Assembly (NCBI GenBank): GCA_964487045.1
Contig: CAZAOT010000001.1
Location: 4,875-68,874, forward strand
Source of the DNA: an uncultured Candidatus Saccharibacteria bacterium
Lineage (GTDB): Bacteria; Patescibacteriota; UBA1384; DTJR01
Direction of reading: 5' to 3'
Length of the DNA stretch: 64,000 nucleotides
The translations under genes were made by a program, and so were the position numbers. How positions within the stretch are numbered: position 1 is the first letter of the stretch; every line of letters begins with the position of its first letter. The notes beneath the pieces were generated by a model. It saw only the letters and a list, made by a program, of their open reading frames with translations. It was not told where the DNA came from and did no database searches. Shown here piece after piece: positions 1-64,000 of this stretch.

Positions 1-444
1 ACTCCTACCCTGCCTTTTGCCAAAATCCTCCCAGTGAGCGATATCAAGACAGACTCCAGCAAACTTATCTACGTTTTCTTTAAAGTCGGATCCGAGTTCG
101 TCTATGTTTTCGACAAAAATATCTCCTCTAAAATCTTTTAGCACGTAATCATCCGCAAGATTCTTCTTGCTAGAGTGGGTGTTAAAGAACTTAGTACCAT
201 ATCGATTCTTGAAGTAATTGATTTCATCAACATTGGTGTCTTCTACTCTGATGTGGACAAAGGGAACATACTCGATCGGGGTTTCGGCCAAAAGTTTGTA
301 GAAGTTGATTCTCTCTGCGGGGTTTAGAAATGTTGGGAAGACTGCTATTTCTTTTAGACCGAACTCTTTAATTTCTTGAATTTTTTCTTTCCAATTTGAG
401 TCCGGGGTAGTCGTTAATCCTAGGTAAATCTTTTGTTTTGCCAT
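1..444 (-). CDS. hypothetical protein, 5' portion only (ORF runs off the window start)
   Basis: ATG at 444-442 on the minus strand, then 148 in-frame codons with no stop down to position 1 (MAKQKIYLGLTTTPDSNWKEKIQEIKEFGL...). Lies directly downstream of rfbB on the same strand. No family recognised; weak RBS. Confidence 0.55.
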   Translation of the reverse strand, partial: MAKQKIYLGLTTTPDSNWKEKIQEIKEFGLKEIAVFPTFLNPAERINFYKLLAETPIEYVPFVHIRVEDTNVDEINYFKNRYGTKFFNTHSSKKNLADDYVLKDFRGDIFVENIDELGSDFKENVDKFAGVCLDIAHWEDFGKRQGRS

Positions 445-470
445 AAAGAATCGTTCCCGAAGGGAGCTCC

Positions 471-1502
471 TTAATTTTGAGTTTTAAGCTTTGAATTTTG
501 AGTTTGACGCGAAGCGTCAAGATACTCTTTGGAGATTATCCTCTGCCACCACGGCTCGTTGTTTTTGTACCACTCAATTGTTTGCTTCAAACCCTCCTCA
601 AAGGTCACAGATGGCTTCCAGCCGAGCTCGCGGGTGATCTTTGAGTGATCCATCGCGTAGCGCATGTCGTGGCCTTTTCGGTCCTCTACGAAGGTTTTAA
701 AAGACTGATCTTTGCCGAGCTCTTTTAGAATTGCATCGGCCAGTTCGATTGTATTTTTTTCGCTATCTCCACCAATACAATATGTTTCTCCTGGCTTGCC
801 CTTCTCTAAAATCACGTCAATTGCCGAGCAGTGATCGGTGACAAATAGATAATCCCGAACGGCCTTACCTTCCCCGTAAATTGGAACTGGTTTGTCTTTT
901 AATACATTAGTGATAAACAGCGGAATAACTTTTTCCGGAAAGTGAAATGGTCCGTAATTATTGGTGCAGTTTGAGATGGTTATTGGCAGAGAGTAGGTGT
1001 CAAAATAAGCTCTTACCAGATGATCAGAGCCAGCCTTGGAAGCAGAGTATGGCGAGTGGGGATCATAAGGTGTAGTTTCGGAAAATTTGGCTTCTCTGTC
1101 CTCTAGGCTAAGCGAGCCAAAAACTTCATCGGTGGAAACATGGTGAAAGCGCTTGATCCCCTTTTCCTTGGCGGCGTCAAGAAGAATCTGAGTGCCGATC
1201 ACATTTGTCTGGACGAAAACGGCCGGTCCAGTAATTGACCTGTCGACATGACTTTCGGCGGCGAAATGGACTATCTCATCCACTCCACTAACTGCTTTTT
1301 CAACATCTTCTTTGCTCGTAATATCCCCAAGGATAAACTGATAATTAGGATTGTTTTCGACTGACTTAAGGTTGTCTAGATTGCCAGCATAGGTCAAAGA
1401 ATCGAAGTTGATTATCTTAACGTTGTCATATTTTTCAAGCATAAAACGAACAAAATTGCTGCCAATAAATCCAGCGCCACCTGTAACTAAAATAGTTCTC
1501 AT
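471..1502 (-). CDS. rfbB: dTDP-glucose 4,6-dehydratase
   Basis: 343 aa. Extended SDR with GGAGFIGS Rossmann motif and YSASK (YxxxK). Collinear with RmlB. In an operon with rfbA and a RmlC-like gene. Confidence 0.92.
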   Translation of the reverse strand: MRTILVTGGAGFIGSNFVRFMLEKYDNVKIINFDSLTYAGNLDNLKSVENNPNYQFILGDITSKEDVEKAVSGVDEIVHFAAESHVDRSITGPAVFVQTNVIGTQILLDAAKEKGIKRFHHVSTDEVFGSLSLEDREAKFSETTPYDPHSPYSASKAGSDHLVRAYFDTYSLPITISNCTNNYGPFHFPEKVIPLFITNVLKDKPVPIYGEGKAVRDYLFVTDHCSAIDVILEKGKPGETYCIGGDSEKNTIELADAILKELGKDQSFKTFVEDRKGHDMRYAMDHSKITRELGWKPSVTFEEGLKQTIEWYKNNEPWWQRIISKEYLDASRQTQNSKLKTQN

Positions 1503-1510
1503 TATTACCT

Positions 1511-1999
1511 CTATTTGAATTTATCCCAGCCGGCGTCAATCTCCTTGTCAAAAGGATCAATTCGCTCTTCATCAGGATTATTTCTATTATAGTGTTTAGT
1601 GACGTGATAAAAAAGCATGACTGGCTCCTTGGAAATGCTCTTATAGCCATGGGCGACTCCAACTGGAATTAGTATCAGTTTGTAATCACCCTCTCCTGCT
1701 TCCACAATTTGTTTAACTTTATATGTTTTTGAATTCTTGCGTCTGTCGTACATCACGATCACTGCTTTACCCGAAGCGACAAACCAGAGGTCGTCTTGGT
1801 ATTTGTGGTAGTGAAAAGCTTTAATCGTACCTTTGCTTGAGATGGTGAAATTGCTTTGGCCAAATTTCTTCATCAATTTGTCGTCATCACGCAAAACTTC
1901 CATGAAAATTCCAGGTTCAATCTTTTGCTCTAAGTCTGGAATATCTTTGAAGACTTTTAGTTTCTTGATTACTACTCCGTCAATTTTTCCTGTTTTCAT
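1511..1999 (-). CDS. rfbC: dTDP-4-dehydrorhamnose 3,5-epimerase-like cupin (RmlC family, short form)
   Basis: 162 aa cupin (FHYHKYQDDLWFVASGKAVIVMYDRR; VAHGY). Sits between rfbA and rfbB, and its start abuts the rfbA stop. Confidence 0.7.
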   Translation of the reverse strand: MKTGKIDGVVIKKLKVFKDIPDLEQKIEPGIFMEVLRDDDKLMKKFGQSNFTISSKGTIKAFHYHKYQDDLWFVASGKAVIVMYDRRKNSKTYKVKQIVEAGEGDYKLILIPVGVAHGYKSISKEPVMLFYHVTKHYNRNNPDEERIDPFDKEIDAGWDKFK

Positions 2000-2760
2000 T
2001 AGAATGATTCTCCATTAGCTTTTCTCATTCTGATTTCATTTTGGATCTCGTTTAAAGCGTCGAAGGTTCCCGCATCGGCCCAGGTTCCATCAAAAACATT
2101 TACTTTGAGTTTATCTTGCTTGAGGTAAATATTGTTGAGGTCAGTGATCTCGATCTCGCCTCGCTTAGATGGTTTTAATTCCTTGGCATGCTTAATAACC
2201 TTATTGTCATAGGTATAGAGTCCGACTACTGCGTAGTTTGACTTTGGTTTTTTGGGTTTTTCCTCGATGGATTTAGCTTTCATTTTATCGTCAAAGCTGA
2301 CGACGCCAAAACGTTCTGGATCGTGAACTTCTTTGGCAAAAACCATTGCTCCGCTTTTGAAATTCTGAATCTCCTTGGAGAAATCATGACCAAGAAAGAT
2401 GTTGTCGCCGAGAATCATAGTTACATCGTCTTTGCCGATAAAGTCCTCGCCGATAATAAAAGCGTCTGCGAGGCCTCTGGGCGCAAGCTGGATTTTGAAA
2501 GTAAAGTCGACGCCGCAGAATTCTCCCCTTTCTCCGTTTTCTTTGCACTTCTGTTGTTCCATCGAGAGCAGGTTGACGAAACTGCCAGAGAAGGTTGGAG
2601 CAGTGATAATGAGAATATCCTTAATCCCGGCCTTGACCAAAGTCTTAATTGGGTAGTAAACCATCGGCTTGTCGTAAACCATCAGGAGCTGCTTGGAAGT
2701 GATATAGGTTACCGGCCTGAGTCTTGTCGCATTGCCTCCAGCTAGAACAATTCCTTTCAT
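1999..2760 (-). CDS. rfbA: glucose-1-phosphate thymidylyltransferase
   Basis: 253 aa. N-terminal GIVLAGGNATRLRP nucleotidyltransferase signature. Collinear with RmlA. Confidence 0.9.
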   Translation of the reverse strand: MKGIVLAGGNATRLRPVTYITSKQLLMVYDKPMVYYPIKTLVKAGIKDILIITAPTFSGSFVNLLSMEQQKCKENGERGEFCGVDFTFKIQLAPRGLADAFIIGEDFIGKDDVTMILGDNIFLGHDFSKEIQNFKSGAMVFAKEVHDPERFGVVSFDDKMKAKSIEEKPKKPKSNYAVVGLYTYDNKVIKHAKELKPSKRGEIEITDLNNIYLKQDKLKVNVFDGTWADAGTFDALNEIQNEIRMRKANGESF

Positions 2761-2818
2761 AAGATCCTTTCGTATTTATATGGGACAAATATAGCCGAGT
2801 CTGATAGTAAAATAAAGA

Positions 2819-4666
2819 TCAAGAATTAATTTGCTTTTTAAGACTTAGAAAAACACTTTCCGGAATTTTTTCTTCCAGGGTGCTAACATCGCCAAGATCC
2901 TTGTTTTCTAAAGCGGCTTTAAGTAGTCGCCGCATAATTTTTCCGGACCTGGTTTTGGGTAAGCTATCGATAAATATAATATTTGATACGGCGGCAAACT
3001 TACCAATCGAATTGACGATTAGCTGCTTGATCTCGGACTCAATATCAGCCTCTCTCGCATTTTTTAACTTAACAGCGAAGACAATTATCTGCTCTCCCTT
3101 GATGCTATCTTCAAAACCGATCGCGGCTGATTCGGCGATGAGTGGGTGCAGGTTAATAACGCTTTCTATCTCGGGTGAGCTAAAGCGGTGACCGGCAACT
3201 TTAATAACATCATCGAAACGGCCAAGGATATAAATATCGCCGTCTTTGTCTCTGGTCGCAAAATCTCCTGTTAAATAGCAGCCTTTGAACTTGCTAAGGT
3301 ATGAGTTGATGAATCTTTTTTGGTCTTTATAGATTCCAGTGGTCATTCCAGGCCAAGGCTGGTCAATCACTAGATATCCTTTTTGGCCAGTTGATGCTTG
3401 TCGACCACTTTCGTGAAGTACCTTAACCGACAAGCCTTGAAGAGGCTTGGTAGCCGATCCAGGTTTTTGCTTCTTAGGGCCATCTTTGCGGGGCGAGATA
3501 ATCACTCCACCGGTTTCGGTTTGCCACCAAGTATCAGCAATAGGGCATCTCCCCTGGCCGATCACATCGTGAAACCATTGCCAGGCTGATTTGTTGATAG
3601 GCTCACCGACAGAGCCGAGTTGTCTAAGGCTGGGTAAGTTGATCTTGGTCTTGTCTTCCTCGGCGAATTTCTTGAGCATCCGAATGGCGGTTGGCGAGGT
3701 ATAGAAAATGTCTATTTTATGTTTCTTGATTAGGCGGTACCAGATTTGTCTGTCTGGATAGTCAAGCGTACCTTCTTGCAGAAAAATCGTTAATCCATGC
3801 ATCAGTGGTGCGTAAGTAACATAAGAGTGTCCAGTTATCCAGCCGATATCTGCTGAGCACCAATAAACTGATTTTTGGTTGAAGTCGAAAATTTGCTCAA
3901 AGATCGAATAATTATGTACCAAATATCCGCCTACACGATGGACAATCCCTTTTGGCTTGCCAGTGGAGCCGGAGGTATAGAGAATGAAGATTGGATCGTT
4001 TGAGTCCATTTGCTCAGGTTCTACGTTTTCTTGCCCGATTGATTTTGACAAATTCTTAAAGCCGATACTTCTGCCTTTTGTGGTGAATTTTTCTCGATCA
4101 AAAATCAGTACTTTTTTGACACATTTAACTCCCCTCACAGCCTGATCTACATTTTCCTTAAGGCTGATTTTTTTGCCCCGTCTGTAAGAGATATCACAAG
4201 AGATCACTAACTTGCATGATGTCTCTTCGATCCGCTCACGAAGTGCCTTGGGGCTAAAACCCGAGAAAACAACATTGTGGACGGCGCCAAGTCTTGTGCA
4301 GGCAAGCATTGCAATTATTGCCTGAGGGATCATCGGCATATAAATAGTGATGATGTCACCCTTCTTTGCCCCAAGGCGTTTAAGACAAGCGGCCCAAAGA
4401 TTTACCTCTCTAAGTAAGTCATTGTAGCTAAGCTTAAGCATTTCGCCCGTCTCTGATTCCCAGATAATGGCTGTTTTTGTGCCATGGCCTTTGCTCACTT
4501 GCCAATCAATGCAAACACTCGAAGGATTAATTTTTCCTCCGATAAACCAATCAGTCTTGTTTCCTGATTGCCGGGCGACTTTAGTAAAATTTTGCGCCCA
4601 AGGAAGTTTTCGCCCCTCTTTATCCCAAAATATTTGGCTTTCCTTGCTTAGCTTGTTCATAGTCAT
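2819..4666 (-). CDS. acs: acetate--CoA ligase / AMP-forming acyl-CoA synthetase
   Basis: 615 aa. AMP-binding motif YTSGSTGKPKG, and a WWQTETGG motif typical of Acs. Transcribed divergently from the pse operon. Confidence 0.85.
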   Translation of the reverse strand: MTMNKLSKESQIFWDKEGRKLPWAQNFTKVARQSGNKTDWFIGGKINPSSVCIDWQVSKGHGTKTAIIWESETGEMLKLSYNDLLREVNLWAACLKRLGAKKGDIITIYMPMIPQAIIAMLACTRLGAVHNVVFSGFSPKALRERIEETSCKLVISCDISYRRGKKISLKENVDQAVRGVKCVKKVLIFDREKFTTKGRSIGFKNLSKSIGQENVEPEQMDSNDPIFILYTSGSTGKPKGIVHRVGGYLVHNYSIFEQIFDFNQKSVYWCSADIGWITGHSYVTYAPLMHGLTIFLQEGTLDYPDRQIWYRLIKKHKIDIFYTSPTAIRMLKKFAEEDKTKINLPSLRQLGSVGEPINKSAWQWFHDVIGQGRCPIADTWWQTETGGVIISPRKDGPKKQKPGSATKPLQGLSVKVLHESGRQASTGQKGYLVIDQPWPGMTTGIYKDQKRFINSYLSKFKGCYLTGDFATRDKDGDIYILGRFDDVIKVAGHRFSSPEIESVINLHPLIAESAAIGFEDSIKGEQIIVFAVKLKNAREADIESEIKQLIVNSIGKFAAVSNIIFIDSLPKTRSGKIMRRLLKAALENKDLGDVSTLEEKIPESVFLSLKKQINS

Positions 4667-4668
4667 AA

Positions 4669-5757
<1,089 letters not shown>

Positions 5758-5758
5758 A

Positions 5759-6922
5759 ATGGGCAAATTCATTTCTTATGGCAGGCAGTTTATTGATAAA
5801 GATGACATTAAGGCTGTCGTCTCAGCCTTGAAGAGTGATTTTTTAACTCAAGGTCCAGAGGTGGTTGAATTTGAACGAGAGATTTGCGCTTACACTGGGG
5901 CAAAATATTGTGTTGTTGTCTCGAGTGCTACTGCAGGACTCCATATTGCTGTTCAGGCGCTTAAAATTAAACCAGAAAGCGAAGGAATAACTACCCCGAA
6001 TACTTTTGTCGCCTCGGCTAATTGTCTTATCTATAACTCAATCAAACCAGTTTTTGCCGATATCGATAAGCAAACCTATAATATTTCATTTGAAGAAATA
6101 AAAAAGAAAACAACGAAAAAGACCAAACTTATAGTTTGCGTAGATTATGCTGGTCAAGTTTGTGAAGCAGAAAAAATCAGCAAATTTGCTAAGAGCAAGG
6201 GAATATACTTGATAGAAGATGCTGCGCACGCCATTGGCTCGCAATATAAAAATGGCGCCAAAGTAGGAAGCTGCCAATATTCTGATATGACTGTTTTTTC
6301 ATTTCACCCGATTAAGAATATGACCACGGGTGAGGGAGGAGCGGTTACCACAAATAGTAAAGAGCTCTACGAAAGACTCTTGCTCCTCAGGTCTCATGGG
6401 GTTGTTAAAGATCCAAAGAAGTTATCTAAAAATCCTGGCCCTTGGTACTACGAGATGATTTCAATAGGGTACAATTATAGGATGAGCGATATCTGCGCCG
6501 CGCTTGGCAGAAGTCAGCTCAAAAAATTAGATAAGTTCATTGCAAGAAGAAGAGATATTGTAGATCAGTATAATAAAGCTTTTAAAGATTTGAAAAATGT
6601 CACGATTCCTTTTGAGCAGCCTGGCGTAAAAAGTGCATTCCATCTTTATACTTTGCAAATTGATTTTAAAGCAATTGGTAAAACACGTTCCCGAGTTATG
6701 GAAGAGCTCCGCAATCATTCAGTGGGCTCTCAGGTTCTTTATATTCCAGTGCCTACCCAGCCGTTTTATAGACGCTTTGGTTATAAAAAGGGGGATTTTC
6801 CGGTTGTCGAGTCTTATTATGAAAAGACGCTTAGTATTCCGCTTTATCCCGCAATGAGCGCAAGTGATGTTAAAAAAGTGATTAACGCTTTAAATGAAAC
6901 AATTAACTCGAGTCAGCTCTAG
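5759..6922 (+). CDS. pseC: UDP-4-amino-4,6-dideoxy-N-acetyl-beta-L-altrosamine transaminase (DegT/DnrJ/EryC1 family)
   Basis: About 387 aa PLP aminotransferase (SFHPIKNMTTGEGG lysine motif). ATG at 5759, just after the pseB stop. Position within the pse operon. Confidence 0.85.
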   Translation: MGKFISYGRQFIDKDDIKAVVSALKSDFLTQGPEVVEFEREICAYTGAKYCVVVSSATAGLHIAVQALKIKPESEGITTPNTFVASANCLIYNSIKPVFADIDKQTYNISFEEIKKKTTKKTKLIVCVDYAGQVCEAEKISKFAKSKGIYLIEDAAHAIGSQYKNGAKVGSCQYSDMTVFSFHPIKNMTTGEGGAVTTNSKELYERLLLLRSHGVVKDPKKLSKNPGPWYYEMISIGYNYRMSDICAALGRSQLKKLDKFIARRRDIVDQYNKAFKDLKNVTIPFEQPGVKSAFHLYTLQIDFKAIGKTRSRVMEELRNHSVGSQVLYIPVPTQPFYRRFGYKKGDFPVVESYYEKTLSIPLYPAMSASDVKKVINALNETINSSQL

Positions 6923-7982
6923 CGCAGTAAAAGTAGTATTTTTTGTCGTTTTTATTCTATGCGCAATAATCGCTGTCGCGATAGTTGTTATGTCAATAAA
7001 ATCTCCCTGGTCCAGTAAGCCTCAAATCAAGGAAATTGCTAATTTTGAAAGGCCTTTCTGTGTGGCGCAGGATTCGCAAGAAAGGATATTGGTTTGCGAC
7101 TTTAATGTTAATCAGATTAAGATTTTCGATCAGGCGTTAAAGCCGGTTAGTGTTATCGGGCAAACAGGTACTAAGCAGGGGGAATTTAACAAGCCTCATT
7201 CGATAGATTTTAATTCAAAATCAGAGATTATTGTCAGCGATTATGCGAACAAGCGCGTTCAAAGATTTTCACGAGATTTTGATTTTAAATCTTATCTTGC
7301 GTCTGATAAAAAACTACTGGGTCCCGCTACGGCTTATTTCGGAGGGGATGGCAACCTATACGTAAGCGATTATGACTCAAGCTCTCTTTTAAAATTTGAT
7401 AAAAATGGAAAGTATTTAGGCTGGATAGGAGCCAAGGAGGATGGAAGTCTGACCGATGGTTGGAATCTCTCCGGGAATTCGACTAATTCAACTTCTCCAG
7501 GAGGATTCGATCGCTTGCATGGGGCAAAAGTTGATTCAAATGGCATGATTTATGTTGTTGATTCGTGGAATCACCGCGTCCAGCGTTTTGACGAGGATGG
7601 TAAATTTCGTGGTTTTATCGGCAGCAGGGCGGATGGAACGCTGACCGACGGCTGGGAGCTTGAAGGCCAAGTGACTGCCAGTCAGCTTCCAGGGGGATTT
7701 AATGTACCAATTGCCATCGAAATTTCAGGTGATGACCTGTTCGTCCTTGAGTTTAAGAACGCCAGAATTCAAAGATTCTCAAAATCAGGCGAATTCCTGG
7801 GCTGGTATGGCGGCATGAAAGACGGGGGTCTGACGCCAGGATTTGTTAAATCTGGTTTGTCGATGGAAGGTAATGAGCCCGGTGCTTTTAAAGAGGCTTA
7901 CGATCTCAAGATATATGAAAATAAAATTTTTGTAGCCGATACTGGTAATAAAAGGGTTCAAATTCTAACTTTTGACAAATGA
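6894..7982 (+). CDS. membrane-anchored NHL-repeat (six-bladed beta-propeller) protein
   Basis: 362 aa. N-terminal TM helix (VVFFVVFILCAIIAVAIVVM), then repeated NHL-like units (...D..N.R(V/I)Q(R/I)F...). Overlaps the pseC end by 29 nt. Confidence 0.75.
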   Translation: MKQLTRVSSSAVKVVFFVVFILCAIIAVAIVVMSIKSPWSSKPQIKEIANFERPFCVAQDSQERILVCDFNVNQIKIFDQALKPVSVIGQTGTKQGEFNKPHSIDFNSKSEIIVSDYANKRVQRFSRDFDFKSYLASDKKLLGPATAYFGGDGNLYVSDYDSSSLLKFDKNGKYLGWIGAKEDGSLTDGWNLSGNSTNSTSPGGFDRLHGAKVDSNGMIYVVDSWNHRVQRFDEDGKFRGFIGSRADGTLTDGWELEGQVTASQLPGGFNVPIAIEISGDDLFVLEFKNARIQRFSKSGEFLGWYGGMKDGGLTPGFVKSGLSMEGNEPGAFKEAYDLKIYENKIFVADTGNKRVQILTFDK

Positions 7983-8665
7983 ACAGGCAAGAAAAAATAT
8001 TCAAAGAGATTAGGCTTGAATTAAAGCAACCCCAAAGACTGAGTCTCTTTGAAGAGATTGGTCGAGAACTTTTCGCGCAAATAGAAGAGTTTGAGGGTAA
8101 GGCGCAAAATATCGATACTGCTTTTACGAGTAAGCTCAAGTTAATTTGGGTTTTGTCGGGTTCGGGCTCGATCTCAAAAAGCATTCTGGATCATGAGCGA
8201 GGAAGAATTTTTGCAAATACAGATAGGGATCGAATTAAACTTGCCCTGAAGATAGCGCGTCAAAATAAAAATATTTCTATTCTTTACAATGGTACTAACG
8301 AGCAGAATAGTGACTTAGTTAAGGCGATTCGGTCGGGACGGTATGATATTTCTCTCGACCAGGTGAAAATTATTCCTGGGGAAATAAATTGCACGCTTGA
8401 CCAGGTTAGGCTTTTTAGTTATCCTGCCGATATATCGATTAAAGGCGATGAGCTGTTTGGTGTACTTTCACATGCCCCTCATCTAGTTAGGGTGCTTAGA
8501 ATGATGGCTGCTCATAAAGGTAACTTTAAGCAAGCGAAGATACTACCAATTCCGCTGATACTCGATAATCCTAGTGAGGAAGAGGAGTTTATAAAACGAG
8601 AAATAATTGGCACAATAGACTATATATTAAAAAATGAAGCAAGAAGAGAACCTTATGGAAAGTGA
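7979..8665 (+). CDS. DUF218/YdcF-like protein (function unknown)
   Basis: 228 aa. LIWVLSGSG and GVLSHAPHLVRVLRMM resemble the DUF218 core. ATGA overlap with the upstream gene. Sits where pseG is usually found. Confidence 0.6.
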   Translation: MNRQEKIFKEIRLELKQPQRLSLFEEIGRELFAQIEEFEGKAQNIDTAFTSKLKLIWVLSGSGSISKSILDHERGRIFANTDRDRIKLALKIARQNKNISILYNGTNEQNSDLVKAIRSGRYDISLDQVKIIPGEINCTLDQVRLFSYPADISIKGDELFGVLSHAPHLVRVLRMMAAHKGNFKQAKILPIPLILDNPSEEEEFIKREIIGTIDYILKNEARREPYGK

Positions 8666-9122
8666 TCAAGTAGAAATAAGCCCAATTGGGCCTGGTGATG
8701 TTTTGGATGTTTACAAGCTCTCTAGTCAAAAAAGTGTTCGCGAAAATTCCTTTAATCAAAATAAGATTGCGCTTGAAGATCATAAGAAGTGGTTTGCTAA
8801 GAAGCTCGCTGATAACAATTGTATTATGATCAAAGCTGAGCTCGGAGGGGCTTTTGTTGGTCAGCTGAGGTTGGAAATTGAAGGCAAGGAGGCGCTTATC
8901 GGCATTTCGACCGACGAGAAGGCAAGGGGACGCGGCGTTGCTTCGATGCTTCTTCGAGAGGCGATTGATATTGGCAGAAAAAATCATTTTTCGGTAATTA
9001 ATGCTTATATTAAGCCTTCTAACGAAGCCTCGATTCACCTTTTTGAGAAGAACGGCTGGGTCTACGAAAAGGATGAAATGGTATCTGATAATCTTGCAAA
9101 AAAATATATTTATAAATTCTAA
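8655..9122 (+). CDS. pseH: GNAT N-acetyltransferase, PseH-like
   Basis: About 155 aa from the ATG at 8655. GNAT motif A (ARGRGVASMLL). Lies between the pse genes, and its stop abuts the pseI start. Confidence 0.75.
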   Translation: MESDQVEISPIGPGDVLDVYKLSSQKSVRENSFNQNKIALEDHKKWFAKKLADNNCIMIKAELGGAFVGQLRLEIEGKEALIGISTDEKARGRGVASMLLREAIDIGRKNHFSVINAYIKPSNEASIHLFEKNGWVYEKDEMVSDNLAKKYIYKF

Positions 9123-10174
9123 TGCAATTAAAAATCGGCAAAAAGATAATTTCGCAAAGCGCTCCAGCTTTTATTATTGCCGAGCTTTCTGCTAATCATA
9201 ATCAAGATTTTAAAGTCGCCGCAAAGACGATCGAAGCGATTAAGCAGTCGGGAGCGGATGCGGTTAAAATTCAAACTTATACAGCTGACACCCTGACGCT
9301 AGACTCTGACTTGCCCCATTTCAAAATTAATCAGGGTACGATCTGGGATAAAAAGACCTTTTATGAGCTATATAAAGAAGCTCATACTCCTTGGGAGTGG
9401 CAGCCACGCCTCAAGAAAATAGCCGAGGATCTTGGTTTGATTTTCTTTTCTTCGCCTTTTGACCTGACAGCAGTGGATTTCCTCGAGAAAATGAAAGTGC
9501 CAGCATACAAAATTGCTTCCTTTGAAATCACTGATCATGCCCTGATCGAGTATGTCGCTAAGCAAGGAAAACCGGTTATCATCTCTACTGGCATTGCGAA
9601 GAAGAAGGACATTGAAGATGCAATTAGAGTTTGCAAGAAAGCGGGAAACAAGCAGATAGCCTTACTAAAATGTACCTCGGCCTACCCAACTGCTCCTGAA
9701 GAAATGAATTTAAAGACTCTTGCCGATATGAGCAAGCGCTTCAAGGTGATTGTTGGCCTGTCGGATCATTCTGAGGGTTCGGTCGCTCCAATTACCTCGA
9801 TTGCCCTCGGAGCAAAAATAATTGAAAAGCATTTTATTTTAGATAAGAAGATCGGTGGCCCAGACGCTGAATTTTCCATGGAGCCTGTTGAATTTAAAAA
9901 AATGGTTGAGGATATTAGAGTGGCCGAAAAGACTTTGGGGAAGGTTAGCTATGAGCTGACTGAAAAAACGAAAAAAAGCCGTGGTTTTGCCAGGTCGTTA
10001 TTTGTTGTCAAAGAAATCAAGAAAGGCGAAATTTTTACTTCTAATAACATTCGTTCAATAAGGCCAAACCTTGGTGTTCATCCTAAATACCTTAAAGCAA
10101 TTATTGGTAAAAAGTCGGCTAAAGATCTTAAGCCAGGAGAGCCTATGAATTTAAAATATATTTCTAAATCATGA
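9122..10174 (+). CDS. pseI: pseudaminic acid synthase (NeuB/PseI family)
   Basis: 350 aa. N-terminal FIIAELSANHNQD...GADAVKIQTY TIM-barrel signature and a C-terminal SAF-like domain. Confidence 0.88.
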   Translation: MQLKIGKKIISQSAPAFIIAELSANHNQDFKVAAKTIEAIKQSGADAVKIQTYTADTLTLDSDLPHFKINQGTIWDKKTFYELYKEAHTPWEWQPRLKKIAEDLGLIFFSSPFDLTAVDFLEKMKVPAYKIASFEITDHALIEYVAKQGKPVIISTGIAKKKDIEDAIRVCKKAGNKQIALLKCTSAYPTAPEEMNLKTLADMSKRFKVIVGLSDHSEGSVAPITSIALGAKIIEKHFILDKKIGGPDAEFSMEPVEFKKMVEDIRVAEKTLGKVSYELTEKTKKSRGFARSLFVVKEIKKGEIFTSNNIRSIRPNLGVHPKYLKAIIGKKSAKDLKPGEPMNLKYISKS

Positions 10175-10851
10175 GCTGCTTAGCCATAATACCTGCTCGT
10201 GGTGGCTCAAAAAGAATTCCAAAGAAAAATATTATTTCTTTTCTTGGTTCGCCCATGATTAAATATTCGATTGATGCTGCCTTAAAAAGCAAGTGTTTTG
10301 AAGAAATCATGGTCTCAACTGACGACAAGGAAATTGCTAGCGTAGCCTCTCGCCTTGGAGCGAAGGTGCCATTTATGAGAAGTAATGATAATTCGAAAGA
10401 TTGCTCTATTCTTGCTGACGCGGTTCTTGAGGTTATTGAGCAATACGAACAATTGGGGAGAAAATTTGAATATATTTGCGTAATACTGCCAACCGCTCCC
10501 TTGATAAAAGTTAAAACTCTTAAGGAAGGTTTTGCTCTTATCAAAAAGGGGGCTCAGGCGGTTATCCCCGTTGTTGCCTTTAGCTACCCTATTCAAAGGG
10601 CATTTAAGGTTAAAAATACCAAGCTAAAGATGTTTGACGAAGCATTTATGCATGTTAATTCACAGGCTCTCGAGCCCGCTTATCATGACGCCGGTCAATT
10701 CTACTATCTGAAAACTTCTAGTTTTAAAAAACAAAAAAAGATTTTCTTGGACAAATCGCAAGCGATAATTCTTAGGGAGTCTGAGGTTCAGGATATTGAT
10801 GTCTTAGAGGACTTGAAAATCGCCGAGTTAAAATATAAGCTTCAGTCATAA
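10171..10851 (+). CDS. pseF: pseudaminic acid cytidylyltransferase (CMP-nonulosonate synthetase family)
   Basis: 226 aa. AIIPARGGSKRIPKKN signature. ATGA overlap with pseI. Confidence 0.88.
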   Translation: MSCLAIIPARGGSKRIPKKNIISFLGSPMIKYSIDAALKSKCFEEIMVSTDDKEIASVASRLGAKVPFMRSNDNSKDCSILADAVLEVIEQYEQLGRKFEYICVILPTAPLIKVKTLKEGFALIKKGAQAVIPVVAFSYPIQRAFKVKNTKLKMFDEAFMHVNSQALEPAYHDAGQFYYLKTSSFKKQKKIFLDKSQAIILRESEVQDIDVLEDLKIAELKYKLQS

Positions 10852-10872
10852 TCTATATAAGAGGAGTGTATT

Positions 10873-11496
10873 ATGTGTGCATTTAAAACAGATCAAGAGA
10901 ATTTCCGGGCTAGCGACTTTGGGGATGAATATATCAATCGTAATTGCGGCGAGGATTTTATTGCCAATCAGGTGAACTATTTTTCTAAAATTTTTGAATA
11001 TACTAGCTCAGTAAAATCAGTCCTCGAATTTGGCGCTAATATCGGGGAAAACCTTAAGGCCATCAAAGTGTTGAAGCCTAAAGCGGAATTATCGGCAATC
11101 GAGATAAATGCCAGAGCCGCCAAAGAAATGAAGAAATGGTCCAAGAACTCAATTAAGGTCTATGAGCAGTCAATTTTTGATTTTAAGGTAGATAAAAAGA
11201 GAGACTTTGTCTTTACAAAGGGTGTTCTTATTCATTTGAACCCGGAAAAGCTGAATCTTACTTATGAGCTTCTCTACAAATCAAGTAAGAAATATATCTG
11301 TATTGGTGAGTATTACAACCCTTTTCCTACCCAGGTTGAATATAGGGGAAATTCTGACAGATTATTCAAGCGCGATTTCGCCGGTGAGATGATGAAGAAA
11401 TATAAGGATCTTAAGCTAGTTGCTTATGGTTTTTGTTATCACAAGGACAATAACTTTCCTCAAGATGATATAACTTGGTTTCTTCTTGAAAAATAA
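10873..11496 (+). CDS. class I SAM-dependent methyltransferase (pse-cluster-associated methylase type)
   Basis: 207 aa. Motif I VLEFGANIGENL. RBS GAGGAG lies 7 nt upstream of the ATG. Confidence 0.75.
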   Translation: MCAFKTDQENFRASDFGDEYINRNCGEDFIANQVNYFSKIFEYTSSVKSVLEFGANIGENLKAIKVLKPKAELSAIEINARAAKEMKKWSKNSIKVYEQSIFDFKVDKKRDFVFTKGVLIHLNPEKLNLTYELLYKSSKKYICIGEYYNPFPTQVEYRGNSDRLFKRDFAGEMMKKYKDLKLVAYGFCYHKDNNFPQDDITWFLLEK

Positions 11497-11499
11497 AAA

Positions 11500-12111
11500 A
11501 TGCTAGTAGTTATCAATCTAAAAATATCCAATTTGAGTTCAGTGCTAAACGCGCTTGATTTCCTTGCTATCAAATATAAGGTTTCAGATAAGGCGGAGGA
11601 TATCAAAGGGGCGAGCGGTTTGATTCTTCCGGGCGTCGGAACTTTTGAAGCGGGTATGGGTTCGCTTGAAAAAAGTGGCCTTCTGGAAGTGCTAAAGCAA
11701 GAGGTTGTAAAAAACAAGAAACCGATACTCGGAATCTGTCTTGGGATGCAGATGTTTTTTGAAGATAGCGAGGAGTCGCCAGGGGCAAAAGGGCTTTCAT
11801 TCTTCAAGGGATCTGTGAGGAAGCTTCCCAAAAACAAGGATTATACGATACCGCGAATTGGTTGGGGCGAGAGCTATGTAAAAAAAGAAATGCTTGGCCT
11901 GAATGTCGGACAAACGAAAGACTTTTATTATATTCACTCTTTCGCAGCTAACCCACTGGACAACGGTATTATTGCAATTACTACTGAGAAAACTGGTGTA
12001 TGCGGAGCGGTGTGTGAGGGAAATATCTTTGGCTGCCAATTTCATCCAGAGAAGAGTCATACTGCCGGACTCAATATACTAAAAGAGTTCGCTAATAAAT
12101 ATTCATCATGA
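11500..12111 (+). CDS. HisH-like glutamine amidotransferase subunit (WbuY type)
   Basis: 203 aa. Class I GATase with GICLGMQ (Cys nucleophile) and FHPE. Paired with a HisF-like gene and a sugar amidotransferase. Confidence 0.85.
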   Translation: MLVVINLKISNLSSVLNALDFLAIKYKVSDKAEDIKGASGLILPGVGTFEAGMGSLEKSGLLEVLKQEVVKNKKPILGICLGMQMFFEDSEESPGAKGLSFFKGSVRKLPKNKDYTIPRIGWGESYVKKEMLGLNVGQTKDFYYIHSFAANPLDNGIIAITTEKTGVCGAVCEGNIFGCQFHPEKSHTAGLNILKEFANKYSS

Positions 12112-12896
12112 AAAAACGACTAATCCCATGTATTTTTTTGAAAAACGGACTGATTATTAGAAGTGAACAATTCAAAACACATCAAATTATTGGTAATCCT
12201 CTTGACGAACTAAGTCGCTACAGCGACTGGGCGGTTGATGAGATTGTTTATATTGATATCTCGGCTGAGCAGGAATATGACATGCGTCGCGACGATCATA
12301 AGGTTAAAGACGATATAAAAAACAAGTTTGATCTGGTCAAGAAAGTCGCCCAGCACTGCTTTGTTCCGCTTGGCTTTGGTGGTGGGATTAGAACAATCGA
12401 TGAGATAAGGCAGATTCTAAATAACGGTGCCGACAAGGTCGTTTTAAATACCGTTTTATTCGAAGATGAAACGATACTACCGGAGTCTATAAAAATCTTC
12501 GGTTCGCAGGCGATCGTTGCTTGTGTCGATTATCGTGGTGATAAAGTTTATCACTCTTCTGGCAAGATTGACTCGGGGAAAAAAGTAATAGATTGGTGCA
12601 AATATTTAGACAAAAATGGAATTGGCGAAATAATATTAAACTCTATTGACCGAGATGGCATGGCCAATGGATATGACATCGATATGATTAAAGAAGTCGT
12701 TTCTGAAACATCTGTACCTGTTGTCGCGCTAGGTGGAGTCGGTGATTATTTCGATTTTGAAGAGTGCTTTAAGGAAGCGAATCCGTCAGCTTGCGCCGCT
12801 GGCAATATTTTTCATTTTAAAGAACATAGTTATTATTACGCCAAAAAAACGCTTTCTGAAGCTGGAATTGATGTACGAAGAGAGTGGGAAGCTTAA
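12108..12896 (+). CDS. HisF-like cyclase/ammonia-channel subunit (WbuZ type)
   Basis: 262 aa HisA/HisF (beta/alpha)8 family (GGGIRT, GADKV, GGVG). ATGA overlap with the HisH-like gene. Confidence 0.85.
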   Translation: MKKRLIPCIFLKNGLIIRSEQFKTHQIIGNPLDELSRYSDWAVDEIVYIDISAEQEYDMRRDDHKVKDDIKNKFDLVKKVAQHCFVPLGFGGGIRTIDEIRQILNNGADKVVLNTVLFEDETILPESIKIFGSQAIVACVDYRGDKVYHSSGKIDSGKKVIDWCKYLDKNGIGEIILNSIDRDGMANGYDIDMIKEVVSETSVPVVALGGVGDYFDFEECFKEANPSACAAGNIFHFKEHSYYYAKKTLSEAGIDVRREWEA

Positions 12897-12912
12897 TTAA
12901 ATTCGGAGGAAG

Positions 12913-14049
12913 ATGAAGTTAGGAAAAGTAAAATACTGCAAAAAATGTGTCATGCCAAGCTCTTCCGCAATCCCGGTTGAGTTTAACGATGAAGGGATTT
13001 GCTCGGGATGCCTCGTATCCAAGCAAAAAGAAGAGATCGACTGGAAGAGGAGGGATAAACAGCTAAGGTCACTCCTCGAACAATATCGAAGCAAGGATAA
13101 GTCCAATTATGACTGCATTATTCCAGTAAGTGGTGGAAAGGATAGTTTTTTTCAGGTTCATATGATTAAGAATGTATATGGCATGAACCCCCTTCTCGTT
13201 ACTTACAATGGAAACAACTGGACTGAAACTGGTTACGAAAATCTTCACCGGATGAGAGAGGTTTTTTCTTGTGATCATATTTTCTTTACTCCTAGTATCG
13301 AAGTTCTAAAGAAGCTAAACAGAATTTGCTTCAAGAAGATGGGGGATATGAATTGGCACGCTCATTGCGGTATTTTTACTTACCCATTTATCATTGCGAC
13401 TAAATTCAATATTCCTTTGGTTTTCTATGGAGAGCATGGTTTTATGGATATCGGCGGAATGCATTCTTACAACGACTATATTGAATTTACTAACAGATTC
13501 CGTCATGAGCACGCTTTGAGGGGTTACGAATGGACTGATATGATGGGTGACAAGAAGGATCCTCTTGAGGAGAATGAACTACTTTGGGCCAAATATCCCT
13601 CTGATGAAGAGATCAAGCGAGTTGGTGTGAGAGGGATCTATTTATCTAACTATGTTGGTTGGTATCCTAATAAGCACGCCAAGATGGTCATCGAGAAATA
13701 TGGTTTCAAGGTTCCTAAAAAACCATTCGATCGAACTTATAGGACGATGTCCAACCTTGATGATATGCACGAAAATGGCATCCATGATTATCTCAAATAT
13801 ATTAAATTTGGTTATGGCCGATGCACCGACCATGTTTGCAAGGATATCAGGGATAAAAAAATGACTCGAGAAGAAGGTATCAAGCTGGTTAAGAAGTATG
13901 ACTCTGTCAAGCCAAGTGACCTTAAAAGGTGGCTTGAGTATGTTGGGATGACTGAAAAACAATTTGATAAGATTGCAGATAGCTTCCGCGATCCGAGAGT
14001 TTGGAAAAAGCAAAAAGGTGAGTGGGTTAAAGATAATATCTGGGATTAA
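12913..14049 (+). CDS. N-acetyl sugar amidotransferase (PseA/LfnA/WbuX family, PP-loop)
   Basis: 378 aa. N-terminal zinc ribbon (YCKKC...CSGC) and PP-loop SGGKDS. Partners with HisH/HisF-like genes in acetamidino-sugar clusters. Confidence 0.85.
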   Translation: MKLGKVKYCKKCVMPSSSAIPVEFNDEGICSGCLVSKQKEEIDWKRRDKQLRSLLEQYRSKDKSNYDCIIPVSGGKDSFFQVHMIKNVYGMNPLLVTYNGNNWTETGYENLHRMREVFSCDHIFFTPSIEVLKKLNRICFKKMGDMNWHAHCGIFTYPFIIATKFNIPLVFYGEHGFMDIGGMHSYNDYIEFTNRFRHEHALRGYEWTDMMGDKKDPLEENELLWAKYPSDEEIKRVGVRGIYLSNYVGWYPNKHAKMVIEKYGFKVPKKPFDRTYRTMSNLDDMHENGIHDYLKYIKFGYGRCTDHVCKDIRDKKMTREEGIKLVKKYDSVKPSDLKRWLEYVGMTEKQFDKIADSFRDPRVWKKQKGEWVKDNIWD

Positions 14050-14105
14050 TTCTGTTTGTAGGCAATTGTTTTAAATTAGCCTTCTACTGGCTAAATAATT
14101 AGTTT

Positions 14106-15098
14106 ATGAAGATTGTTACCTCTATAAATCGTATAATAAAGAAAGCTCTGTACTGGAGCCCGGCGGCCCGTTTGTTTGCCAAGCGTGCAAAATATGGGAT
14201 TTTTGACTTTGAAGAAAGCTCAAAGGATATTCCGCTAAAATATTTTGAAGGCTATACCCCGTCGCTCGATATTTTTAATGATTTTTATGGTAATGCGCAT
14301 CAATTGAAAAGATTTGCTGGGCTGAGAGAAAATTATAGAATTCCATACCATGTCGAGCATGGAGTTTTTTTGGATAGATCTAGCTATCATGATGAGCTTC
14401 ATGGGCCTTACAAGAGAATATTAGTTGCTTCGGTGCACCGAGAGGAGGTACTTCGTGAAGAATATAATCGCTCGGCCTATCCAATTGGACCAATCATTGT
14501 TTATGCAAAATCTTTCTTATCAAAGGGTGAAACTGATTTGATAAGAAAAAAATCCGGTAAGACCTTGACGGCTATCCCAGTTCATTCAACCAAGACTGTC
14601 GATTATAGCTATGATGTTGATGGATATTGCAAGGACTTAAAGAAAATTGCTAAGGCAAATGATTTTAAGACAGTTAGGATTTGTCTCTTTTATGAAGATA
14701 TTCAAAAGAACTTACATAAAAAATATGAAAAGTATGGTTTCGAAATTGTGTCTGCTGGCCACATGTTTGATCCTTTGTTCTTGCCTCGATTTAGGTCTAT
14801 AATCGAAATCTCTGATGTTACTTGCTCTAATGCTATTGGCACGCACGTAGTTTATAGTGTGTCTCTTGGAATACCGCATTATTTAAAAAAGCAGTCTTTA
14901 GATTATGAGGATAATGGGGGCGAGATTAGTCAGGATGTATGGGAAGCATATTATGGAGAGACTGAATTGGCTAAAGCATTTGAAAAATATAGTGAAAAAA
15001 TTTCCAATCGGCAGCTAAAGCTGTTAGGCTATTACGCTGGGTTGGATAAGATAAAAACTAAATCTCAGCTAAGACAGCTTTTACTAAAAAAGAAATGA
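14106..15098 (+). CDS. hypothetical protein in glycan cluster
   Basis: 330 aa, AT-rich native codon usage. Its stop overlaps the flippase start (ATGA). No family recognised. Confidence 0.65.
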   Translation: MKIVTSINRIIKKALYWSPAARLFAKRAKYGIFDFEESSKDIPLKYFEGYTPSLDIFNDFYGNAHQLKRFAGLRENYRIPYHVEHGVFLDRSSYHDELHGPYKRILVASVHREEVLREEYNRSAYPIGPIIVYAKSFLSKGETDLIRKKSGKTLTAIPVHSTKTVDYSYDVDGYCKDLKKIAKANDFKTVRICLFYEDIQKNLHKKYEKYGFEIVSAGHMFDPLFLPRFRSIIEISDVTCSNAIGTHVVYSVSLGIPHYLKKQSLDYEDNGGEISQDVWEAYYGETELAKAFEKYSEKISNRQLKLLGYYAGLDKIKTKSQLRQLLLKKK

Positions 15099-16384
15099 AA
15101 AAATATTTAATTAATTTAGTGGAAAGAATTCATCTTCTTGTATTTTCTCACCCAATGTCCGATCGGATGAGAGGATTCTTGGTAAATTTATCATGGTCTT
15201 TCTTCGCTGGATTAGGAGTAATGTTTGTTACGATGCTGATTGGGACCTTGGCTGGTAGATTGATGGGCCCTGAGGAATTTGGAAAATTTAATCTTGTTGT
15301 ACTACTAAGCTCTTACGCGATTTTATTCATCTTTTTTGGTTTGGATATCTCAACGGTAAAAACAATCGTAAAATCGAAAAGCGACAAAGATAAAAAAACT
15401 GCTTTTTTTAGTTCGTTTGTTTTTATCTTCACAATGCTGGCGGTTCTAGCGATTATATCAATCGTATTTGGCGGGAAAATCGCCAGCCATTATCATATCG
15501 AAAAAATAATTATTTTATTTGCTGTTTTGTATACTGCGATGACGTCGGTCAAGTCAGTTTTGGATCTATTGGTTCGTGCGCTTGAGAATTTCAAACTTCA
15601 AGCTATTGGGAAAATGGTAGAGGTGGGGGCGATGTTGGTAGGCTTTATTTTTATCTACATCTTCCTTAAAGGAATGGACTATCGCTCTTATATCGCGATG
15701 GTTATCGCCGGGATCTTTTGCGTCTCAGTCTATTATCTCGTTTTCTTGCGAAAATTCTTCTCAGGATTTTCTCTTCCAGTGCTTGGTCGTCAACTTTCTG
15801 AGGGAAAGTTTTTCATGCTTTCCGCTCTTCTGGCAACCTTTTTTATCTCAGCCGATAGGTTATTGATCGCTAAATATATCGATCTTAAGACCTTAGGGAT
15901 TTATAGCGCATATTACTCAGGTTCATTTGCGCTAGTTCGAACTTTTTCTCAGTTATTTACCAATGTTCTTTTACCGGCTAGTGCCAAGGAAAAAGACAAA
16001 GCGTTTACGGTCAAGCTTGATCAACTAATGATTAAAGGTTTTGTACCTTTGTATCTAATTGTTTGCCTTGCCTTGGTTGTAGTTCTTAGTCTGTTTGGCA
16101 AGGAGTATCCGCTCAGATTAGACTATTTGTCTCTATTCGCTTTGGTGTCGACCCTATTCTTTTTCCAGTGCTTATACGACACTATCATCCTTGATTTACA
16201 TAAGAAAAAATATTTTATATATGTCTTGATATCGAACGTGGTTAACTTATTAACAGTGCTGGCTTATTATCTAATTCTAAGAAGTGCGCATAAATCAATT
16301 AGTTTTGTGCTAATAGGCTTTGCTCTTAATTTGATCGTAAGCATCTTAATTCAAAGAGTATTTGTAAAAAGGATGAGAGCTTAA
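15095..16384 (+). CDS. Wzx-like polysaccharide flippase (MOP superfamily)
   Basis: 429 aa, about 12 hydrophobic segments. Located in a glycan cluster. Confidence 0.75.
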   Translation: MKKYLINLVERIHLLVFSHPMSDRMRGFLVNLSWSFFAGLGVMFVTMLIGTLAGRLMGPEEFGKFNLVVLLSSYAILFIFFGLDISTVKTIVKSKSDKDKKTAFFSSFVFIFTMLAVLAIISIVFGGKIASHYHIEKIIILFAVLYTAMTSVKSVLDLLVRALENFKLQAIGKMVEVGAMLVGFIFIYIFLKGMDYRSYIAMVIAGIFCVSVYYLVFLRKFFSGFSLPVLGRQLSEGKFFMLSALLATFFISADRLLIAKYIDLKTLGIYSAYYSGSFALVRTFSQLFTNVLLPASAKEKDKAFTVKLDQLMIKGFVPLYLIVCLALVVVLSLFGKEYPLRLDYLSLFALVSTLFFFQCLYDTIILDLHKKKYFIYVLISNVVNLLTVLAYYLILRSAHKSISFVLIGFALNLIVSILIQRVFVKRMRA

Positions 16385-16385
16385 A

Positions 16386-17381
16386 GTGGCCCTTCAAGCG
16401 AAAAAAATTGGATGTGTGATTCTAAACTGGAATAACTATCCCGATACCTTGGCTTGCCTAGACTCGCTCTTGAAGGCAAAGGGGAATTTTTCTATCTACT
16501 TGGTTGATAATAATTCTTCCGATAGGTCGGTAACTAAGATATTAGAATGGTTCGATAAGAACAAATTAAATTGTAGAGTGCTTGAAGAAAGCGAATTCCT
16601 GTCTTATAAGCCTAAGAGCAAGGACTCTAGATTCTTTTTGATAAAAAATGATGAGAACTATGGTTTTGCTGGAGGAAATAATATTGGGATTAATTTCGCT
16701 CTAAATCAATTGAATGATTACATAATGCTTCTCAATAACGATACTCTCGTGCATCATAACTTTTTAAGTCAGTTGGTCAAAAAGATTTCGTCCAGTGCAA
16801 AAATTGGTTCAGTTCAGTCGCTAATGCTCTCGATTGATGGAAAATCGATAGACTCTACGGGCCAGGAGATGATCGGAGGAAAAATTCAAGACATTGCCCA
16901 CGGAAAGAATTTTGAAAAATCGATCGAAGGCCGAGAGATATTTGGTGCTTGCGCCGGAGCTGCCCTGTTTAGATCGGAAGTATTTAAGAAAATTGGTCTT
17001 TTTGATTCAGCTTTTCATACTTCGCTAGAAGACGTTGATTTATCTTGGAGAGCTCGTTTAGCGGGGTATAAGAGCTATGTTGAGTCAAGTAGCATCGTTT
17101 ACCATAAAGGTGGGGTGTCTAGAAAAAAAGGGATTAGGCTTGATTCGACGTCGAGCTATGTCGGCTCGAGAAACACTTTAATGATTTATTTGAGATATTT
17201 CCCGGTATCAGCAAGATATTTTTTACCGAGCGTCTATCATCTATTGATCTGCTCTAGCTGTGCGCTCAAACAAGGAAAGGTCGAAGATTTATTTTCGCTC
17301 TTAACTCACTCTTTTAGTTTAAGATTAAAAATAAATAAAAATAAAAACCTAAAATCAGTTAGGAAGAAATGGCTAAAGTAG
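16386..17381 (+). CDS. family 2 glycosyltransferase
   Basis: 331 aa with a GTG start. GT-A signatures (VILNWNN..., DNNSSD, NNDT). Confidence 0.8.
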   Translation: MALQAKKIGCVILNWNNYPDTLACLDSLLKAKGNFSIYLVDNNSSDRSVTKILEWFDKNKLNCRVLEESEFLSYKPKSKDSRFFLIKNDENYGFAGGNNIGINFALNQLNDYIMLLNNDTLVHHNFLSQLVKKISSSAKIGSVQSLMLSIDGKSIDSTGQEMIGGKIQDIAHGKNFEKSIEGREIFGACAGAALFRSEVFKKIGLFDSAFHTSLEDVDLSWRARLAGYKSYVESSSIVYHKGGVSRKKGIRLDSTSSYVGSRNTLMIYLRYFPVSARYFLPSVYHLLICSSCALKQGKVEDLFSLLTHSFSLRLKINKNKNLKSVRKKWLK

Positions 17382-18511
17382 AAGAGAAGCAAAGAGAACT
17401 GACCTATCTTGATAAGGTTGATTTTTTTGACAATAATTTTGATTTCTTGCGGTTCTTAGCTGCAACCATGGTTATTGTCGGGCATACCTTTCCTCTATTT
17501 GGTAGCAATTTTGATCCACTGAGCAAAATTACTGAGACCGTGTCGCTTGGACCTCTTGGACTTTTTATATTTTTTATCATAAGCGGCTTTCTTATTACTA
17601 AGAGCTGGCTTGATAAGCCGAACTTTTTTGATTTTTTCAAGAAGAGATTGCTTCGAATAATGCCTGGTCTTATTCTGGCAACCCTTTTTGGCTTCTTGGT
17701 GATTGGTCCACTTGCTACCTCACTAAGTACCAAAGAGTATTTTAAAAACTCGTCGAGCTTCGAATATCTTAAGAATATATTTTTTATGACAAGGGTTGGA
17801 ATACCTAGCGTTTTTGAAAATAACCCTTATTCAGCCGCAATTAATGGATCCCTATGGAGTTTGCCAGTTGAATTTTGGATGTATATTGCTGTGGCAGTGC
17901 TTGGACTTATTGGAATTCTCAAACGAGCTAAGCTTTTTGTTCCTTTTGTAATTCTGGTAATTCTGGCGATGAATTGGCATGTTTTGGTTAGGCCAGAATA
18001 TAAGGGGATGGTGGTGCTCGGAATTTCAGCAGTGCAGTTTTTTCGCCTGGGCCTTTTCTTTGCACTTGGAAGCGCTTTTTATCTATATCGACGTTTGGTA
18101 ATTTTAGATATAAAACTAGTAATCTTTGCCTTAGCAATTCTTGTGCTGACGTTTCACACCACTTTGAGTGATTTAGCGCTAACTTTCATTCTTCCATACG
18201 TAGTTTTGGCATTCGCCTATATTCCGAAAGCAAGATTTCTAAGGAAGTGGGGAAAATTCGGGGATTTCTCTTATGGCATGTATGTTTATGCTTTTCCGGT
18301 TCAACAAACAATTATTCATTTTCTCAAAGATAAAATTAACATGTTCGAATTTTTTTGCTTGGCTTTCATTGTAACTTTGATTCTTTCTTACGGGTCGTGG
18401 CACTTGGTTGAAAAGCAGGCGCTAAAACTTAAAAAGAAACCGATTATTAAGCCAATAGTCGATGGCTTAAGAAAAGCTTTTAGAAAAGTAGTCCCTGGTA
18501 GCTCTCTTTAA
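17369..18511 (+). CDS. acyltransferase 3 family membrane O-acyltransferase
   Basis: 380 aa, about 10 TM segments. N-terminal FLRFLAATMVIVGH motif typical of OafA/WecH-like acyltransferases. Confidence 0.8.
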   Translation: MAKVEEKQRELTYLDKVDFFDNNFDFLRFLAATMVIVGHTFPLFGSNFDPLSKITETVSLGPLGLFIFFIISGFLITKSWLDKPNFFDFFKKRLLRIMPGLILATLFGFLVIGPLATSLSTKEYFKNSSSFEYLKNIFFMTRVGIPSVFENNPYSAAINGSLWSLPVEFWMYIAVAVLGLIGILKRAKLFVPFVILVILAMNWHVLVRPEYKGMVVLGISAVQFFRLGLFFALGSAFYLYRRLVILDIKLVIFALAILVLTFHTTLSDLALTFILPYVVLAFAYIPKARFLRKWGKFGDFSYGMYVYAFPVQQTIIHFLKDKINMFEFFCLAFIVTLILSYGSWHLVEKQALKLKKKPIIKPIVDGLRKAFRKVVPGSSL

Positions 18512-19337
18512 CTTCTCGAGGAAAGAGATTGAGAATCTCGGGGCGATTTTTAATCGTCTTAATACCCCGCATCAACATGTAGTCTTTGAGTGCAGTTGGG
18601 ATCAGATAGAACAATTTTATATATGCTGAGTAGAAGAGGACTTTCTTATTAAGATAATCACTCGGGTGATAATGCTCCGCAAACTTTTGATGAATTTTTC
18701 TTTCATACTCGTTCATTATTTTGGTTTTATTGACCGCTGAGGTCTTTGATAAATGATGATGGCGATAGAAATGCAGTACCTCTACCTTTTTGCCAACATA
18801 GCCGTTTATTGAGGCTCTGACCCAGAATTCTCGATCTTCTAAATATTTAAAATTCTCATCAAATCCATTTAGTTTATCGAAAACGGATTTCCTGACTAGA
18901 GATGTCACCATAAAATATTGATAATACTTGAGCAGCTTGGCATCGTAGGACATGACTTGCCAGAATCCCAGACGACTGCCAAACAAAACTTCATTTGGGA
19001 AACAGAAACTTATGTTCTTATCGTTGTCTAACTCTTTCGCCATTATTGATGCGAAATTTTTCTGAATAAGATCATCGGAGTCTAAAAAAAGCAGATACTC
19101 GCCCAGCGCCTTGCTTGCTCCAAAATTTCTAGCCGAGGCAGAGCCACCGTTTTCCTTATAAAATATTTTTAGTCCCTTGTCTTTTTCTAGACTCTTAAGC
19201 AGCTCCTTAGTTTTTGTATCATTTGATCCGTCATCAACAATGATTATTTCGTGCGAGATCTCTTCATCGATATTCTCAAGAGTCTTTTTAAGAAATTTGT
19301 GTGCATTATACACCGGGATGATGATCGAAACTTTCAT
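18480..19337 (-). CDS. family 2 glycosyltransferase
   Basis: 285 aa. VSIIIPVYNAHKFL, DDGSND and DSDD motifs. Confidence 0.85.
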   Translation of the reverse strand: MKVSIIIPVYNAHKFLKKTLENIDEEISHEIIIVDDGSNDTKTKELLKSLEKDKGLKIFYKENGGSASARNFGASKALGEYLLFLDSDDLIQKNFASIMAKELDNDKNISFCFPNEVLFGSRLGFWQVMSYDAKLLKYYQYFMVTSLVRKSVFDKLNGFDENFKYLEDREFWVRASINGYVGKKVEVLHFYRHHHLSKTSAVNKTKIMNEYERKIHQKFAEHYHPSDYLNKKVLFYSAYIKLFYLIPTALKDYMLMRGIKTIKNRPEILNLFPREVKESYQGLLF

Positions 19338-20164
19338 GAATAAATCTTTCCAGCTATTCTTGGGACGATATAGTTGTAGAATTTTCTAAGAAAGCTAATT
19401 TTTAGCAAGTTATACTGAACGTAATTTTTAAAATACGCTTTTGTAAATCCTGGATAATCTTTTTTATATCTCGATATGATCTGCAAATGCTCTCTCATCG
19501 CGTGAACCTTATTTTGGTTTGAGTAAGAAGTAGGGTGGAAGTGGTATTTTAGGCAGAAATCTCCCAGGTTAGCGAGTTTGGCATGAGTGCCAATGCGAAG
19601 CCAGTATTCGAAATCCTCAGTGCCGTATTTTAAATCTTCCAGATAGTATCCGATTCTATTTACTAAGCTTTTTCTAAACATTACAGAAGGGGCTACGAAC
19701 ATCGAGGCCATTAAAAGTTTTTTTCTGATCTTTTCGTCAGTTGTTGGCGGAATAAGCTCAAAATTTGGTCCATCCTCGTTTATGACTTTGGTCCAAGTTC
19801 CAATTAAGCCAAGATCGGGATCATTGAGTAGGGCTTTGGATTGTTTCTCCAGTTTCTTTTTATCAATAAACAAGTCGTCCTGATCAAGCCTGGCTATGAA
19901 TTGTCCTTTTGCAACCCTAAGACCTTTGTTTTGCGTTTTGGCTATTCCGAGATTTTTTTCGTTGATTACTAACGTGACATTGTTGGGGTTTTTCTTCTGG
20001 ATTTTTTTTGCTAATTGGAGGCTTTTATCCTTAGAGCCGTCATCAATCAAGACTATTTCTACCTGACTGAAAATTGTTTGATTAAGAACACTCGAAACAG
20101 CCCTCTCGAGTGTTTTTTCTCCGTTGTAAACCGGAATGATAACCGATACTAAAGCGTTCTTCAT
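19334..20164 (-). CDS. family 2 glycosyltransferase
   Basis: 276 aa. VSVIIPVYNGEKTL, DDGSKD and DQDD motifs. ATGA overlaps on both sides. Confidence 0.85.
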   Translation of the reverse strand: MKNALVSVIIPVYNGEKTLERAVSSVLNQTIFSQVEIVLIDDGSKDKSLQLAKKIQKKNPNNVTLVINEKNLGIAKTQNKGLRVAKGQFIARLDQDDLFIDKKKLEKQSKALLNDPDLGLIGTWTKVINEDGPNFELIPPTTDEKIRKKLLMASMFVAPSVMFRKSLVNRIGYYLEDLKYGTEDFEYWLRIGTHAKLANLGDFCLKYHFHPTSYSNQNKVHAMREHLQIISRYKKDYPGFTKAYFKNYVQYNLLKISFLRKFYNYIVPRIAGKIYS

Positions 20165-22164
20165 TTTTTTATCTTATAAATTGCAACTCCATCTTGTTCA
20201 AAAACCTTCTCGCCGTTTGCTGGTTTTGCGGTGTTTTCTAAAAACAATCCTTTGTTGTTAATGTCGTTTGACTTATAGTAATTTGGATTTCCAACAAACT
20301 TAGTTTTTTCAAATCTATATTTAGAATAAACAAAATATATATTATCTAGGTCAATTGTCTCAAAAGGAATTTCAGTTATCTCATAAATTGTTTCTTGACC
20401 CGAGGTGTCAACATAGGCGACCTTCTTAAGTTCAACCTGGCTGGCATTATAATCTTGTGCCTGCGATAAAGTTTTGGCAAAAATATCTTGCAAGCTATTG
20501 CTCGGCATTGGGCTTACTCCAAGGAAATTCTTTCCGGCAAAAGAGCTCATATTGAAATTATACGCTTGAGTTGATGCAATTGTGCTTGAGCTTGGCAACG
20601 ATCTGATGAAGTTGATCGCCTTATCTTCTTTTTTTGAAAGTAGAATTCCTCGATTATAGGTGAGGAATATTGAGCCTGCTACACCCGATAAAATAGAGAG
20701 ACTAATAATAACCGAAATTATCGTTGTTGCAGTTTTGCTTATAAGCCTGTTTTTTATTATCAGATATAGCGCTAATACGATCAATAGTGTCAGTCCGGTA
20801 TCGAGAAATATCCAGGCTCTTTCTGGCAAAAAGGCGATCTTGGCAAATCTAGGGTATATCTCAGCAACGAAGAGAAATATTGAAGTAAAAACGATCAAAG
20901 GTAGTCCAAAAAGTAATTCTTTTCTATTAATCTTCTTGCCCACTATGGCGAGTAGGAATATAGAAATAATGGCGATAAGTAAGCCAAGGTAAAAATACCA
21001 TGCGACACCGCTTAGGCCAGGGTATTCAAAAACAATTCCGTCAGGATTGACGTAATGCGAAACATACCACCAGTTCCAAGTAAATTTATCCGGGAGGTTA
21101 TTTATAAAAAAATTTGGAATAAATGCGATCAATTTTGCTTTTTGGGGAATCTTAAGCAAAATCAGATAAGGGGCAGCGATAATTAGGGCGAATATTATTC
21201 TTTTGATTGTTTGACGTGGTTTTAAGGCAAGGCCACTGATCGTCATTGTGACTACAGCCGTGAGACTAGTAAGTATCAATATAATTGCTAATTCATGAAA
21301 AGCGATAGCCGACGTCGCTAACAGAAGGCTCATTGCAACTAATAATTTGTCGTTTTTATAAAGTCCGATCACACTAGTAAGTAAAACTGGGAAGCAGAAA
21401 ATTAGGATGAAAATTTGGGGAATTGAGTATTGAAGCTGAAAATAAAGATATGGCGAGGCAAGAAAAATTAACCCTCCTAGGATTGATAATAAATAATTTT
21501 TGCTTTTAGCAAAAATTGCTATTGGCAGGGTGAAGCTAAGCATTGCCAAAACGGGCAGGAAGAAGATTAGGATAGAATTGATTGAGAGTCCGGTTGAATT
21601 GAATATAAACAAGATAAAGTGCGTGAAGAAAGGCCTTCTCTCGATGAATGGCTGGACTATCGACTGAAGACGAATGCTCTCATTTATTGACGAGACCAGT
21701 ACATATGTATCATCTCCTACAAAATAAGGATAGATGACATAGCAAACTATAAGTAGAGCTATTGGTATCATAATCGGAATAAGCCAGATTAGGCTTTTTT
21801 TCTCAAATTTTAGGTCTGGTTCGCCTTTTATAAAATAATTTATAAGTGTTAGGGCGAGGGACGTGGTGACAACTACTGCAACCGCACCGATTTGGGAGAA
21901 GATTCCAAAGAGTGCAGAGCAAATCATTGCCATAACCAGCGAGGTAAAGACCGAGATCGAGATTGAAAGAATTAAATTAAAAGGAAAAACAAAATATTTA
22001 TTGATTGGTAGTCTGGAGACTAGAAGGGCTCCGGGAAAAAATATTAGATAAACACCTAGCAAGGCAAAAATAATTTTTCCAAAATCATTTTCTTTAAGTA
22101 GGAAAGAGCAAGCATATAGCCCGATAATAATCAGATTTAGAGCAAGAAACTTATTTTTTGGCAT
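20161..22164 (-). CDS. polytopic membrane protein, probable GT-C-type glycosyltransferase (GtrC/ArnT-like role)
   Basis: 667 aa. More than 12 TM segments followed by a roughly 170-aa soluble C-terminal domain. Lies directly downstream of a GtrB-like GT2 and DUF2304. Confidence 0.6.
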   Translation of the reverse strand: MPKNKFLALNLIIIGLYACSFLLKENDFGKIIFALLGVYLIFFPGALLVSRLPINKYFVFPFNLILSISISVFTSLVMAMICSALFGIFSQIGAVAVVVTTSLALTLINYFIKGEPDLKFEKKSLIWLIPIMIPIALLIVCYVIYPYFVGDDTYVLVSSINESIRLQSIVQPFIERRPFFTHFILFIFNSTGLSINSILIFFLPVLAMLSFTLPIAIFAKSKNYLLSILGGLIFLASPYLYFQLQYSIPQIFILIFCFPVLLTSVIGLYKNDKLLVAMSLLLATSAIAFHELAIILILTSLTAVVTMTISGLALKPRQTIKRIIFALIIAAPYLILLKIPQKAKLIAFIPNFFINNLPDKFTWNWWYVSHYVNPDGIVFEYPGLSGVAWYFYLGLLIAIISIFLLAIVGKKINRKELLFGLPLIVFTSIFLFVAEIYPRFAKIAFLPERAWIFLDTGLTLLIVLALYLIIKNRLISKTATTIISVIISLSILSGVAGSIFLTYNRGILLSKKEDKAINFIRSLPSSSTIASTQAYNFNMSSFAGKNFLGVSPMPSNSLQDIFAKTLSQAQDYNASQVELKKVAYVDTSGQETIYEITEIPFETIDLDNIYFVYSKYRFEKTKFVGNPNYYKSNDINNKGLFLENTAKPANGEKVFEQDGVAIYKIKK

Positions 22165-22495
22165 TGTTAATATTAATGAGCATTATTTCTTTAGCTAGCG
22201 CAATTACCGCCTTCTCAACTCGGTTTGCTTTGACGTAAATTCGATAATTGATGAACAGGACAAAGGCGATTGCCATGCCAAATACCGTTCCTATCCCAGT
22301 TCGTTGTCCTCCGGTTTGCTTGATCAATTCATCGACTAGGTTTGGGTAGTAAGCCAAAGCGAGTATGCCAGCCCAAATCAAGATCCAGAAAACGGTCATT
22401 GTGAATGACTCTTTTTTTCTTTTGAAATCGATAAATGACCTAGAGATGACGAGTAGGCCTAGGACTGTCGCGAATATTTTAGCTATTATTAGCAT
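22151..22495 (-). CDS. DUF2304-type small membrane protein
   Basis: 114 aa, 3-4 TM segments. Typical partner encoded right after polyprenyl-phosphate GT2 genes. Confidence 0.7.
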   Translation of the reverse strand: MLIIAKIFATVLGLLVISRSFIDFKRKKESFTMTVFWILIWAGILALAYYPNLVDELIKQTGGQRTGIGTVFGMAIAFVLFINYRIYVKANRVEKAVIALAKEIMLININNAKK

Positions 22496-22496
22496 T

Positions 22497-23195
22497 TCAG
22501 CCTGTTATCTTTCTGAATAACAATTTTGCCACTATGTTGATTCCGTTTAAAATTGACTGACCTTTTTTCTTGGAATATCGGCTGTAGATTACTTTGATCG
22601 GTACTTCTTTAATTTTAAGTTTATTTTTTGAGGCTTCCATGATTATTTCACTACAAAATTCATATCCAATTGTGTTGAGCTCGATCGTGTTTAAGGCTTT
22701 TTGTGAAAAGGCCTTAAATCCTGACTGTGAATCACTCGTCCATTTACGGGATAACGCATAGGTTATAAAATTTAGTCCAAAATTACCAATTTTTTTAATA
22801 ATAGGCATGCCTTTATGATTAAGCATTCTCGAGCCGATAACTAAGTCGGCTTTTTGATCTATAATCGGCTTGATCAGCTTCGCGATATCGGAAGGCGAGT
22901 GCTGACCGTCACCGTCAAACGTAACTGCGGCAGTGACGCTTAGGTCTTTTGCAAGCTTAAGTCCGGTTAGGGTGGCGCTCCCCGGCCCGAGGTTTATCGG
23001 TAAATTAAAACACATTGCTCGAGTGTTTTTGATTTCGAGCTCAGAGTTGTCAGTTGAGCCATCATTAATAGCAAGAATCGAAATCTTATTAATCCCTTCG
23101 ATTTTTTTGGGGAGACTTTCTATTACTTGCTTGATTACCTTGCCTTCATTATAAACTGGAATGATGATAGCAAGATGAGTCTTAGCTTGAGGCAT
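22497..23195 (-). CDS. polyprenyl-phosphate glycosyltransferase (GT2, GtrB/Dpm1-like)
   Basis: 232 aa. AIIIPVYNEGKVI, NDGSTD and FDGDGQH motifs. Confidence 0.85.
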   Translation of the reverse strand: MPQAKTHLAIIIPVYNEGKVIKQVIESLPKKIEGINKISILAINDGSTDNSELEIKNTRAMCFNLPINLGPGSATLTGLKLAKDLSVTAAVTFDGDGQHSPSDIAKLIKPIIDQKADLVIGSRMLNHKGMPIIKKIGNFGLNFITYALSRKWTSDSQSGFKAFSQKALNTIELNTIGYEFCSEIIMEASKNKLKIKEVPIKVIYSRYSKKKGQSILNGINIVAKLLFRKITG

Positions 23196-24108
23196 TTTTG
23201 AAATATTCGATAGTTAGTTTTAGCCCCTCGTTTATTTCTACTTTTGGTTCCCAGCCCAATTCGTTTTTAGCTTTGTCTGCTGCAAGGCTACTATACATTT
23301 GCTCACCCGGTTTTCCTTCAGCGTGATTAATCTCGCTTTCGGACTGAGCGATCTTCTTCATTTCCTGCGCAAGAGAATTAATACTAATCTCGACACTTGT
23401 TCCGATATTGTATGAACCAGTCTTGTCGCTCTCAAGGGCTGCTAAATTAGCCGCTACAACATCTCCTACGTATACAAAATCCCTTGTTTGTTCTCCTGAT
23501 CCGTAAATTGTGCACTCTTCGTTCTTGATCATCTTCTGGCCGAATATTGCCACAACTCCTGCTTCGCCTTTTGGATTCTGTCTTGGTCCATAAACATTGG
23601 CGTAGCGTAGGCAAACAGCTTGAAGGTCTGAAGAAGCTGCGAAGTATGAGATGTATTTTTCAGCGAATAGCTTGTCGATGCCATAGGGACAAACTGGCTC
23701 CTCAGCCGATCCTTCAATGGTTGGTCTTTCAACTTTATCGCCATAAATTGCACCACCTGTTGAAGAAAAGACAAATTTCTTTGTGTTATTTTTGACAGCT
23801 AATTCAAGTAGATTGATTGTGCCGATGACGTTTATGCTCACATCGGTCTGGGGGTCTTCCGTCGAGAGTCGAACAGAAGCTTGAGCCGCAAGGTGACAAA
23901 TTGCTTCGGGGGAGAAGCCTTCAAATACCTTAGCGAGGGCATCCTTGTCGGTAATGTCGATTTCAAAGAATTTAGCCTTCTCGTTTAAGTTTTCTCTTTT
24001 TCCGGTTGATAGATTATCTACAACCGCGACCTCGTGATCACTCTGGATAAGTGCATCGACGAGATTCGATCCAATAAATCCGGCGCCTCCAGTAACTAAA
24101 ATTTTCAT
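23182..24108 (-). CDS. NAD-dependent sugar epimerase (UDP-glucose 4-epimerase family)
   Basis: 308 aa. GGAGFIGS motif and YGIDK (YxxxK). First gene of the minus-strand glycan operon. Confidence 0.85.
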   Translation of the reverse strand: MKILVTGGAGFIGSNLVDALIQSDHEVAVVDNLSTGKRENLNEKAKFFEIDITDKDALAKVFEGFSPEAICHLAAQASVRLSTEDPQTDVSINVIGTINLLELAVKNNTKKFVFSSTGGAIYGDKVERPTIEGSAEEPVCPYGIDKLFAEKYISYFAASSDLQAVCLRYANVYGPRQNPKGEAGVVAIFGQKMIKNEECTIYGSGEQTRDFVYVGDVVAANLAALESDKTGSYNIGTSVEISINSLAQEMKKIAQSESEINHAEGKPGEQMYSSLAADKAKNELGWEPKVEINEGLKLTIEYFKNASS

Positions 24109-24189
24109 AATTAAGCTCCCTCAAATTTATGAGTTCATCTTAGCTCTTTTCAGGAGTGATCGCAATAGAATAATCGGCGATGGTTTAGA

Positions 24190-24218
24190 TTGACTTGAAG
24201 CCGATATTATGTTATTTT
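24190..24218 (+). promoter_or_regulatory. putative promoter of GC-rich island 1
   Basis: TTGACT (24190-24195), 17 nt, then TATTTT (24213-24218). The -10 box is weak. The track ATG at 24209 lies inside this promoter. Confidence 0.35.
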
Positions 24219-24268
24219 TTTGTGTCAGGTTTTTTGCAGCCTGCATCACAGCAAGGGAGGGTTGTACC

Positions 24269-25675
24269 TTGAAACTTCGAGATTTGACTAGGGTTAGTAC
24301 GGCCGGTCAGCTTCATCATCTTCTGAGTAAGAAACGAACCCGCAATGAGAATGTCGAGCTGGGGGCTCTGCTCGAGAGTAATCTAGCGCTTGCCAGGCGA
24401 CTGGTCACCTTGGTGGCTGGCTCTGCTGACGCTAGTCTGGTCAAGATGTTCTCACCGATCTTCTGTCTGCTTTCGTCATCTTTGAGGGCGCAGATGATTG
24501 AGTCTTTCAAGCCGTTCAAGAGCAGAGAGTTTCTGTTCTTCGTCTCAAGTCTACCGGCCAAGGGGCTAAGGTACTTGATCAGGGCCCTCGATAAGATGTC
24601 GTCCGTTGACGACACGAGGTTTTGTCTCGGAAAGCTAGTCGTATCAGGCAATCCCGAATGGCCGGGTGTTATCGGCGAGGCTTTTTCGGACAAGGACCTT
24701 GACAGGTTGCGGGCGCGTGAGCCGATCTGTAGCGAACAATCAGAGGAATTCACTTCTCTACAGGCTATTACCTACATGATCGGTAGCTTGCTCTCAGCCA
24801 GCGTCATTCTTCTGCCGGTGTGTGGTCGGAATCCTCGACCCGAATACAACCTCGCTGGTTTCAAGCTGACAGAGATCAGGCCTCATGAGACATTGGTTAT
24901 GAATGGAGAGAAGTCTCAGAACCACTGGCTTCCTTGGGTATTTCAGACAGAGGAGGGAGTTGAGAAGGCGCTCCACTTACTCGAATTCCTCGTCGGCAGT
25001 CTGAGCCTCTGCGATCAGGGCAACGAGTTGCTCAACAGGATTGGTGACGATGCCGAAAGGATGCTGGTAGAGATCAGTGAGCGCTGGGAAGCAATCAAGA
25101 AAGGCGTGCATCGCTGGGTACTCCCAGATGGACAGATGAAGCTTCGGTTCGGAGGCGACTTTGTCTTCTGTGGCCTGATGGTGACAGAACTTCACCCCGG
25201 GAAGAAAGTACCCGAGATGACGGTCAGAATCGTACAGAATCGATTCGGTTACCTCAAGTTCAAGGATCGGCCTCTCGACGAGAATGGCCTTTTTAAGGAC
25301 ATGGACCTCGGTAAGCAGGTCGGACTGCTCGAACTTGGCATCAACCACAAGGTGGTCTGCTGGCTGGCTGATTACGCTTTGCGACCTTCAAACTACAAGC
25401 CAAAGAATGGTGAAGGCAAGAGTCTTGACCCGATCAAGGTCGCGTTTGGCGAAGGCAAGCTGCCTGCTGGGTTTCACCTTCCTGAGTATATGAATCTCCC
25501 GGACAAGATAAAGCAGAACGGCAAGCCTTACGAAGCCAGTGGCGATGCGAAGAAGCGCGCCGAAGCGCTGGGCTGGGCCGAGCCGACTGATGGTCAGACC
25601 TTTAGGATGTCGGGAGATCCTCTTAAGGAAGGCCTTGGCCTTCCGGAACCCCTCGACATCGTATATGATGTCTGA
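24269..25675 (+). CDS. orphan protein of GC-rich island 1
   Basis: About 468 aa from the TTG at 24269, preceded by GGGAGGG 7 nt upstream. G/C-ending codon bias unlike the flanks. No family recognised. Followed by a hairpin terminator. Confidence 0.7.
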   Translation: MKLRDLTRVSTAGQLHHLLSKKRTRNENVELGALLESNLALARRLVTLVAGSADASLVKMFSPIFCLLSSSLRAQMIESFKPFKSREFLFFVSSLPAKGLRYLIRALDKMSSVDDTRFCLGKLVVSGNPEWPGVIGEAFSDKDLDRLRAREPICSEQSEEFTSLQAITYMIGSLLSASVILLPVCGRNPRPEYNLAGFKLTEIRPHETLVMNGEKSQNHWLPWVFQTEEGVEKALHLLEFLVGSLSLCDQGNELLNRIGDDAERMLVEISERWEAIKKGVHRWVLPDGQMKLRFGGDFVFCGLMVTELHPGKKVPEMTVRIVQNRFGYLKFKDRPLDENGLFKDMDLGKQVGLLELGINHKVVCWLADYALRPSNYKPKNGEGKSLDPIKVAFGEGKLPAGFHLPEYMNLPDKIKQNGKPYEASGDAKKRAEALGWAEPTDGQTFRMSGDPLKEGLGLPEPLDIVYDV

Positions 25676-25690
25676 TATCTCTCTATCTCA

Positions 25691-25734
25691 AAGGGGCGCA
25701 CTGTCATCCGACAGGGCGCCCCTTCTCTTTTTTG
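25691..25734 (+). terminator. intrinsic terminator
   Basis: AAGGGGCGC (25691-25699) pairs with GCGCCCCTT (25716-25724), followed by CTCTTTTTT. Confidence 0.75.
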
Positions 25735-25742
25735 TAAAAAAA

Positions 25743-26318
25743 TTACAGACGAAAAACGCGAATTAGCTTTTCGCTGATTAACTCGCCACGTTCCAGTTTT
25801 TCCGGCAAGTATCGAAGTAAATAATTCCTAACTTCAGTCGAACTTTGGGTACCAAGGGGAATTGCAATTGGGGATTTGAAAAAACCAACTGGCTCGATAT
25901 ATAGAATTGATTTTTGCCCATGCTGGGCAATCCAAAATGACTTTAGCTCATAAAACGGAACATAATTTTCTCTTTGCAGCATTCCGCTCTCATCAATCGC
26001 AAATTCGTGAGTCTTAGGCTTCTCATGAGAAAGTTGGAAGGTAACGATGACTGCTAAAATGATTATTATTACTGGGAAAAAGTTACCGGTGTAGATCAAA
26101 ATCAGAGATAAAACCATCGAAACAAGCCCAACTACTAGTGACCAGTAAGGAGATCTTTCAAAAGTATAATAATCTGGTGCTCTCCAGCGCAATATTTTTT
26201 TGATATTACCAAGCTTGATCGGCCTTGGGGTCGTCTTTTTTTCTTCCGGCCTTTTGGAATCTTTTTTGGATTTTTGAGCCGGTTTCTTGGCTATTTTTTT
26301 GTCTTTTTCTTTGGCCAT
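25743..26318 (-). CDS. hypothetical membrane protein with Lys-rich N-terminus
   Basis: 191 aa, two central TM helices, AT-rich native composition. Confidence 0.65.
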   Translation of the reverse strand: MAKEKDKKIAKKPAQKSKKDSKRPEEKKTTPRPIKLGNIKKILRWRAPDYYTFERSPYWSLVVGLVSMVLSLILIYTGNFFPVIIIILAVIVTFQLSHEKPKTHEFAIDESGMLQRENYVPFYELKSFWIAQHGQKSILYIEPVGFFKSPIAIPLGTQSSTEVRNYLLRYLPEKLERGELISEKLIRVFRL

Positions 26319-26351
26319 TAACTTAATTATAGCACAGCGAGATTTTTTCGA

Positions 26352-26762
26352 TTAATCAATCGATTTTTTTATAGCCTCGGCGATTTTTGCTCTTTCTCCA
26401 GATGTAGTCTCTTTACCGGGCCAGAGTTTGAGGCCATCACCGGAAAAACGGGGCATAATGTGAAGATGAACATGTCCGACAACTTGCCCAGCGTCTTTGC
26501 CGTTATTTAGCCCTAGATTAAATCCGCTAGCTCCCACCGCCTCGTTCAAACTAGAGCCGATTTTTTGCGCTAGCTTCATCATCTCGCAAAGATATTTTTC
26601 TTCTACTTCTTCTAGAGAAGCAAAATGCTTCTGGGGAATTACAAGCGTGTGGCCATTATTTACCGGATTTATATCTAGAAAAGCCAAGACGTATTCATTT
26701 TCAAACACTTTGTCAGCCGGGATTTTTCCTTCTATAATTTGGCAAAAGATACAATTTTCCAT
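26352..26762 (-). CDS. HIT family (histidine triad) protein
   Basis: 136 aa with the HVHLHIMPR histidine triad. Confidence 0.9.
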   Translation of the reverse strand: MENCIFCQIIEGKIPADKVFENEYVLAFLDINPVNNGHTLVIPQKHFASLEEVEEKYLCEMMKLAQKIGSSLNEAVGASGFNLGLNNGKDAGQVVGHVHLHIMPRFSGDGLKLWPGKETTSGERAKIAEAIKKSID

Positions 26763-26764
26763 CG

Positions 26765-27217
26765 TTAAAATTTCACTAAATTTTTCTCGAGGTCCTGAAC
26801 AATTAGCTTCTTGCCCTTTGTAACTATTTTATACCCTTCTTTTTCAAGAAGCTTTTTTTGATTTTCTATTCCACCTGGGTATTTATCGTTTAATTCTCCA
26901 GAGCCTTTTAGCGTACGCCAGTAAGGGGCACCATCTTTTAATTCCTCGGAGGCGTTAGCGGCTATCCAAGTAAAGATTCCAGTTGTAAGCGGGCAAGCGA
27001 TCGCAGTTTTATGTTTTTTTGCGAAGTATTGTCTTATGAGAGCAACCGAGGCGAGTTTGCCTTTTGGAACTTTCTTCATTACTTCGTAAACTTCCTCGGG
27101 ACATGGGATGTACATTGTTTCTCCACCCCATTTTTCAGCTGCTTCTTTGTCTAATTTTACAATTTTAGGGAGGTCGTTTTTGGTTTTTAGCTTTTCTACC
27201 CATGACTTTTTAGCCAT
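26765..27217 (-). CDS. hypothetical protein (possibly MGMT/Atl-like DNA-binding domain lacking the Cys)
   Basis: 150 aa. APYWRTLKGSGEL loosely resembles the PCHRV region. Family assignment is tentative. Confidence 0.55.
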   Translation of the reverse strand: MAKKSWVEKLKTKNDLPKIVKLDKEAAEKWGGETMYIPCPEEVYEVMKKVPKGKLASVALIRQYFAKKHKTAIACPLTTGIFTWIAANASEELKDGAPYWRTLKGSGELNDKYPGGIENQKKLLEKEGYKIVTKGKKLIVQDLEKNLVKF

Positions 27218-27225
27218 ACTGCTCC

Positions 27226-27711
27226 TTAGAATTTAGGATTTTCTTTTAAACTATCGGCCCATCCACCAACTAGTCCGCTAAGGATAATTACAACAACCGC
27301 AACCAGTAGATGCCCTAGCATTATTTTACCGACCGACCTTTTTTCAGCTTTAGCTATGAAGTAGGTAAGAATTGAGATCAAAATAAGTCCAAATAGTACT
27401 GATAAAATTATCGCTTGGTTTATTTGCAAAAAGAAAAAGGGAAGGGCAAACAAAATTCCAACAGAAAATTTAGAGATAAAGGTGGAAATTGTTTCTTCCC
27501 ATTTTGATTTTTCGTTGTCCCGCTCGGCTTCATCAGCCATAAAAATTGCAAATGAGTCCGACAAGGCGTCGGTGATGGCGATTACGGCGATACCAGCGAC
27601 AATTACAGAAACTGAATGAGTTCCTTGGTTCAGGCCAATCATCATTCCAAGCGTCGTAATAATACCGCTTGTCAGGCCAAAGCCAAATCCTTTTCTAACT
27701 GCTGATTTCAT
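27226..27711 (-). CDS. VIT1/CCC1-like small membrane protein
   Basis: 161 aa, 4-5 TM segments (LTSGIITTLGMMIGL, DALSDSFAIFMADEA). Confidence 0.6.
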   Translation of the reverse strand: MKSAVRKGFGFGLTSGIITTLGMMIGLNQGTHSVSVIVAGIAVIAITDALSDSFAIFMADEAERDNEKSKWEETISTFISKFSVGILFALPFFFLQINQAIILSVLFGLILISILTYFIAKAEKRSVGKIMLGHLLVAVVVIILSGLVGGWADSLKENPKF

Positions 27712-27768
27712 AGTTTGATTTTACTCCTTAATCCAGTGTTTCGGCAAGGGTTATGTTAATTTTTCTTC

Positions 27769-27797
27769 TTGATTTGGCGCCTCGCTTGTACTATACT
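27769..27797 (+). promoter_or_regulatory. sigma70-type promoter of GC-rich island 2
   Basis: TTGATT (27769-27774), exactly 17 nt, then TATACT (27792-27797), about 70 nt upstream of the ATG at 27869. Confidence 0.6.
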
Positions 27798-27868
27798 CTG
27801 CGGATCTCAAGATTTCTCTTGAGTTGCGACGAAATAGTGAACATTGACATAGAAGGGAATGGTTACGA

Positions 27869-29638
27869 ATGCAAGAGCTGGTGCTGTTTGTTGCTGTAAT
27901 CGGCTATCTGATCGGGTCGATACCGATCGGCTATCTGATTGGCAAGAAGTTCGGCGTGAATCTTCTCGAAGAAGGGTCTAAGGCGATCGGCCGGACCAAC
28001 CTCGAGCGGGTTCTCGCGCCGATCATCGGCGCCAAGCGCGCCAAGCTCTGGGGTTATATCGGCGAGGCAGGCGACCAGCTCAAGGGACTCGTCCCAATTC
28101 TGATTGGTATGCTTCTGCTTCGTCTTGACCCCATCTCGCTCGCTGTCCTCGCTACTTCGCTCATTCTCGGCCACTGCTACTCTGCGTTTCTTTTCTTCAG
28201 GGGTGGCAAGGGAGTCGCGACGACGATGGGCATCGTGCTTGCTCTTTGCTGGTACATCGCTGTGCCATGCTACGTGTTCTGGTTTGCCGCCAAGAAAGCG
28301 CTCGAGACCAAGACGCAGGAGGCAACCGCACTCGCTTCGATTCGCGGAGGTCTTCTGGTTGGTGTTCTGGGAGTCATGGTCACGCACGACCTGGCCATGC
28401 AGATCTTCTTCGCCTTTGCTGCGCTTCACATCGTTTTTGCTCACCGCGAGAACCTGAAGCGCTACAGGCAGGAACAGCTGCAGAAGAAGCTTGAGAAAGC
28501 AAGCTTCCCGGACGATATGCCGACCGGTGTATTCATCACCGATGCGGCTACGAACAATCCTGAGACGGTCAAGCGGCTTCTGATGCAAAAGAAGAAGTTC
28601 GCCTGGCTCGTCAACCTCTTTCCGGCCCAGTTCGTCTGCGACGTGATTCTCCCCATCATCCCGATGAAGTACCTGAAGATGGGCGAGGTCATCCTCGAGA
28701 ATGATCTTGGGGCCAAGGTCAGAGTTGTGACCTGGGGCTACCCGGACATCCCAAGACGAATGATGGAGAACCCGGGCCGTACGATCTCGAGGCTACTTGA
28801 TCTTTGTTCATACGTCGAGTCGCTTGGTGCAGACGACATCTGCCTTGGCGCCAACACAGCCAGTGTCGGCGACAAGGGAGCAACGCTTCAGCAGTTTGCC
28901 CAGTCGATCACGAACGGCAATCGCCTAACCTGCGTCTATGCGGTTAAGGCTGCTCTCAAAGTGCTAGACACAATGCTAATCCCTCGAGGAACCGCTGTAG
29001 CAACTGTGGTTGGCAGTGGCGGCTCAGTAGGAGATGGCGTGTGTCAGCTTCTGCTCAAGGCCGGTATCGGACGCCTGTATTTGGTTGGAAGCACTCTTGG
29101 TAAACAGGCTGGTCAGGCAACTGAGCTCTCGAGGCGTTTTGGGGTTCCGGTTGAAGAACTGGGACTAATGGACGCCCTCTCGCGAAGTCATCTGGCCATC
29201 TTTGCCTCTAGTGGTACGGCCAGAGAGAACGCGCACAAGATCAATCCCGAGGCGCTTCCAGCAGGCTTGATTGTCGTTGACATGGAACGCCCGCGCGAGA
29301 TCTCAAAGATGCTTGCCGAGTATGTGTGGCTTCTGCCGAACGATGGTGGCATGGTTGCTATCGAAGGAACGGGCAAGGCTGGGACTGGCTTGCCTGAAGG
29401 CGTTTACTTCCCTTGTTTCAGCGAACTAGCCTTGCGCCTCTTCCGCGGAATCAGGACGAAGTGGTGCTATCCAGCTACTCTCGAGGAATTGAGGGAGGTT
29501 TGGGAAGCGGCTGAGGAGGAAGGCTTCTCTCTAGCTGGTCTGCGTCTTAATGAGCAGCCAGTTGAAGATCATGAGCTTGCTTTCCGTATCGAGCAAGCAG
29601 AGATGGCAAAAGCCTACAAACCCAGGAGGGTGACATGA
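27869..29638 (+). CDS. fusion protein: PlsY-like glycerol-3-phosphate acyltransferase + acyl-ACP-reductase-like NAD(P) domain
   Basis: 589 aa, GC-rich.
- Residues 1-200 are PlsY-like: YLIGSIPIGYLIGKKFG, GDQLKG, LGHCYSAFLFFRGGKGVATT, AHRENLKRY.
- Residues about 215-589 are collinear with cyanobacterial AAR recalled from memory: TNGN, VVGSGGSVG and YFPCFSE versus TTGN, VVGATGDIG and MFACFAE, which contains the catalytic Cys. Confidence 0.8.
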   Translation: MQELVLFVAVIGYLIGSIPIGYLIGKKFGVNLLEEGSKAIGRTNLERVLAPIIGAKRAKLWGYIGEAGDQLKGLVPILIGMLLLRLDPISLAVLATSLILGHCYSAFLFFRGGKGVATTMGIVLALCWYIAVPCYVFWFAAKKALETKTQEATALASIRGGLLVGVLGVMVTHDLAMQIFFAFAALHIVFAHRENLKRYRQEQLQKKLEKASFPDDMPTGVFITDAATNNPETVKRLLMQKKKFAWLVNLFPAQFVCDVILPIIPMKYLKMGEVILENDLGAKVRVVTWGYPDIPRRMMENPGRTISRLLDLCSYVESLGADDICLGANTASVGDKGATLQQFAQSITNGNRLTCVYAVKAALKVLDTMLIPRGTAVATVVGSGGSVGDGVCQLLLKAGIGRLYLVGSTLGKQAGQATELSRRFGVPVEELGLMDALSRSHLAIFASSGTARENAHKINPEALPAGLIVVDMERPREISKMLAEYVWLLPNDGGMVAIEGTGKAGTGLPEGVYFPCFSELALRLFRGIRTKWCYPATLEELREVWEAAEEEGFSLAGLRLNEQPVEDHELAFRIEQAEMAKAYKPRRVT

Positions 29639-30804
29639 ACAGTAGGGTGGCCGTGCTTGGAGCGGGCCAGTTTGGCTTTGCTCTTGCTTGCCGATTGGCT
29701 CAAGGCGGGATAAAGACGGTTCTGTGGGGCCGTAGTCCGCATATTCTCAGCGGTCCGCGGGCAGTCTCACAGCGGTTCAGTGGTGGATCGCCGCCCCTTG
29801 GGCTTCAAGTTACTGGCGGATCAGGTCTTCCCAGCCTGGATGACTTTGACCTGGTCTTTGTCGCCACTGATTCTTCTGGACTCGCTGAGCTAGTCCCGAT
29901 GATCGCCCAGAGTGATATTGGCGATACGCCGGTTCTTCTTGTCCAGAAGGGTCTTGTGAATGGTGTCTCTCCCGTGGAATTCGCTAGCGCCGCCGGACTT
30001 AACGCCGGTTCGTTTACCGGCGCGGCCTTCGCAAGTGACATCTATCTCGGCTCTGAGGCGATGATGATCGTCGCAGCCGAGGACGTTACCCTCTGCATTA
30101 CAGTGATGGAGCTGCTTAAGCCCCTTAAGTTCTGGATAACTGCATGTAGTGATCCAGACGCGATCTGCGCTGCCAACGTAGCGCGAACGATCACCTCGAT
30201 CGAGATGGGTATTGTCAGCGGCTTCGCGGACTACTTGCAGCGCCAATCAAAGTATGCACTGGTGCCGCATAGGTCGCCTGACTTTACTCCAACCGAGATC
30301 GCGGCGGCCACCGCTAGCATCCAGTACGAGTGGCGGGTTGTCTCAGCGATGCTTAGTCCGGTGATTAACTCCTTGCTCTATCCAGAAGTAGTCTCGGATG
30401 ATGTTTCGATCGTGCGCAACATCAATCGCGAGCGCATTCTCAGGGTCCTTTCCGCTGACAACTACCTCTGCAGCGGGATGATACTCGACCGTAACGACAG
30501 GGGAGGAGATTCTCGGGTGACTCTGGGTCTTCCTCTCGCCACACCGGTCTCGCGCAACTGGCGGTTTGGCTATGCGCTTGGCTGCTGGCGTTATGTCCCG
30601 GATGCCATAAGGGCGGTTGCTGACCTTGGAGTGATCCAGGGGCAGCAGAACGCTCTTGATCTATACAAGCGGTTCGGTGCGAGCGCCCCGCCGTTTCTCA
30701 CCTCCCTTGGCCGAATCTTGACTGAAGTGTCAAAGGTCGAGGAGGAGATCCAGGTCATTCGCGATCGTCGCGATGCCTGGTATGAAAAGTACGCTTCTAG
30801 CTGA
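29635..30804 (+). CDS. divergent GpsA-like NAD(P)H-dependent glycerol-3-phosphate dehydrogenase homolog
   Basis: 389 aa, GC-rich. VAVLGAGQFGFALACRLAQGG...VLWGR aligns with the GpsA N-terminus, and further blocks are collinear (VLLVQKGL; FTGAAFA). ATGA overlap with the upstream fusion gene. Confidence 0.65.
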   Translation: MNSRVAVLGAGQFGFALACRLAQGGIKTVLWGRSPHILSGPRAVSQRFSGGSPPLGLQVTGGSGLPSLDDFDLVFVATDSSGLAELVPMIAQSDIGDTPVLLVQKGLVNGVSPVEFASAAGLNAGSFTGAAFASDIYLGSEAMMIVAAEDVTLCITVMELLKPLKFWITACSDPDAICAANVARTITSIEMGIVSGFADYLQRQSKYALVPHRSPDFTPTEIAAATASIQYEWRVVSAMLSPVINSLLYPEVVSDDVSIVRNINRERILRVLSADNYLCSGMILDRNDRGGDSRVTLGLPLATPVSRNWRFGYALGCWRYVPDAIRAVADLGVIQGQQNALDLYKRFGASAPPFLTSLGRILTEVSKVEEEIQVIRDRRDAWYEKYASS

Positions 30805-30822
30805 GCTATGCTCGGTCTTACA

Positions 30823-30860
30823 CGGGCTCCCGGAAGTTTTCCGGGAGCCCGTTTCTTTTT
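30823..30860 (+). terminator. intrinsic terminator (shared with convergent gene)
   Basis: CGGGCTCCCGG (30823-30833) pairs with CCGGGAGCCCG (30841-30851), followed by TTTCTTTTTT. Confidence 0.8.
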
Positions 30861-31729
30861 TAGTACAAATCTAACTTTGGTTTTTTCTTTTGATAATTTG
30901 CGAATGCTTTTTTCCAACTTTTTGACCAGTAACCGGGCTTCTTGCGGTAATCTTCAAACAGAAATAATCCGCAGTACGGACAAAGTTTCTCCAATTGTTC
31001 GCGCATCGAATCTTTATCCTCTGGCAGAGTTTTTCTTCCTAAATTGAAGCCCATAATTCGATCAATTGATCCAGCATTCGGGCAAGCATAATAGCCGTGC
31101 TTGGTAAGTGATTTGCCGCACTGGTTTAGAACTAGGCAGCCATTTCTAAAATCTGCATCCTTATATCGTTTGCGATCTCGAGGTGCAGCGTTGATAGAGA
31201 TAAAGTAGCCGTGTATTTGAGAGGTCTTTTTATTGTTTTGGATAATTATGCCTTCTGGCAACTTTTTAATCTCATCTTGAACTTTTTTACCGACCCCATT
31301 GGTGATGATTTTAATTTCTGATTTTGGTGAAAAATCGCGTTTATATTTTAAAAGCAAGCGAAACATCCCCATAGTTTCTGGTTCGAGCGTTGATTCTCCG
31401 CCATAAACCGTTATCCTTCCCCATTTCTTACCCGCTTTTTTCGACTCGGAAATAAATTTTTTCACTTGCTCAATCGTCATTTTCTCGCGCGATGGAGCTT
31501 GGCGACACATCTGAGAGCAGTCGTAACATTTGAGGTTGCAATGATAGGTGGTGATTAAATCTACTTTATTAGGGTCGCTTCTGTAAGCATAACCAAGTAT
31601 CTTGGTCACTCTAGGATTGATTCGAAAACGGTGCCAATTATCTTTTAAGAAAAAATAGCTCCAGCGAGCAGCTTTTTTCAGTGGTTTTATTCTATATACT
31701 ATCTTCCGAACAAAAAAGTTTTCTGTCAC
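30860..31729 (-). CDS. radical SAM protein
   Basis: 289 aa with CNLKCYDC (CxxxCxxC). AT-rich native composition. Confidence 0.75.
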   Translation of the reverse strand: MTENFFVRKIVYRIKPLKKAARWSYFFLKDNWHRFRINPRVTKILGYAYRSDPNKVDLITTYHCNLKCYDCSQMCRQAPSREKMTIEQVKKFISESKKAGKKWGRITVYGGESTLEPETMGMFRLLLKYKRDFSPKSEIKIITNGVGKKVQDEIKKLPEGIIIQNNKKTSQIHGYFISINAAPRDRKRYKDADFRNGCLVLNQCGKSLTKHGYYACPNAGSIDRIMGFNLGRKTLPEDKDSMREQLEKLCPYCGLFLFEDYRKKPGYWSKSWKKAFANYQKKKPKLDLY

Positions 31730-31734
31730 GTGGA

Positions 31735-32259
31735 CTATTTTATTTCAATTGATTCGATCTTATCACCGATTTTGATTTTCTTAACGATGTCCATGCCTGA
31801 ACTGACCTTGCCAAAATATGTATACTGCTTGTTTAGGAATGAGCAGTCGACTGTGCAGATGAAGAATTGGTCGGCATTTGAAACTTTAATATCGCCGGCC
31901 CTGGCAATACCTACCGCTCCCTCTGAAAAATTGCTGTCAGATAACTCAGTTGCTTGATCGCCACCGCCGGTGCCGTCTCCCTTTGGGTCACCTCCTTGTA
32001 CGACCCAATCCTCGACGCGGTGAAAAGTTCTCCCAGCATACTCACCGGCAGTAACTTTCTTGATGAAATTATCGACTGTGTTTGGTGCCGACTTAGCGTC
32101 GAGGTCGATTGTAAAACTTCCAGCATTTGTTTTGATAGTAGCCTTCTTATTAATCACATTATTCACGATATTTTCCTTCGATGTCTGCTTGCTAGATGCG
32201 CAAGCGGTTAATGTTAGAGCGAGCCCAAAAACAAAAAAAGCGATAAATATTTTTCTCAT
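31735..32259 (-). CDS. cyclophilin-type peptidyl-prolyl isomerase, lipoprotein
   Basis: FHRVEDWVVQGGDP cyclophilin core. Lipobox LTLTAC after the MRKIFIAFFVFGLA signal peptide (start taken at the second Met, 32259). Confidence 0.85.
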   Translation of the reverse strand: MRKIFIAFFVFGLALTLTACASSKQTSKENIVNNVINKKATIKTNAGSFTIDLDAKSAPNTVDNFIKKVTAGEYAGRTFHRVEDWVVQGGDPKGDGTGGGDQATELSDSNFSEGAVGIARAGDIKVSNADQFFICTVDCSFLNKQYTYFGKVSSGMDIVKKIKIGDKIESIEIK

Positions 32260-32301
32260 AAAGACAATGTAAAACAACTTAGCCGTTTTGGCAAATCAAT
32301 G

Positions 32302-33474
32302 TTATCTGTTAGATAGGTCACCAATAATTTTTTTGTATGTAGCGACGCTCTTTCTTGGTTTGCGGTCAATTGTATGCAGACCAAACATCATCGAGTAACC
32401 ACTGGCCCACTCAAAGTTATCAAGAAGCGACCAATAGAAATAGCCACGAAGATCATATCCGTCCTTTATCGACTCGCCAAGCTCCTGAAAAACGTTCTCT
32501 AGATAAGCTTGGCGCTTATCGTCATCGATCGTGTCATCGCAAGGAATGCCGTTTTCAGTAATATAAATTGGTTTATTATATTTGCTTGCCTCCTTGATAA
32601 CTTCACAAATTCCAGACGGCTTTTGGATCCAGTGATATTTTTCTTTTTCGGTAATTCGATCGCGGATGAATTTTGGGCTAAAACAGACGAAATGACTCAA
32701 ATAATGATTGATACCTACAAAATCAAAATGTCCCTTTATCTTGTTTAAGAAAAATTCGTTAACTAACCATTTGGCAAGACCAGTTAGTAGTCTATCTTGC
32801 CAAACGGGACGAGAAGGGAAAAATGCGCTCATATTATAAGCAATTCCAATTTGAATATCCTTACTTTCTTTTTTCATTGCTAAATAGGACTGCTTTTGGG
32901 CTGAAATAAGATTAAAAAAAGTTCTGACGCCGTCTAGGTATGCGCCTCGTCTTCCAGGATACCAGTTCCCAGCGATGAATCCGGTCATTACATAGACATT
33001 TGGTTCGTTTAGGACAGACCATAGCTTCACTTCATTGCCGAACTCCTTCGCCATCCTAGAGGCAAACCTAGCAAAATACCAAGGGGCTTTGCGATTGGTC
33101 AGGCCTCCCTTGTCATCTAGCCAGACGGGTAGGGTGAAGTGAAACAGCGTCACCATAGGCTCAATTTTGTTTCTATTGAGCTCGGCAATTATTTCCCGGT
33201 AATGTTCAACAGCCTCTTGATTGAATTTTCCTTCTTCGGGCTCGATTCGTGACCATTCTATCGAAAAACGATAAGCATTTTGAGAAGAATCCTTCAGAAG
33301 TTTAATATCATCACGCCATTTATTGTAACTATCCGCCGCTATTTCAGCAGTATCATGATTATGAATCTTTCCGGGAAGTTTCTCCCACTCAGACCAGTCA
33401 TTGTGCTGGTGCCCTTCGATTTGGTGAGCGCTTGTGGCTGAGCCGAATAAAAATCCTTTTGGAAATTTTATCAT
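32302..33474 (-). CDS. glycoside hydrolase family 1 beta-glucosidase
   Basis: 390 aa with NEPN (acid/base Glu) and ITENG (nucleophile Glu) motifs. Confidence 0.9.
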   Translation of the reverse strand: MIKFPKGFLFGSATSAHQIEGHQHNDWSEWEKLPGKIHNHDTAEIAADSYNKWRDDIKLLKDSSQNAYRFSIEWSRIEPEEGKFNQEAVEHYREIIAELNRNKIEPMVTLFHFTLPVWLDDKGGLTNRKAPWYFARFASRMAKEFGNEVKLWSVLNEPNVYVMTGFIAGNWYPGRRGAYLDGVRTFFNLISAQKQSYLAMKKESKDIQIGIAYNMSAFFPSRPVWQDRLLTGLAKWLVNEFFLNKIKGHFDFVGINHYLSHFVCFSPKFIRDRITEKEKYHWIQKPSGICEVIKEASKYNKPIYITENGIPCDDTIDDDKRQAYLENVFQELGESIKDGYDLRGYFYWSLLDNFEWASGYSMMFGLHTIDRKPRKSVATYKKIIGDLSNR

Positions 33475-33893
33475 CTGACTTTTTTTGAATATTTAGTAAT
33501 CAGATCTTTTACTCCAGCGATGACCGCGTCGCGTACTTCAGGATCACTTTGCGCCACCCAAATTGCCAGGTTGTAGAGCTTAGCCGGCTGAATTGTCATC
33601 CATCTTTTATTTAAGAACAAAAAGATAAGCAATGTTGTGACGGCAATGCGCTTGTTGCCATTTTGAAAGGGATGGTTTTTGATGAGTAGATAAAATAATA
33701 CCGCCGCCTTTTCTTCGAATTCAGGATAGAGATCCTTGCGATTATAGGTCTGAAAGGGTACAGCAAGACAGCTTTCCAGCACTTTTGGAAATCTTGTCTC
33801 AAACGCAGGGATTGGTTCATCCCAAGCCATAGTAGCGATGGCGAGCTGGTGAGCAATATCTTTGATGTGATCAACTCCAATACGCTTGATCAT
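33471..33893 (-). CDS. doc: Doc (death-on-curing) Fic-family toxin
   Basis: 140 aa with Fic/Doc motif HPFQNGNKR. ATGA overlap with the upstream HTH gene. Confidence 0.88.
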   Translation of the reverse strand: MIKRIGVDHIKDIAHQLAIATMAWDEPIPAFETRFPKVLESCLAVPFQTYNRKDLYPEFEEKAAVLFYLLIKNHPFQNGNKRIAVTTLLIFLFLNKRWMTIQPAKLYNLAIWVAQSDPEVRDAVIAGVKDLITKYSKKVR

Positions 33894-34147
33894 TCTGCTC
33901 CCAAGTCCTTAATGACCGACCCATAATCTCGAAGTGTTTTCTCTACACCCTTAGTAATCAGAGACTTATCGTTGCCAGAAATTTCCCCCGTAATTTTATT
34001 GAGCTCTCCGATTGGTATCAGGTAATTTTTACCAAAACGCTCAGACTTAATAAGCCCAGCCTTTACTCTTCTAAAGATCTGAGATCTGCTCATACCGATT
34101 GCAAGTGCGAAATCGGGGATAGTGATAAATTCCTTTTCATGTTGCAT
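33890..34147 (-). CDS. helix-turn-helix antitoxin partner of Doc
   Basis: 85 aa. N-terminal excisionase/MerR-like HTH (FITIPDFALAIGMSRSQIFRRVKAGLI). Translationally coupled to doc. Confidence 0.75.
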   Translation of the reverse strand: MQHEKEFITIPDFALAIGMSRSQIFRRVKAGLIKSERFGKNYLIPIGELNKITGEISGNDKSLITKGVEKTLRDYGSVIKDLGAE

Positions 34148-34155
34148 ATAAGTAT

Positions 34156-34195
34156 ATTATGAAACATATGTTGCATCTTGTCAATAGTATGCAAC
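34156..34195 (-). promoter_or_regulatory. TA-operon promoter with overlapping inverted-repeat operator
   Basis: On the minus strand: TTGACA (34184-34179), 17 nt, then CATAAT (34161-34156). GTTGCAT (34170-34176) and ATGCAAC (34189-34195) flank the -35 box. A third GTTGCAT copy covers the start codon (34141-34147). Confidence 0.6.
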
Positions 34196-34196
34196 C

Positions 34197-34221
34197 AAAA
34201 AGAACCATCTTGCAATGGTTC
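34197..34221 (-). terminator. putative intrinsic terminator (minus strand)
   Basis: GAACCAT (34202-34208) pairs with ATGGTTC (34215-34221), with a T-run on the minus strand (plus-strand A-run 34197-34201). Confidence 0.4.
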
Positions 34222-34533
34222 CTTCGGGTGTCTAGCTATAAACTGGTTCGAAGATAGCTTAAACTCTTAACATAAGCTTACCATGAGTTGTCAATGGGGG
34301 TTAGGTAATATAAAAAGCCGGTTTGTTGCCGGTATTTCATTTTTGGCGGAGCGATTTTTGAGAGCTTTTGCGAGGTGGAATCGCAAAATTCCTAAGCAAA
34401 AATCTAATGTATGAGGGATTCGGTCAGCGGTCAAAATTTGCTATTTTTTCCTTATGGAGGGATCCTCGTAAGGCTGGGCAAAGCCCATCTTCCTTGCGCA
34501 CCCTCGTCGAGGGTTCGATCCTTTCCCTCGCAG

Positions 34534-34558
34534 AAATAAAACACCGACACGAGGTCGG
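34534..34558 (-). terminator. terminator downstream of tRNA-Ser(GCU)
   Basis: CCGAC (34544-34548) pairs with GTCGG (34554-34558), with T-rich tracts on both sides, immediately 3' of the tRNA. Confidence 0.5.
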
Positions 34559-34569
34559 CATTTTATTTC

Positions 34570-34659
34570 TGGCGGAGAGGGAGGGATTCGAACCCTCGGG
34601 CCCCTTGCGAGACCAACACATTAGCAGTGTGTCCCATTCGACCACTCTGGCACCTCTCC
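34570..34659 (-). tRNA. tRNA-Ser (anticodon GCU)
   Basis: 90 nt. Acceptor GGAGAGG/CCTCTCC, anticodon arm ACACA-CTGCTAA-TGTGT, long variable arm, T arm GAGGG-TTCGAAT-CCCTC, encoded CCA. Confidence 0.92.
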
Positions 34660-34722
34660 ACTCCTGAAATTTTAGCACAAAAAATGAAAAACTCAATTAA
34701 TTGCTAGCTTATTTGAGACTCT

Positions 34723-35628
34723 CTATTTTTTAAGCTCTAGGTAGACCAAAGTCCAGTATGATGAGAAATAAGCCTGTACGATGCCAGCTAGAAAAAACAT
34801 CACGGCCAAAAATGGAATTCCTAGAATTATCGAATAAACGACGGTACTGATTAGGCCGAGCGTCGTATAAACCCCGAAACCAATTAGGGAAAGTATCAGA
34901 CCGATGACTCCGATAACTATCAAAATCCCAAGTCCAGCACCCATATTTAGAACCATTTGTAGAAGCATCGCTAAAATCGAATTGCCAAGATTAGCTTTAA
35001 TTTTTCTAAGAGATCTTACAAAAGCCTCGTAAGTACCTGCCTTTTCCAGAACAATTTCCCTCTTGGCATATTCGACTGTTGGAACTAATCCAAAGCAGAT
35101 TAAAATCATTCCAAGAATGCCGACGAATACTAGGATTCCACCCAAAATGTAAATCGGTAGCGCCTGAACAAAGACCATAAGTAGAATTGGCATGGCCATA
35201 AATACTAACATCCAACCCATGACCAAGGCGCAGACTAACAGTCCGAGAAGAAATAATTTTCCAGCGTAACCCTTGCTAGATGCCCACGCCTGTGAAAAAT
35301 TCTTGAAGTGAGTTTTATTTTCAATTTTATCTACTGAGTTTATAAGCCCTGCTTCTGCTCGAAGAGATAAATAAATAAAAACAATTGCCAAGACAAACAT
35401 GATAAGGGTAGCGATAATTATCGCTGATTCGTGCGTTGAGACCCAATTTGAAATATTATCAGCAATAGGACCAACCTGATCTGATTCATTCATGTTATAT
35501 CCAGAGGACATGCTGTTTGGCATACTGCTTGATCCACCTGCCAAGGAAGCAAGTACTCCAAGACCCCATAAATATCGGTAATGTTTTATATTCTGGAAAG
35601 ATTTCGAAATAATTTTGCCAAAGTCCAT
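34723..35628 (-). CDS. polytopic membrane protein, unknown function
   Basis: 301 aa, about 6 TM segments, AT-rich native composition. Confidence 0.65.
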   Translation of the reverse strand: MDFGKIISKSFQNIKHYRYLWGLGVLASLAGGSSSMPNSMSSGYNMNESDQVGPIADNISNWVSTHESAIIIATLIMFVLAIVFIYLSLRAEAGLINSVDKIENKTHFKNFSQAWASSKGYAGKLFLLGLLVCALVMGWMLVFMAMPILLMVFVQALPIYILGGILVFVGILGMILICFGLVPTVEYAKREIVLEKAGTYEAFVRSLRKIKANLGNSILAMLLQMVLNMGAGLGILIVIGVIGLILSLIGFGVYTTLGLISTVVYSIILGIPFLAVMFFLAGIVQAYFSSYWTLVYLELKK

Positions 35629-35700
35629 ATTTTCTCCAATTTATTTATATTTTAATTATAAACTTTTTTTTAGGAGTTTGTCTTCTGCTAGAATAATACT

Positions 35701-36828
35701 ATGAAGCGAGATACTAAGATATTTATTACTCTGCTAATTTTTTTCCTAGCAGTTTTGGCTTTCTTCTGTAAGAAGGAGTATGAAAATCTTGATTATTTTT
35801 TGCCGCTTGCTAACTCGATCTTGCATGGAAAATTCAGTGTTAATTGCAACCTAGCGCTAAACGAACTCGTAAACATCAAAAATAGATGCTTTGTAGTTTA
35901 TCCGCCGGCGCCGGCGATCGCACTACTACCGTTTGCGCTTTTATTTGGCAGCAAATTAAGCCAAGTATACCCTGGAATCATCTATGCCTCGCTCGCCGGC
36001 GCCTTGTTCTATCTGGTTCTAAGACGTCTCACAAAAGAACCAGAAGCAATAGCGCTTAGTTTATTTCTGATGTTTGGCACTAATTTCTTCATGATTTCGC
36101 TGATTGGAAGGTCATGGTATTTTGCCCATGTCACCGGAATATTTTTCATGGTTATTTCAGTACTCTTTGCCCTCAAAAAAAAGCCATACTTAGCTGGAAT
36201 TTTCTTAGGCTTAGCTGGCATGAGCCGTTTGCCGATGCTCTTTGCTTTTCCAGCAGTCTTATATCTTCTCAAACCTACCAAAAAAGATTATATAAAGTTT
36301 TTTATTCCAGTTAGCGCAGTTGTTCTTATTTTCTTAGCCTATAATTACTATCGTTTCGGCTCGATATTTCAAACTGGCTACTCCCTGATTCCGGGAGTGC
36401 TTGATGAAGCTTGGTACAAGCAGGGGATTATGTCGCTTAGCTATATACCTAGAAATCTCAAAGCGATGTTCCTGCAAATGCCAGAATATATATCCGTTTT
36501 CCCTTGGTTTGTTCCCAAGACTTATGCCATGGCCTTGTGGCTAACTTCGCCGGCCCTTCTGCTTCTTGTTTTTGGCCTTAAGGACAAGCGCTCCTTAGTA
36601 ATGATGCTGAGCTTCGCTTTAATAATTTTCACCGATTTAATGCACGGCGCGGTCGGATTTAGTCAGTTTGGTTACAGATTTGCGCTTGATGGAATGATTT
36701 TTCTTATTATCGCGATGATTCCAGCCCTTGAGTCACAGCCGATACTATCACTAAGCTTAATCTTTGTAAGTGTAGTGATAAACTTTTACGCTGTTTTGGA
36801 ATATGCGCTTGGTTACTTTCATCCTTAA
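35701..36828 (+). CDS. polytopic membrane protein, probable GT-C-fold glycosyltransferase (ArnT/PMT-like)
   Basis: 375 aa, about 10 TM segments. Functional call is tentative. Confidence 0.55.
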   Translation: MKRDTKIFITLLIFFLAVLAFFCKKEYENLDYFLPLANSILHGKFSVNCNLALNELVNIKNRCFVVYPPAPAIALLPFALLFGSKLSQVYPGIIYASLAGALFYLVLRRLTKEPEAIALSLFLMFGTNFFMISLIGRSWYFAHVTGIFFMVISVLFALKKKPYLAGIFLGLAGMSRLPMLFAFPAVLYLLKPTKKDYIKFFIPVSAVVLIFLAYNYYRFGSIFQTGYSLIPGVLDEAWYKQGIMSLSYIPRNLKAMFLQMPEYISVFPWFVPKTYAMALWLTSPALLLLVFGLKDKRSLVMMLSFALIIFTDLMHGAVGFSQFGYRFALDGMIFLIIAMIPALESQPILSLSLIFVSVVINFYAVLEYALGYFHP

Positions 36829-37220
36829 ATATCGATTCTGCTATAATTAATCTGTACTAATTTTTCTGCAAAACATTTACTTCTGCGTGAAGTATCTCAA
36901 AAGAGGGGGCACCCCGATTAAATTTACATATTTAACGGGTCGAGGTGACGTACTTTTTTCGCCTAAAATCTGATAGGTAATCGTTCAGTCTCGCCTGGCA
37001 CCCTATTGCATAGCGCGATAGAACTATCACAAGTCTAACAACCTCTTTTTGCTCGCTTTGTTAAAGTCGAAATCATTTCTTTGGTTTTTACAAAGTAGAG
37101 CTAAGCGAAACCAGTCGCTATTATTAGTTTTTTGTTCGAAGGAGGGGAAAATTCGGCAATTGTTTTGTTAGTGATTTTTTTCATACTAATGAGTGGGCGG
37201 TAAGATTTTAAAAAATATTT

Positions 37221-37264
37221 AAACAAAAGAGGCGGGAGCGAAGGGGTTGCCCTTCGCTCCCGCC
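37221..37264 (-). terminator. intrinsic terminator of the GC-rich small-protein operon
   Basis: GGCGGGAGCGAAGGG pairs with CCCTTCGCTCCCGCC (37231-37264), followed on the minus strand by TCTTTTGTTT. Confidence 0.8.
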
Positions 37265-37270
37265 GGGATG

Positions 37271-37423
37271 CTACGCGCTTTTCGCGCGCTTGATGTGGTA
37301 GGCGAGTGAGATGATGGCGCACACCCCACAGAAGAATGGGATTGCGCGTATGTGCTCACCTCCATAGGCCTCAATAAGGCCGCCAGTGACCAGCGATAGA
37401 ATCGAATAGCCCAGAAGACTCAT
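37271..37423 (-). CDS. 50-aa two-TM peptide (gene D of GC-rich operon)
   Basis: MSLLGYSILSLVTGGLIEAYGGEHIRAIPFFCGVCAIISLAYHIKRAKSA. RBS TAGGAG overlaps the stop of gene C. Not in the ORF track because of its size. Confidence 0.55.
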   Translation of the reverse strand: MSLLGYSILSLVTGGLIEAYGGEHIRAIPFFCGVCAIISLAYHIKRAKSA

Positions 37424-37433
37424 CGTGATACTC

Positions 37434-37709
37434 CTATTCTAATCCCAGAGTTGCTCCGCCGGCAAAGCGGCGTTCTGTTTCAGCGAGGAGAGCCTTTCCC
37501 TCGATCGTCACCATGTTGTCCGACATGATTCCTTGCTTGTCTGGACAAATGATGAGTTCTGCTTCGCCTGTCAGTCTGACTTCAGCGGAACTCGTTTCCG
37601 CTATCTCGACAAAAAGAGGTGGCTCGTGTGAGCCAGACTTATTCTTCAGACAGACCCAGATACGCGAGCCGACAGGTTGGCGCCTGAGGTCGAAGAAGTT
37701 TAGCTTCAC
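37434..37709 (-). CDS. 91-aa soluble protein (gene C of GC-rich operon)
   Basis: GTG at 37709, preceded by GAGGAGG. GTGA start/stop overlap with gene B. VKLNFFDLRRQPVGSRIWVCLKNK... No family recognised. Confidence 0.6.
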   Translation of the reverse strand: MKLNFFDLRRQPVGSRIWVCLKNKSGSHEPPLFVEIAETSSAEVRLTGEAELIICPDKQGIMSDNMVTIEGKALLAETERRFAGGATLGLE

Positions 37710-37927
37710 GCTACCTCCTCGCTTGACGCTTCGGCTGTTTCTTCTCTTCTTCCTCTGAACGAAGAGATGATGGCAAGGCCGCCACAGAAGATGCAATTGC
37801 CGCTTGCGAGGAGAGTCACTGAGACTGGCACGTCCTGCTTGATGTAGAGAATACCGAGCAGGACAAGTCCCATGGCGATTAGTCCGAGACCGCTAAGGAT
37901 CAGGCTTATATCCGGTTTGTATTTCAT
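37706..37927 (-). CDS. 73-aa two-TM protein (gene B of GC-rich operon)
   Basis: MKYKPDISLILSGLGLIAMGLVLLGILYIK...NCIFCGGLAIISSF. RBS AAGGGAAAG. Starts 15 nt after the gene A stop. Confidence 0.65.
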   Translation of the reverse strand: MKYKPDISLILSGLGLIAMGLVLLGILYIKQDVPVSVTLLASGNCIFCGGLAIISSFRGRREETAEASSEEVA

Positions 37928-37942
37928 TGGTGCTTTCCCTTT

Positions 37943-38077
37943 CTAGCGCGTGAATGCGAACTGGGGAAGGTGCTGCCAGGCGAGAGCAATGGCAGCACAG
38001 AAGATGATCACTAGTCCTACCAAGGCGAGGTAGGCCGGCAGATTGTGCCTTTCTGATTCTAGGAATCTTAGTCGCAT
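37943..38077 (-). CDS. 44-aa single-TM peptide (gene A of GC-rich operon)
   Basis: MRLRFLESERHNLPAYLALVGLVIIFCAAIALAWQHLPQFAFTR. RBS AGGGAGAGGG lies 3 nt upstream of the ATG at 38077. Confidence 0.5.
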   Translation of the reverse strand: MRLRFLESERHNLPAYLALVGLVIIFCAAIALAWQHLPQFAFTR

Positions 38078-38204
38078 GATCCCTCTCCCTATGTCAAGTT
38101 TCTTGTGTTTTACAGAATTAGGATATTTTACATCAAAAAACCCACCTTATCAAGGGTGGGCGATCATTATTTGATCAGATCATGATATATTAAATGTCTT
38201 AGTC

Positions 38205-38233
38205 TTGAAAACTTTGCGCATAAGAAGTAGTAT
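38205..38233 (+). promoter_or_regulatory. promoter of tRNA-Arg
   Basis: TTGAAA (38205-38210), 17 nt, then TAGTAT (38228-38233), 11 nt before the mature tRNA 5' end. Confidence 0.55.
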
Positions 38234-38244
38234 TACCCTGATAT

Positions 38245-38321
38245 GCACCCGTAGCTCAGCTGGATAGAGCGTTGGCTTGCGGAGCCAAAGGTCGTAGGTT
38301 CGAATCCTATCGGGTGTACCA
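38245..38321 (+). tRNA. tRNA-Arg (anticodon GCG)
   Basis: 77 nt. Acceptor GCACCCG/CGGGTGT, D arm with A20, anticodon arm TTGGC-TTGCGGA-GCCAA, T arm GTAGG-TTCGAAT-CCTAT, encoded CCA. Its last 6 nt are also the first 6 nt of IR-A. Confidence 0.9.
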
Positions 38322-39776
38322 GTACGGAAATGTCAAATTTTGGGAGTTTGCGCCGCCTGCGGCGGCGACTAAATTGTAGGGAATTTTTGCTTCAAAATGC
38401 CACTTTCGATTCTGTAAGAAATGGTTCGAGCCGATATTTTTGAGAAATGTTAGAATTTCCGAATAATCTTCGGAATTTTTTAGTTTATCTGCTTTGGCAA
38501 GCGATAAAATGAACTCTTTGGCCGGTTCGAGCCAAGACAATCCTTTTTGTTCAAAATCTGTAATTTTTTCGTTAATCTCCAGCTTTTCGCTAAGTAGCTT
38601 TTGTTTTCGCAAAGTATATTCTTCGGTTGTAATGACTTCGCTCAGATATACATCGAGTAATTTTTCAAGCTGTTTCGTAATTTCTTCGAGCTTTACTTTG
38701 AGATTTTGAACAGAAGTTTTAGCCAACGTTCTTGCTTGAGTTTCTTGTTTCTCTAATTCAAACAAAACTTTTTTGGTATCTTGGCTCGACAAAGAAACTT
38801 TTTGTAAATACCCATTTATTTGCTCAACGAGTTTTTCTTCTCGCAGATAATGCTTTTCTTGGCAACCACTTTTCTTTTTTGTGCATCGGTAATAGTTGTG
38901 GCCTTTTTGTATTTCGGCAGTAATCGCACAGCCGCAACTTTTACATTTCATAAGCCCAAGAAAAGCAAAATGATGTTTTTCCTTTTTGCGAGGCTTGCCA
39001 CGATCTTTCAATACTTCTTGGCATTTATCAAAAAGTTTCTTTGGGATTATCGGTTTGTGTTTTCCTTCGTATATTTCGCCGTTATATTTCATTAGCCCAA
39101 TGTAGAAAATATTTTGTAGAATTGAATTGATATTGCTGATAGAAATCCTCTTGTTGAGATTCCCGAATAACATGTCATCTTCCGCCCAATTTGCGAGAGA
39201 ATTAAAGGTATATTTGCCGGTTGAATAGAGCTCAAAAAGCTTTCTGACTTTTCTAACCTTTATTTCGTCGACATCAATATTTCTTGTTCTCGGATTATTT
39301 ATATAGCCAACCGGCGCCCAGCCGGGCCAAACTCCATTTCGTATTTTTTGCCTTAACCCTCGTTTTACATTCTCTCGCAAATTGTCTACAAAATATTTTG
39401 ATTGACCAAAAGCAATGTTCAACATGAAAATCCCTTGAGGTGTTGGTTCAAACCAGAACGAAGGAAAACACAAGGATTTGATTTTCTGCCGGTCTATCAT
39501 GTGGATTATCTTTCCACCGTCTACACTATTTCTTGCTAACCTGTCAGGGTGCCAACTCAAAATCCCTTCCGCCTTTCCTTTTTCGATCAATTCTAACATT
39601 TCAGCGAACTTCGTTCGACCAGGTTCTTTGGCAGTTTTGGCTTCGCACAGCGAAGCGACAATTTCAAGTTTTTCTTTGGCGGCAAATTCCCGAAGCTCAA
39701 CTAGTTGAGCTTCAATCGAAAGAACTTGTCTGTCATCATCTTCAGTACTTTTGCGAGCGTAAATTATGTAGCGCAT
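38307..39776 (-). CDS. large serine recombinase (integrase)
   Basis: 489 aa from the ATG at 39776 (RBS AAAGGAGG).
- MRYIIYARKSTEDDDRQVLSIEAQ resolvase catalytic domain (Ser10).
- Recombinase domain, zinc ribbon CKSCGC...YYRC...C, and a coiled-coil.
- AT-rich.
- The last roughly 36 codons lie in IR-A, and the stop lies inside the tRNA. Confidence 0.9.
   Translation of the reverse strand: MRYIIYARKSTEDDDRQVLSIEAQLVELREFAAKEKLEIVASLCEAKTAKEPGRTKFAEMLELIEKGKAEGILSWHPDRLARNSVDGGKIIHMIDRQKIKSLCFPSFWFEPTPQGIFMLNIAFGQSKYFVDNLRENVKRGLRQKIRNGVWPGWAPVGYINNPRTRNIDVDEIKVRKVRKLFELYSTGKYTFNSLANWAEDDMLFGNLNKRISISNINSILQNIFYIGLMKYNGEIYEGKHKPIIPKKLFDKCQEVLKDRGKPRKKEKHHFAFLGLMKCKSCGCAITAEIQKGHNYYRCTKKKSGCQEKHYLREEKLVEQINGYLQKVSLSSQDTKKVLFELEKQETQARTLAKTSVQNLKVKLEEITKQLEKLLDVYLSEVITTEEYTLRKQKLLSEKLEINEKITDFEQKGLSWLEPAKEFILSLAKADKLKNSEDYSEILTFLKNIGSNHFLQNRKWHFEAKIPYNLVAAAGGANSQNLTFPYWYTR
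38316..38415 (+). repeat. IR-A, left copy (100 bp)
   Basis: Manual base-by-base comparison with the reverse complement of 39817-39916 gives 98/100 identical (mismatches at 38398 and 38407). Contains the palindrome CGCCGCCTGCGGCGGCG. Confidence 0.9.
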
Positions 39777-39816
39777 TTTCCTCCTTTTAATTTCATAAAA
39801 ATTTTCTTTTACAATC

Positions 39817-39916
39817 ACAGAATCAAAAGTGGCAATTTGAAGCAAAAATTCCCTACAATTTAGTCGCCGCCGCAGGCGGCGCAAACTCCCAAAATTTGAC
39901 ATTTCCGTACTGGTAC
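39817..39916 (-). repeat. IR-A, right copy (100 bp, inverted)
   Basis: Reverse complement of 38316-38415 with 2 mismatches. Lies upstream of the recombinase start. Its outer 7 nt (CTGGTAC) are shared with IR-B. Confidence 0.9.
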
Positions 39917-40004
39917 TCTATCCTGAAAATTGTTCGAACGTATTTTGGCCGCGAAGCGGCCGAGAAAACACCCCCGAAAATTCCCGACTGAAATTCTGAA
40001 CTTT
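39910..40004 (+). repeat. IR-B, left copy (95 bp)
   Basis: Manual comparison with the reverse complement of 40970-41064 gives 95/95 identical. Contains the hairpin GGCCGCGAAGCGGCC. Confidence 0.92.
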
Positions 40005-40133
40005 CAAAACTGCCAAAGAATCTGTTTCAAAAATATCGGCTCGAATCCATTAGTTTGTAAAAGAAAATTTTTATTAATTCAATCAGCACTGATTGATTTT
40101 TTATTCTTCTTGGTATATGCTTTTATTCAACAA

Positions 40134-40175
40134 TCGAAAGCAGAAATATTGAGTTTCTCAATTTCCTGCTTTCGA
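40134..40175 (+). promoter_or_regulatory. long imperfect hairpin upstream of the cargo gene
   Basis: TCGAAAGCAGAAATATTGAG, loop TTT, then CTCAATTTCCTGCTTTCGA: a roughly 19-bp stem with small bulges. An alternative CCTGCTT/AAGCAGG stem lies at 40165-40181. Sits about 37 nt before the cargo RBS. Confidence 0.4.
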
Positions 40176-40225
40176 AGCAGGAAAATCTCTGTACAGGCCA
40201 CAAGGCCGTGCAAGGAGTGAGAACA

Positions 40226-40846
40226 TTGTCTAAGGTCAACAGTATCCAGCTCACGTGTCTCAAGCCGAATGACTGTTCCACCCGACTTGCTCTTCCCGAA
40301 GTCACCTACGACTTTCGGGTGTGGGCTATCATCAACGACCTTGAGAAGGCCGTTGAGAAGGCGGGCGGTGCAACGCTCGCAGTCTTCGCGGGTGTTCCGT
40401 GGGAGTACGGGAGCCGCTCGGTCAACTTTCTCAACTATGTGGCCGAGATGGTGGTGAGAACAAACCGCGGCAAAGGGGAATTCATCGGAAGAAGCTATCT
40501 TGCGAGTGGCGGGATGTCACGGCTCGCAAGCTTGATGAAGGACGTTCGGCCAGACGGACAGATCAGAGCTGTGGTCGACCAAATCACGCGAACAATCTGG
40601 TCCGACCAGCCGATCCCGCGCGGTTTGCCCGACAATCTCTGGTACGAGCAGACGGACTACGAGTCGTTCTGCATCAAGTCGGGCAAAGGTGACATCATCA
40701 GGTGGGTTCCCGAGAATCAAGTTCAGGAGGAGCGGACGATGGGATTTCTCCGCTTGGAGTTTGAGGAGCCCTCTGTCAAGCACTTCTGTCAGCTAATTCA
40801 ACAGCTACATCGCTTTCCGGGTGTGGCCGAGTTCGCCAACGGCTAG
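40226..40846 (+). CDS. orphan GC-rich cargo protein of the recombinase element
   Basis: About 206 aa from the TTG at 40226 (AAGGAG 8 nt upstream); GTG at 40208 or 40217 are alternative starts. G/C-ending codon bias. No family recognised. Followed by a terminator. Confidence 0.65.
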   Translation: MSKVNSIQLTCLKPNDCSTRLALPEVTYDFRVWAIINDLEKAVEKAGGATLAVFAGVPWEYGSRSVNFLNYVAEMVVRTNRGKGEFIGRSYLASGGMSRLASLMKDVRPDGQIRAVVDQITRTIWSDQPIPRGLPDNLWYEQTDYESFCIKSGKGDIIRWVPENQVQEERTMGFLRLEFEEPSVKHFCQLIQQLHRFPGVAEFANG

Positions 40847-40869
40847 CTGTAGACCGGAGTACAAGCAAC

Positions 40870-40898
40870 AGGCAGACCAGCAGTGGCCTGCCTTTTTT
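40870..40898 (+). terminator. intrinsic terminator after cargo gene
   Basis: AGGCAGACC pairs with GGCCTGCCT (one mismatch), followed by TTTTTCTT. Confidence 0.6.
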
Positions 40899-40969
40899 CT
40901 TGCCGCCAAAGGAGAAATCTGCTAAGATTTCTCTAGTGAGCGAAGCTCACTAAAAAACTTGAAATTGTC

Positions 40970-41064
40970 AAAGTTCAGAATTTCAGTCGGGAATTTTCGG
41001 GGGTGTTTTCTCGGCCGCTTCGCGGCCAAAATACGTTCGAACAATTTTCAGGATAGAGTACCAG
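40970..41064 (-). repeat. IR-B, right copy (95 bp, inverted)
   Basis: Perfect reverse complement of 39910-40004. Ends with GTACCAG at 41058-41064. Confidence 0.92.
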
Positions 41065-41186
41065 AATAAAATTTGCCCCTCGCGGGCTAATTTTATTATT
41101 TGGGAACCATAGGATTCGAAGGCCGCAGCGAGCGTAGGCGAGCGAGGCGGGGTCGATGAATTTGCCAGCAGGCAAATATCAGTGAC

Positions 41187-41208
41187 CGAATCCTATCGGG
41201 TGTACCAG
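41187..41208 (+). repeat. direct repeat of tRNA-Arg 3' end (att-type site)
   Basis: 22/22 identical to 38301-38322. Followed by hairpin ATATGAC...GTCATAT plus T8 (41210-41248). Confidence 0.85.
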
Positions 41209-41288
41209 AATATGACCCCGCACAAGTGGAGTCATATTTTTTTTATTGATGTTGTTTGATGAGCGGGGTAAAATTAAATAAATAATTA

Positions 41289-41828
41289 ATGGCAAATTAT
41301 ATGAACGAAGATACAAAGCATAAGTTTCTGTTAGCAATTTTGATTATATTGATCATAGTGCTCCTAGGCTTGGTTGGGCTTATCTATAGACAGATTAAGT
41401 CTGCTAGAGACGTGGCAGCTCGAGAGGATGGCTTGGTGTCAAGCTCAGCTACAATCGCTCCTACGGACAATATCAGTGTATCCTACGACTTGGGGTCACC
41501 AAGCAGCGCAAATACGGAGATACTTGATGGCGTTAAGGACGTCGCAAATAGGTTTATGCAAGCCAAAGAAAATCGATCTCTAGAAGAAGCCAAGCCTTAT
41601 ATGACTGAAGATCTATTTAAGTCGACAGCTCAGGAAGAATTCGCTGGAACGTCTAGTCCGTCAATGGATCGATTTGAGGTTAAAAGTGCCCAAGCGGTTA
41701 AGACTCCAAATACTTATGAAGTTGATGTGGTTAGCTACTGGAAATTAAACGGCGAAGATGCCGAAACGGTTAATTATAGTTTGATAGTTATAAAACAAGA
41801 CGAAAATTATCTGGTTAGTAAATTCTAG
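41289..41828 (+). CDS. hypothetical membrane-anchored protein
   Basis: 179 aa with an N-terminal TM helix (FLLAILIILIIVLLGLVGLIY). AT-rich. Confidence 0.65.
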   Translation: MANYMNEDTKHKFLLAILIILIIVLLGLVGLIYRQIKSARDVAAREDGLVSSSATIAPTDNISVSYDLGSPSSANTEILDGVKDVANRFMQAKENRSLEEAKPYMTEDLFKSTAQEEFAGTSSPSMDRFEVKSAQAVKTPNTYEVDVVSYWKLNGEDAETVNYSLIVIKQDENYLVSKF

Positions 41829-41981
41829 TCCTATTATTTTGATAGAGGACCTCTTAGAGCATTTCGGCTCTACTGATTTTGATATATTTTTCTAATATTT
41901 CAAACAACCTTAATTATATCTGGCAACACAAATAATAATTATTTTTTGGCCAAACACAATTAAGGTTGTATTTAAGTTAAC

Positions 41982-42293
41982 TTAGATATTAAACTTGTCT
42001 GCGTACTGTCCAATGATAGGTAACGGCTTTTCTTGTCCTCCAACTGCATTGATTATACCCATAATCCAGAGGATGAAGACGACTAAACCTCCGACGATGG
42101 AGATGATCTGTCCGATCACCGGTATCACATTAATAATGCTTACCGCTATCGAAGCGATGATCAAAACCAAACCTTGCTTGATGTGAAATTTTACAAACGC
42201 ATCGTTCTTCGCATCAGTTAACAAGGGAACCACGATCAAGATACCTAGATAACACAAAACAGCCATTCCAATATTTTTACTTCCTTCGGCCAT
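41982..42293 (-). CDS. DUF4870-type small membrane protein
   Basis: ATG at 42293, preceded by GGTGGGTGA. MAVLCYLGILIVVPLL...KFHIKQGLVLII is typical of DUF4870. Confidence 0.7.
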   Translation of the reverse strand: MAEGSKNIGMAVLCYLGILIVVPLLTDAKNDAFVKFHIKQGLVLIIASIAVSIINVIPVIGQIISIVGGLVVFILWIMGIINAVGGQEKPLPIIGQYADKFNI

Positions 42294-42437
42294 ATTATCA
42301 CCCACCTTTCTTACTAAATTGTAGCAAAAATTCTGATAAGTAAATACCTTTTAAAATTTTGATTATTATGCTTGCTTTAGCGTGGTTTATCTGGTAAAAA
42401 ATGCATATCACGACCATGTTCGAAGGATGGTGAGCAG

Positions 42438-42635
42438 ATGGCCAGGCATATGAGTTGGCGTAAAGGTGGTCGGGCGAGACCCAAGAGGTGTCACCGAGAG
42501 CAACCGGGTCACCCCGATCCGCAAGGTGCCCAGTGGCGTCACGAACGGTACATCGAGCAGATGCGCGCAAGCCTGAAGCCGGGACAGCTTGAGGCCCTTC
42601 AGGCGCTCAGCCACGGTTACCACAGGTACCGATGA
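42438..42635 (+). CDS. possible 65-aa highly basic protein of GC-rich island 5 (could instead be non-coding)
   Basis: ATG preceded by AAGGATGGTGA. Followed by hairpin AGAGTCTC/GAGACTCT (42656-42692) plus a T-rich run. The composition-biased sequence makes coding status uncertain. Confidence 0.35.
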   Translation: MARHMSWRKGGRARPKRCHREQPGHPDPQGAQWRHERYIEQMRASLKPGQLEALQALSHGYHRYR

Positions 42636-42717
42636 ACCACGAGCGCAGTCGTATCCAGAGTCTCAAGCTGGTCTTGTACCGGCGCGAGACTCTTCTTCTT
42701 TAATGATTGATTTTCCG

Positions 42718-43452
42718 TTATTTCTCTTGCCACACTTCTGTGATTACCTGTCTATTTTTTTTGAGGCCCGAACTTAGTGCCCAGCCATCTGCGGTTACAA
42801 ATGCGCATGCGGACTCGCCCCTTCCTCTGGGAATGATTTCTGCAGTTGGGGAAATTGCTCTTACGGATGCGACGGCTTGTTGTAAATCCTTTGTATCAAC
42901 TCGGGGAGAAAAAATAGTGTCGAGAACCTTGAATTGACTTTGCTTTACAGACTCGCCAATATGAGCGATTTGCTTTGCTGGAAGTCGGTATAGGATATGA
43001 CTTAGTAAAATAAAGAACTGGCCATCTTTTTCTAGACGCATCATTAGTGGGCAACAGTCCTTGGCTCTATCAGTATAAGCGCTAACACCACTGTCTGCTG
43101 GTAGAATAACAGCTGCGCTCCAGTTACTTTCATCAATGTAAACAACTTTTCCATCTTTATTTGAAAAAACAGGCATCTCTCCAGAATTATATGATCGAAT
43201 TGTTTGCCCATTCTCATCTTTAATATCCTCTATGGGTCCCTCGATCACAAATTGTTTATCTAAAGTTTCAGTCGGGCCTTCTCCTGAAAATATCATAACT
43301 TTAATGTTGCGGTACTGGTCCAGGATTTTTGCTCTTTTTTGTTCATCGTTAGGATCTTCGGGGGCAGCAGGTGCGCTTGGTATCTCCGTCATACGTTGAT
43401 CGTTAGGGGAAAGATTTTCTGGGTCTATCTGCGAGCGGCTTTCGTTAAGCAT
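42718..43452 (-). CDS. hypothetical protein
   Basis: 244 aa with an acidic, Pro-rich N-terminus. No family recognised. Downstream of tRNA-Ser(UGA) on the same strand. Confidence 0.65.
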   Translation of the reverse strand: MLNESRSQIDPENLSPNDQRMTEIPSAPAAPEDPNDEQKRAKILDQYRNIKVMIFSGEGPTETLDKQFVIEGPIEDIKDENGQTIRSYNSGEMPVFSNKDGKVVYIDESNWSAAVILPADSGVSAYTDRAKDCCPLMMRLEKDGQFFILLSHILYRLPAKQIAHIGESVKQSQFKVLDTIFSPRVDTKDLQQAVASVRAISPTAEIIPRGRGESACAFVTADGWALSSGLKKNRQVITEVWQEK

Positions 43453-43496
43453 AACTAGCCTTTAAACTATTATTTAAAATATGTAATATTCCCTAC

Positions 43497-43586
<90 letters not shown>

Positions 43587-43677
43587 CTCCGTCCTCTATT
43601 CTACGGAATTCTATCTTATTTTAGCAATTATTTCAATCCATTTACTAATTATTTTATATTTCCGCTATCTTTTGCTC

Positions 43678-43706
43678 TTGATTGTATGGGTATATTCTAG
43701 TATTAT
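43678..43706 (+). promoter_or_regulatory. sigma70-type promoter of GC-rich island 6
   Basis: TTGATT (43678-43683), exactly 17 nt, then TATTAT (43701-43706). Confidence 0.6.
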
Positions 43707-43750
43707 GACGTGACGAGAATTCGCGTTCATTACAGAGGAGAGAGTGCCAT

Positions 43751-44179
43751 ATGTGTAAGAAACTGATATTTGCTAGTACGCTGGCACCGAAACTCTACTG
43801 CTTGTGCACACCGAGTGAGGAGTTGCTGGAGGTCTTGCTTGAGCGTGCCAAGGACGATGAGTGTCGCGCCGAGCCACTTATGGTGGCCGAACAGGAGATC
43901 GAGTTCGGGCCAGCCAACTATCTTTATGACGAGGCCCGCATGCGCGTCTGTGAGGCTAGTGCAGGCATGGCTACGGTCATGATCCAGGTCGGTAGTCATG
44001 CTGATGGAATTCGATCAGTGCTTGTGCCTGTTGGCGAGAAGGAGGGTGATGACGAAGCCCTGCCTGAAGGGGCTTTGATGCCAGGTATCGGTTGCCCGAT
44101 GGAATGTCTGCTGGGCCTGGGGCTGTTTTGTCTCGTGATCAAAGGCGGCATTTGCGCCGTCCATTATCTGCTCGGCTAA
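43751..44179 (+). CDS. orphan Cys-rich protein with C-terminal TM helix (GC-rich island 6)
   Basis: 142 aa. RBS GAGGAGAGAG. C-terminus GIGCPMECLLGLGLFCLVIKGGICAVHYLLG. Confidence 0.6.
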   Translation: MCKKLIFASTLAPKLYCLCTPSEELLEVLLERAKDDECRAEPLMVAEQEIEFGPANYLYDEARMRVCEASAGMATVMIQVGSHADGIRSVLVPVGEKEGDDEALPEGALMPGIGCPMECLLGLGLFCLVIKGGICAVHYLLG

Positions 44180-44200
44180 TGGCCGGGAGGGGAGTACAGC

Positions 44201-44512
44201 ATGTCTTTGTTTGGCAAAAAGGGAGAGCCGAAGCCGCCTAAGGTGAGGAAGGAGCGCAAGCCGCGCGCTCCGATCACCAAGGAGCGAGTCTTTGAAGGGT
44301 TGTTGGCTTTTGGCCGCAACCTGTTGCTGGTAGTGACCGTCGTAGGCATCTTGGCGCTCTCGGCGCTCGTCTACGTCCTGTTCCAGAAGATCGGCGGCGG
44401 CAGTAGCGACCCAGCAACGAAGAACCTGATTCTCGTCGCGACTGCGATGACGGCCGGAGGCGGCTTTTTCACGCTCTGGCTCGGCCGCACCTGGGGCATC
44501 ATCCCGTACTAG
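44201..44512 (+). CDS. orphan two-TM protein with Lys/Arg-rich N-terminus (GC-rich island 6)
   Basis: 103 aa. RBS GGGAGGGGAG lies 6 nt upstream of the ATG. Followed by a strong terminator. Confidence 0.65.
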   Translation: MSLFGKKGEPKPPKVRKERKPRAPITKERVFEGLLAFGRNLLLVVTVVGILALSALVYVLFQKIGGGSSDPATKNLILVATAMTAGGGFFTLWLGRTWGIIPY

Positions 44513-44535
44513 GGCTGATGCCTGCGAGCATCTTT

Positions 44536-44576
44536 GGCGGTTTGTCCGGTCACCCGGACAAACCGCCTTCTTTTTT
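44536..44576 (+). terminator. intrinsic terminator
   Basis: GGCGGTTTGTCCGG (44536-44549), loop TCAC, CCGGACAAACCGCC (44554-44567), then TTCTTTTTT. Confidence 0.85.
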
Positions 44577-44582
44577 AAAAAC

Positions 44583-44603
44583 AAAAAAATCGCCCTTTGG
44601 CGA
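44583..44603 (-). terminator. intrinsic terminator of the valS-TPR operon
   Basis: TCGCC (44590-44594) pairs with GGCGA (44599-44603), with a T7 run on the minus strand. Confidence 0.5.
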
Positions 44604-44644
44604 AATAGAGTTCTCTCGTTCTTAGCTCTTAGTTTTTAGTTTTT

Positions 44645-45286
44645 TTATCCTCCAATTTCAGTCTCGAAACCAAATTGTTTGGCTTTGGCGAACTCCTTCT
44701 TGGCGGTTGTATTGTCTTTTAGCTCTTGATAGGTGAGGGATAGAAGATAATGGGCTTGGCCGCAAAGAGGATCGATTTTAAGAGCTTGCTCGAAGGCCGT
44801 TTTAGCCTCATCAAATTTGTTAGCAACCAGAAGAACATGGCCTTGATTGATATATCCATCGCGCCACGAAGCATCTTTTTCAACTGCCAATCTTGCCGCT
44901 GCTTCGGCTCGTTCTACGTCTTTATTTTTCAAAAACTGCTCAGAAAGGGCGACAAATCCTAGGGCATCAGTAGCCTGCGAAGCAACTTCTGCTTTAATTT
45001 TAGTAATATGCTCTTCATAGGTTTGTTTTTGCGCTACCATTGCCGCTTCGTTTGATTTGGCCGAGTATTCATAAACTGACTTAATACCAATATAACTCAT
45101 CACGATCAAGGCAAAGACTCCAAGAACCAAACCGATGCCCTTAAAGGGCACCTTTTTCAAATTTATCGAAGTTATTAGGTCAATTGGCGAGTATTTAAAT
45201 GAAGAAAAAGAGGTAGCTGATTTTCGGTTGTGATGTAATTCGGCTTTTAATTGAGCCGAAAGATGATACGACTTTAGATTATTCAT
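44645..45286 (-). CDS. membrane-anchored TPR-repeat protein
   Basis: About 213 aa from the Met at 45286 (MNNLKSYHLS...); the longer track ORF would overlap valS. One TM helix and C-terminal TPR units (AKTAFEQALKIDPLCGQAHYLLSLTY). Confidence 0.7.
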   Translation of the reverse strand: MNNLKSYHLSAQLKAELHHNRKSATSFSSFKYSPIDLITSINLKKVPFKGIGLVLGVFALIVMSYIGIKSVYEYSAKSNEAAMVAQKQTYEEHITKIKAEVASQATDALGFVALSEQFLKNKDVERAEAAARLAVEKDASWRDGYINQGHVLLVANKFDEAKTAFEQALKIDPLCGQAHYLLSLTYQELKDNTTAKKEFAKAKQFGFETEIGG

Positions 45287-45321
45287 CCCCACCTTGTTAA
45301 GAATAAAAATTAAAAATTCGA

Positions 45322-47427
45322 TCAGAGAGCTGGCCAGGAAGCGTCGATGAGCATTTTGCTCTCTCGTTGCTCCTCGGGTAGCTCTTGCCAACATGCTTCA
45401 GTTACAAACGGCATGTATGGGTGAAGCAATTTCAAGCTTGTTTTCAATATTTTTGTAAGCTTTAAGAGAGACGTCTTTTTTTCTCGTTCATCGCCGCCAT
45501 AAAGACGTTTCTTTTCCTGCTCTATAATCTTATCAGCAAACTCATGCCAAATATAAGCGTACAAATGTTCGCCTGCTTGTGAAAATTTAAACTCATCGAT
45601 CAGTTTTGTAACTTCTGAAGTAACCTTATCCAGATTCTCTATATCTTTTTTATCTTGATCTGAAAAATTAGATTCCTCAGTATCAATTTCAATATTTTCC
45701 AGATTTGTTACTACAAATCTGGCAATATTCCAAATCTTGTTTGAAAAATTACGATACCCTCTGATTTTGCTTTCACCAAGGGCTATATCCTGACCTGCGG
45801 TAGTTCCGACAATCAAGGAATATCTCAGGGCGTCGGCGCCGTATTTTTCGATAATATCTATTGGATCAATCACGTTGCCAAGAGATTTGGACATCTTGCG
45901 ATTCTTTTCGTCCCTTACGAGGCCATGCAGGTAAACAGTCTCAAAAGGAGCTTTGCCTGTCAGCTCTAATCCCATCATGATCATCCTGGCGACCCAGAAA
46001 AACAAGATGTCATAACCTGTTTCCATGACTGTTGTTGGGTAGAAGTTCTTGTAATCTTCAGCATCTTTGTCTGGCCAGCCAAGAGTGGAGAATGGCCAAA
46101 GTCCACTTGAGAACCAAGTATCGAGTACATCTTCTTCTTGCACCCAGCCGTCACCCTCGGGAGCTTTTTTGCCAACATAAATTTCTTCTCCCTTATACCA
46201 AACCGGAATTTGGTGGCCCCACCAGAGTTGGCGCGAGATACACCAGTCGCGTATATTATCCATCCAATGGAAGTAAACTTTTTCAAAACGCTTTGGCATA
46301 ATTTTGATCTCGCCTGACTCCACCGTTTTTTTGGCTTTCTCGGTGAGTGGTTTCATCTTTACGAACCATTGCTTTGATGGAATTGGTTCAATTTGACCAC
46401 CGCAGCGGTAACAAGTGGCTATATTATGTTCGTAATTTTCTTCAATATGATCGATTAGACCCATTTTCTGCATATCTTCGACAATTGCTTCGCGAGCCTC
46501 CTTGGTCTTCATGCCGGTATATTTACCGGTGTTCTCCATCATGCGGCCGTTTTCGTCTATCACTTGTTTAAGTGGAATATCGTTGCGCTGAGCAATTTCA
46601 AAATCAACCAAGGAGTGAGCAGGGGTAACCTTGATCGCACCTGTGCCGAATTTTGGGTCGACGGCGTTATCAGCGACGACAACAATTTCAAAATCTCCCA
46701 GTACTCCCGGAATCATAAATTTCTTGCCAACCATATCCTTATATCTCTTATCGGTTGGGTGAACGGCGACTGCAGTGTCGCCAAGCTTTGTCTCTGGTCT
46801 AGCGGTAGCTAAGGTAAATGGACCATATTTAATCCAGTAGAATTTGCCAACTTCTGGTTTGTGCTCAACTTCATCATCGGCAATTGCGGTGTGGCAGCGG
46901 GGGCACCAGTTAACTGTGCGCAGCCCCTGATAAATAAGTCCCTTATCGTATAAATTTACAAATGCTTCTTTGACTGCTTCGGATAGTCCCTCGTCTAGGG
47001 TAAAGCGTTCTCTTGTCCAGTCACAGGAAGCACCAAGTTTTCTAATTTGAGAGGTGATAGTATTGCCGTATTCTTCTTTCCATTGCCAAACTCGCTCCAC
47101 AAACTTTTCACGTCCTAAGTCGTGTCGCCTCAAACCTTCTTTGGAAAGTTGCTTTTCGACAACATTTTGAGTGGCGATGCCAGCGTGGTCAGTTCCGGGA
47201 AGCCAAAGAGTTGGTTCTCCCCTCATGCGATGGTAGCGAGCCATAATGTCCTCGAGCGTTACGTACATACCATGGCCGATATGAAGTTTGCCGGTCACGT
47301 TTGGCGGAGGCATCGAAATAACAAAAGGTTTTTTACCTTCTTCTATTTTTGGAGTGAAGGATCCGCTATCTTCCCATTTTTTATATATTTCGTCTTCAAA
47401 AACTTTGTGGTTGTAAGCCTTATCCAT
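45322..47427 (-). CDS. valS: valine--tRNA ligase (short form)
   Basis: About 701 aa from MDKAYNHKVFEDEIY. PPPNVTGKLHIGH (HIGH), PGTDHAGIATQ and KMSKS motifs. Confidence 0.9.
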   Translation of the reverse strand: MDKAYNHKVFEDEIYKKWEDSGSFTPKIEEGKKPFVISMPPPNVTGKLHIGHGMYVTLEDIMARYHRMRGEPTLWLPGTDHAGIATQNVVEKQLSKEGLRRHDLGREKFVERVWQWKEEYGNTITSQIRKLGASCDWTRERFTLDEGLSEAVKEAFVNLYDKGLIYQGLRTVNWCPRCHTAIADDEVEHKPEVGKFYWIKYGPFTLATARPETKLGDTAVAVHPTDKRYKDMVGKKFMIPGVLGDFEIVVVADNAVDPKFGTGAIKVTPAHSLVDFEIAQRNDIPLKQVIDENGRMMENTGKYTGMKTKEAREAIVEDMQKMGLIDHIEENYEHNIATCYRCGGQIEPIPSKQWFVKMKPLTEKAKKTVESGEIKIMPKRFEKVYFHWMDNIRDWCISRQLWWGHQIPVWYKGEEIYVGKKAPEGDGWVQEEDVLDTWFSSGLWPFSTLGWPDKDAEDYKNFYPTTVMETGYDILFFWVARMIMMGLELTGKAPFETVYLHGLVRDEKNRKMSKSLGNVIDPIDIIEKYGADALRYSLIVGTTAGQDIALGESKIRGYRNFSNKIWNIARFVVTNLENIEIDTEESNFSDQDKKDIENLDKVTSEVTKLIDEFKFSQAGEHLYAYIWHEFADKIIEQEKKRLYGGDEREKKTSLLKLTKILKTSLKLLHPYMPFVTEACWQELPEEQRESKMLIDASWPAL

Positions 47428-47495
47428 AGGTTTAATATTAGCGCAATTCAAGGAGAAAACAAGATGAAACTGTGAAAGCTGGAAGCAATTAGTGA

Positions 47496-47524
47496 TTGAC
47501 TAATTATTACTCTTGAGCTATATT
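47496..47524 (+). promoter_or_regulatory. sigma70-type promoter of GC-rich island 7
   Basis: TTGACT (47496-47501), exactly 17 nt, then TATATT (47519-47524). Confidence 0.65.
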
Positions 47525-47575
47525 TTCAGGATTGAGTGCCCCTTATGGGGCCCAAAGGACATTGAGGTGATGGCG

Positions 47576-48730
47576 ATGCGAATCGGCATGTTCACTTTGA
47601 CTTATGGAAGGTCTAACGGCGTGGCCGTCTCCGTCGCCAATCTGAGCCGCGCGCTTCGCGAAGCCGGCCATGAAGTTCATATCTTCGGGCCAAGCGGTGT
47701 GGCGGATACAGACGAATTCTACCATCCGTTCGTGACGGTGCGATTTCCCCAGGCTCCGGACTATCCGGTGCCAATACCGAACTTCCTGCGTGCTCTCAAG
47801 ATAGCGCGTCGGTACAATCTTAAGCTTATGCACACTCACCATCCTTGGCTGCTCGGCAGTGATGCGGTGAGGGTGGCGCGCGAGCTGGAGGTGCCGGTAG
47901 TTTCCACGGTGCACACTCAGTATGATTTCTACTCCGAGCTTTTCCCGTGGATTCCGAGCAAATGGAAGCGCAAAGCGCTGCATTGGGTGCTCAGGCGTCA
48001 CCTCTGCAGTGTCGATCTGGTGACGACGCCGGGCATTGGTTCCAAGGCGCGCCTGGATGACATGCAGCTGACTACGCCGGTTCGTCTCGTCACCAACGGC
48101 ACCGACCTGTCGCTCTTCGGGTATGGCGGCGCCAACGAAATCAGACGCCAGCTCAGAATTCCGGAAGGCGCCCAGGTCTTCGGCTATGTTGGCCGGTTCG
48201 ATCCCGAAAAAGATCTCGGCACCCTGATCGATGCGGCGGCTAAAGTGTTCAAATGGCATCCGCGAGCCGTGCTGCTCATGGTCGGCGACGGTAAAGAGCG
48301 CGAATCGCTCGAGTGGAAATCCAAACCGCTCGGCAACCGAGTCATCTTCACCGGCCGAATTGCCCACGAGCAAATCGCGCCCTACTACAGCGCGATGGAT
48401 ATCTTCGTCACGCCGAGTAGGTTCGAGGTTCAGCCGATGACCATCGCCGAAGCGTTTGCCAGCGGTTTGCCGGTCGTTGCTTTGGATGTGCCTGGCAGCG
48501 AGATGGTCCATCACGGCTACAACGGCCTGCTCGTGGATCCAGCCCAACCGGTAAGCGCCCTGGCTCGAGGAGTCAGTCAGATCTTTAGCGACCCATTCCG
48601 ACATCTGACGCTACAGGGCCACGCCAGAGAGTCGGCGCGGCAGTACGAAACCGCCGAAGCTTTGTCACAGATGCTCAGTGCCTACCAAGACGCCGGCTAC
48701 TTCTGCCGCACTCGTCAGTCGTCCGTCTAA
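47576..48730 (+). CDS. GT4 glycosyltransferase, GC-rich copy (diacylglycerol glycosyltransferase-like branch)
   Basis: About 384 aa from MRIGMFTLTY (GAGGTG RBS; ATG at 47570 is an alternative start). Motifs NGVAVS, GHEVHIFGP, TVHTQYDFY, VDLVTTPG, EVQPMTIAEA. Resembles alMGS/CpoA-type GT4 (from memory). Confidence 0.8.
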   Translation: MRIGMFTLTYGRSNGVAVSVANLSRALREAGHEVHIFGPSGVADTDEFYHPFVTVRFPQAPDYPVPIPNFLRALKIARRYNLKLMHTHHPWLLGSDAVRVARELEVPVVSTVHTQYDFYSELFPWIPSKWKRKALHWVLRRHLCSVDLVTTPGIGSKARLDDMQLTTPVRLVTNGTDLSLFGYGGANEIRRQLRIPEGAQVFGYVGRFDPEKDLGTLIDAAAKVFKWHPRAVLLMVGDGKERESLEWKSKPLGNRVIFTGRIAHEQIAPYYSAMDIFVTPSRFEVQPMTIAEAFASGLPVVALDVPGSEMVHHGYNGLLVDPAQPVSALARGVSQIFSDPFRHLTLQGHARESARQYETAEALSQMLSAYQDAGYFCRTRQSSV

Positions 48731-48746
48731 CAAGTAATGGTTCCGT

Positions 48747-48778
48747 GGCCGGAGGTTCGCCTCCGGCCTGTTTTTTTT
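48747..48778 (+). terminator. intrinsic terminator
   Basis: GGCCGGAGG (48747-48755), loop TTCG, CCTCCGGCC (48760-48768), then TGTTTTTTTT. Confidence 0.85.
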
Positions 48779-48803
48779 GAAAAAAGGTTCTACAATTAGG
48801 GTG

Positions 48804-49958
48804 ATGAAGATCGCAATTTTTACTAATACCTATTGGCCAACTGTAAATGGCGTAGCTGTTTCGGCGACTAATTTGCGCGAAGGACTCATTCAGCTTGGAC
48901 ATGAGGTTTTTATCTTTGCGCCAGACGACGAAGATTTGAAGAAGTTGAAAGAACAGGCTAACGTTTATCGCTATCCATCTTTCAATATTAAAGAAATTGC
49001 TGATTATGAATTGGCGCTTCCGTCCTTGAAGATTAATGAAGTTTTAGATAAAAATTCCTTTGATATCGTGCACAGCGAACATCCGCTCTGGATAGGAAAG
49101 TGGGGGATGAATTATGCCAAAAAAACCAATACCCCGATTATTACAACCGTTCATACTCAGTACGATCTCTACGCCAAATTAATACCGCTACCCCAGGGAA
49201 TTTTGGTACCAATTTTACATAAAAATCTTAATCGATATTTAAATAATGTTGATTTAGTGACGACTCCAGGGGAGGGATCGAAGCAAAGGCTGATTGAGCA
49301 AGGAGTGAAGACGCCGATCAGGGTGGTTTCAAACGCGACCGATCTCAGTAGGTACTGGAAGGCCAAAGGAGATAAGGTACGCCGTGAGCTGACTAACAAT
49401 AATGAGAAATTGATTGGGTTTGTCGGGCGGCTATCGAAGGAAAAAGACGTTTCTGTCTTACTTGATGCAATGAATCTTATTTTAAATAAAATGCCTGATA
49501 GTAAGCTCATTTTGATTGGTGATGGTCCGGATAGAAAAGAGCTCGAGGAAAAAGCCAAAACTATTTCAAACAAAATTGTTTTTCTTGGCAAAATTGATCA
49601 TAAACAAATCCCTGATTATTATGCCTCCTTTGATATTTTTCTCTCGGCTAGCCAGTCGGAGGTTCAGCCAATGACTTTTGCCGAAGCGATGGCAACCGGT
49701 ACGCCGATTGTTGTTTTTAATGTTGCTGGTTGTAATGATATGGTGAAAAATCGCGAGAATGGACTATTGATTGACCCTAAAAAGGGCGCCCAGGGATTGG
49801 CAGATGCGGTGACAAAGATTTTAGTAAACGAAAAAGAGTTAAAAAAATTAAGCTCTCAGGCTAGAAAATGGGCCAGCCGCTATGATCTGATGACGGCGAC
49901 CAAAGATATGGTTGAAGCCTATGAGCAGGCAATCAAGATTCACTCAAACAAGAACTAA
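48804..49958 (+). CDS. GT4 glycosyltransferase, AT-rich copy (same subfamily as 47576-48730)
   Basis: About 384 aa from MKIAIFTNTY. Shares NGVAVS, GHEVFIFAP, TVHTQYDLY, VDLVTTPG and EVQPMTFAEA with the upstream GC-rich gene. Confidence 0.85.
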   Translation: MKIAIFTNTYWPTVNGVAVSATNLREGLIQLGHEVFIFAPDDEDLKKLKEQANVYRYPSFNIKEIADYELALPSLKINEVLDKNSFDIVHSEHPLWIGKWGMNYAKKTNTPIITTVHTQYDLYAKLIPLPQGILVPILHKNLNRYLNNVDLVTTPGEGSKQRLIEQGVKTPIRVVSNATDLSRYWKAKGDKVRRELTNNNEKLIGFVGRLSKEKDVSVLLDAMNLILNKMPDSKLILIGDGPDRKELEEKAKTISNKIVFLGKIDHKQIPDYYASFDIFLSASQSEVQPMTFAEAMATGTPIVVFNVAGCNDMVKNRENGLLIDPKKGAQGLADAVTKILVNEKELKKLSSQARKWASRYDLMTATKDMVEAYEQAIKIHSNKN

Positions 49959-51079
49959 ATACCTAGCCCAATTGCTGTTTTGGCTTCCTTTAGAGTTTCC
50001 TGCGCATCGGGGGCGACTTTTGAAGCGCCGTCCGAGAGAATTTTTTTGAGGTTTTCTTTATCGGCAATCAGTTCGTTAAATTTTTCTCTAACTGGCTTTA
50101 ACTCGGCGATGACTGCTTCTGCCAAGGCCTCTTTGAATTCGCCATAGGTTTTGCCTTCAAATTCTTTTTCAATTTCGCTAATTTCCCGGCCGGTAACCCC
50201 GGAAAAAATATTAAGTAGATTGGTGATAGCAGGTTTATCTTCTCCAGCTTTGATTTCATTTCCAGAATCTGTGACCGCTTTTTTAATCTTGGTTCTAATC
50301 GTCTTATCATCATCAGTTATAGCAATGTAATTTGCGGGTGATGGGGCTGATTTTGACATTTTCTTTTTAGGATCATCAAGTCCCATAATTCTAGCGGTTT
50401 CTTTGCGGATTAAAGGTTCTGGAACGGTAAAGATTTGCCCATATTTATTATTAATTCTTTGGGCAATATCTCGGGTTATCTCAATATGTTGTTTTTGATC
50501 TTCGCCGACCGGAACTTGATCGGTTTGGTAAAGCAAGATATCAGCGGCCATGAGCGCTGGGTAGTCAAAAAGGCCAACTGAACTTATATCGTAGGATTTA
50601 CGTTCGGATTCTTCTAGGATATTTTTTGCAAGGTCTATTCTCTTTTCATTATTATCTTGTAATTCTTTTAGCTGTTCGGGTGAATTTATTTTATCGACTA
50701 ATCTTTTTATGACATTATCTGAAATTCTGTCTCTTATTTCACTCGATTTTTCCTTAAATTGGGTCATGCGGTTAAGCTCACCCATATAGGTATGGCAATT
50801 TAAAATCCAAGCTAGTTCGGAGTGCTCGGGACGGTCAGACTGAACAAAAATTGTTGATTTATTGGGGTCGATGCCAGAAGCAATATAGAGTGCGGCGACT
50901 TCTAGTGTCTTTTCTTTTAAAACTTTTGGATCTTGGGGAACGGTAATTGCATGCAGATCGACGATGCAAAAGATGCACTCGGCTTCATCTTGAACCTTGG
51001 CCCATTGCTTAAGTGCCCCTAAATAATTTCCTAAATGTAGGTTGCCCGACGGCTGTACGCCGGAAAAGATTTTTTTCAT
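49955..51079 (-). CDS. trpS: tryptophan--tRNA ligase
   Basis: 374 aa. SGVQPSGNLHLGNYLG (HIGH-type) and KKMSKS motifs. Confidence 0.9.
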   Translation of the reverse strand: MKKIFSGVQPSGNLHLGNYLGALKQWAKVQDEAECIFCIVDLHAITVPQDPKVLKEKTLEVAALYIASGIDPNKSTIFVQSDRPEHSELAWILNCHTYMGELNRMTQFKEKSSEIRDRISDNVIKRLVDKINSPEQLKELQDNNEKRIDLAKNILEESERKSYDISSVGLFDYPALMAADILLYQTDQVPVGEDQKQHIEITRDIAQRINNKYGQIFTVPEPLIRKETARIMGLDDPKKKMSKSAPSPANYIAITDDDKTIRTKIKKAVTDSGNEIKAGEDKPAITNLLNIFSGVTGREISEIEKEFEGKTYGEFKEALAEAVIAELKPVREKFNELIADKENLKKILSDGASKVAPDAQETLKEAKTAIGLGI

Positions 51080-51244
51080 TTTTATAGATCCTTCGACAAG
51101 CTCAGGATTAAAATGCCTTTTTAATTTTCTATTAAAACATTTTCAATTTAACAAAATTAAGGGGTTACCACAACTATTTGCTTGAAAATCGTCTGAAGGG
51201 TGTTAATTTTAATATAGATTCGGGGACCGAAGGGTAGGTGATAG

Positions 51245-51538
51245 ATGAAACTAGCATTTGTCCGCACTGAGAAGGGCTGGCAGCGAGGTTACTTCAGCGG
51301 AAGGATGCTGGTCGTAGGAGACAGCAAGCCAATCTCTGAAGTAGAGGCCAGAAGGCAGCTCAGCTTGCCAGGGGAAACGATCGTCAAGGTGATCGTTTCA
51401 GACCAAGTCTTTCGCGCCTATGACGTACTGATGAGACGGGACGATATGAAACCGGAGCAGGTCCAAATGGGTCTGCTGCCAAAGCCTGACAAACCCCGAA
51501 GAGGGTGCTTGATGTGGTTTCTTCCGCGCCATCATTGA
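51245..51538 (+). CDS. orphan 97-aa protein (GC-rich island 8)
   Basis: RBS AAGGGTAGGTGA, then the ATG. GC-rich codons. Followed by a hairpin terminator. Confidence 0.55.
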   Translation: MKLAFVRTEKGWQRGYFSGRMLVVGDSKPISEVEARRQLSLPGETIVKVIVSDQVFRAYDVLMRRDDMKPEQVQMGLLPKPDKPRRGCLMWFLPRHH

Positions 51539-51551
51539 TCCCGAATCTTAC

Positions 51552-51592
51552 AAGGGACGCTCCGCCTTGTGCGGTACGTCCCTTTTCCTTTT
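51552..51592 (+). terminator. intrinsic terminator between convergent island-8 genes
   Basis: AAGGGACG (51552-51559) pairs with CGTCCCTT (51577-51584), followed by TTCCTTTT. Confidence 0.6.
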
Positions 51593-51648
51593 AAAAGTAA
51601 AACGCCCCCCGGACCGTTGGCTCGGGGCATGAGGTTGGCTGGCCGGTG

Positions 51649-51924
51649 CTACTTCTTCTTTGGCCACGCCGGGCAGAGGACGAAGGCAAGCAAGGTGAAT
51701 CCGAGCGCGATGGGCGTTCCGAGGAACGCCCAGGCGACCCCGCTCCATCCCCAGATGGCTCCGGCTGTGACGCACCACCCGATCCATCCGGCGATCCCGA
51801 TGACAAGGGTCCAGAGAATCTTGTCGCCGGCATGGCGGATCCTGGGACAACTTAGGCCGATGAAGACAGCGGCCAAGAGCAATCCCCCTCCAACCGAAAT
51901 CAATGCGGGTACCATCGCACCCAT
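51649..51924 (-). CDS. orphan Trp-rich three-TM protein (GC-rich island 8)
   Basis: 91 aa (MGAMVPALISVGGGLLLAAVFIGL...WIGWCVTAGAIWGWSGVAWAFLG...KKK); the start may be the second Met at 51915. Overlapping ORFs in other frames look like shadows. Confidence 0.6.
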   Translation of the reverse strand: MGAMVPALISVGGGLLLAAVFIGLSCPRIRHAGDKILWTLVIGIAGWIGWCVTAGAIWGWSGVAWAFLGTPIALGFTLLAFVLCPAWPKKK

Positions 51925-51966
51925 CCTTTCTGTTCTGTTGCCAGATTGTCAAAACGCGATCTGGAT

Positions 51967-51995
51967 ATACTAACTCAAGGACAGCTATATTGCAA
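51967..51995 (-). promoter_or_regulatory. sigma70-type promoter for the 51924-51649 gene
   Basis: On the minus strand: TTGCAA (51995-51990), exactly 17 nt, then TAGTAT (51972-51967). Confidence 0.55.
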
Positions 51996-52024
51996 GCGTA
52001 TGGTTTCGATAATATAGTCGGTTT

Positions 52025-52651
52025 GTGAGTAAATTAATCAAAAGAGCCCGCTTGGCCGGACAAGTTCTGAGATTTGTTCCTTTCTTAAGGATGGCAGCTC
52101 TTAACGGTTCAATTGTCCGCGGGGAAGAAAACAAACAAAGCGATATTGATATTTTAATTATCGCCTGTGCCGGCCGGCTTTATACCTGCCGCGCGTTTGC
52201 AAGTGCATTAATTCATCTAACTGGCTGGCGACGTCATGGCAAAAAAATTTCTGGCCGAATATGCCTCAATTGTTATCTTAGCGACCAGTATTTAGATATA
52301 TTTCCGGAGAATAAAACCTCCGCTTATAAAGTGGCGAAAGCCTATAAATCGTCAATTGCACTAGTAGATGAAGGGCTAGCCCAAAAATTCCAAATTGAGA
52401 ACTCTTGGTTTGAAAAGTTTGAAAAATCATCAAACACCCATACAAAACTTTTACAAGAAGCTTGTTTCATAGGATTTCCATTGAAGCCAAGTGCCAGACT
52501 GCTTGAAAAAATGTTGCTCGGTAAGGTCGGCAATTTTGTAGAGAGAAGGTTAATGCAATATCAACAAAGTCGTATTCTCAGAGGTAAGCGAAAAGGTGAC
52601 GAAATTTACGCAAGCGAAAAAGCGATCAAATTGCATCCAAAAAAGTACTAA
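52025..52651 (+). CDS. nucleotidyltransferase-domain protein (Pol-beta superfamily)
   Basis: 208 aa with a GTG start. GSIVRGEENKQSDIDILI (GS...DxD) motif. Confidence 0.7.
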   Translation: MSKLIKRARLAGQVLRFVPFLRMAALNGSIVRGEENKQSDIDILIIACAGRLYTCRAFASALIHLTGWRRHGKKISGRICLNCYLSDQYLDIFPENKTSAYKVAKAYKSSIALVDEGLAQKFQIENSWFEKFEKSSNTHTKLLQEACFIGFPLKPSARLLEKMLLGKVGNFVERRLMQYQQSRILRGKRKGDEIYASEKAIKLHPKKY

Positions 52652-52711
52652 ATTCAGCTTGTTTGCAATGTAGAAAAAAGGTATAATTTTAGGTGGATTA
52701 TAAGGAGGGAA

Positions 52712-55700
52712 TTGGTCCAAATACCAAAGATTTTTAGCAAATCCAAATTCTTCAGGTTTAGCGAGGTTAAAACTCGCCCGAATCTTGTTATCAAATTTGG
52801 CAAGATAGAAAAAACGGCTGAAGAAAATGCTAAAAAACCTTCTAATTGGTTGATAGTTCTAACGCTAGTTGCAATTGTCATCGTTCAGTCATATTATCCG
52901 TCTGTTCAGACCAAGGCTTCGGGACAGACTTCGATTTCAAAAACTAGCACTTCTGATTGGGCTAAAGGAACTAATTCCGGAGTTAGTACTAGCTCGGATG
53001 AGGTCAAGATCTCTTCTGTGGATGGTTGGGCTAGTGATAACTACGCCTATCGTAAACAATTGACAGTTTCTGCTCAAGCATCTAATACTGTCACAAAAGG
53101 TCATACCTTAAATGCTGCTGGAGTTGGAAGCGGAACTTTTGATGGTAGCGGTGATTATTTTGATCTGGGCGATAATTATAATTCAACTGCATTGCCTGTA
53201 ACGGTTGAAGCCTGGGTCAAGATTACCGGTTCTGCTCCTGGTAGTGCGGGCTGGATGATTTTTGATTCTGATTCAAGCCCAACTTTCTATTATGGTTTTT
53301 GGATGTATGTGGATGTAAATAGAAATGTTTTTTTAAGTTATGGCGATGGTGGAGGTCAGCTATCTACAAATCGTCGCTCTAAAGTTTCTACCGGGACAGT
53401 ATCTCTTGATACTTGGACTCATGTAACTGGAGTGATTCGAGGTGCGACGGATATGTCGATTTATCTAAATGGTGTAGATGCAGGCGGATCTTACTCTGGG
53501 ACGACGAACAATGCTATGGCTCATTCTGTGGATAAAGCTAGGATTGGCTATCGTAATGTTGCAGTTAACCCAATGATGCGAGGAAATATTGACGATCTCA
53601 GAGTTTGGACAAAAGCTCGAACGACCACTGAAGTTACGGCTGATATGAACAAGGAGATATCTGCCCAGGCTAATTTGGAAGGTTATTATAAATTTAATCA
53701 GTCATCTGGAACTTTAGCCGATGATTCTGGTCATAATATCACTGGTACTGCGACTGGAGACGCAGGTTATTCACCATATTCATACGTTTGGGGTGGTATT
53801 GATACAAAGTCTCTAGTTGACGCAGGTAAGATGCGTTCGGACGGGAATGATTTGAGGGTATATTATGGTTCAAATGAAATTGAAAGGGAGTTAGTTCCAG
53901 CGAATGGAAAAACCCTGGCTACATCAGAGGCGACGCAGGTTTTGTTTAAAGCTCAGGCCCAGGTTGCAGGCGGAGCGACGGATAACGGATATTACTTGTA
54001 TTATGGTGATTCAGACGCTACTGATCCAATTGCGAATGTTTATGAAAAGAAGATGCGGGTTAAGAATGCCTATATCAACCCATCCGATGGAGACTCAACG
54101 GCGAACTCTTTGCAGTATAGCGCTGATAATTTTCCAACCGGCGGGGATGGTACTCTCGAACTGTGGTACAAATGGTCGAATCCGGTTTCTAAGTCGTGGG
54201 CAGGACCAATATTTACCGGCAACGACGATAACTCCTGGAGTATCTTCTATGGCAGATCGGGTTATAGGGTGAGATATGGCATTGGTAGTAGCCTTGTTGA
54301 ACCGTCAGGTAGCAATAATGAAGGAGGCGATTGGAACCATGTAGTACTCACATGGCATAACACGGACACCAATTCACAAATTAGAATCTACGAAAATAAT
54401 GCTTTAACACTTTCCAATGATGCTGGAACCAAAATCACAAAATGGCCCGATTATCTAAGGCTTCAAGATCCCCGAGCAGGGTTTGATGGCATAGAGATTG
54501 GTTTGTTTGACATTTATAACACTGCTAAAGATGCAGCATGGGTGTCGAGCCAATACTCAAGGACAACGGCCGTTCCATATGCAGCCGGCAGAGATACCGC
54601 TGCAACTTTTATACACAACTTTGACGGATCCACGTTTGATGCAACGGAAGCCAATGGGGGTTATGCTTTGGGAACCGCAACAGCTACGGCAACAAATGTA
54701 GCAATGAGTGGAGACTATCGAATGGGCGATACCTACGATGAAAGAGCCAATAATTCTTGGGTTAGCGGCGTTTACTATTGGTATGACGATTTTGCCGGCA
54801 ACGGAACGAAGTCGACGCCATGGAGAGAGATTGGAAAAATAAACACCGTTTCGGATGCTACGGTCTTAGGAAATGACCAGCATCTACTTATGAATAAAAA
54901 TAACATTCCAAGCAGCGTCAGAGTGGAAGCCGAAGCCAAAGGTACTGGACCGAAATTTATTTTCAACGACAGCGGTGCCTTTAACACTAACTTTTGCGGC
55001 GATCAGATGACTAGAGATGTCTATCCCGGCGATAGTGTATGGTGGCCAAGGGGTGCGGCGAGCACTTTTATCAGCGCGACTAATCAAAGTTTCATCTTGC
55101 AAAAACGTGATTATATTACTAACGGCAAGAGGATGTATATCGATATTGTAACTCCCGGGAGCTATAGTGGGCTAACCTATGAATACTGGAATGGAACGGC
55201 CTGGACATCTTTTACTCCAACCGATACAACTGCTGGGTTCACTAAAAGCGGTTATATCGATTTCTCGAATATTTATGATTCTCTAAGCGGTAGCAACCCA
55301 CCCACCGTGGGTACTTGTAACTTTTCGGGTCAAACGTATAACCGATTTATTAAAATTACTGCCACGTCAGTTACTACTGCGGCTACTTATAATATTATCT
55401 ACAATCAGTCAGATCATGCCGAAAATTTATTTACTAATGTGTCAAATGCGTTATCCGGTGATCTTCATAGTGCAACTGGTTCGACTACTATCACTCGAAA
55501 TACTAGTGCGTACAAAACAATCGGCATGTCAAAAACGTCAAACACTATCACAAGCTACATGGACGGCTATCAGACCTTTACCTCGACCGCTTCAGGTGGA
55601 GCTTGGGATAATGCGATGATTGGCCTTTCGGCCACGACTGATGCAACTTACGATAGTTTTAAAGCTTACAAAACATTAACTAGTGAACCTTCGACCGCTC

Positions 55701-58615
55701 AGGCTTCCGAGGCTCCTAAATATATAACTGGTTCGTATTATTCATCACCAACTTCTACAGCGGCTGATTCAGGAATTATTAATCTCGGTTGGATAGGAGA
55801 TTGGGGAACTCCAACCGGCTTTTCGGCAAATGTTACTATTCCGACCAATACCTCAATTGAATTCAAGGTCCGTTCTTCTTCGGTAGCCGGGTCAAATGAT
55901 GCTGACTGGACTGATTGGGCGACGATCGGCTCAGCCACAACGACTGGTGAATATAGTGTAGCTCATGCTTCGATGCCAAATATTACTTTGGGCTTGAATA
56001 AATATTTACAAATTAAGGCCACTTTAAACACTACTGACGGAGCTAGTACGCCTATTTTGAGCGACTATACTATATATTATGTTGCTGATACGGATGCTCC
56101 AACTAATCCTTCCGTTAGCTCTCTTACAGTCAATGGAACGTCAATTACTGCTTCTAACTGGACAAGCGTAAATGGAGCGGTTTTGGCGCAATTCTCTGGA
56201 GCAACGGACGCCGACGACCAATCTGGAGTAGCAGGATATTATATATATTTTGGAACGTCCTCTTCGGCTGATCCAGCTGCAAGCGGAGCATACCAAGCTC
56301 ATGTTGGAGCTGTTGGTGATACTCAAAGCTATGCTTCAACAATTACTACATCAGACGATGGAAAATATTACTATCTAATCTATAAAACCAAGGATGGCGC
56401 TGGTAACACTTCAAATGCGTCGACTTTGTATCAATTTGGCTATGATAAAACTAGTCCGATCAAGCCATCATTTGTCTCGGTTTCACCACTTGGATACACA
56501 ACGTCAAATTCGTTCACTTTTACCTGGCCAGCCGCCTCTGACCCAGATGGAGCAAATGGATCTTCAGGGATTAAATATTACGAATATCGTCGTGGCAATG
56601 AAGCCAACTGGTCGCATACGCTAAATAGCAGCCAGACCTCGGTTGCTTCACTTCAAGCTTATCAGGAAGGAGCGAACGCTTTTTATGTGAGGACGGTCGA
56701 TAGAGCTGATAATATCTCCTCTTCATACTCTCAAGTTACATATTATTGGTCAGGAACTGCTCCTGATAAGCCTGTAAATTTATCGGTTAGTCCCGATACA
56801 GCTGATGAAAATAATTTCGTAATATCTTGGGATAAGCCAACTGTTACAGAGGGGAATCCTCCAGTTGCTGGCTATTACTATTCCATCAATGCTTCTCCGA
56901 CGCTAAACAATATTACTTATATTGCTTCGACTGCAAGCCACGTCGAGCTCCCTGCTTCTAGCTATGCTACTAAGCAAGGGGCCAACATAGTTTATGTATT
57001 ATCCGTTAATGAAGCGGGTAACTTCTCGCTAGAGGAAGCATACATCGCCCAGGCAACTTTTAATTGTCAGACCGCTGCTCCGCCAATTCCGGTATCAGTT
57101 TCTATATCAGATACTACCAACCGCGCATATAATATTTATTCTCTCACTACAAAATGGTCGGCTGGAACTGGCCAAAATCAAACAAGTTTTGATCATTATA
57201 CTATTGAGAGATCAACTGACGCGGTAAATTATTCTGAACTTGCTACTACTACTTCTACAGCGTACATCGATGCTTCAAGTTTAAACAATTCAACAACATA
57301 CTACTATCGTATCAAAGCAGTTGATGATGCTGGCTCGACTTCGGCGGTTTCAACTGTGGTCTTTAAAACTCCGACCGGCAAATATCAGACCCCGCCCAAC
57401 TATCTTTCAAACCCTCAAACTTCAAATATTAAATCTTCTTCGGCCACTATTTCTTGGGCCACAGACCGAGTTTCAAATTCAATTGTAAAGTACGGAAAGA
57501 CTCAGTCGAGCCTAAGTGCTTCTAGCGGACAGCTTGACTCGGTTCTAAATCACGTAGTAGAGCTGCTTGGTCTTGAGCCATCTACTACTTATTATTATCA
57601 AGCTCAGTCGCTGGACAACGAAAGAGATTATCAATCTGACGAAGCTAATAGCGAGATGCAATCATTTACGACCTTGGCGGCGCCTGCAATATCAAATGTA
57701 AATGTATCAAATGTCACACTTTCTTCTGCTGATGTAACTTGGGAAACAACGACTCTTGCTGTTAGCTCGCTTAATTATGGTAATAATTCTAATCTTGATA
57801 AAACGCTTGATGATATTTCGGGATCAAATACTACCAAACACTCGGTTAAGCTTACCGATCTAGGGCATTCAACGCGTTATGGTTTTAGAATTTCCGGAAC
57901 AGATGCAGATAATAATGAACTCACTTCAGACCTTTATTATTTTGAGACACTACCAATGCCTCGAGTTGAAAATTTGAAATTAGAAATCGTGAAGGATAAA
58001 TCTAGGCCAGCCATCAAGGTTAATTGGAATACGAATGTTGCTACTTCTAGCATTGTTAAATATTCTGGATCAGAAGAAACACCAAAAGAAGAAGTGAAGG
58101 CCAAATTAGTCACAGAGCATGAAGTATTGCTTGAAAATCTTTCAGACGAAACTAGCTATAAAGTATCGGTATCAGGAATGGACTCGATCGGTAATTTGAC
58201 CGAAGCTTCATCGGCTTCGATTTTGACTCCGCAGGACTCAAGGCCTCCACAGATTTCTGATATTTCGATTGAAACTTCTAACGTTGGGCTAAACCGTCAG
58301 GATAAGGCTCAAGTCGTAGTTTCCTGGAGGACTGATGAACCGGCCACCAGTCGCGTCGAATATGGAGTTGGGCTAAGTGGTGACAATTATGAGAAGCAAA
58401 CCAGTGAAGATGCCAACCTAACAACAAATCATGTTGTGATCTTATCCGACCTCGAGCCAACCTCGCCATATCATCTAAAGGTTAATTCAAAAGATAAGGC
58501 GGGAAATACTTCAAAAAGTGACGATCAAGTAATTGTCTCTAGCGAAGTACCAAGATCGGTCTTGAGAGTTTTGCTAAACGCCTTAGAAGGAATATTTGGA
58601 TGGATAAAGATATGA
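52712..58615 (+). CDS. giant membrane-anchored surface protein (LamG/DUF2341-like N-terminal half, fibronectin-III-like repeats)
   Basis: 1967 aa. TTG start after AAGGAGGG. N-terminal signal-anchor (WLIVLTLVAIVIVQ). LamG-type IDDLRVW motif. The C-terminal roughly 950 aa are paralogous to the next gene. Confidence 0.85.
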   Translation: MVQIPKIFSKSKFFRFSEVKTRPNLVIKFGKIEKTAEENAKKPSNWLIVLTLVAIVIVQSYYPSVQTKASGQTSISKTSTSDWAKGTNSGVSTSSDEVKISSVDGWASDNYAYRKQLTVSAQASNTVTKGHTLNAAGVGSGTFDGSGDYFDLGDNYNSTALPVTVEAWVKITGSAPGSAGWMIFDSDSSPTFYYGFWMYVDVNRNVFLSYGDGGGQLSTNRRSKVSTGTVSLDTWTHVTGVIRGATDMSIYLNGVDAGGSYSGTTNNAMAHSVDKARIGYRNVAVNPMMRGNIDDLRVWTKARTTTEVTADMNKEISAQANLEGYYKFNQSSGTLADDSGHNITGTATGDAGYSPYSYVWGGIDTKSLVDAGKMRSDGNDLRVYYGSNEIERELVPANGKTLATSEATQVLFKAQAQVAGGATDNGYYLYYGDSDATDPIANVYEKKMRVKNAYINPSDGDSTANSLQYSADNFPTGGDGTLELWYKWSNPVSKSWAGPIFTGNDDNSWSIFYGRSGYRVRYGIGSSLVEPSGSNNEGGDWNHVVLTWHNTDTNSQIRIYENNALTLSNDAGTKITKWPDYLRLQDPRAGFDGIEIGLFDIYNTAKDAAWVSSQYSRTTAVPYAAGRDTAATFIHNFDGSTFDATEANGGYALGTATATATNVAMSGDYRMGDTYDERANNSWVSGVYYWYDDFAGNGTKSTPWREIGKINTVSDATVLGNDQHLLMNKNNIPSSVRVEAEAKGTGPKFIFNDSGAFNTNFCGDQMTRDVYPGDSVWWPRGAASTFISATNQSFILQKRDYITNGKRMYIDIVTPGSYSGLTYEYWNGTAWTSFTPTDTTAGFTKSGYIDFSNIYDSLSGSNPPTVGTCNFSGQTYNRFIKITATSVTTAATYNIIYNQSDHAENLFTNVSNALSGDLHSATGSTTITRNTSAYKTIGMSKTSNTITSYMDGYQTFTSTASGGAWDNAMIGLSATTDATYDSFKAYKTLTSEPSTAQASEAPKYITGSYYSSPTSTAADSGIINLGWIGDWGTPTGFSANVTIPTNTSIEFKVRSSSVAGSNDADWTDWATIGSATTTGEYSVAHASMPNITLGLNKYLQIKATLNTTDGASTPILSDYTIYYVADTDAPTNPSVSSLTVNGTSITASNWTSVNGAVLAQFSGATDADDQSGVAGYYIYFGTSSSADPAASGAYQAHVGAVGDTQSYASTITTSDDGKYYYLIYKTKDGAGNTSNASTLYQFGYDKTSPIKPSFVSVSPLGYTTSNSFTFTWPAASDPDGANGSSGIKYYEYRRGNEANWSHTLNSSQTSVASLQAYQEGANAFYVRTVDRADNISSSYSQVTYYWSGTAPDKPVNLSVSPDTADENNFVISWDKPTVTEGNPPVAGYYYSINASPTLNNITYIASTASHVELPASSYATKQGANIVYVLSVNEAGNFSLEEAYIAQATFNCQTAAPPIPVSVSISDTTNRAYNIYSLTTKWSAGTGQNQTSFDHYTIERSTDAVNYSELATTTSTAYIDASSLNNSTTYYYRIKAVDDAGSTSAVSTVVFKTPTGKYQTPPNYLSNPQTSNIKSSSATISWATDRVSNSIVKYGKTQSSLSASSGQLDSVLNHVVELLGLEPSTTYYYQAQSLDNERDYQSDEANSEMQSFTTLAAPAISNVNVSNVTLSSADVTWETTTLAVSSLNYGNNSNLDKTLDDISGSNTTKHSVKLTDLGHSTRYGFRISGTDADNNELTSDLYYFETLPMPRVENLKLEIVKDKSRPAIKVNWNTNVATSSIVKYSGSEETPKEEVKAKLVTEHEVLLENLSDETSYKVSVSGMDSIGNLTEASSASILTPQDSRPPQISDISIETSNVGLNRQDKAQVVVSWRTDEPATSRVEYGVGLSGDNYEKQTSEDANLTTNHVVILSDLEPTSPYHLKVNSKDKAGNTSKSDDQVIVSSEVPRSVLRVLLNALEGIFGWIKI

Positions 58616-61600
58616 GATACATAGCAAAAATTAAAAATCATTTATTGTTTGCCCTTATCTCCATAATGATCTTATCTGTTGTTGTGATTTCGCCGTGGCA
58701 CAAGCCATCTGTTGCGAGAGCGTCCTGGTATCCTGACGCTGCATGGCAATATCGTCAACAGATTGTAATCGATCATACAAAGGTTGCTGCCGATCAATCT
58801 GATTTTCCGGTAATGCTTAAAATTACCAGTCAGTACAATCCAGTTTTTGCTTCAGCCAAAGACGACGGAACTGATATTTTATTCACCTCAAGTGACGGCG
58901 CCACAAAACTATCTCATGAGATTGAAACTTTCTCTAAAACATCAAAAGAACTTTGGGCATGGGTTAAAATTCCTACATTATCATCGAGTAATGATGTGAC
59001 ACTTTATATGTACTACGGCAATGCAGACGCTACGAACCAACAAAATAATAATGACGTATGGTCCAACAATTATTCGGCTGTTTGGCATTTAGGTGAAGCG
59101 AGTGGCAATTCGTTAGATTCCACATCGAGTGGTATTAGTGGAACGATTGGCACTGGGGTGACCCAAAATGTTTCAAATAAGCTAGCTCGATATTATTCTT
59201 TGGCTGGAGCTGGTTCGGTCAATTATGGAAATTCTAGCGCTCTGCCAAATGGTACTTCAGCAAAAACGCTTTGCGGATGGGGAAGGTCTAATAGTGTAGC
59301 TGTAGGCTATCGCTGGATGGCGGCATATGGAACTGGTGCAACTAACCAAGCACTATTTATCGGGATGAATGGTACTACAGCTTATGGAGGAGGGTATGGT
59401 AACGATCTAACTTCGTCGAATTTTTGGTCTGCAGGTGAATGGAAATATCTGTGTGTAACTTATGACGGGACACAAGGAGCTTTGTACGGCAATGGATCGC
59501 AGCTAGTGGCGCCAACCACAAAACCTTGGAGCTTAGTCAGAAATCAGACATATCTTGGTCAGCAAGTGGGTGCAACTGAATACTGGAATGGAGATCTCGA
59601 TCAGGTTACAATCTCATCAACCGCCAGATCTTCAACATGGATTCAGACGGAATACAATAACCAGAATGATCCCGGAAGTTTTGCTACTTTTTACTGGGAA
59701 AAAAATCAGAACAATTATAATCAGACAACGGAAAGTGATTGGCTTTCATCGAACTGGCTTTATAGACAAAAAATTCAGGTCACAAACAATACCGCTTCGG
59801 CGCTTACAGATTATCAAGTTCTAATTGATAGCGGGTCGTTGAACTTATCTAACGTATTTAGCAAGGCAAATTCGGATGGTTCGGATATAAGATTTGGAAA
59901 TAATTCATCTAGTGAAGAGCTTAATTATTATATGCAATCTTATTCTAAGGTTTCTGGTACGGCTAAAATTTGGGTTAAAATACCTTATTTGCCGGCTAGC
60001 GGGAGCGGATATATTTACCTATATTATGGAAATTCTGGCGCTGCTTCACTTTCAAATTTGACAAATGTCAATTCCTCTACTGAAACTAAAATTAGCATTG
60101 GCTTAACAGCAAATGCTACTTCTTATTTTTCATCCTACGTGCCAGCTAACACTATCGACGGCAATACATCTTCAACTTTTTGGCATGGTAATAATGATGG
60201 TCAGCTGCATAATTTATGGGTTTCGGGGATATCTAATAAAATTTTATCGTCTGTTAAGGTTTATCATTACGCTGGACAGTGGGCTTCAACATTCAAAATT
60301 CAGGGATCAAATGATAATTTTGCTTCAGATATTCGGGAATTTGCCAGTGTTACCTCACCAACTCAAAATATGACTTTCTCTAATATTAATGATTCTGCAT
60401 CTTCGGTAAGATATCAAACCCTTACAACTACAAACTGGTATAATCCTACAATTTATGAAATTGAGATTTATACCAAATTTAAAACTGCCTCTAGCGAGCC
60501 AACCTTAATTTTGAGTGGGAGTGAGGTAGCCTTTGATTCCGATATTCCAAGCAATCCATCATCATTTGTCGGAAAAAATATCTCTGGGGGAGCAATAACA
60601 CTTGATCCAACCGCATATTATAATTACACCACGCCAGAAATCTCCTGGCCTACAGTTGGTTCAGCGGGAGGAGCCAGTGACTCAACTACCGGTGTCGACG
60701 GTTATTATATGTATTTTGGGACCAGTTGCGGCGGCGGAGGTGCTGATCCAGCACTGACCAGAGGGCTACTTAGTGACACGGGCTCGGGTCTTCATTACTC
60801 GGCAGCAGTTTCTATATCTGCTCCGACATTATCGACTGATGGAACTTATTGTCTGCGTCTAAAAACTAAAGATGTTGCAGGCAATATTTCTAGTGCTGTT
60901 GAGGCGTTTGTGTATAAGTTTGATGCCTCATCGCCTTCACAGCCAACATATATAGCCGCGAATCCCGCCGGATATACTTCAACCAATTCCTTTTCGTTCT
61001 CCTGGCCAGCCGCTTCCGATACAGGCGGTTCACTTTTTGCAGGGTATCAGTATAAGCGAGGTGGTAGCTCAGGGGACGGTTGGTCATCGACAATTACTCA
61101 AACCAGTGTATCGGGAATTCAATCTTATCAGACAGGTGAAAATATTTTCTTGGTCAGGGCTATTGATAACGCTCAAAATGTTTCAAGCGAGACCCAAACA
61201 AATTACTATTATTCTTCGAACGCTCCAACCAAGCCGACTAGTTTCTCGGCTTCTCCTGAAATATCTGCAACTAACAACTTTTCCTTTAGCTGGACAGCTC
61301 CAGTGCATGACATAGAAATTGATGAGTATGGCTATTCTATAAATGCCGCGCCAACGATGCAAAATATTACTTGGACAGGCTCAAATTCAACTTCAATTGC
61401 GGCCGGGCCATTTGCCACCAAGCAGGGCGTCAATACTATTTATCTTGTTGCCAAAGATGCTGCGGGTAACTACGCTTTTGATCAGGCTAATTATGCTACA
61501 GCGAATTTCGATTGTCAGACTTCCGCCCCGCCAACTCCAGTGGCCGTATCAGCGGTTGACTCCTCGGATAGATCAATTAGCAGATGGATGATCACAACTC

Positions 61601-63063
61601 AGTGGGCAACTGGCACTGGCCAAGACAGCGCCACATTCCATCATTATTCAGTCGAGCGCTCGACAGATAATGCTACATTTACCGAACTTGCTACTACCAC
61701 ATCAACTGCCTACATCGATGCTGATCTATCAAATACTTCCGCGTATTACTATCGAATAAAGTCTGTTGATAATGCTGGATCCAGTTCGGTTGCTTCGACG
61801 ACAGTTTCGAAAACTCCTACCGGGAACTATCCCACGCCTCCAACGATAGTGTCTGAGCCAACTTCAGTTGTTAAAGCGACTTCAGCGACAGTGACTTGGG
61901 TCACAAATAGAGCTTCAACTGGTGCGGTTAAATTTGGCACATCGGAAAGTGATATGGATCGAAGTCAGCTTGATGCGGAGGAGAGGACGGAGCATCAGAT
62001 CACTCTTCCCGGCTTAGAGCCAAATACGACCTATTATTTCAAGGTTCAATCGCTTGATAGTGCTAGGGACTATTCTGATTCCGAAGCATATTCTTCGATT
62101 TTTACGCTAAAGACACTTGCCTCCCCAGGAATTCAAAACGTAAAAATTACCAATATTAGCTTAGATTCGGCTGATATTTCCTGGGAGACTTCGTCCGCTT
62201 CTACAACCTTGATCAGATATGGGACAACGATCAATTATGATAAGTCGTGGGAAGACGCATCCTCATATACGACTAATCACACATTTAAACTTCAGGACTT
62301 AAATCATACGAGCACATATCACTTTAAAATCAGTGGCCTAGATGCTGATGAGAATAGTATCAATTCAGATGACTATGTTTTTGATACTCTACCATTACCG
62401 AAGATCTCCGCGGTTTCTTTTGACACTGACTATTCGGATGCTGAGCCCCAAACATCAATTAGTTGGACGACCAATGTTGCGACAACTTCCTCGGTTGAAT
62501 ATTTTCCAAAAAGCGGAGGCAATGTCGCTTACGAAGAAAGCCAATCAGACCTGATCACTACTCACAAGGTTAAGCTTACAAAGCTTTCCGACAATACGTC
62601 TTATAGTTTTTATGTTTCTGGAACGGATCAATTTGGAAATAAGGCTACTTCAGATGAATATATCTTTAATACCCCGTTTGACTCAAGGCCGGCCCGAATC
62701 ACCGATGTCCAGGTAGAAACTTCAAATGTCGGATTAGATAAACAGGATAAGGCTCAAATCATTGTGTCGTGGAAGACTGACGAGCCGGCTACGACTCAAG
62801 TCGAATACGGCAAAGGTGTAAGCGGTGATTATACAAATAAGACCAGCGAAGATAAAACTCTCACTAATGAGCATTTTGTTATACTCTCAGATCTCGAACC
62901 AAACCAACCATATCATTTACGGGTAATTTCCAAGGACAAGGGTGGTAACGAATCAATCGGAGAGGATACAAACTCCATTCCTGGAGAAGTACCACGATCC
63001 ATGCTGCAGGTCATATTCTCAACTTTTGAAAAAGTGTTTGGTTGGTTGGAAAAATTAGTATAG
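58600..63063 (+). CDS. giant membrane-anchored surface protein, paralog (DUF2341/LamG, discoidin-like, FN3-like repeats)
   Basis: 1487 aa. The start is 58600, or 58612 (ATGA overlap with the upstream stop). TM anchor LLFALISIMILSVVVI. NTIDGNTSSTFWHG is discoidin-like. The C-terminal half is collinear with the upstream protein. Confidence 0.85.
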   Translation: MDKDMRYIAKIKNHLLFALISIMILSVVVISPWHKPSVARASWYPDAAWQYRQQIVIDHTKVAADQSDFPVMLKITSQYNPVFASAKDDGTDILFTSSDGATKLSHEIETFSKTSKELWAWVKIPTLSSSNDVTLYMYYGNADATNQQNNNDVWSNNYSAVWHLGEASGNSLDSTSSGISGTIGTGVTQNVSNKLARYYSLAGAGSVNYGNSSALPNGTSAKTLCGWGRSNSVAVGYRWMAAYGTGATNQALFIGMNGTTAYGGGYGNDLTSSNFWSAGEWKYLCVTYDGTQGALYGNGSQLVAPTTKPWSLVRNQTYLGQQVGATEYWNGDLDQVTISSTARSSTWIQTEYNNQNDPGSFATFYWEKNQNNYNQTTESDWLSSNWLYRQKIQVTNNTASALTDYQVLIDSGSLNLSNVFSKANSDGSDIRFGNNSSSEELNYYMQSYSKVSGTAKIWVKIPYLPASGSGYIYLYYGNSGAASLSNLTNVNSSTETKISIGLTANATSYFSSYVPANTIDGNTSSTFWHGNNDGQLHNLWVSGISNKILSSVKVYHYAGQWASTFKIQGSNDNFASDIREFASVTSPTQNMTFSNINDSASSVRYQTLTTTNWYNPTIYEIEIYTKFKTASSEPTLILSGSEVAFDSDIPSNPSSFVGKNISGGAITLDPTAYYNYTTPEISWPTVGSAGGASDSTTGVDGYYMYFGTSCGGGGADPALTRGLLSDTGSGLHYSAAVSISAPTLSTDGTYCLRLKTKDVAGNISSAVEAFVYKFDASSPSQPTYIAANPAGYTSTNSFSFSWPAASDTGGSLFAGYQYKRGGSSGDGWSSTITQTSVSGIQSYQTGENIFLVRAIDNAQNVSSETQTNYYYSSNAPTKPTSFSASPEISATNNFSFSWTAPVHDIEIDEYGYSINAAPTMQNITWTGSNSTSIAAGPFATKQGVNTIYLVAKDAAGNYAFDQANYATANFDCQTSAPPTPVAVSAVDSSDRSISRWMITTQWATGTGQDSATFHHYSVERSTDNATFTELATTTSTAYIDADLSNTSAYYYRIKSVDNAGSSSVASTTVSKTPTGNYPTPPTIVSEPTSVVKATSATVTWVTNRASTGAVKFGTSESDMDRSQLDAEERTEHQITLPGLEPNTTYYFKVQSLDSARDYSDSEAYSSIFTLKTLASPGIQNVKITNISLDSADISWETSSASTTLIRYGTTINYDKSWEDASSYTTNHTFKLQDLNHTSTYHFKISGLDADENSINSDDYVFDTLPLPKISAVSFDTDYSDAEPQTSISWTTNVATTSSVEYFPKSGGNVAYEESQSDLITTHKVKLTKLSDNTSYSFYVSGTDQFGNKATSDEYIFNTPFDSRPARITDVQVETSNVGLDKQDKAQIIVSWKTDEPATTQVEYGKGVSGDYTNKTSEDKTLTNEHFVILSDLEPNQPYHLRVISKDKGGNESIGEDTNSIPGEVPRSMLQVIFSTFEKVFGWLEKLV

Positions 63064-63072
63064 ACTATTCGC

Positions 63073-63762
63073 ATGGCAGATCTAGCAAAAAAAATACTTG
63101 AAAGTATAAAAGCTGGCTTGGGTTTGATAGGAAAGTATCTTTTAATGGTAATTATAATTGCCAGAAATTTTATCACTCGTAAACGAAGACTTTATGCAAA
63201 CCCGGTATTTTATATTGCTCTTATTGGTGCTTTTTGTGCTGGAGTCTATTTAAGACAACCTGCTCAGAATATAATGTCGAAAAATTCTAAGTCAAAAGAA
63301 AAGACGCAGGTAGCTAAAGTTGTTGAAACTGATTTTTATACTGGTTGGGAAAAATATGAAGATCAGTTGGGATATACGATTCGCTACCCGAAAGATTGGC
63401 AATTTAAAAAAGAAGATGAGCTGTCTAGGTCGTTGTGTAAAGATGAATATTGTCTGTATTTTGCGATGAATAAACAAGGGAGTGGGGAATTAAAAATTTT
63501 CCAGCGCTACGACAAAGAGAAGCCAACAGACTCTGGATACTTAAAAATAGGGGAAGAAAAGCTTAAAAAGCAGAAATATCTAGTTGGCGAGAAAGCAAAA
63601 GAATATTATTATCCAAAAACAGTTCAAAATGTTAAAAATTTTCAAATTATTGCCAGTTTTGCTTATAAAAACAAAAAAGTTGAAGAAGCGAGCGTAGATA
63701 TGGAAACGCTTGATTCAAGAGCGATTGCAGAAAAAATCTTGCAATCAATCGAGCTAAAGTAG
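63073..63762 (+). CDS. hypothetical membrane-anchored protein
   Basis: 229 aa with two N-terminal hydrophobic segments. Lies 10 nt downstream of the giant gene. Confidence 0.65.
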   Translation: MADLAKKILESIKAGLGLIGKYLLMVIIIARNFITRKRRLYANPVFYIALIGAFCAGVYLRQPAQNIMSKNSKSKEKTQVAKVVETDFYTGWEKYEDQLGYTIRYPKDWQFKKEDELSRSLCKDEYCLYFAMNKQGSGELKIFQRYDKEKPTDSGYLKIGEEKLKKQKYLVGEKAKEYYYPKTVQNVKNFQIIASFAYKNKKVEEASVDMETLDSRAIAEKILQSIELK

Positions 63763-63828
63763 GTTGTTGAATCGGTTCTAACGGGTGATATAATTGACTT
63801 GTATCAAAAAAGGCGGGGGTGCATCTGA

Positions 63829-64000
63829 AGAAATTCAGATTAGACCTAAATATAAGAGAAAAGTTCTCTCTAGATTCTAAGTCTCGGGGGTATTTATATT
63901 TGACTCATATTTGCAAGTTGAATCGATTTAAGATATCATCTTCCTTTCTAGAGCGAGCTCAAAAAGTGCTTAAAAATATCTGGGACCTTGCCTATCAAAA
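63829..64000 (+). CDS. possible start of a CDS running off the window end
   Basis: GTG after AGGCGGGGG. Open frame to position 64000 (VHLKKFRLDLNIREKFSLDSKSRGYLYLTH...). Very short sample. Confidence 0.3.

Follow-up and report, generated by a model that had tools for sequence, protein, structure and literature searches.

A folded module bracketed by copies of the neighbouring tRNA 3′ end recurs beside tRNA genes in Patescibacteria

Main finding

Downstream of a tRNA-Arg(GCG) gene in the window (the whole 64,000-nt stretch of DNA analysed), positions 41101-41208 are one 108-base folded unit and not a set of independent scars. The core of this module is bracketed by two copies of the 3′ end of the neighbouring tRNA, from T loop to CCA, one inverted and degenerate, the other direct and exact. 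The module recurs: five copies are ~70% identical over an 86-nt core, and four of them lie beyond the window, in three related Patescibacteria contigs. Its arms are made from the sequence of the local tRNA, and the direct copy has a sharp boundary in the T loop. The module is present at some tRNA genes and absent at their orthologues, and it is independent of the large-serine-recombinase (LSR) element that stands between it and the tRNA-Arg gene here. Its structure is conserved and under constraint.

How the module arose is a matter of graded likelihood. The reading favoured here, tentatively, is that a small non-autonomous insertion in the T loop displaced the original tRNA 3′ end and terminator, and that the LSR element integrated later at the CCA. 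A functional RNA tied to the tRNA gene is the main and a serious rival, although it is on balance unlikely.

Layout of the tRNA-Arg locus

The features of the locus, and the tRNA-Ser genes of the window that bear on it, are as follows.

38245..38321, + strand: tRNA-Arg(GCG), intact, CCA encoded (ARAGORN; Rfam tRNA, 69.8 bits)
38301-38322: source sequence of the copies (last 22 nt of tRNA-Arg plus G)
38323..41057: LSR element, ~2.7 kb, integrated directly after tRNA-Arg (context only)
39776 to 38307, - strand: LSR gene, 489 aa, with Pfam domains Resolvase, Recombinase and zinc-ribbon
38316-38415 and 39817-39916: inverted repeat IR-A of the LSR element, 100 nt
39910-40004 and 40970-41064: inverted repeat IR-B of the LSR element, 95 nt
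40208-40846: cargo ORF of the LSR element
38316-38322 (+), 39910-39916 (inverted), 41058-41064 (+) and 41202 (+): 7-nt core GTACCAG
41058..41064, + strand: third core copy, the right LSR-element junction, where the P arm meets the host flank
41065..41097, + strand: hairpin 1, terminator-like (fold)
41101..41122, + strand: left arm, degenerate inverted tRNA-Arg 3′ end to T loop (..ATAGGATTCGAA), starting with TGG
41109..41196, + strand: conserved core, three-way junction (blastn match to contig L032, alignments, RNAalifold)
41187..41208, + strand: right arm, repeating the tRNA-Arg 3′ end exactly and in direct orientation, from T-loop C56 to CCA plus G
41207..41244, + strand: hairpin 2 plus T8 (fold), directly upstream of the promoter region belonging to gene 41289-41828
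41289..41828, + strand: host gene downstream of the unit, 179 aa, without a Pfam match; relatives were located by synteny with it
34570-34659: tRNA-Ser(GCT) of the window, with a divergent relative of the unit at 34409-34532
43498-43586: tRNA-Ser(TGA) of the window, without a unit

IR-A and IR-B flank the LSR gene and the cargo segment, and the core GTACCAG consists of the final six bases of tRNA-Arg plus G. In an independent assembly (Logan SRR11845624, L001), the interval 41040-41300 is identical to the window, and it is therefore not an assembly artefact.

Hairpins and tRNA-end copies

All four parts named in the original prediction, two hairpins and two tRNA-end copies, are present. Hairpin 1 has stems at 41065-73/41089-97 and 41075-78/41084-87 and is non-random (dG -12.8 kcal/mol, z -3.5); its AU-rich stem of 9+4 bp is followed by TTATTATTT, in which the U tract is weak and interrupted. 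Hairpin 2 (41207-41240) has a stem of 10+4 bp and runs into T8 at 41237-41244 (dG -15.9, z -6.7). With its GC-containing stem-loop and U tract it has the form of an intrinsic terminator, which hairpin 1 has only in part. Neither hairpin was flagged in a simple terminator scan, because the stems are bulged.

The inverted fragment TGGGAACCATAGGATTCGAAGG occupies 41101-41122, ~3 nt to the left of where it had been placed, and contains the predicted exact 12-mer. This 12-mer, ATAGGATTCGAA (41109-41120), is the exact reverse complement of 38299-38310 in the T loop and T stem. By itself it is only modestly significant: at up to one mismatch the window holds 2 matches where 0.55 would be expected, a count that 7 of 100 shuffles also reach. 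The copy is nevertheless real, given its position and its conservation in a related species. The direct copy is unambiguous; the 22-mer CGAATCCTATCGGGTGTACCAG occurs exactly twice in the window, at 38301-38322 and 41187-41208, with 0 occurrences expected by chance.

When the LSR element (38323-41064) is removed in silico, hairpin 1 follows directly after tRNA-Arg and the direct repeat lengthens to 26 nt (CGAATCCTATCGGGTGTACCAGAATA), extending through AATA (41209-41212). In this reconstruction, the 26-nt repeat marks the limits of a 144-bp unit, 41065-41208. The tRNA 3′ end, hairpin 1 and 41098-41122 together form a long quasi-palindrome centred near 41081, in the hairpin loop, with arms matching at 41 of 48 positions in the window and 42 of 46 in the related contig L025. 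Loss of the 144-bp unit together with the LSR element would leave the junction ...GTACCAGAATATGACC, and loss of the LSR element only ...GTACCAGAATAAAATTT.

Copies of the module and their layout

A sensitive blastn search with 41098-41186 gave a match beside tRNA-Ser(GCT) in L032, and was followed by motif searches and reading of the flanks. The five copies are listed below.

Window, 41109-41196: at tRNA-Arg(GCG)
L025, 114-199: at the orthologous tRNA-Arg locus, in a species with a flanking gene 65% identical
L025, 1597-1680: after tRNA-Ser(TGA)
L032, 2188-2277, - strand: after tRNA-Ser(GCT)
L011, 3599-3682: beside an apparent decayed tRNA-Ser

The layout is the same in every copy. The tRNA, ending in CCA, is followed by a locus-specific hairpin, then by TGG and an imperfect inverted tRNA end that reaches down to GGATTCGAA, then by the core, GTGAC, and a direct copy of the 3′ end of the same tRNA from T-loop CGAATCC onward. 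This constancy indicates that the inverted fragment and the 22-bp direct copy are two ends of one unit, and the proposal that they are separate relics of repeated events is not supported. Hairpins analogous to hairpin 1 stand at every other copy. The left arms in L025, L032 and L011 are likewise built from local tRNA sequence; in every copy this arm is imperfect: it begins with TGG and retains the complement of the T loop on its inner side, and the stretch between is altered in most copies. The direct repeat begins at T-loop CGAATCC in the window, in L032, at the tRNA-Ser of L025 and at the tRNA-Ser(GCT) of the window. Its length is 22 nt in the window and 21 nt in L032; at the tRNA-Ser of L025 it is split into 10+8 nt. 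A second hairpin with a T run follows downstream at three loci (tRNA-Arg of the window, tRNA-Ser of L025 and the divergent relative at tRNA-Ser(GCT) of the window).

No recombinase lies near the three tRNA-Ser-type copies, no integrase, transposase or reverse transcriptase was found beside any copy, and no target-site duplication is visible outside TGG...CCA in any of them. A covariance model (R1) was built from all five copies; the score of the window copy (87.8 bits) is thus that of a training sequence, and R1's own matches are not independent evidence. With filters off, R1 recognises no further copy in the 64-kb window, which holds one canonical copy and one divergent relative; two copies are present in the 2.9-kb contig L025. 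Viral contigs gave only chance matches to the 14-mer GGATTCGAAGGCCG, with R1 scores of at most 21 bits; L100, the one of these that was inspected, is high-GC and has no tRNA. A known RNA or tRNA was rejected as an identity for 41065-41250, since this interval has no match in Rfam 15 at E<=1 and no tRNA gene predicted by ARAGORN. No paper describing the module or the LSR element was found in the literature searched, nor was a description of the module found in Rfam.

Structure of the unit

The RNAalifold prediction is a three-way junction in which 15 of 28 pairs are compensatory. P1 joins 41112-41117 to 41188-41193 (GGATTC/GAATCC; consensus GGATTCG/CGAATCC), P2 is a GC-rich hairpin at 41122-41148, and P3, a long hairpin (41151-41187), has AGCA (41167-41170) as its apical loop. 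In the trimmed alignment, 14 of 27 predicted pairs are changed on both sides, and in P3 the proportion is 12 of 15. Paired cells amount to 88.9%, against 69.6% in column shuffles (0 of 500 shuffles reach the observed value), and sliding of the partners leaves only 30-53% of cells paired; all of these statistics come from five sequences. The fold of 41098-41210 has a dG of -49.3 (z -5.8).

The ends of the unit take part in the fold. In the minimum-free-energy folds of the full unit, the 5′ UGG closes with the 3′ CCA in four of the five copies, and the terminal inverted repeats TGG..GGATTCG / CGAATCC..CCA, which are made of local tRNA sequence, pair in the same proportion. On the tRNA-sense strand, G-U pairs exceed A-C pairs by 9 to 5, an excess too slight to tell whether RNA or single-stranded DNA is the folded molecule.

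Presence, absence and turnover in relatives

Relatives of the locus were found through orthologues of the downstream gene 41289-41828. In L025, where the orthologue is 65% identical, the order is as in the window: a P arm with GTACCAG, a strong hairpin with T7, an inverted tRNA-3′-end-like stretch (reverse complement CCTTCGAATCCTTCTGGGTGACCA), GC-rich hairpins, ..TATCGGGTGTACCA and the gene. In L031, from a different species (flanking gene 62% identical), a small membrane-protein gene is followed by tRNA-Arg(GCG), a single hairpin with T8 and the gene. This locus, an empty site, has no recombinase and no extra 144 bp, and its synteny is confirmed on both sides. The plain arrangement of L031 suggests that the 22-mer and hairpin 2 of the window occupy the ancestral position of the tRNA end and terminator, and hairpin 2 is probably the ancestral tRNA-Arg terminator, as judged from its fold and place. 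Of the predicted pair of tRNA-end/terminator units, the 22-mer with hairpin 2 does correspond in place to the tRNA end and terminator of L031, but the two hairpins are not recognisable duplicates, having only the 5-nt GAATA at their 5′ edge in common.

Comparison across relatives reveals that the tRNA-Arg locus is a rearrangement hotspot: in L027, L028, L029, L030 and L032, the tRNA-Arg is on the opposite strand, is present as tandem duplicates or is accompanied by extra fragments. An exact search of metagenome contigs with the 22-mer returned only intact tRNA-Arg genes of unrelated bacteria and no empty site.

The module is also variably present at tRNA-Ser genes. The tRNA-Ser(TGA) of L025 has it and the counterpart in the window (43498-43586) does not; after tRNA-Ser(TGA) of L028 there is a further variant, TGGATTCGAC ... 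GAATCCCACCCTCTCCGTCA. At the tRNA-Ser(GCT) of the window, the divergent relative has a hairpin and the inverted arm TGCGAGGGAAAGGATCGAACCCTC; next come ..GCTGAC plus CGAATCCCTC, an inserted hairpin of 61 nt, CTCCGCCA and a terminator. The L032 copy stands at the orthologous locus, since both loci adjoin a glycosyl-hydrolase-1 gene. Between the two the layout is kept and the core has diverged beyond detection, indicating that the layout outlived the core sequence.

The neighbouring LSR element

The three core copies of the LSR element delimit different half-sites: the first joins tRNA to P′ (attL-like), the second, inverted, joins P to P′ (attP-like, with a symmetric GTAC-CA-GTAC), and the third joins P to the flank (attR-like). 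By reasoning, no modelled series of simple integration and serine-recombinase inversions yields the observed order of half-sites, and such a series was rejected as its origin. The recombinase is one of a very large family: more than 7,800 database proteins match it, the best 120 at 69-87% identity; the few matches with a source name are all from Patescibacteria. The two-module architecture is found in eight further loci (L002-L008 and L036), at the CCA end of tRNA-Arg(TCG), tRNA-Leu(TAG) or tRNA-Ala(TGC). Cargo genes gave no PADLOC/NCBIfam matches as defence systems except for an HD/Cas3-like domain in L004, and viral contigs contain no close relatives of the recombinase.

The LSR element ends at 41064, and the interval 41065-41250 lies outside it, as had been predicted: in all eight other element copies, similarity to the window ends at the third core, with locus-specific DNA beyond, and these copies share nothing with 41065-41250, so the interval was rejected as a part of the element. 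Past the third core, the DNA opens with a hairpin in three of six loci examined (L003, L004 and L036), two of them with a T run. Hairpin 1 sits where other copies of the element have the tRNA's own terminator, in agreement with its original description as a native tRNA terminator. As other element copies abut comparable hairpins, hairpin 1 was plausibly the tRNA-Arg terminator until the LSR element came in between.

The motif TTCGR lies 15 nt from CCA in the T loop of all seven target tRNAs and 20 nt from it in all eight P arms. In serine integrases, the motif for the zinc-ribbon domain is shifted 5 bp outward in attP relative to attB (PMC3783163). The two spacings agree with this shift and suggest that the LSR family may recognise the T loop, a universal feature of tRNAs; its wide choice of tRNA targets would follow from that. 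The tRNA-end relics are out of this register: where TTCGA is expected, the direct copy reads ACCGA, and in the inverted copy TTCGA is spaced from CCA by 12 nt in the window and 14 nt in L025, not 15. With the motif missing or misplaced, the relics are unlikely to be usable attB half-sites.

Origin of the module

In the favoured reading, the insertion would have been small and non-autonomous, a miniature integrative element or the remnant of a larger one, and would have entered the tRNA-Arg gene at the T loop, directly before C56. It would have brought a replacement tRNA 3′ end and, behind it, a hairpin of its own (hairpin 1), and the original 3′ end of 22-26 nt with the native terminator (hairpin 2) would have been displaced 144 bp downstream. 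The LSR element would have integrated later, at the CCA end of the tRNA so restored, separating it from hairpin 1. What is inferred here is insertion as opposed to a gene, the choice of the original among the two tRNA-end copies, and the order of the events.

An insertion accords with the recurrence of five copies in a constant layout with a structure under constraint, with the empty site in L031 and with the presence of the module at tRNA-Ser(TGA) in L025 but not in the window. Direct repeats that run from the T loop to just past the 3′ end are a classic mark of tRNA-integrated elements, and the unit lies outside the LSR element, with no match in the eight other element copies. Against an insertion stand the lack of an integrase, transposase or reverse transcriptase beside the copies and of a target-site duplication outside the arms, and the single canonical copy in 64 kb. 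Hairpin 1 and both arms are locus-specific, so a mobile unit would need a different tRNA end for each target. In addition, the persistence of the layout at tRNA-Ser(GCT) resembles long-term selection on architecture more than a decaying scar, and the imperfect inverted arm, with the same pattern in every copy, reads as design rather than decay. All five copies went into the model, which therefore gives no independent detection.

The main rival is a functional structured RNA or cis-acting RNA element that would be tied to the tRNA gene, would never have been inserted and would co-evolve with the tRNA; one possibility is a small RNA derived from the 3′ trailer. Of its two arms, the 5′ one would be antisense to the tRNA 3′ end, the 3′ one would mimic it, and their pairing would close the three-way junction. 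The strong covariation in P3, the conserved apical CAGCAG/AGCA loop and the UGG..CCA closure in most folds speak for such an RNA, as do the architecture kept at orthologous tRNA-Ser(GCT) genes despite turnover of the core and the direct copies that remain exact (22 of 22 and 21 of 21) while the neighbouring hairpins have fully diverged. The slight surplus of G-U over A-C pairs points the same way, but the strand asymmetry is weak and hairpins of single-stranded DNA would account for the covariation just as well. An RNA also has to be reconciled with the lack of an Rfam match at E<=1, with a unit that begins directly after a terminator-like hairpin and has no evident promoter, and with the absence of the unit at orthologous tRNAs of close relatives. 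It is a serious rival, albeit an unlikely one.

The view of the original prediction, in which the fragments are scars left by repeated integration, excision or inversion by the adjacent LSR at tRNA 3′ ends, is now improbable. The recombinase family does target CCA ends of tRNAs (Arg, Leu and Ala), and the intact internal attP-like site, in inverted orientation, could drive inversions. Each arm of the unit is roughly the size of an attB half-site, the TGG...CCA bounds amount to inverted crossover cores and the LSR element is present at both tRNA-Arg loci with the unit. However, serine recombinases exchange strands at a 2-bp overlap and do not create 22-nt repeats, the relics are out of register and homologous units stand beside tRNA-Ser genes with no recombinase nearby. 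The last observation comes close to what had been named in advance as speaking against this view, namely conservation of the region beside tRNA-Arg in genomes that lack the recombinase element. Nothing found ties the unit to the LSR; beyond the element in L003 and L005, the two testable loci, there are no tRNA-end relics, and relics as a general by-product of the element were rejected for these loci.

Less probable still is native intergenic DNA in which replication template switching, at the terminator quasi-palindrome and the palindromic T-loop TTCGAA, gave a direct-inverted-direct triplication of the tRNA end: the inverted copy does mirror the tRNA end about the hairpin 1 loop and both junctions fall on palindromes (hairpin loop and TTCGAA), but the model predicts two identical hairpins, with hairpin 2 copied from hairpin 1, and these match over only 5 nt; it requires independent recurrence at Arg and Ser tRNAs, and it leaves unexplained the ~70-nt core common to different tRNA loci and genomes, which argues so strongly against the model that it was rejected as a full explanation.

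Significance

tRNA genes are the main landing sites of mobile DNA, and partial-tRNA repeats at these genes are routinely taken as passive scars. Here, an apparent scar has a conserved folded core, compensatory changes and arms rebuilt from the adjacent tRNA. In Patescibacteria, with their small genomes, this points to a new minimal element of tRNA 3′ ends or else to a new RNA linked to tRNAs. It is conceivable, though doubtful, that the locus displays a new class of structured modules attached to tRNA genes in candidate-phyla-radiation bacteria, alongside an undescribed and very widespread LSR family. The module may be a miniature integrative element with the T loop as its target and a spare tRNA 3′ end as its load, or it may be an RNA linked to the tRNA, with one arm antisense and the other sense to the 3′ end of the host tRNA. 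The LSR family would appear to read the T loop (TTCGR, with a 5-bp offset between attP and attB), to insert at the CCA of many tRNAs and to keep an internal inverted attP. If either reading of the module is true, the annotation of tRNA loci and the reading of integration histories in Patescibacteria would be affected. An integrase that uses a universal tRNA feature and a simple attB/attP rule would be a useful natural example for integrase targeting.

Comparison with known systems

Hairpin 2, with its stem of 10+4 bp and T8, resembles the Rho-independent terminators of tRNA genes. Hairpin 1 resembles them in its AU-rich stem of 9+4 bp and in that other LSR copies abut comparable hairpins; it differs in its weak U tract and in being the centre of a quasi-palindrome with arms of ~45 nt that include the tRNA end.

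The LSR element is similar to the A118/LI serine integrase model in its non-palindromic core flanked by symmetric GTAC and in the position of TTCGR, which is 5 bp farther from the crossover in the P arms than in the target tRNAs (PMC3783163). The tRNA-end copies of the module, unlike att sites of large serine integrases, lack the motif or have it out of register, nor are long direct repeats a product of large serine integrases.

CTX-type phages that integrate at dif use a folded-hairpin attP with two inverted target-like sites ~90 nt apart. The module likewise has two inverted copies of the target, with a spacer of 65-70 nt, and can form on one strand an imperfect duplex that mimics the target. 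Unlike the CTX-type attP, its arrangement is intact beside the target and not split across a prophage, and no phage genome or Xer-type system is implicated, so that the likeness is an analogy only.

REPINs, Correia elements and RPEs are families of miniature inverted-repeat or structured repeats. Like these, the module is ~100-150 bp long, is protein-free, has terminal inverted repeats and a stable fold, and keeps its hairpins by compensatory changes. It differs from these families in that its terminal repeats copy the neighbouring tRNA and vary by locus, in its lack of a target-site duplication, in its apparently very low copy number and in its constant position directly after a tRNA gene and the hairpin of that gene.

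Islands with P4-type tyrosine integrases leave partial-tRNA attL/attR repeats at tRNA genes. Tycheposons are likewise tRNA-integrated elements with direct repeats of partial tRNAs, in which older copies are pushed outward by later arrivals (bioRxiv 10.1101/2020.12.28.424599). The exact direct copy of the tRNA 3′ end in the module, from the T loop to just past CCA, is of this kind; as in these systems, the tRNA is intact, an older 3′ end and terminator would be displaced downstream and the later element, here the LSR element, would be the one inserted closest to the tRNA. Differing from these systems, the module has only ~118 bp between the repeats once the LSR element is removed, and no integrase belongs to it, the sole recombinase present having its own junctions at CCA (38322 and 41058-41064). 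It further differs in its extra, inverted copy of the tRNA end and in a structured core that is common to different tRNAs. Overall, insertion associated with tRNA genes is a known theme, and a structured module bracketed by copies of the tRNA end is new within that theme.

Architecture of the LSR element

The large serine recombinase (LSR) element has a fixed two-module layout, found both in the window (38307-41064) and in the related loci L002-L008 and L036:

LSR gene module: bracketed by 100-nt inverted P' arms
Cargo gene module: bracketed by 95-nt inverted P arms
Junction of the LSR and cargo modules: an internal attP-like site, intact and inverted

Each module keeps its orientation across all loci examined. 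Excision of the element at its outer sites would yield a circle bearing two inverted attP sites. The LSR family is very large, with more than 7,800 matching proteins, the best 120 of which have 69-87% identity; a literature search for this element family found no description.

The LSR reading frame spans the entire P' arm and the crossover (window 38307-38415; 39817-39902 is also concerned), and its stop codon (38307-38309) is located within the tRNA gene. The integration state would therefore alter the LSR C terminus. An alignment of 26 homologues shows conservation of the arm-encoded tail (..KIPYNL..LTFP.W..).

Cargo segment and base composition

Cargo varies among copies of the LSR element, ranging from an HD domain or a metallophosphatase to several uncharacterized products; the 212-aa product of the cargo ORF in the window has no family match. 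Four pieces of the LSR-gene region (codons 31-40 and 46-52, the 3' end and the 5' UTR) also recur within the cargo segment as short, exact copies in inverted orientation, 17-20 nt long:

Window 40005-40074 and 40900-40969: inverted copies in the cargo segment
Window 38425-38443, 39620-39685 and 39795-39814: matching pieces of the LSR-gene region

The order of the copied pieces is circularly permuted, and L002, L003 and L004 retain three of the copies (codons 46-52, 3' end and 5' UTR) in matching positions.

Patches of 53-60% G+C, compared with approximately 38-40% for the genome, are present at window 37150-38050, 40150-40900, 42400-42700 and 43750-44600; the cargo ORF of the LSR element lies in such a patch, as do genes for small membrane proteins upstream of the tRNA.

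Variability of the tRNA-Arg(GCG) locus

Among relatives, the tRNA-Arg(GCG) locus is hypervariable (L028, L029 and L032, upstream of the orthologue of window gene 41289-41828; L030, 950-1120). Certain relatives have a tandem pair of tRNA-Arg genes on the opposite strand, together with 3'-end fragments, anticodon-arm fragments and GC-rich spacers. The tRNA of L030 is bracketed by a 17-nt inverted repeat (CCCTGATAGCTGATCGA), and this locus also contains an inverted 20-nt relic of the window-type tRNA-Arg end.

tRNA-Ser loci

Features of the tRNA-Ser loci are as follows:

Window 34409-34532, minus strand: a divergent second unit with tRNA-end copies on either side, downstream of tRNA-Ser(GCT) (34570-34659)
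Window 34412-34350 (minus strand), L025 1678-1720 and L011 about 3785-3800: further conserved insert opening with ATA(A)CATTAGNTTTTTG
Window 33471-34147: Fic/DOC-family gene and 85-aa ORF, between a glycosyl-hydrolase gene and the tRNA-Ser(GCT) module

L032 carries a canonical copy at the position orthologous to that of the divergent unit, which R1, a covariance model built from five copies of the unit, did not detect in the window. The ATA(A)CATTAGNTTTTTG inserts of the window and L025, which lie at different tRNA-Ser loci, each fold as a hairpin (loop TTCCACC) and separate the T-stem part of a direct tRNA-Ser end copy from its acceptor-strand part; in L011, just the opening sequence of the insert is seen. 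As the Fic/DOC-family gene and the 85-aa ORF are missing at the orthologous L032 locus, they may be an inserted toxin-antitoxin-like pair.

Possible target recognition through the T loop

Each of the eight P arms compared (window 41020-41064, L002, L003, L004, L006, L007, L025 and L036) has a T-loop-like TTCGR motif at a distance of 20 nt from CCA, and the corresponding distance is 15 nt in seven of seven target tRNAs. In serine integrases, the zinc-ribbon motif is offset by 5 bp between attP and attB (PMC3783163). The shift in TTCGR spacing, 20 versus 15, is the same 5-bp attP/attB offset, which suggests, at the level of sequence, that the LSR enzyme recognizes the tRNA T loop.

Follow-up and report, generated by a model that had tools for sequence, protein, structure and literature searches.

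The stretch of DNA analysed here (the window, 64,000 nt) carries two intact open reading frames on its forward strand, P1 and P2, which the ORF list and translation place at 52712..58615 (1967 aa, TTG start) and 58600..63063 (1487 aa, counted from the ATG at 58600). Together they take up 10,352 of the 64,000 nt (16.2% of the window). The coordinates, lengths and 16 percent share given in the initial annotation were borne out, and all of the peptides quoted in it were found in the two translations. The TTG start of P1 is credible, because orthologues conserve the N-terminal peptide (VRIPKIF.KSK) and AAGGAGG (52702-52708) precedes the start. For P2, two starts that differ by 4 aa have to be considered. 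The ATG at 58600 has the better Shine-Dalgarno sequence (AAGGA, 8 nt upstream) and is also the NCBI call; the ATG at 58612 gives 1483 aa. Since gene 2 of the two orthologous loci (L003, L004) starts at a 4-nt overlap, with a stop codon just upstream in its frame in L004, the conserved start is that at 58612.

The ATGA in which the start of P2 and the stop of P1 overlap is present at 58612..58615 on the forward strand, as annotated. Four related loci (L002-L005) keep the two genes in tandem, with the same 4-nt overlap in L002, L003 and L004 and a 9-nt gap between the genes in L005. Given these overlapping genes in a conserved pair, the proposal that P1 and P2 are co-expressed is probably correct. 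Record P0001 is identical to the P1 protein, and full-length P1 orthologues are 72-77% identical to it; P0028 is identical to P2, whose orthologues include P0029 (69% identity) and P0030 (78% over the stalk).

Anatomy of the two proteins

Both proteins are built from four parts: a signal peptide that is probably cleaved, a variable head, an eight-domain stalk and an amphipathic C-terminal helix of about 20 residues. Hydropathy shows one N-terminal hydrophobic helix in each protein, as the initial annotation had stated; its reading of these helices as signal anchors fared less well. With 13-16 residues, the hydrophobic cores are short. Of 37 family members inspected, 35 have a core that can be identified, and in every one of these a small-x-small motif lies 5-15 residues past it, immediately ahead of the first conserved motif of the mature part. 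The extended signal peptide predicted for P1 from hydropathy and this motif (aa 1-69; 52712..52918, forward strand) has a conserved basic n-region of 44 aa followed by a 13-residue core, with cleavage predicted between VQTKA and SGQ. A basic extension of 44 aa is unusual for a signal peptide, and counts against cleavage. In P2 (58600..58722, forward strand), cleavage is predicted after aa 41 of the 1487-aa form, between VARA and SWYP, and A-x-A followed by (A/S)WY occurs in every P2-type homologue inspected. This -3/-1 pattern is the signature of a signal peptidase I site, so that the N-terminal helices look like signal peptides that are probably cleavable.

The head of P1 comprises, in order, a LamG domain, a DUF2341 remnant, a second LamG domain, about 400 aa of lineage-specific sequence and a beta-rich domain. 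The first LamG/concanavalin-like domain (about aa 145-310; 53144..53641, forward strand, as are all features below) matches Pfam Laminin_G_3 with 74.2 bits (E = 1.6e-20, segment scanned alone) and a custom LamG HMM with 63.8 bits. The DUF2341-like segment (about aa 362-451; 53795..54064) had no match in the Pfam scan and reached 12.8 bits with a custom HMM (best stretch 371-439; 17.8 bits in orthologue P0002) and E = 0.012 in BLASTP against the DUF2341 of P2. To judge from these scores, it is a degenerate remnant only. Thus the lectin-like heads annotated in both proteins stand, but the DUF2341 module of P1 does not in full. The second LamG-like domain (about aa 470-615; 54119..54556) is also present in orthologues and was detected by the custom HMM (475-615, 31.8 bits, E = 5e-11), with no match in the Pfam scan. 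The lineage-specific region (about aa 620-1000; 54569..55711) likewise gave no match in the Pfam scan. Among 1.84 billion representatives, just 3 clusters match it along its full length, and AlphaFold2 (AF2) returned no usable fold for it (pLDDT 41). A short sub-motif of this region (aa ~806-910) recurs elsewhere; Baseplate_J is present in three of the other proteins that contain it. The beta-rich domain (about aa 1005-1130; 55724..56101) lies before the block that is collinear with P2, and shares the motif SP.S....SG.I...W.G.WG.P.GF.A...IP...SI.F..R.S...... with P0005, P0035, P0041 and P0060.

The head of P2 runs from DUF2341 through LamG and a second DUF2341 to a discoidin-like domain. The two DUF2341 domains (58780..59082 and 59785..60099) both match Pfam PF10102 (93.6 bits for the two in the scan; best stretch of the second 426-490) and score 132.6 and 102.4 bits, respectively, with the custom HMM. 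The LamG domain between them (59215..59664; Laminin_G_3, 43.6 bits) is hypervariable: against orthologues with stalks of 70-90% identity, aa 200-300 reach no more than 19-26%. The discoidin-like (F5/8 type C-like) block that had been annotated (60148..60474) does match F5_F8_type_C_2, but with 24.0 bits, which is below the gathering score of 27.8; orthologue P0029 has a weak precomputed PF00754 match here, and in P0030 the domain is replaced by another. The DUF2341-LamG-DUF2341 arrangement has hundreds of homologues annotated as 'DUF2341 domain-containing protein'. P1 orthologues evolve evenly, with 54-90% identity per 100-aa window beyond the N-terminal 100 aa, and have no hypervariable head. 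Heads differ across the family, being of the DUF2341/LamG or the Kelch kind, and visual inspection shows glycine-rich repeat regions in P0012 and P0014. Pfam and NCBIfam matched no catalytic domain (hydrolase, CHAP and LytM included) and no glycoside-hydrolase family in P1 or P2. The heads of these two are built from lectin-type jelly-roll domains that may bind glycans, although a lectin-type fold by itself is no proof of binding.

The C-terminal halves do contain chains of FN3-like domains, as annotated, but these form a fixed module of eight domains and a helix and not generic repeats. In P1 the stalk spans aa 1134-1944 (56111..58543), where Pfam fn3 and Pur_ac_phosph_N exceed their gathering scores; the last four domains are of the Pur_ac_phosph_N type. 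The structure prediction suggested for the repeats, which AF2 made from a 44-sequence alignment, gave eight consecutive beta-sandwich domains and a terminal helix (mean pLDDT 86.7), and its Foldseek matches are FN3/Ig chains. The P2 stalk (60565..62982) has eight positional equivalents, as defined by BLASTP collinearity and the domain score matrix described below. FN3/Ig-like domains measure 3.5-4 nm each, and on this assumption an extended stalk would be about 30 nm long.

Each protein ends in a conserved amphipathic tail, SSEVPRSVLRVLLNALEGIFGWIKI in P1 (58544..58612) and GEVPRSMLQVIFSTFEKVFGWLEKLV in P2 (62983..63060), which was recognised from alignment conservation and hydrophobic moment analysis. 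Its consensus is S-V-L-x-V-L-L-x-x-L-x-x-x-F-G-W-I, with a hydrophobic moment of 0.60 in P1 and, as read from the alignment, a heptad-like spacing of hydrophobic positions (3, 6/7, 10, 13/14, 17). No gap interrupts the conserved tail in the alignment of 44 members, nor in the 81 complete ORFs of the module at the scan loci (L006-L083). AF2 predicts the helix at low confidence (pLDDT 41-56), and no model in Pfam or NCBIfam covers it. The C-termini of P1 and P2 have no LPXTG motif and no transmembrane anchor, and no RTX repeat arrays were found.

Paralogy and family distribution

Residues 1099-1966 of P1 and 621-1484 of P2 are 45% identical over 884 collinear residues (BLASTP, E = 0), in adjacent and overlapping genes, which upholds the description of the two as tandem paralogues. 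The C-terminal block is collinear as described, but the shared length is about 870 aa and not about 950. In a domain-by-domain score matrix, diagonal values (123-322) dominate off-diagonal ones (23-145), and each of the eight stalk domains best matches its own positional counterpart in the other paralogue. Therefore, the similarity is not that of generic FN3 repeats, a possibility that the initial annotation had raised against itself. Third codon positions are 36.8% identical, P1-type and P2-type members form separate clades, and no long DNA repeats were found between the two copies. These observations point to an ancient duplication, with no gene conversion between P1 and P2.

The stalk and tail module was confirmed by tblastn at no fewer than 507 loci in species-representative genomes. 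Among the best 80 of these at least 507 loci, most align collinearly with almost all of the 871-aa query, at 33-64% identity, and their titles mostly name Berkelbacteria, Saccharibacteria, Roizman-, Woese-, Shapiro-, Levyi- and Moranii-bacteria, WWE3 and Patescibacteria group. The closest species-representative homologues are from Berkelbacteria and Patescibacteria MAGs, and the source is itself an ultrasmall bacterium of the Patescibacteria (CPR). The stalk-and-helix module is, on the evidence of these matches, phylum-wide in Patescibacteria (CPR). P1 and P2 are ancient paralogues in a family found throughout Patescibacteria, and we consider it reasonably probable that its giant, modular members are exported by Sec as fibres of the cell surface.

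Linked ABC transporter genes and known systems

Of the 71 loci that could be evaluated, 63 have, downstream of the module gene and on its strand, genes for a LolD/FtsE-like ATPase and for a permease of the MacB_PCD/FtsX type. The distance is within 300 nt at 56 loci, with a median gap of about 3 nt; by contrast, just 1 of 54 loci has the two genes upstream. These ABC proteins were typed as LolD/FtsE/MacB-like, with scores far under the FtsE, FtsX, LolCDE and MacB equivalog cut-offs. The tail variant correlates with permease size, a correlation confounded by phylogeny. No ABC or FtsX homologue was found anywhere in the 64-kb window. Given this absence beside the pair, the ABC partner would be encoded elsewhere in the genome or lost. 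The place that the transporter genes occupy in relatives is taken here by a gene for a 229-aa membrane protein (63073..63762) with no Pfam or NCBIfam match, homologues of which follow FtsX in L005 and a P2-type gene in L009. A tether to an ABC partner is therefore only a candidate in this genome.

FtsEX complexes have secreted partners, such as PcsB, EnvC, RipC and CwlO, that are held by FtsX. Type VII, or MacB-superfamily, ABC systems act by mechanotransmission. The giant proteins resemble FtsEX partners in their gene order in relatives, in Sec export by way of a signal peptide that is probably removed, and in the lack of a membrane anchor of their own. They differ in that P1 and P2 have neither a hydrolase domain nor a long coiled coil, in that the candidate docking element is the C-terminal helix of about 20 residues, and in that family members are partners of about 1500-4000 aa with lectin heads; the interaction is putative. 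Gram-positive MSCRAMM-type sortase-anchored adhesins and giant T1SS RTX adhesins (LapA, SiiE) share an N-terminal binding region and a long Ig/FN3-like stalk projecting from the cell, and RTX adhesins an adjacent ABC transporter too. However, P1 and P2 lack the sorting signal of the former, and the RTX arrays of the latter, and have the N-terminal Sec signal that T1SS substrates lack; the linked ABC system is of the MacB/FtsX and not the HlyB type.

Among Patescibacteria, the Pam pili of Ca. Mycosynbacter amalyticus are made of 39-55 kDa subunits that polymerise by donor-strand exchange (bioRxiv 10.64898/2026.03.03.709456). They are likewise CPR-specific extracellular appendage proteins with Ig-like folds that are implicated in host contact, but P1 and P2 are each encoded as a single chain of 160-210 kDa. 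Giant 'hypothetical' surface proteins with DUF2341, LamG and FN3 domains have been reported in generic terms for Patescibacteria genomes (e.g. PMC11809585, PMC13059738, PMC10633639). Like P1 and P2, these proteins are large, have a signal peptide or a transmembrane segment as well as DUF2341, concanavalin-like and FN3 domains, and are presumed to act in adhesion or host interaction; whereas such reports list domains only, the present family has a fixed stalk, a C-terminal helix, clades and an ABC linkage. We found no description in the literature of the eight-domain stalk, the helix, the P1- and P2-type clades or the linkage.

Possible arrangement at the cell surface

Because the small-x-small motif marks a predicted cleavage site, the likely topology is the reverse of that annotated: each protein would be attached to the cell by its conserved C-terminus instead of by its N-terminus. 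The chain would be exported N- to C-terminus via Sec, the signal peptide then removed, and the fibre kept on the cell by its conserved end, with the tail helix either in the outer leaflet or, more specifically, docked on a dedicated ABC complex of the MacB/FtsX type, at its extracytoplasmic domain. Such docking would resemble that of Sec-secreted PcsB or EnvC, held and driven by FtsEX. The stalk would project the variable head outward, towards glycans on another cell or surface, and the paralogues, produced together because their genes overlap, would each present a head of its own on a common chassis. We favour this arrangement of Sec-exported fibres, held at their C-terminal end and displaying lectin-like heads, with some confidence.

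Uncleaved signal anchors would instead keep the heads at the membrane and point the stalk and helix outward, the helix serving in oligomerisation or partner binding. The single hydrophobic helix that follows basic residues in each protein and the long, conserved, cytoplasmic-looking extension of P1 would agree with this, and heptad-like spacing would suit a coiled coil. Nevertheless, we regard it as unlikely, given the short cores and the motif in 35 of 35 members. Adhesins usually carry the variable binding part distally and the invariant part at the membrane; fast-evolving, interchangeable lectin heads at the membrane below an invariant tip would be the reverse, and it is the invariant end that is genetically linked to a membrane complex.

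The near-universal occurrence of the module and its tight coupling to the ATPase and permease would also fit a role in envelope or cell-wall maintenance, either as a partner outside the cell under the control of an FtsEX-like ABC complex or as an S-layer-like structural fibre, with no part in host contact. FtsX-held partners are Sec-secreted in general, and the even evolution of P1 orthologues is in keeping with such a role. We give it only a slim chance, since Pfam and NCBIfam matched no catalytic domain in P1 or P2, heads are highly variable in the family (Kelch and glycine-rich repeats included), and the hypervariable P2 LamG fits recognition of an external ligand better than housekeeping. 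Release as soluble polysaccharide-binding or -degrading proteins for nutrient scavenging is very improbable: Laminin_G_3 belongs to the concanavalin A-like lectin/glucanase superfamily, signal peptides are likely cleavable and the C-terminus lacks an anchor, but there is no glycoside-hydrolase match, an 810-aa stalk with a strictly conserved helix would be pointless in a soluble enzyme, and the coupling to a membrane ABC complex is conserved in relatives.

On the favoured arrangement of cell-held fibres with outward heads, P1 and P2 may serve in host attachment, as the initial annotation tentatively proposed. Giant surface proteins are ordinary in Patescibacteria; the stalk-and-helix unit, together with its usual MacB/FtsX-type neighbour, is apparently undescribed.

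The gene pair and its setting

Two giant genes, P1 (52712-58615, plus strand, TTG start) and P2 (58600-63063, plus strand, ATG start), follow each other as intact open reading frames encoding 1967 and 1487 aa, respectively, and together occupy 10,352 nt, or 16.2% of the window. The initial annotation was accurate in these respects: the two tandem frames, their 16% share, the overlap at the ATGA of 58612-58615, formed by an ATG of P2 and the stop codon of P1, and every peptide it quoted were recovered from the ORF coordinates and translations. The P1 start is preceded by AAGGAGG at 52702-52708, and the N-terminal peptide of P1 is conserved in its orthologues. In L003 and L004, which are orthologous loci, the second gene starts at the same 4-nt overlap, with an in-frame stop just upstream in L004, and we therefore take 58612 (1483 aa) as the conserved P2 start. 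The ATG at 58600 has a better Shine-Dalgarno sequence, gives a product four residues longer and is the start in the public annotation (P0028, a database protein identical to P2). Scans for promoters and terminators revealed nothing convincing between the two genes, and terminator-like sites were not enriched (13 found against 10.8 expected).

Directly upstream of P1 lies a gene for a 208-aa nucleotidyltransferase-domain protein (52025-52651, plus; NTP_transf_2, weakly MntA/HalB-like), which keeps this position in the related loci L001-L004. Two GT4-family glycosyltransferase genes are also found upstream of the pair (47513-49958, plus), and the same two genes are upstream in L002. Serine and threonine make up 24-25% of both P1 and P2; given this composition and the GT4 genes, glycosylation of the two proteins is conceivable. 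Elsewhere in the window, a large serine recombinase gene (38307-39902, minus; Resolvase, Recombinase and Zn_ribbon_recom domains) overlaps the 3' end of tRNA-Arg(GCG) (38245-38321, plus) by ~15 nt, and this site as a whole (38245-39902) may be the mark of an integrated element. The G+C content is raised at 24000-31000 (0.47-0.56 versus ~0.40 elsewhere), with a 2-kb break at 0.40 (26001-28000); this region is not rRNA and holds a 589-aa ORF that combines an N-terminal PlsY-like acyltransferase domain with a GpsA-like dehydrogenase.

An ancient pair with a shared stalk

P1 and P2 are ancient paralogues within a modular family that spans the phylum. Both combine a lectin-type head, fast-evolving in one of them, with a fixed stalk of FN3-like domains and a conserved helix at the C-terminus. 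The paralogy proposed in the initial annotation was borne out by BLASTP, in which P1 1099-1966 and P2 621-1484 aligned over 884 collinear residues with 45% identity. Pfam detected PF16656 (Pur_ac_phosph_N; 68.1 and 66.9 bits, gathering score 30) and PF00041 (fn3; 55.4 and 63.6 bits, gathering score 25), and the C-terminal half of P2 contains fn3 and four Pur_ac_phosph_N-type FN3 domains. An AF2 model of the shared module, calculated from a 44-sequence alignment, reached a mean pLDDT of 86.7 and showed eight consecutive beta-sandwich domains, corresponding to P1 aa 1134-1944. A Foldseek search of the PDB with this stalk model returned only generic FN3/Ig chains (titin/MyBP-C, gp130 and contactin). 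We also considered the possibility that the resemblance between P1 and P2 is limited to generic FN3 repeats. However, when each of the eight P1 stalk domains was compared with each of the eight P2 domains by Smith-Waterman alignment, the scores on the diagonal were 123-322, against 23-145 off the diagonal; each stalk domain is thus matched specifically by the one at its own position in the other protein, and generic repeats are ruled out as the source of the similarity. An HMM of the collinear stalk (~810 aa) scored 1390 bits for P1 and 1369 bits for P2.

The aligned stalk codons of the two genes share 54% nucleotide identity, and the identity at third positions (36.8%) is taken to be near saturation. 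A neighbour-joining tree of the module separated the proteins of different genomes into a P1-type and a P2-type clade, and thus the duplication is older than these lineages and gene conversion has not occurred. Recent gene conversion was also rejected on the DNA level, as the only repeat between the two genes is 55 nt long with 71% identity. The tandem order, P1-type and then P2-type, is kept in L002-L006 and L008. Separately, L026 and L028 carry three module genes in tandem, and in L039 a complete unit of module, ABC and FtsX genes comes directly after the 3' end of another; such arrangements suggest that the system has been duplicated locally more than once.

At least 507 tblastn-confirmed loci with the collinear module were found in GTDB species representatives. 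Among the best 80 of these 507, most cover nearly the whole 871-aa module query with 33-64% identity, and their titles include Berkelbacteria (the closest), Saccharibacteria, Roizman-, Woese-, Shapiro-, Levyi- and Moranii-bacteria, WWE3 and ‘Patescibacteria group’. A minority of third-party MAGs are titled uncultured Gammaproteobacteria, Pseudomonadales or Bdellovibrionales (L015, L033, L034, L036, L041-L046 and others). Because the gene layout at these loci is nearly superimposable on that of CPR loci (Roizman-, Woese- and Levyi-bacteria), we regard the labels as unreliable, and the MAGs are probably mislabelled Patescibacteria bins.

Variable heads and predicted signal peptides

The N-terminal halves of P1 and P2 gave no BLASTP alignment except for a weak DUF2341-like stretch (E = 0.012). 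The initial annotation had assigned DUF2341/LamG-type modules to both heads and a discoidin-like block to P2, and this assignment stood in part. P2 has two copies of PF10102 (DUF2341; 93.6 bits, gathering score 23.4) and a PF13385 (Laminin_G_3) domain (59215-59664) at 43.6 bits (gathering score 27.6), and P1 has a PF13385 domain at ~aa 145-310, which scored 74.2 bits when the segment was scanned alone. In P1, however, PF10102 was absent from the Pfam scan even at E <= 1. To scan P1, we used custom HMMs built from homologues excluding P1-type proteins, the DUF2341 HMM being derived from P2-type domains; aa 371-439 scored 12.8 bits with this HMM (17.8 bits in the orthologue P0002), and by its sequence this segment is a degenerate DUF2341 remnant. 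A second, weaker LamG-like copy at aa 475-615 (31.8 bits) was visible to the custom HMM only. The discoidin-like segment of P2 (aa 517-597; 24.0 bits, E = 6.1e-5) fell under the gathering score of 27.8 bits for discoidin/F5_F8 type C (PF22633, PF00754); the P2 orthologue P0029 has a weak PF00754 match.

The remainder of the P1 head consists of a lineage-specific region (~aa 620-1000), for which an exhaustive HMMER search of 1.84 billion representatives found full-length matches in just three clusters, and a beta-rich domain (~aa 1005-1130) common to other family members. A short motif (…YSGLTYEYWNGTAWTSFTPTDTTAGFTKSGYIDF…) within the lineage-specific region (55127-55441, aa ~806-910) has matches in parts of other proteins, among them three (P0151, P0153 and P0158) with a Baseplate_J-like domain, known from phage and contractile-injection baseplates. 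AF2 gave no usable model of P1 aa 66-1135 (mean pLDDT 41, 6-sequence alignment), and sequence searches against solved structures with both heads as queries returned no match.

The heads also differ across the family, carrying DUF2341/LamG or Kelch domains, and inspection by eye showed glycine-rich repeat regions in P0012 and P0014. Beyond its N-terminal 100 aa, P1 shows 54-90% identity per 100-aa window to its close orthologues P0002-P0004, mostly 70-88%. Between P2 and its orthologues, identity drops to 19-26% in the LamG region (aa 200-300), whereas their stalks are 70-90% identical, and in the P2 orthologue P0030 the discoidin-like domain is replaced. A diversity-generating retroelement was considered as a source of head variability and rejected, as the window contains no repeats of the template/variable type and no long repeats.

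The main rival to our view of the topology is that of the initial annotation, in which both proteins start with a signal-anchor helix. Each protein does have a single hydrophobic segment, located N-terminally. However, its core is short (13 residues in P1 and 16 in P2) and is followed by a predicted cleavage site, VQTKA|SGQTSISKTSTSDW (T-K-A|S) in P1 and VARA|SWYPD (A-R-A|S) in P2. A small-x-small motif occurs 5-15 residues past the core in all 35 members with an identifiable core among the 37 inspected, directly ahead of the first conserved mature motif, and P2-type homologues show a strikingly regular A-x-A|AWY. Small residues at -3 and -1 are the signature of signal peptidase I. Given this signature after a short core, cleavable signal peptides appear more likely than signal anchors in P1 and P2.

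The hydrophobic core of P1 is preceded by a conserved basic extension of 44 aa (52712-52843). Long conserved basic N-terminal extensions also occur in P0047, P0049, P0055, P0060, P0064, P0078 and P0101; their motif is VRIPKIF.KSK in P1-type proteins and the histidine/tryptophan-rich (W/F)Y..W(H/W)...Y(H/R).H(I/V)H in other clades.

The C-terminal tail, the linked transporter and a possible mechanism

Every complete member of the family ends in a gap-free tail motif, S-[VAI]-[LF]-x-[LIV]-[IVL]-[ILV]-x-x-[LF]-x-x-x-F-G-[WF]-[LI], followed by 1-10 residues to the C-terminus; the tail is RSVLRVLLNALEGIFGWIKI in P1 and RSMLQVIFSTFEKVFGWLEKLV in P2. Neither Pfam nor NCBIfam has a model covering it. 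AF2 predicted a low-confidence C-terminal helix after the P1 stalk (aa 1950-1966, pLDDT 41-56), and when modelled as a helix the tail is amphipathic, with a hydrophobic moment of 0.47-0.60 for P1 and P2. Because it contains conserved charged and polar positions, the tail is not a transmembrane segment.

In relatives of P1 and P2, the family is linked almost obligatorily to a MacB/FtsX-type ABC system. HMMs of the module, and of the two genes after the module gene in L003-L005, were used to scan all collected loci. Of these loci, 71 extend 2.5 kb or more downstream, and in 63 of the 71, the close orthologues L003 and L004 among them, genes for an ABC ATPase and a MacB_PCD/FtsX permease come after the module gene on the same strand, or after the final module gene where several stand in tandem. 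The gap was 300 nt or less in 56 of these 63 (median ~3 nt), and in the upstream control ABC/FtsX genes occurred in just 1 of 54 loci. Examples are found at 20328-22221 of L004 (two genes, 20328-21026 and 21019-22221), 12625-15583 of L035 and 12624-15533 of L071, and the operon also occurs at some loci of Saccharimonadia. The ATPase is nearest to LolD, FtsE and MacB, and the permease to MacB and LolC/E, all far under the equivalog cut-offs. The permease exists in two forms of ~400 and ~700 aa; FGF-type tails pair with the long form (38 versus 3) and GW-type tails with the short one, which is consistent with co-evolution of tail and permease but is confounded by phylogeny.

An HMM scan found no ABC or FtsX homologue anywhere in the 64-kb window, which ends 937 nt after P2. 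The place of the ABC/FtsX genes in close relatives is taken here by a gene for a 229-aa protein (63073-63762, plus) with a hydrophobic N-terminal segment (one membrane segment is predicted by eye) and no family match. Its homologues follow FtsX in L005, where they are annotated as PsbP_2-like, and a P2-type gene in L009, a Berkelbacteria locus that, like the window, has no transporter. The transporter for P1 and P2 may thus lie beyond the window or elsewhere in the genome, or may have been lost.

Based on these features, we suggest that P1 and P2 would be exported via Sec and their signal peptides removed. The conserved C-terminal end would then hold each protein at the cell, with the outer leaflet and the extracytoplasmic domain of a permease as the two candidate sites; the latter may be likened to PcsB and EnvC, the secreted partners of FtsEX. 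The variable heads would be displayed ~30 nm from the membrane, where they could bind glycans on another cell or surface. A broader and more tentative proposal, to which we give less than an even chance, is that the module is the cell-proximal adaptor of an undescribed, Patescibacteria-wide surface machine, in which a giant fibre docks via its tail on the MacB/FtsX-type ABC complex. The fibre would be secreted by Sec and bear exchangeable lectin, Kelch or glycine-rich-repeat heads, and the type VII, mechanotransmitting ABC complex would hold it and possibly actuate or release it with ATP, as an adhesin analogue of FtsEX-PcsB. On this view, the window would encode a pair of alternative fibres, P1 and P2, with an ABC partner that has relocated or disappeared.

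Partners of FtsEX of the PcsB/EnvC type combine a coiled coil, which binds the extracellular domain of FtsX, with a peptidoglycan-hydrolase or activator domain, whereas P1 and P2 have no match to CHAP, LytM, NlpC or other hydrolases and no long coiled coil. Sortase-anchored proteins carry a C-terminal LPXTG, a hydrophobic segment and a basic tail; in contrast, P1 and P2 have no LPXTG near the C-terminus (the sole LPxxG is at P2 aa 464) and, by hydropathy, no C-terminal transmembrane segment. Giant RTX adhesins of T1SS have no Sec signal and are characterized by GGxGxD arrays, a C-terminal secretion signal and an HlyB-type ABC transporter. P1 and P2 differ in having predicted N-terminal signal peptides and no RTX arrays, and the ABC transporter linked to their relatives is of the MacB/FtsX type. 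Pam pili of a CPR bacterium are built from small pilins that polymerise by donor-strand exchange (bioRxiv 10.64898/2026.03.03.709456), to which P1 and P2 are unrelated. Reports on Patescibacteria genomes have repeatedly listed giant DUF2341, concanavalin-like and FN3 proteins and presumed them to be adhesins (PMC11809585, PMC13059738, PMC10633639). By this measure, P1 and P2 belong with these proteins and are fairly ordinary finds in a CPR genome. In the literature searched, coverage of which is incomplete, we found only such generic mentions of giant DUF2341/FN3 proteins; none described the fixed stalk module, the helix at the C-terminus or the linkage to a transporter.

Taken together, the observation in the initial annotation was confirmed and its interpretation is partly supported. 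The window alone gives a more modest result, namely real, ancient paralogues without an adjacent transporter; the moderate interest, and a mechanistic hypothesis that can be tested, come from the features of the family. Patescibacteria account for much of bacterial diversity, and their presumed lifestyle is one of attachment to other cells; to our knowledge, beyond type IV pili and, since recently, Pam pili, no contact molecules of theirs are known. Both a housekeeping role in the envelope and a released role in binding or degrading glycans are less likely for P1 and P2. An invariant chassis with fast-changing lectin-type heads is how a host- or substrate-recognition device would be expected to look. 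The conserved tail and the almost obligatory MacB/FtsX-type transporter offer a testable idea of how such proteins may stay attached to a cell lacking both an outer membrane and sortase motifs.
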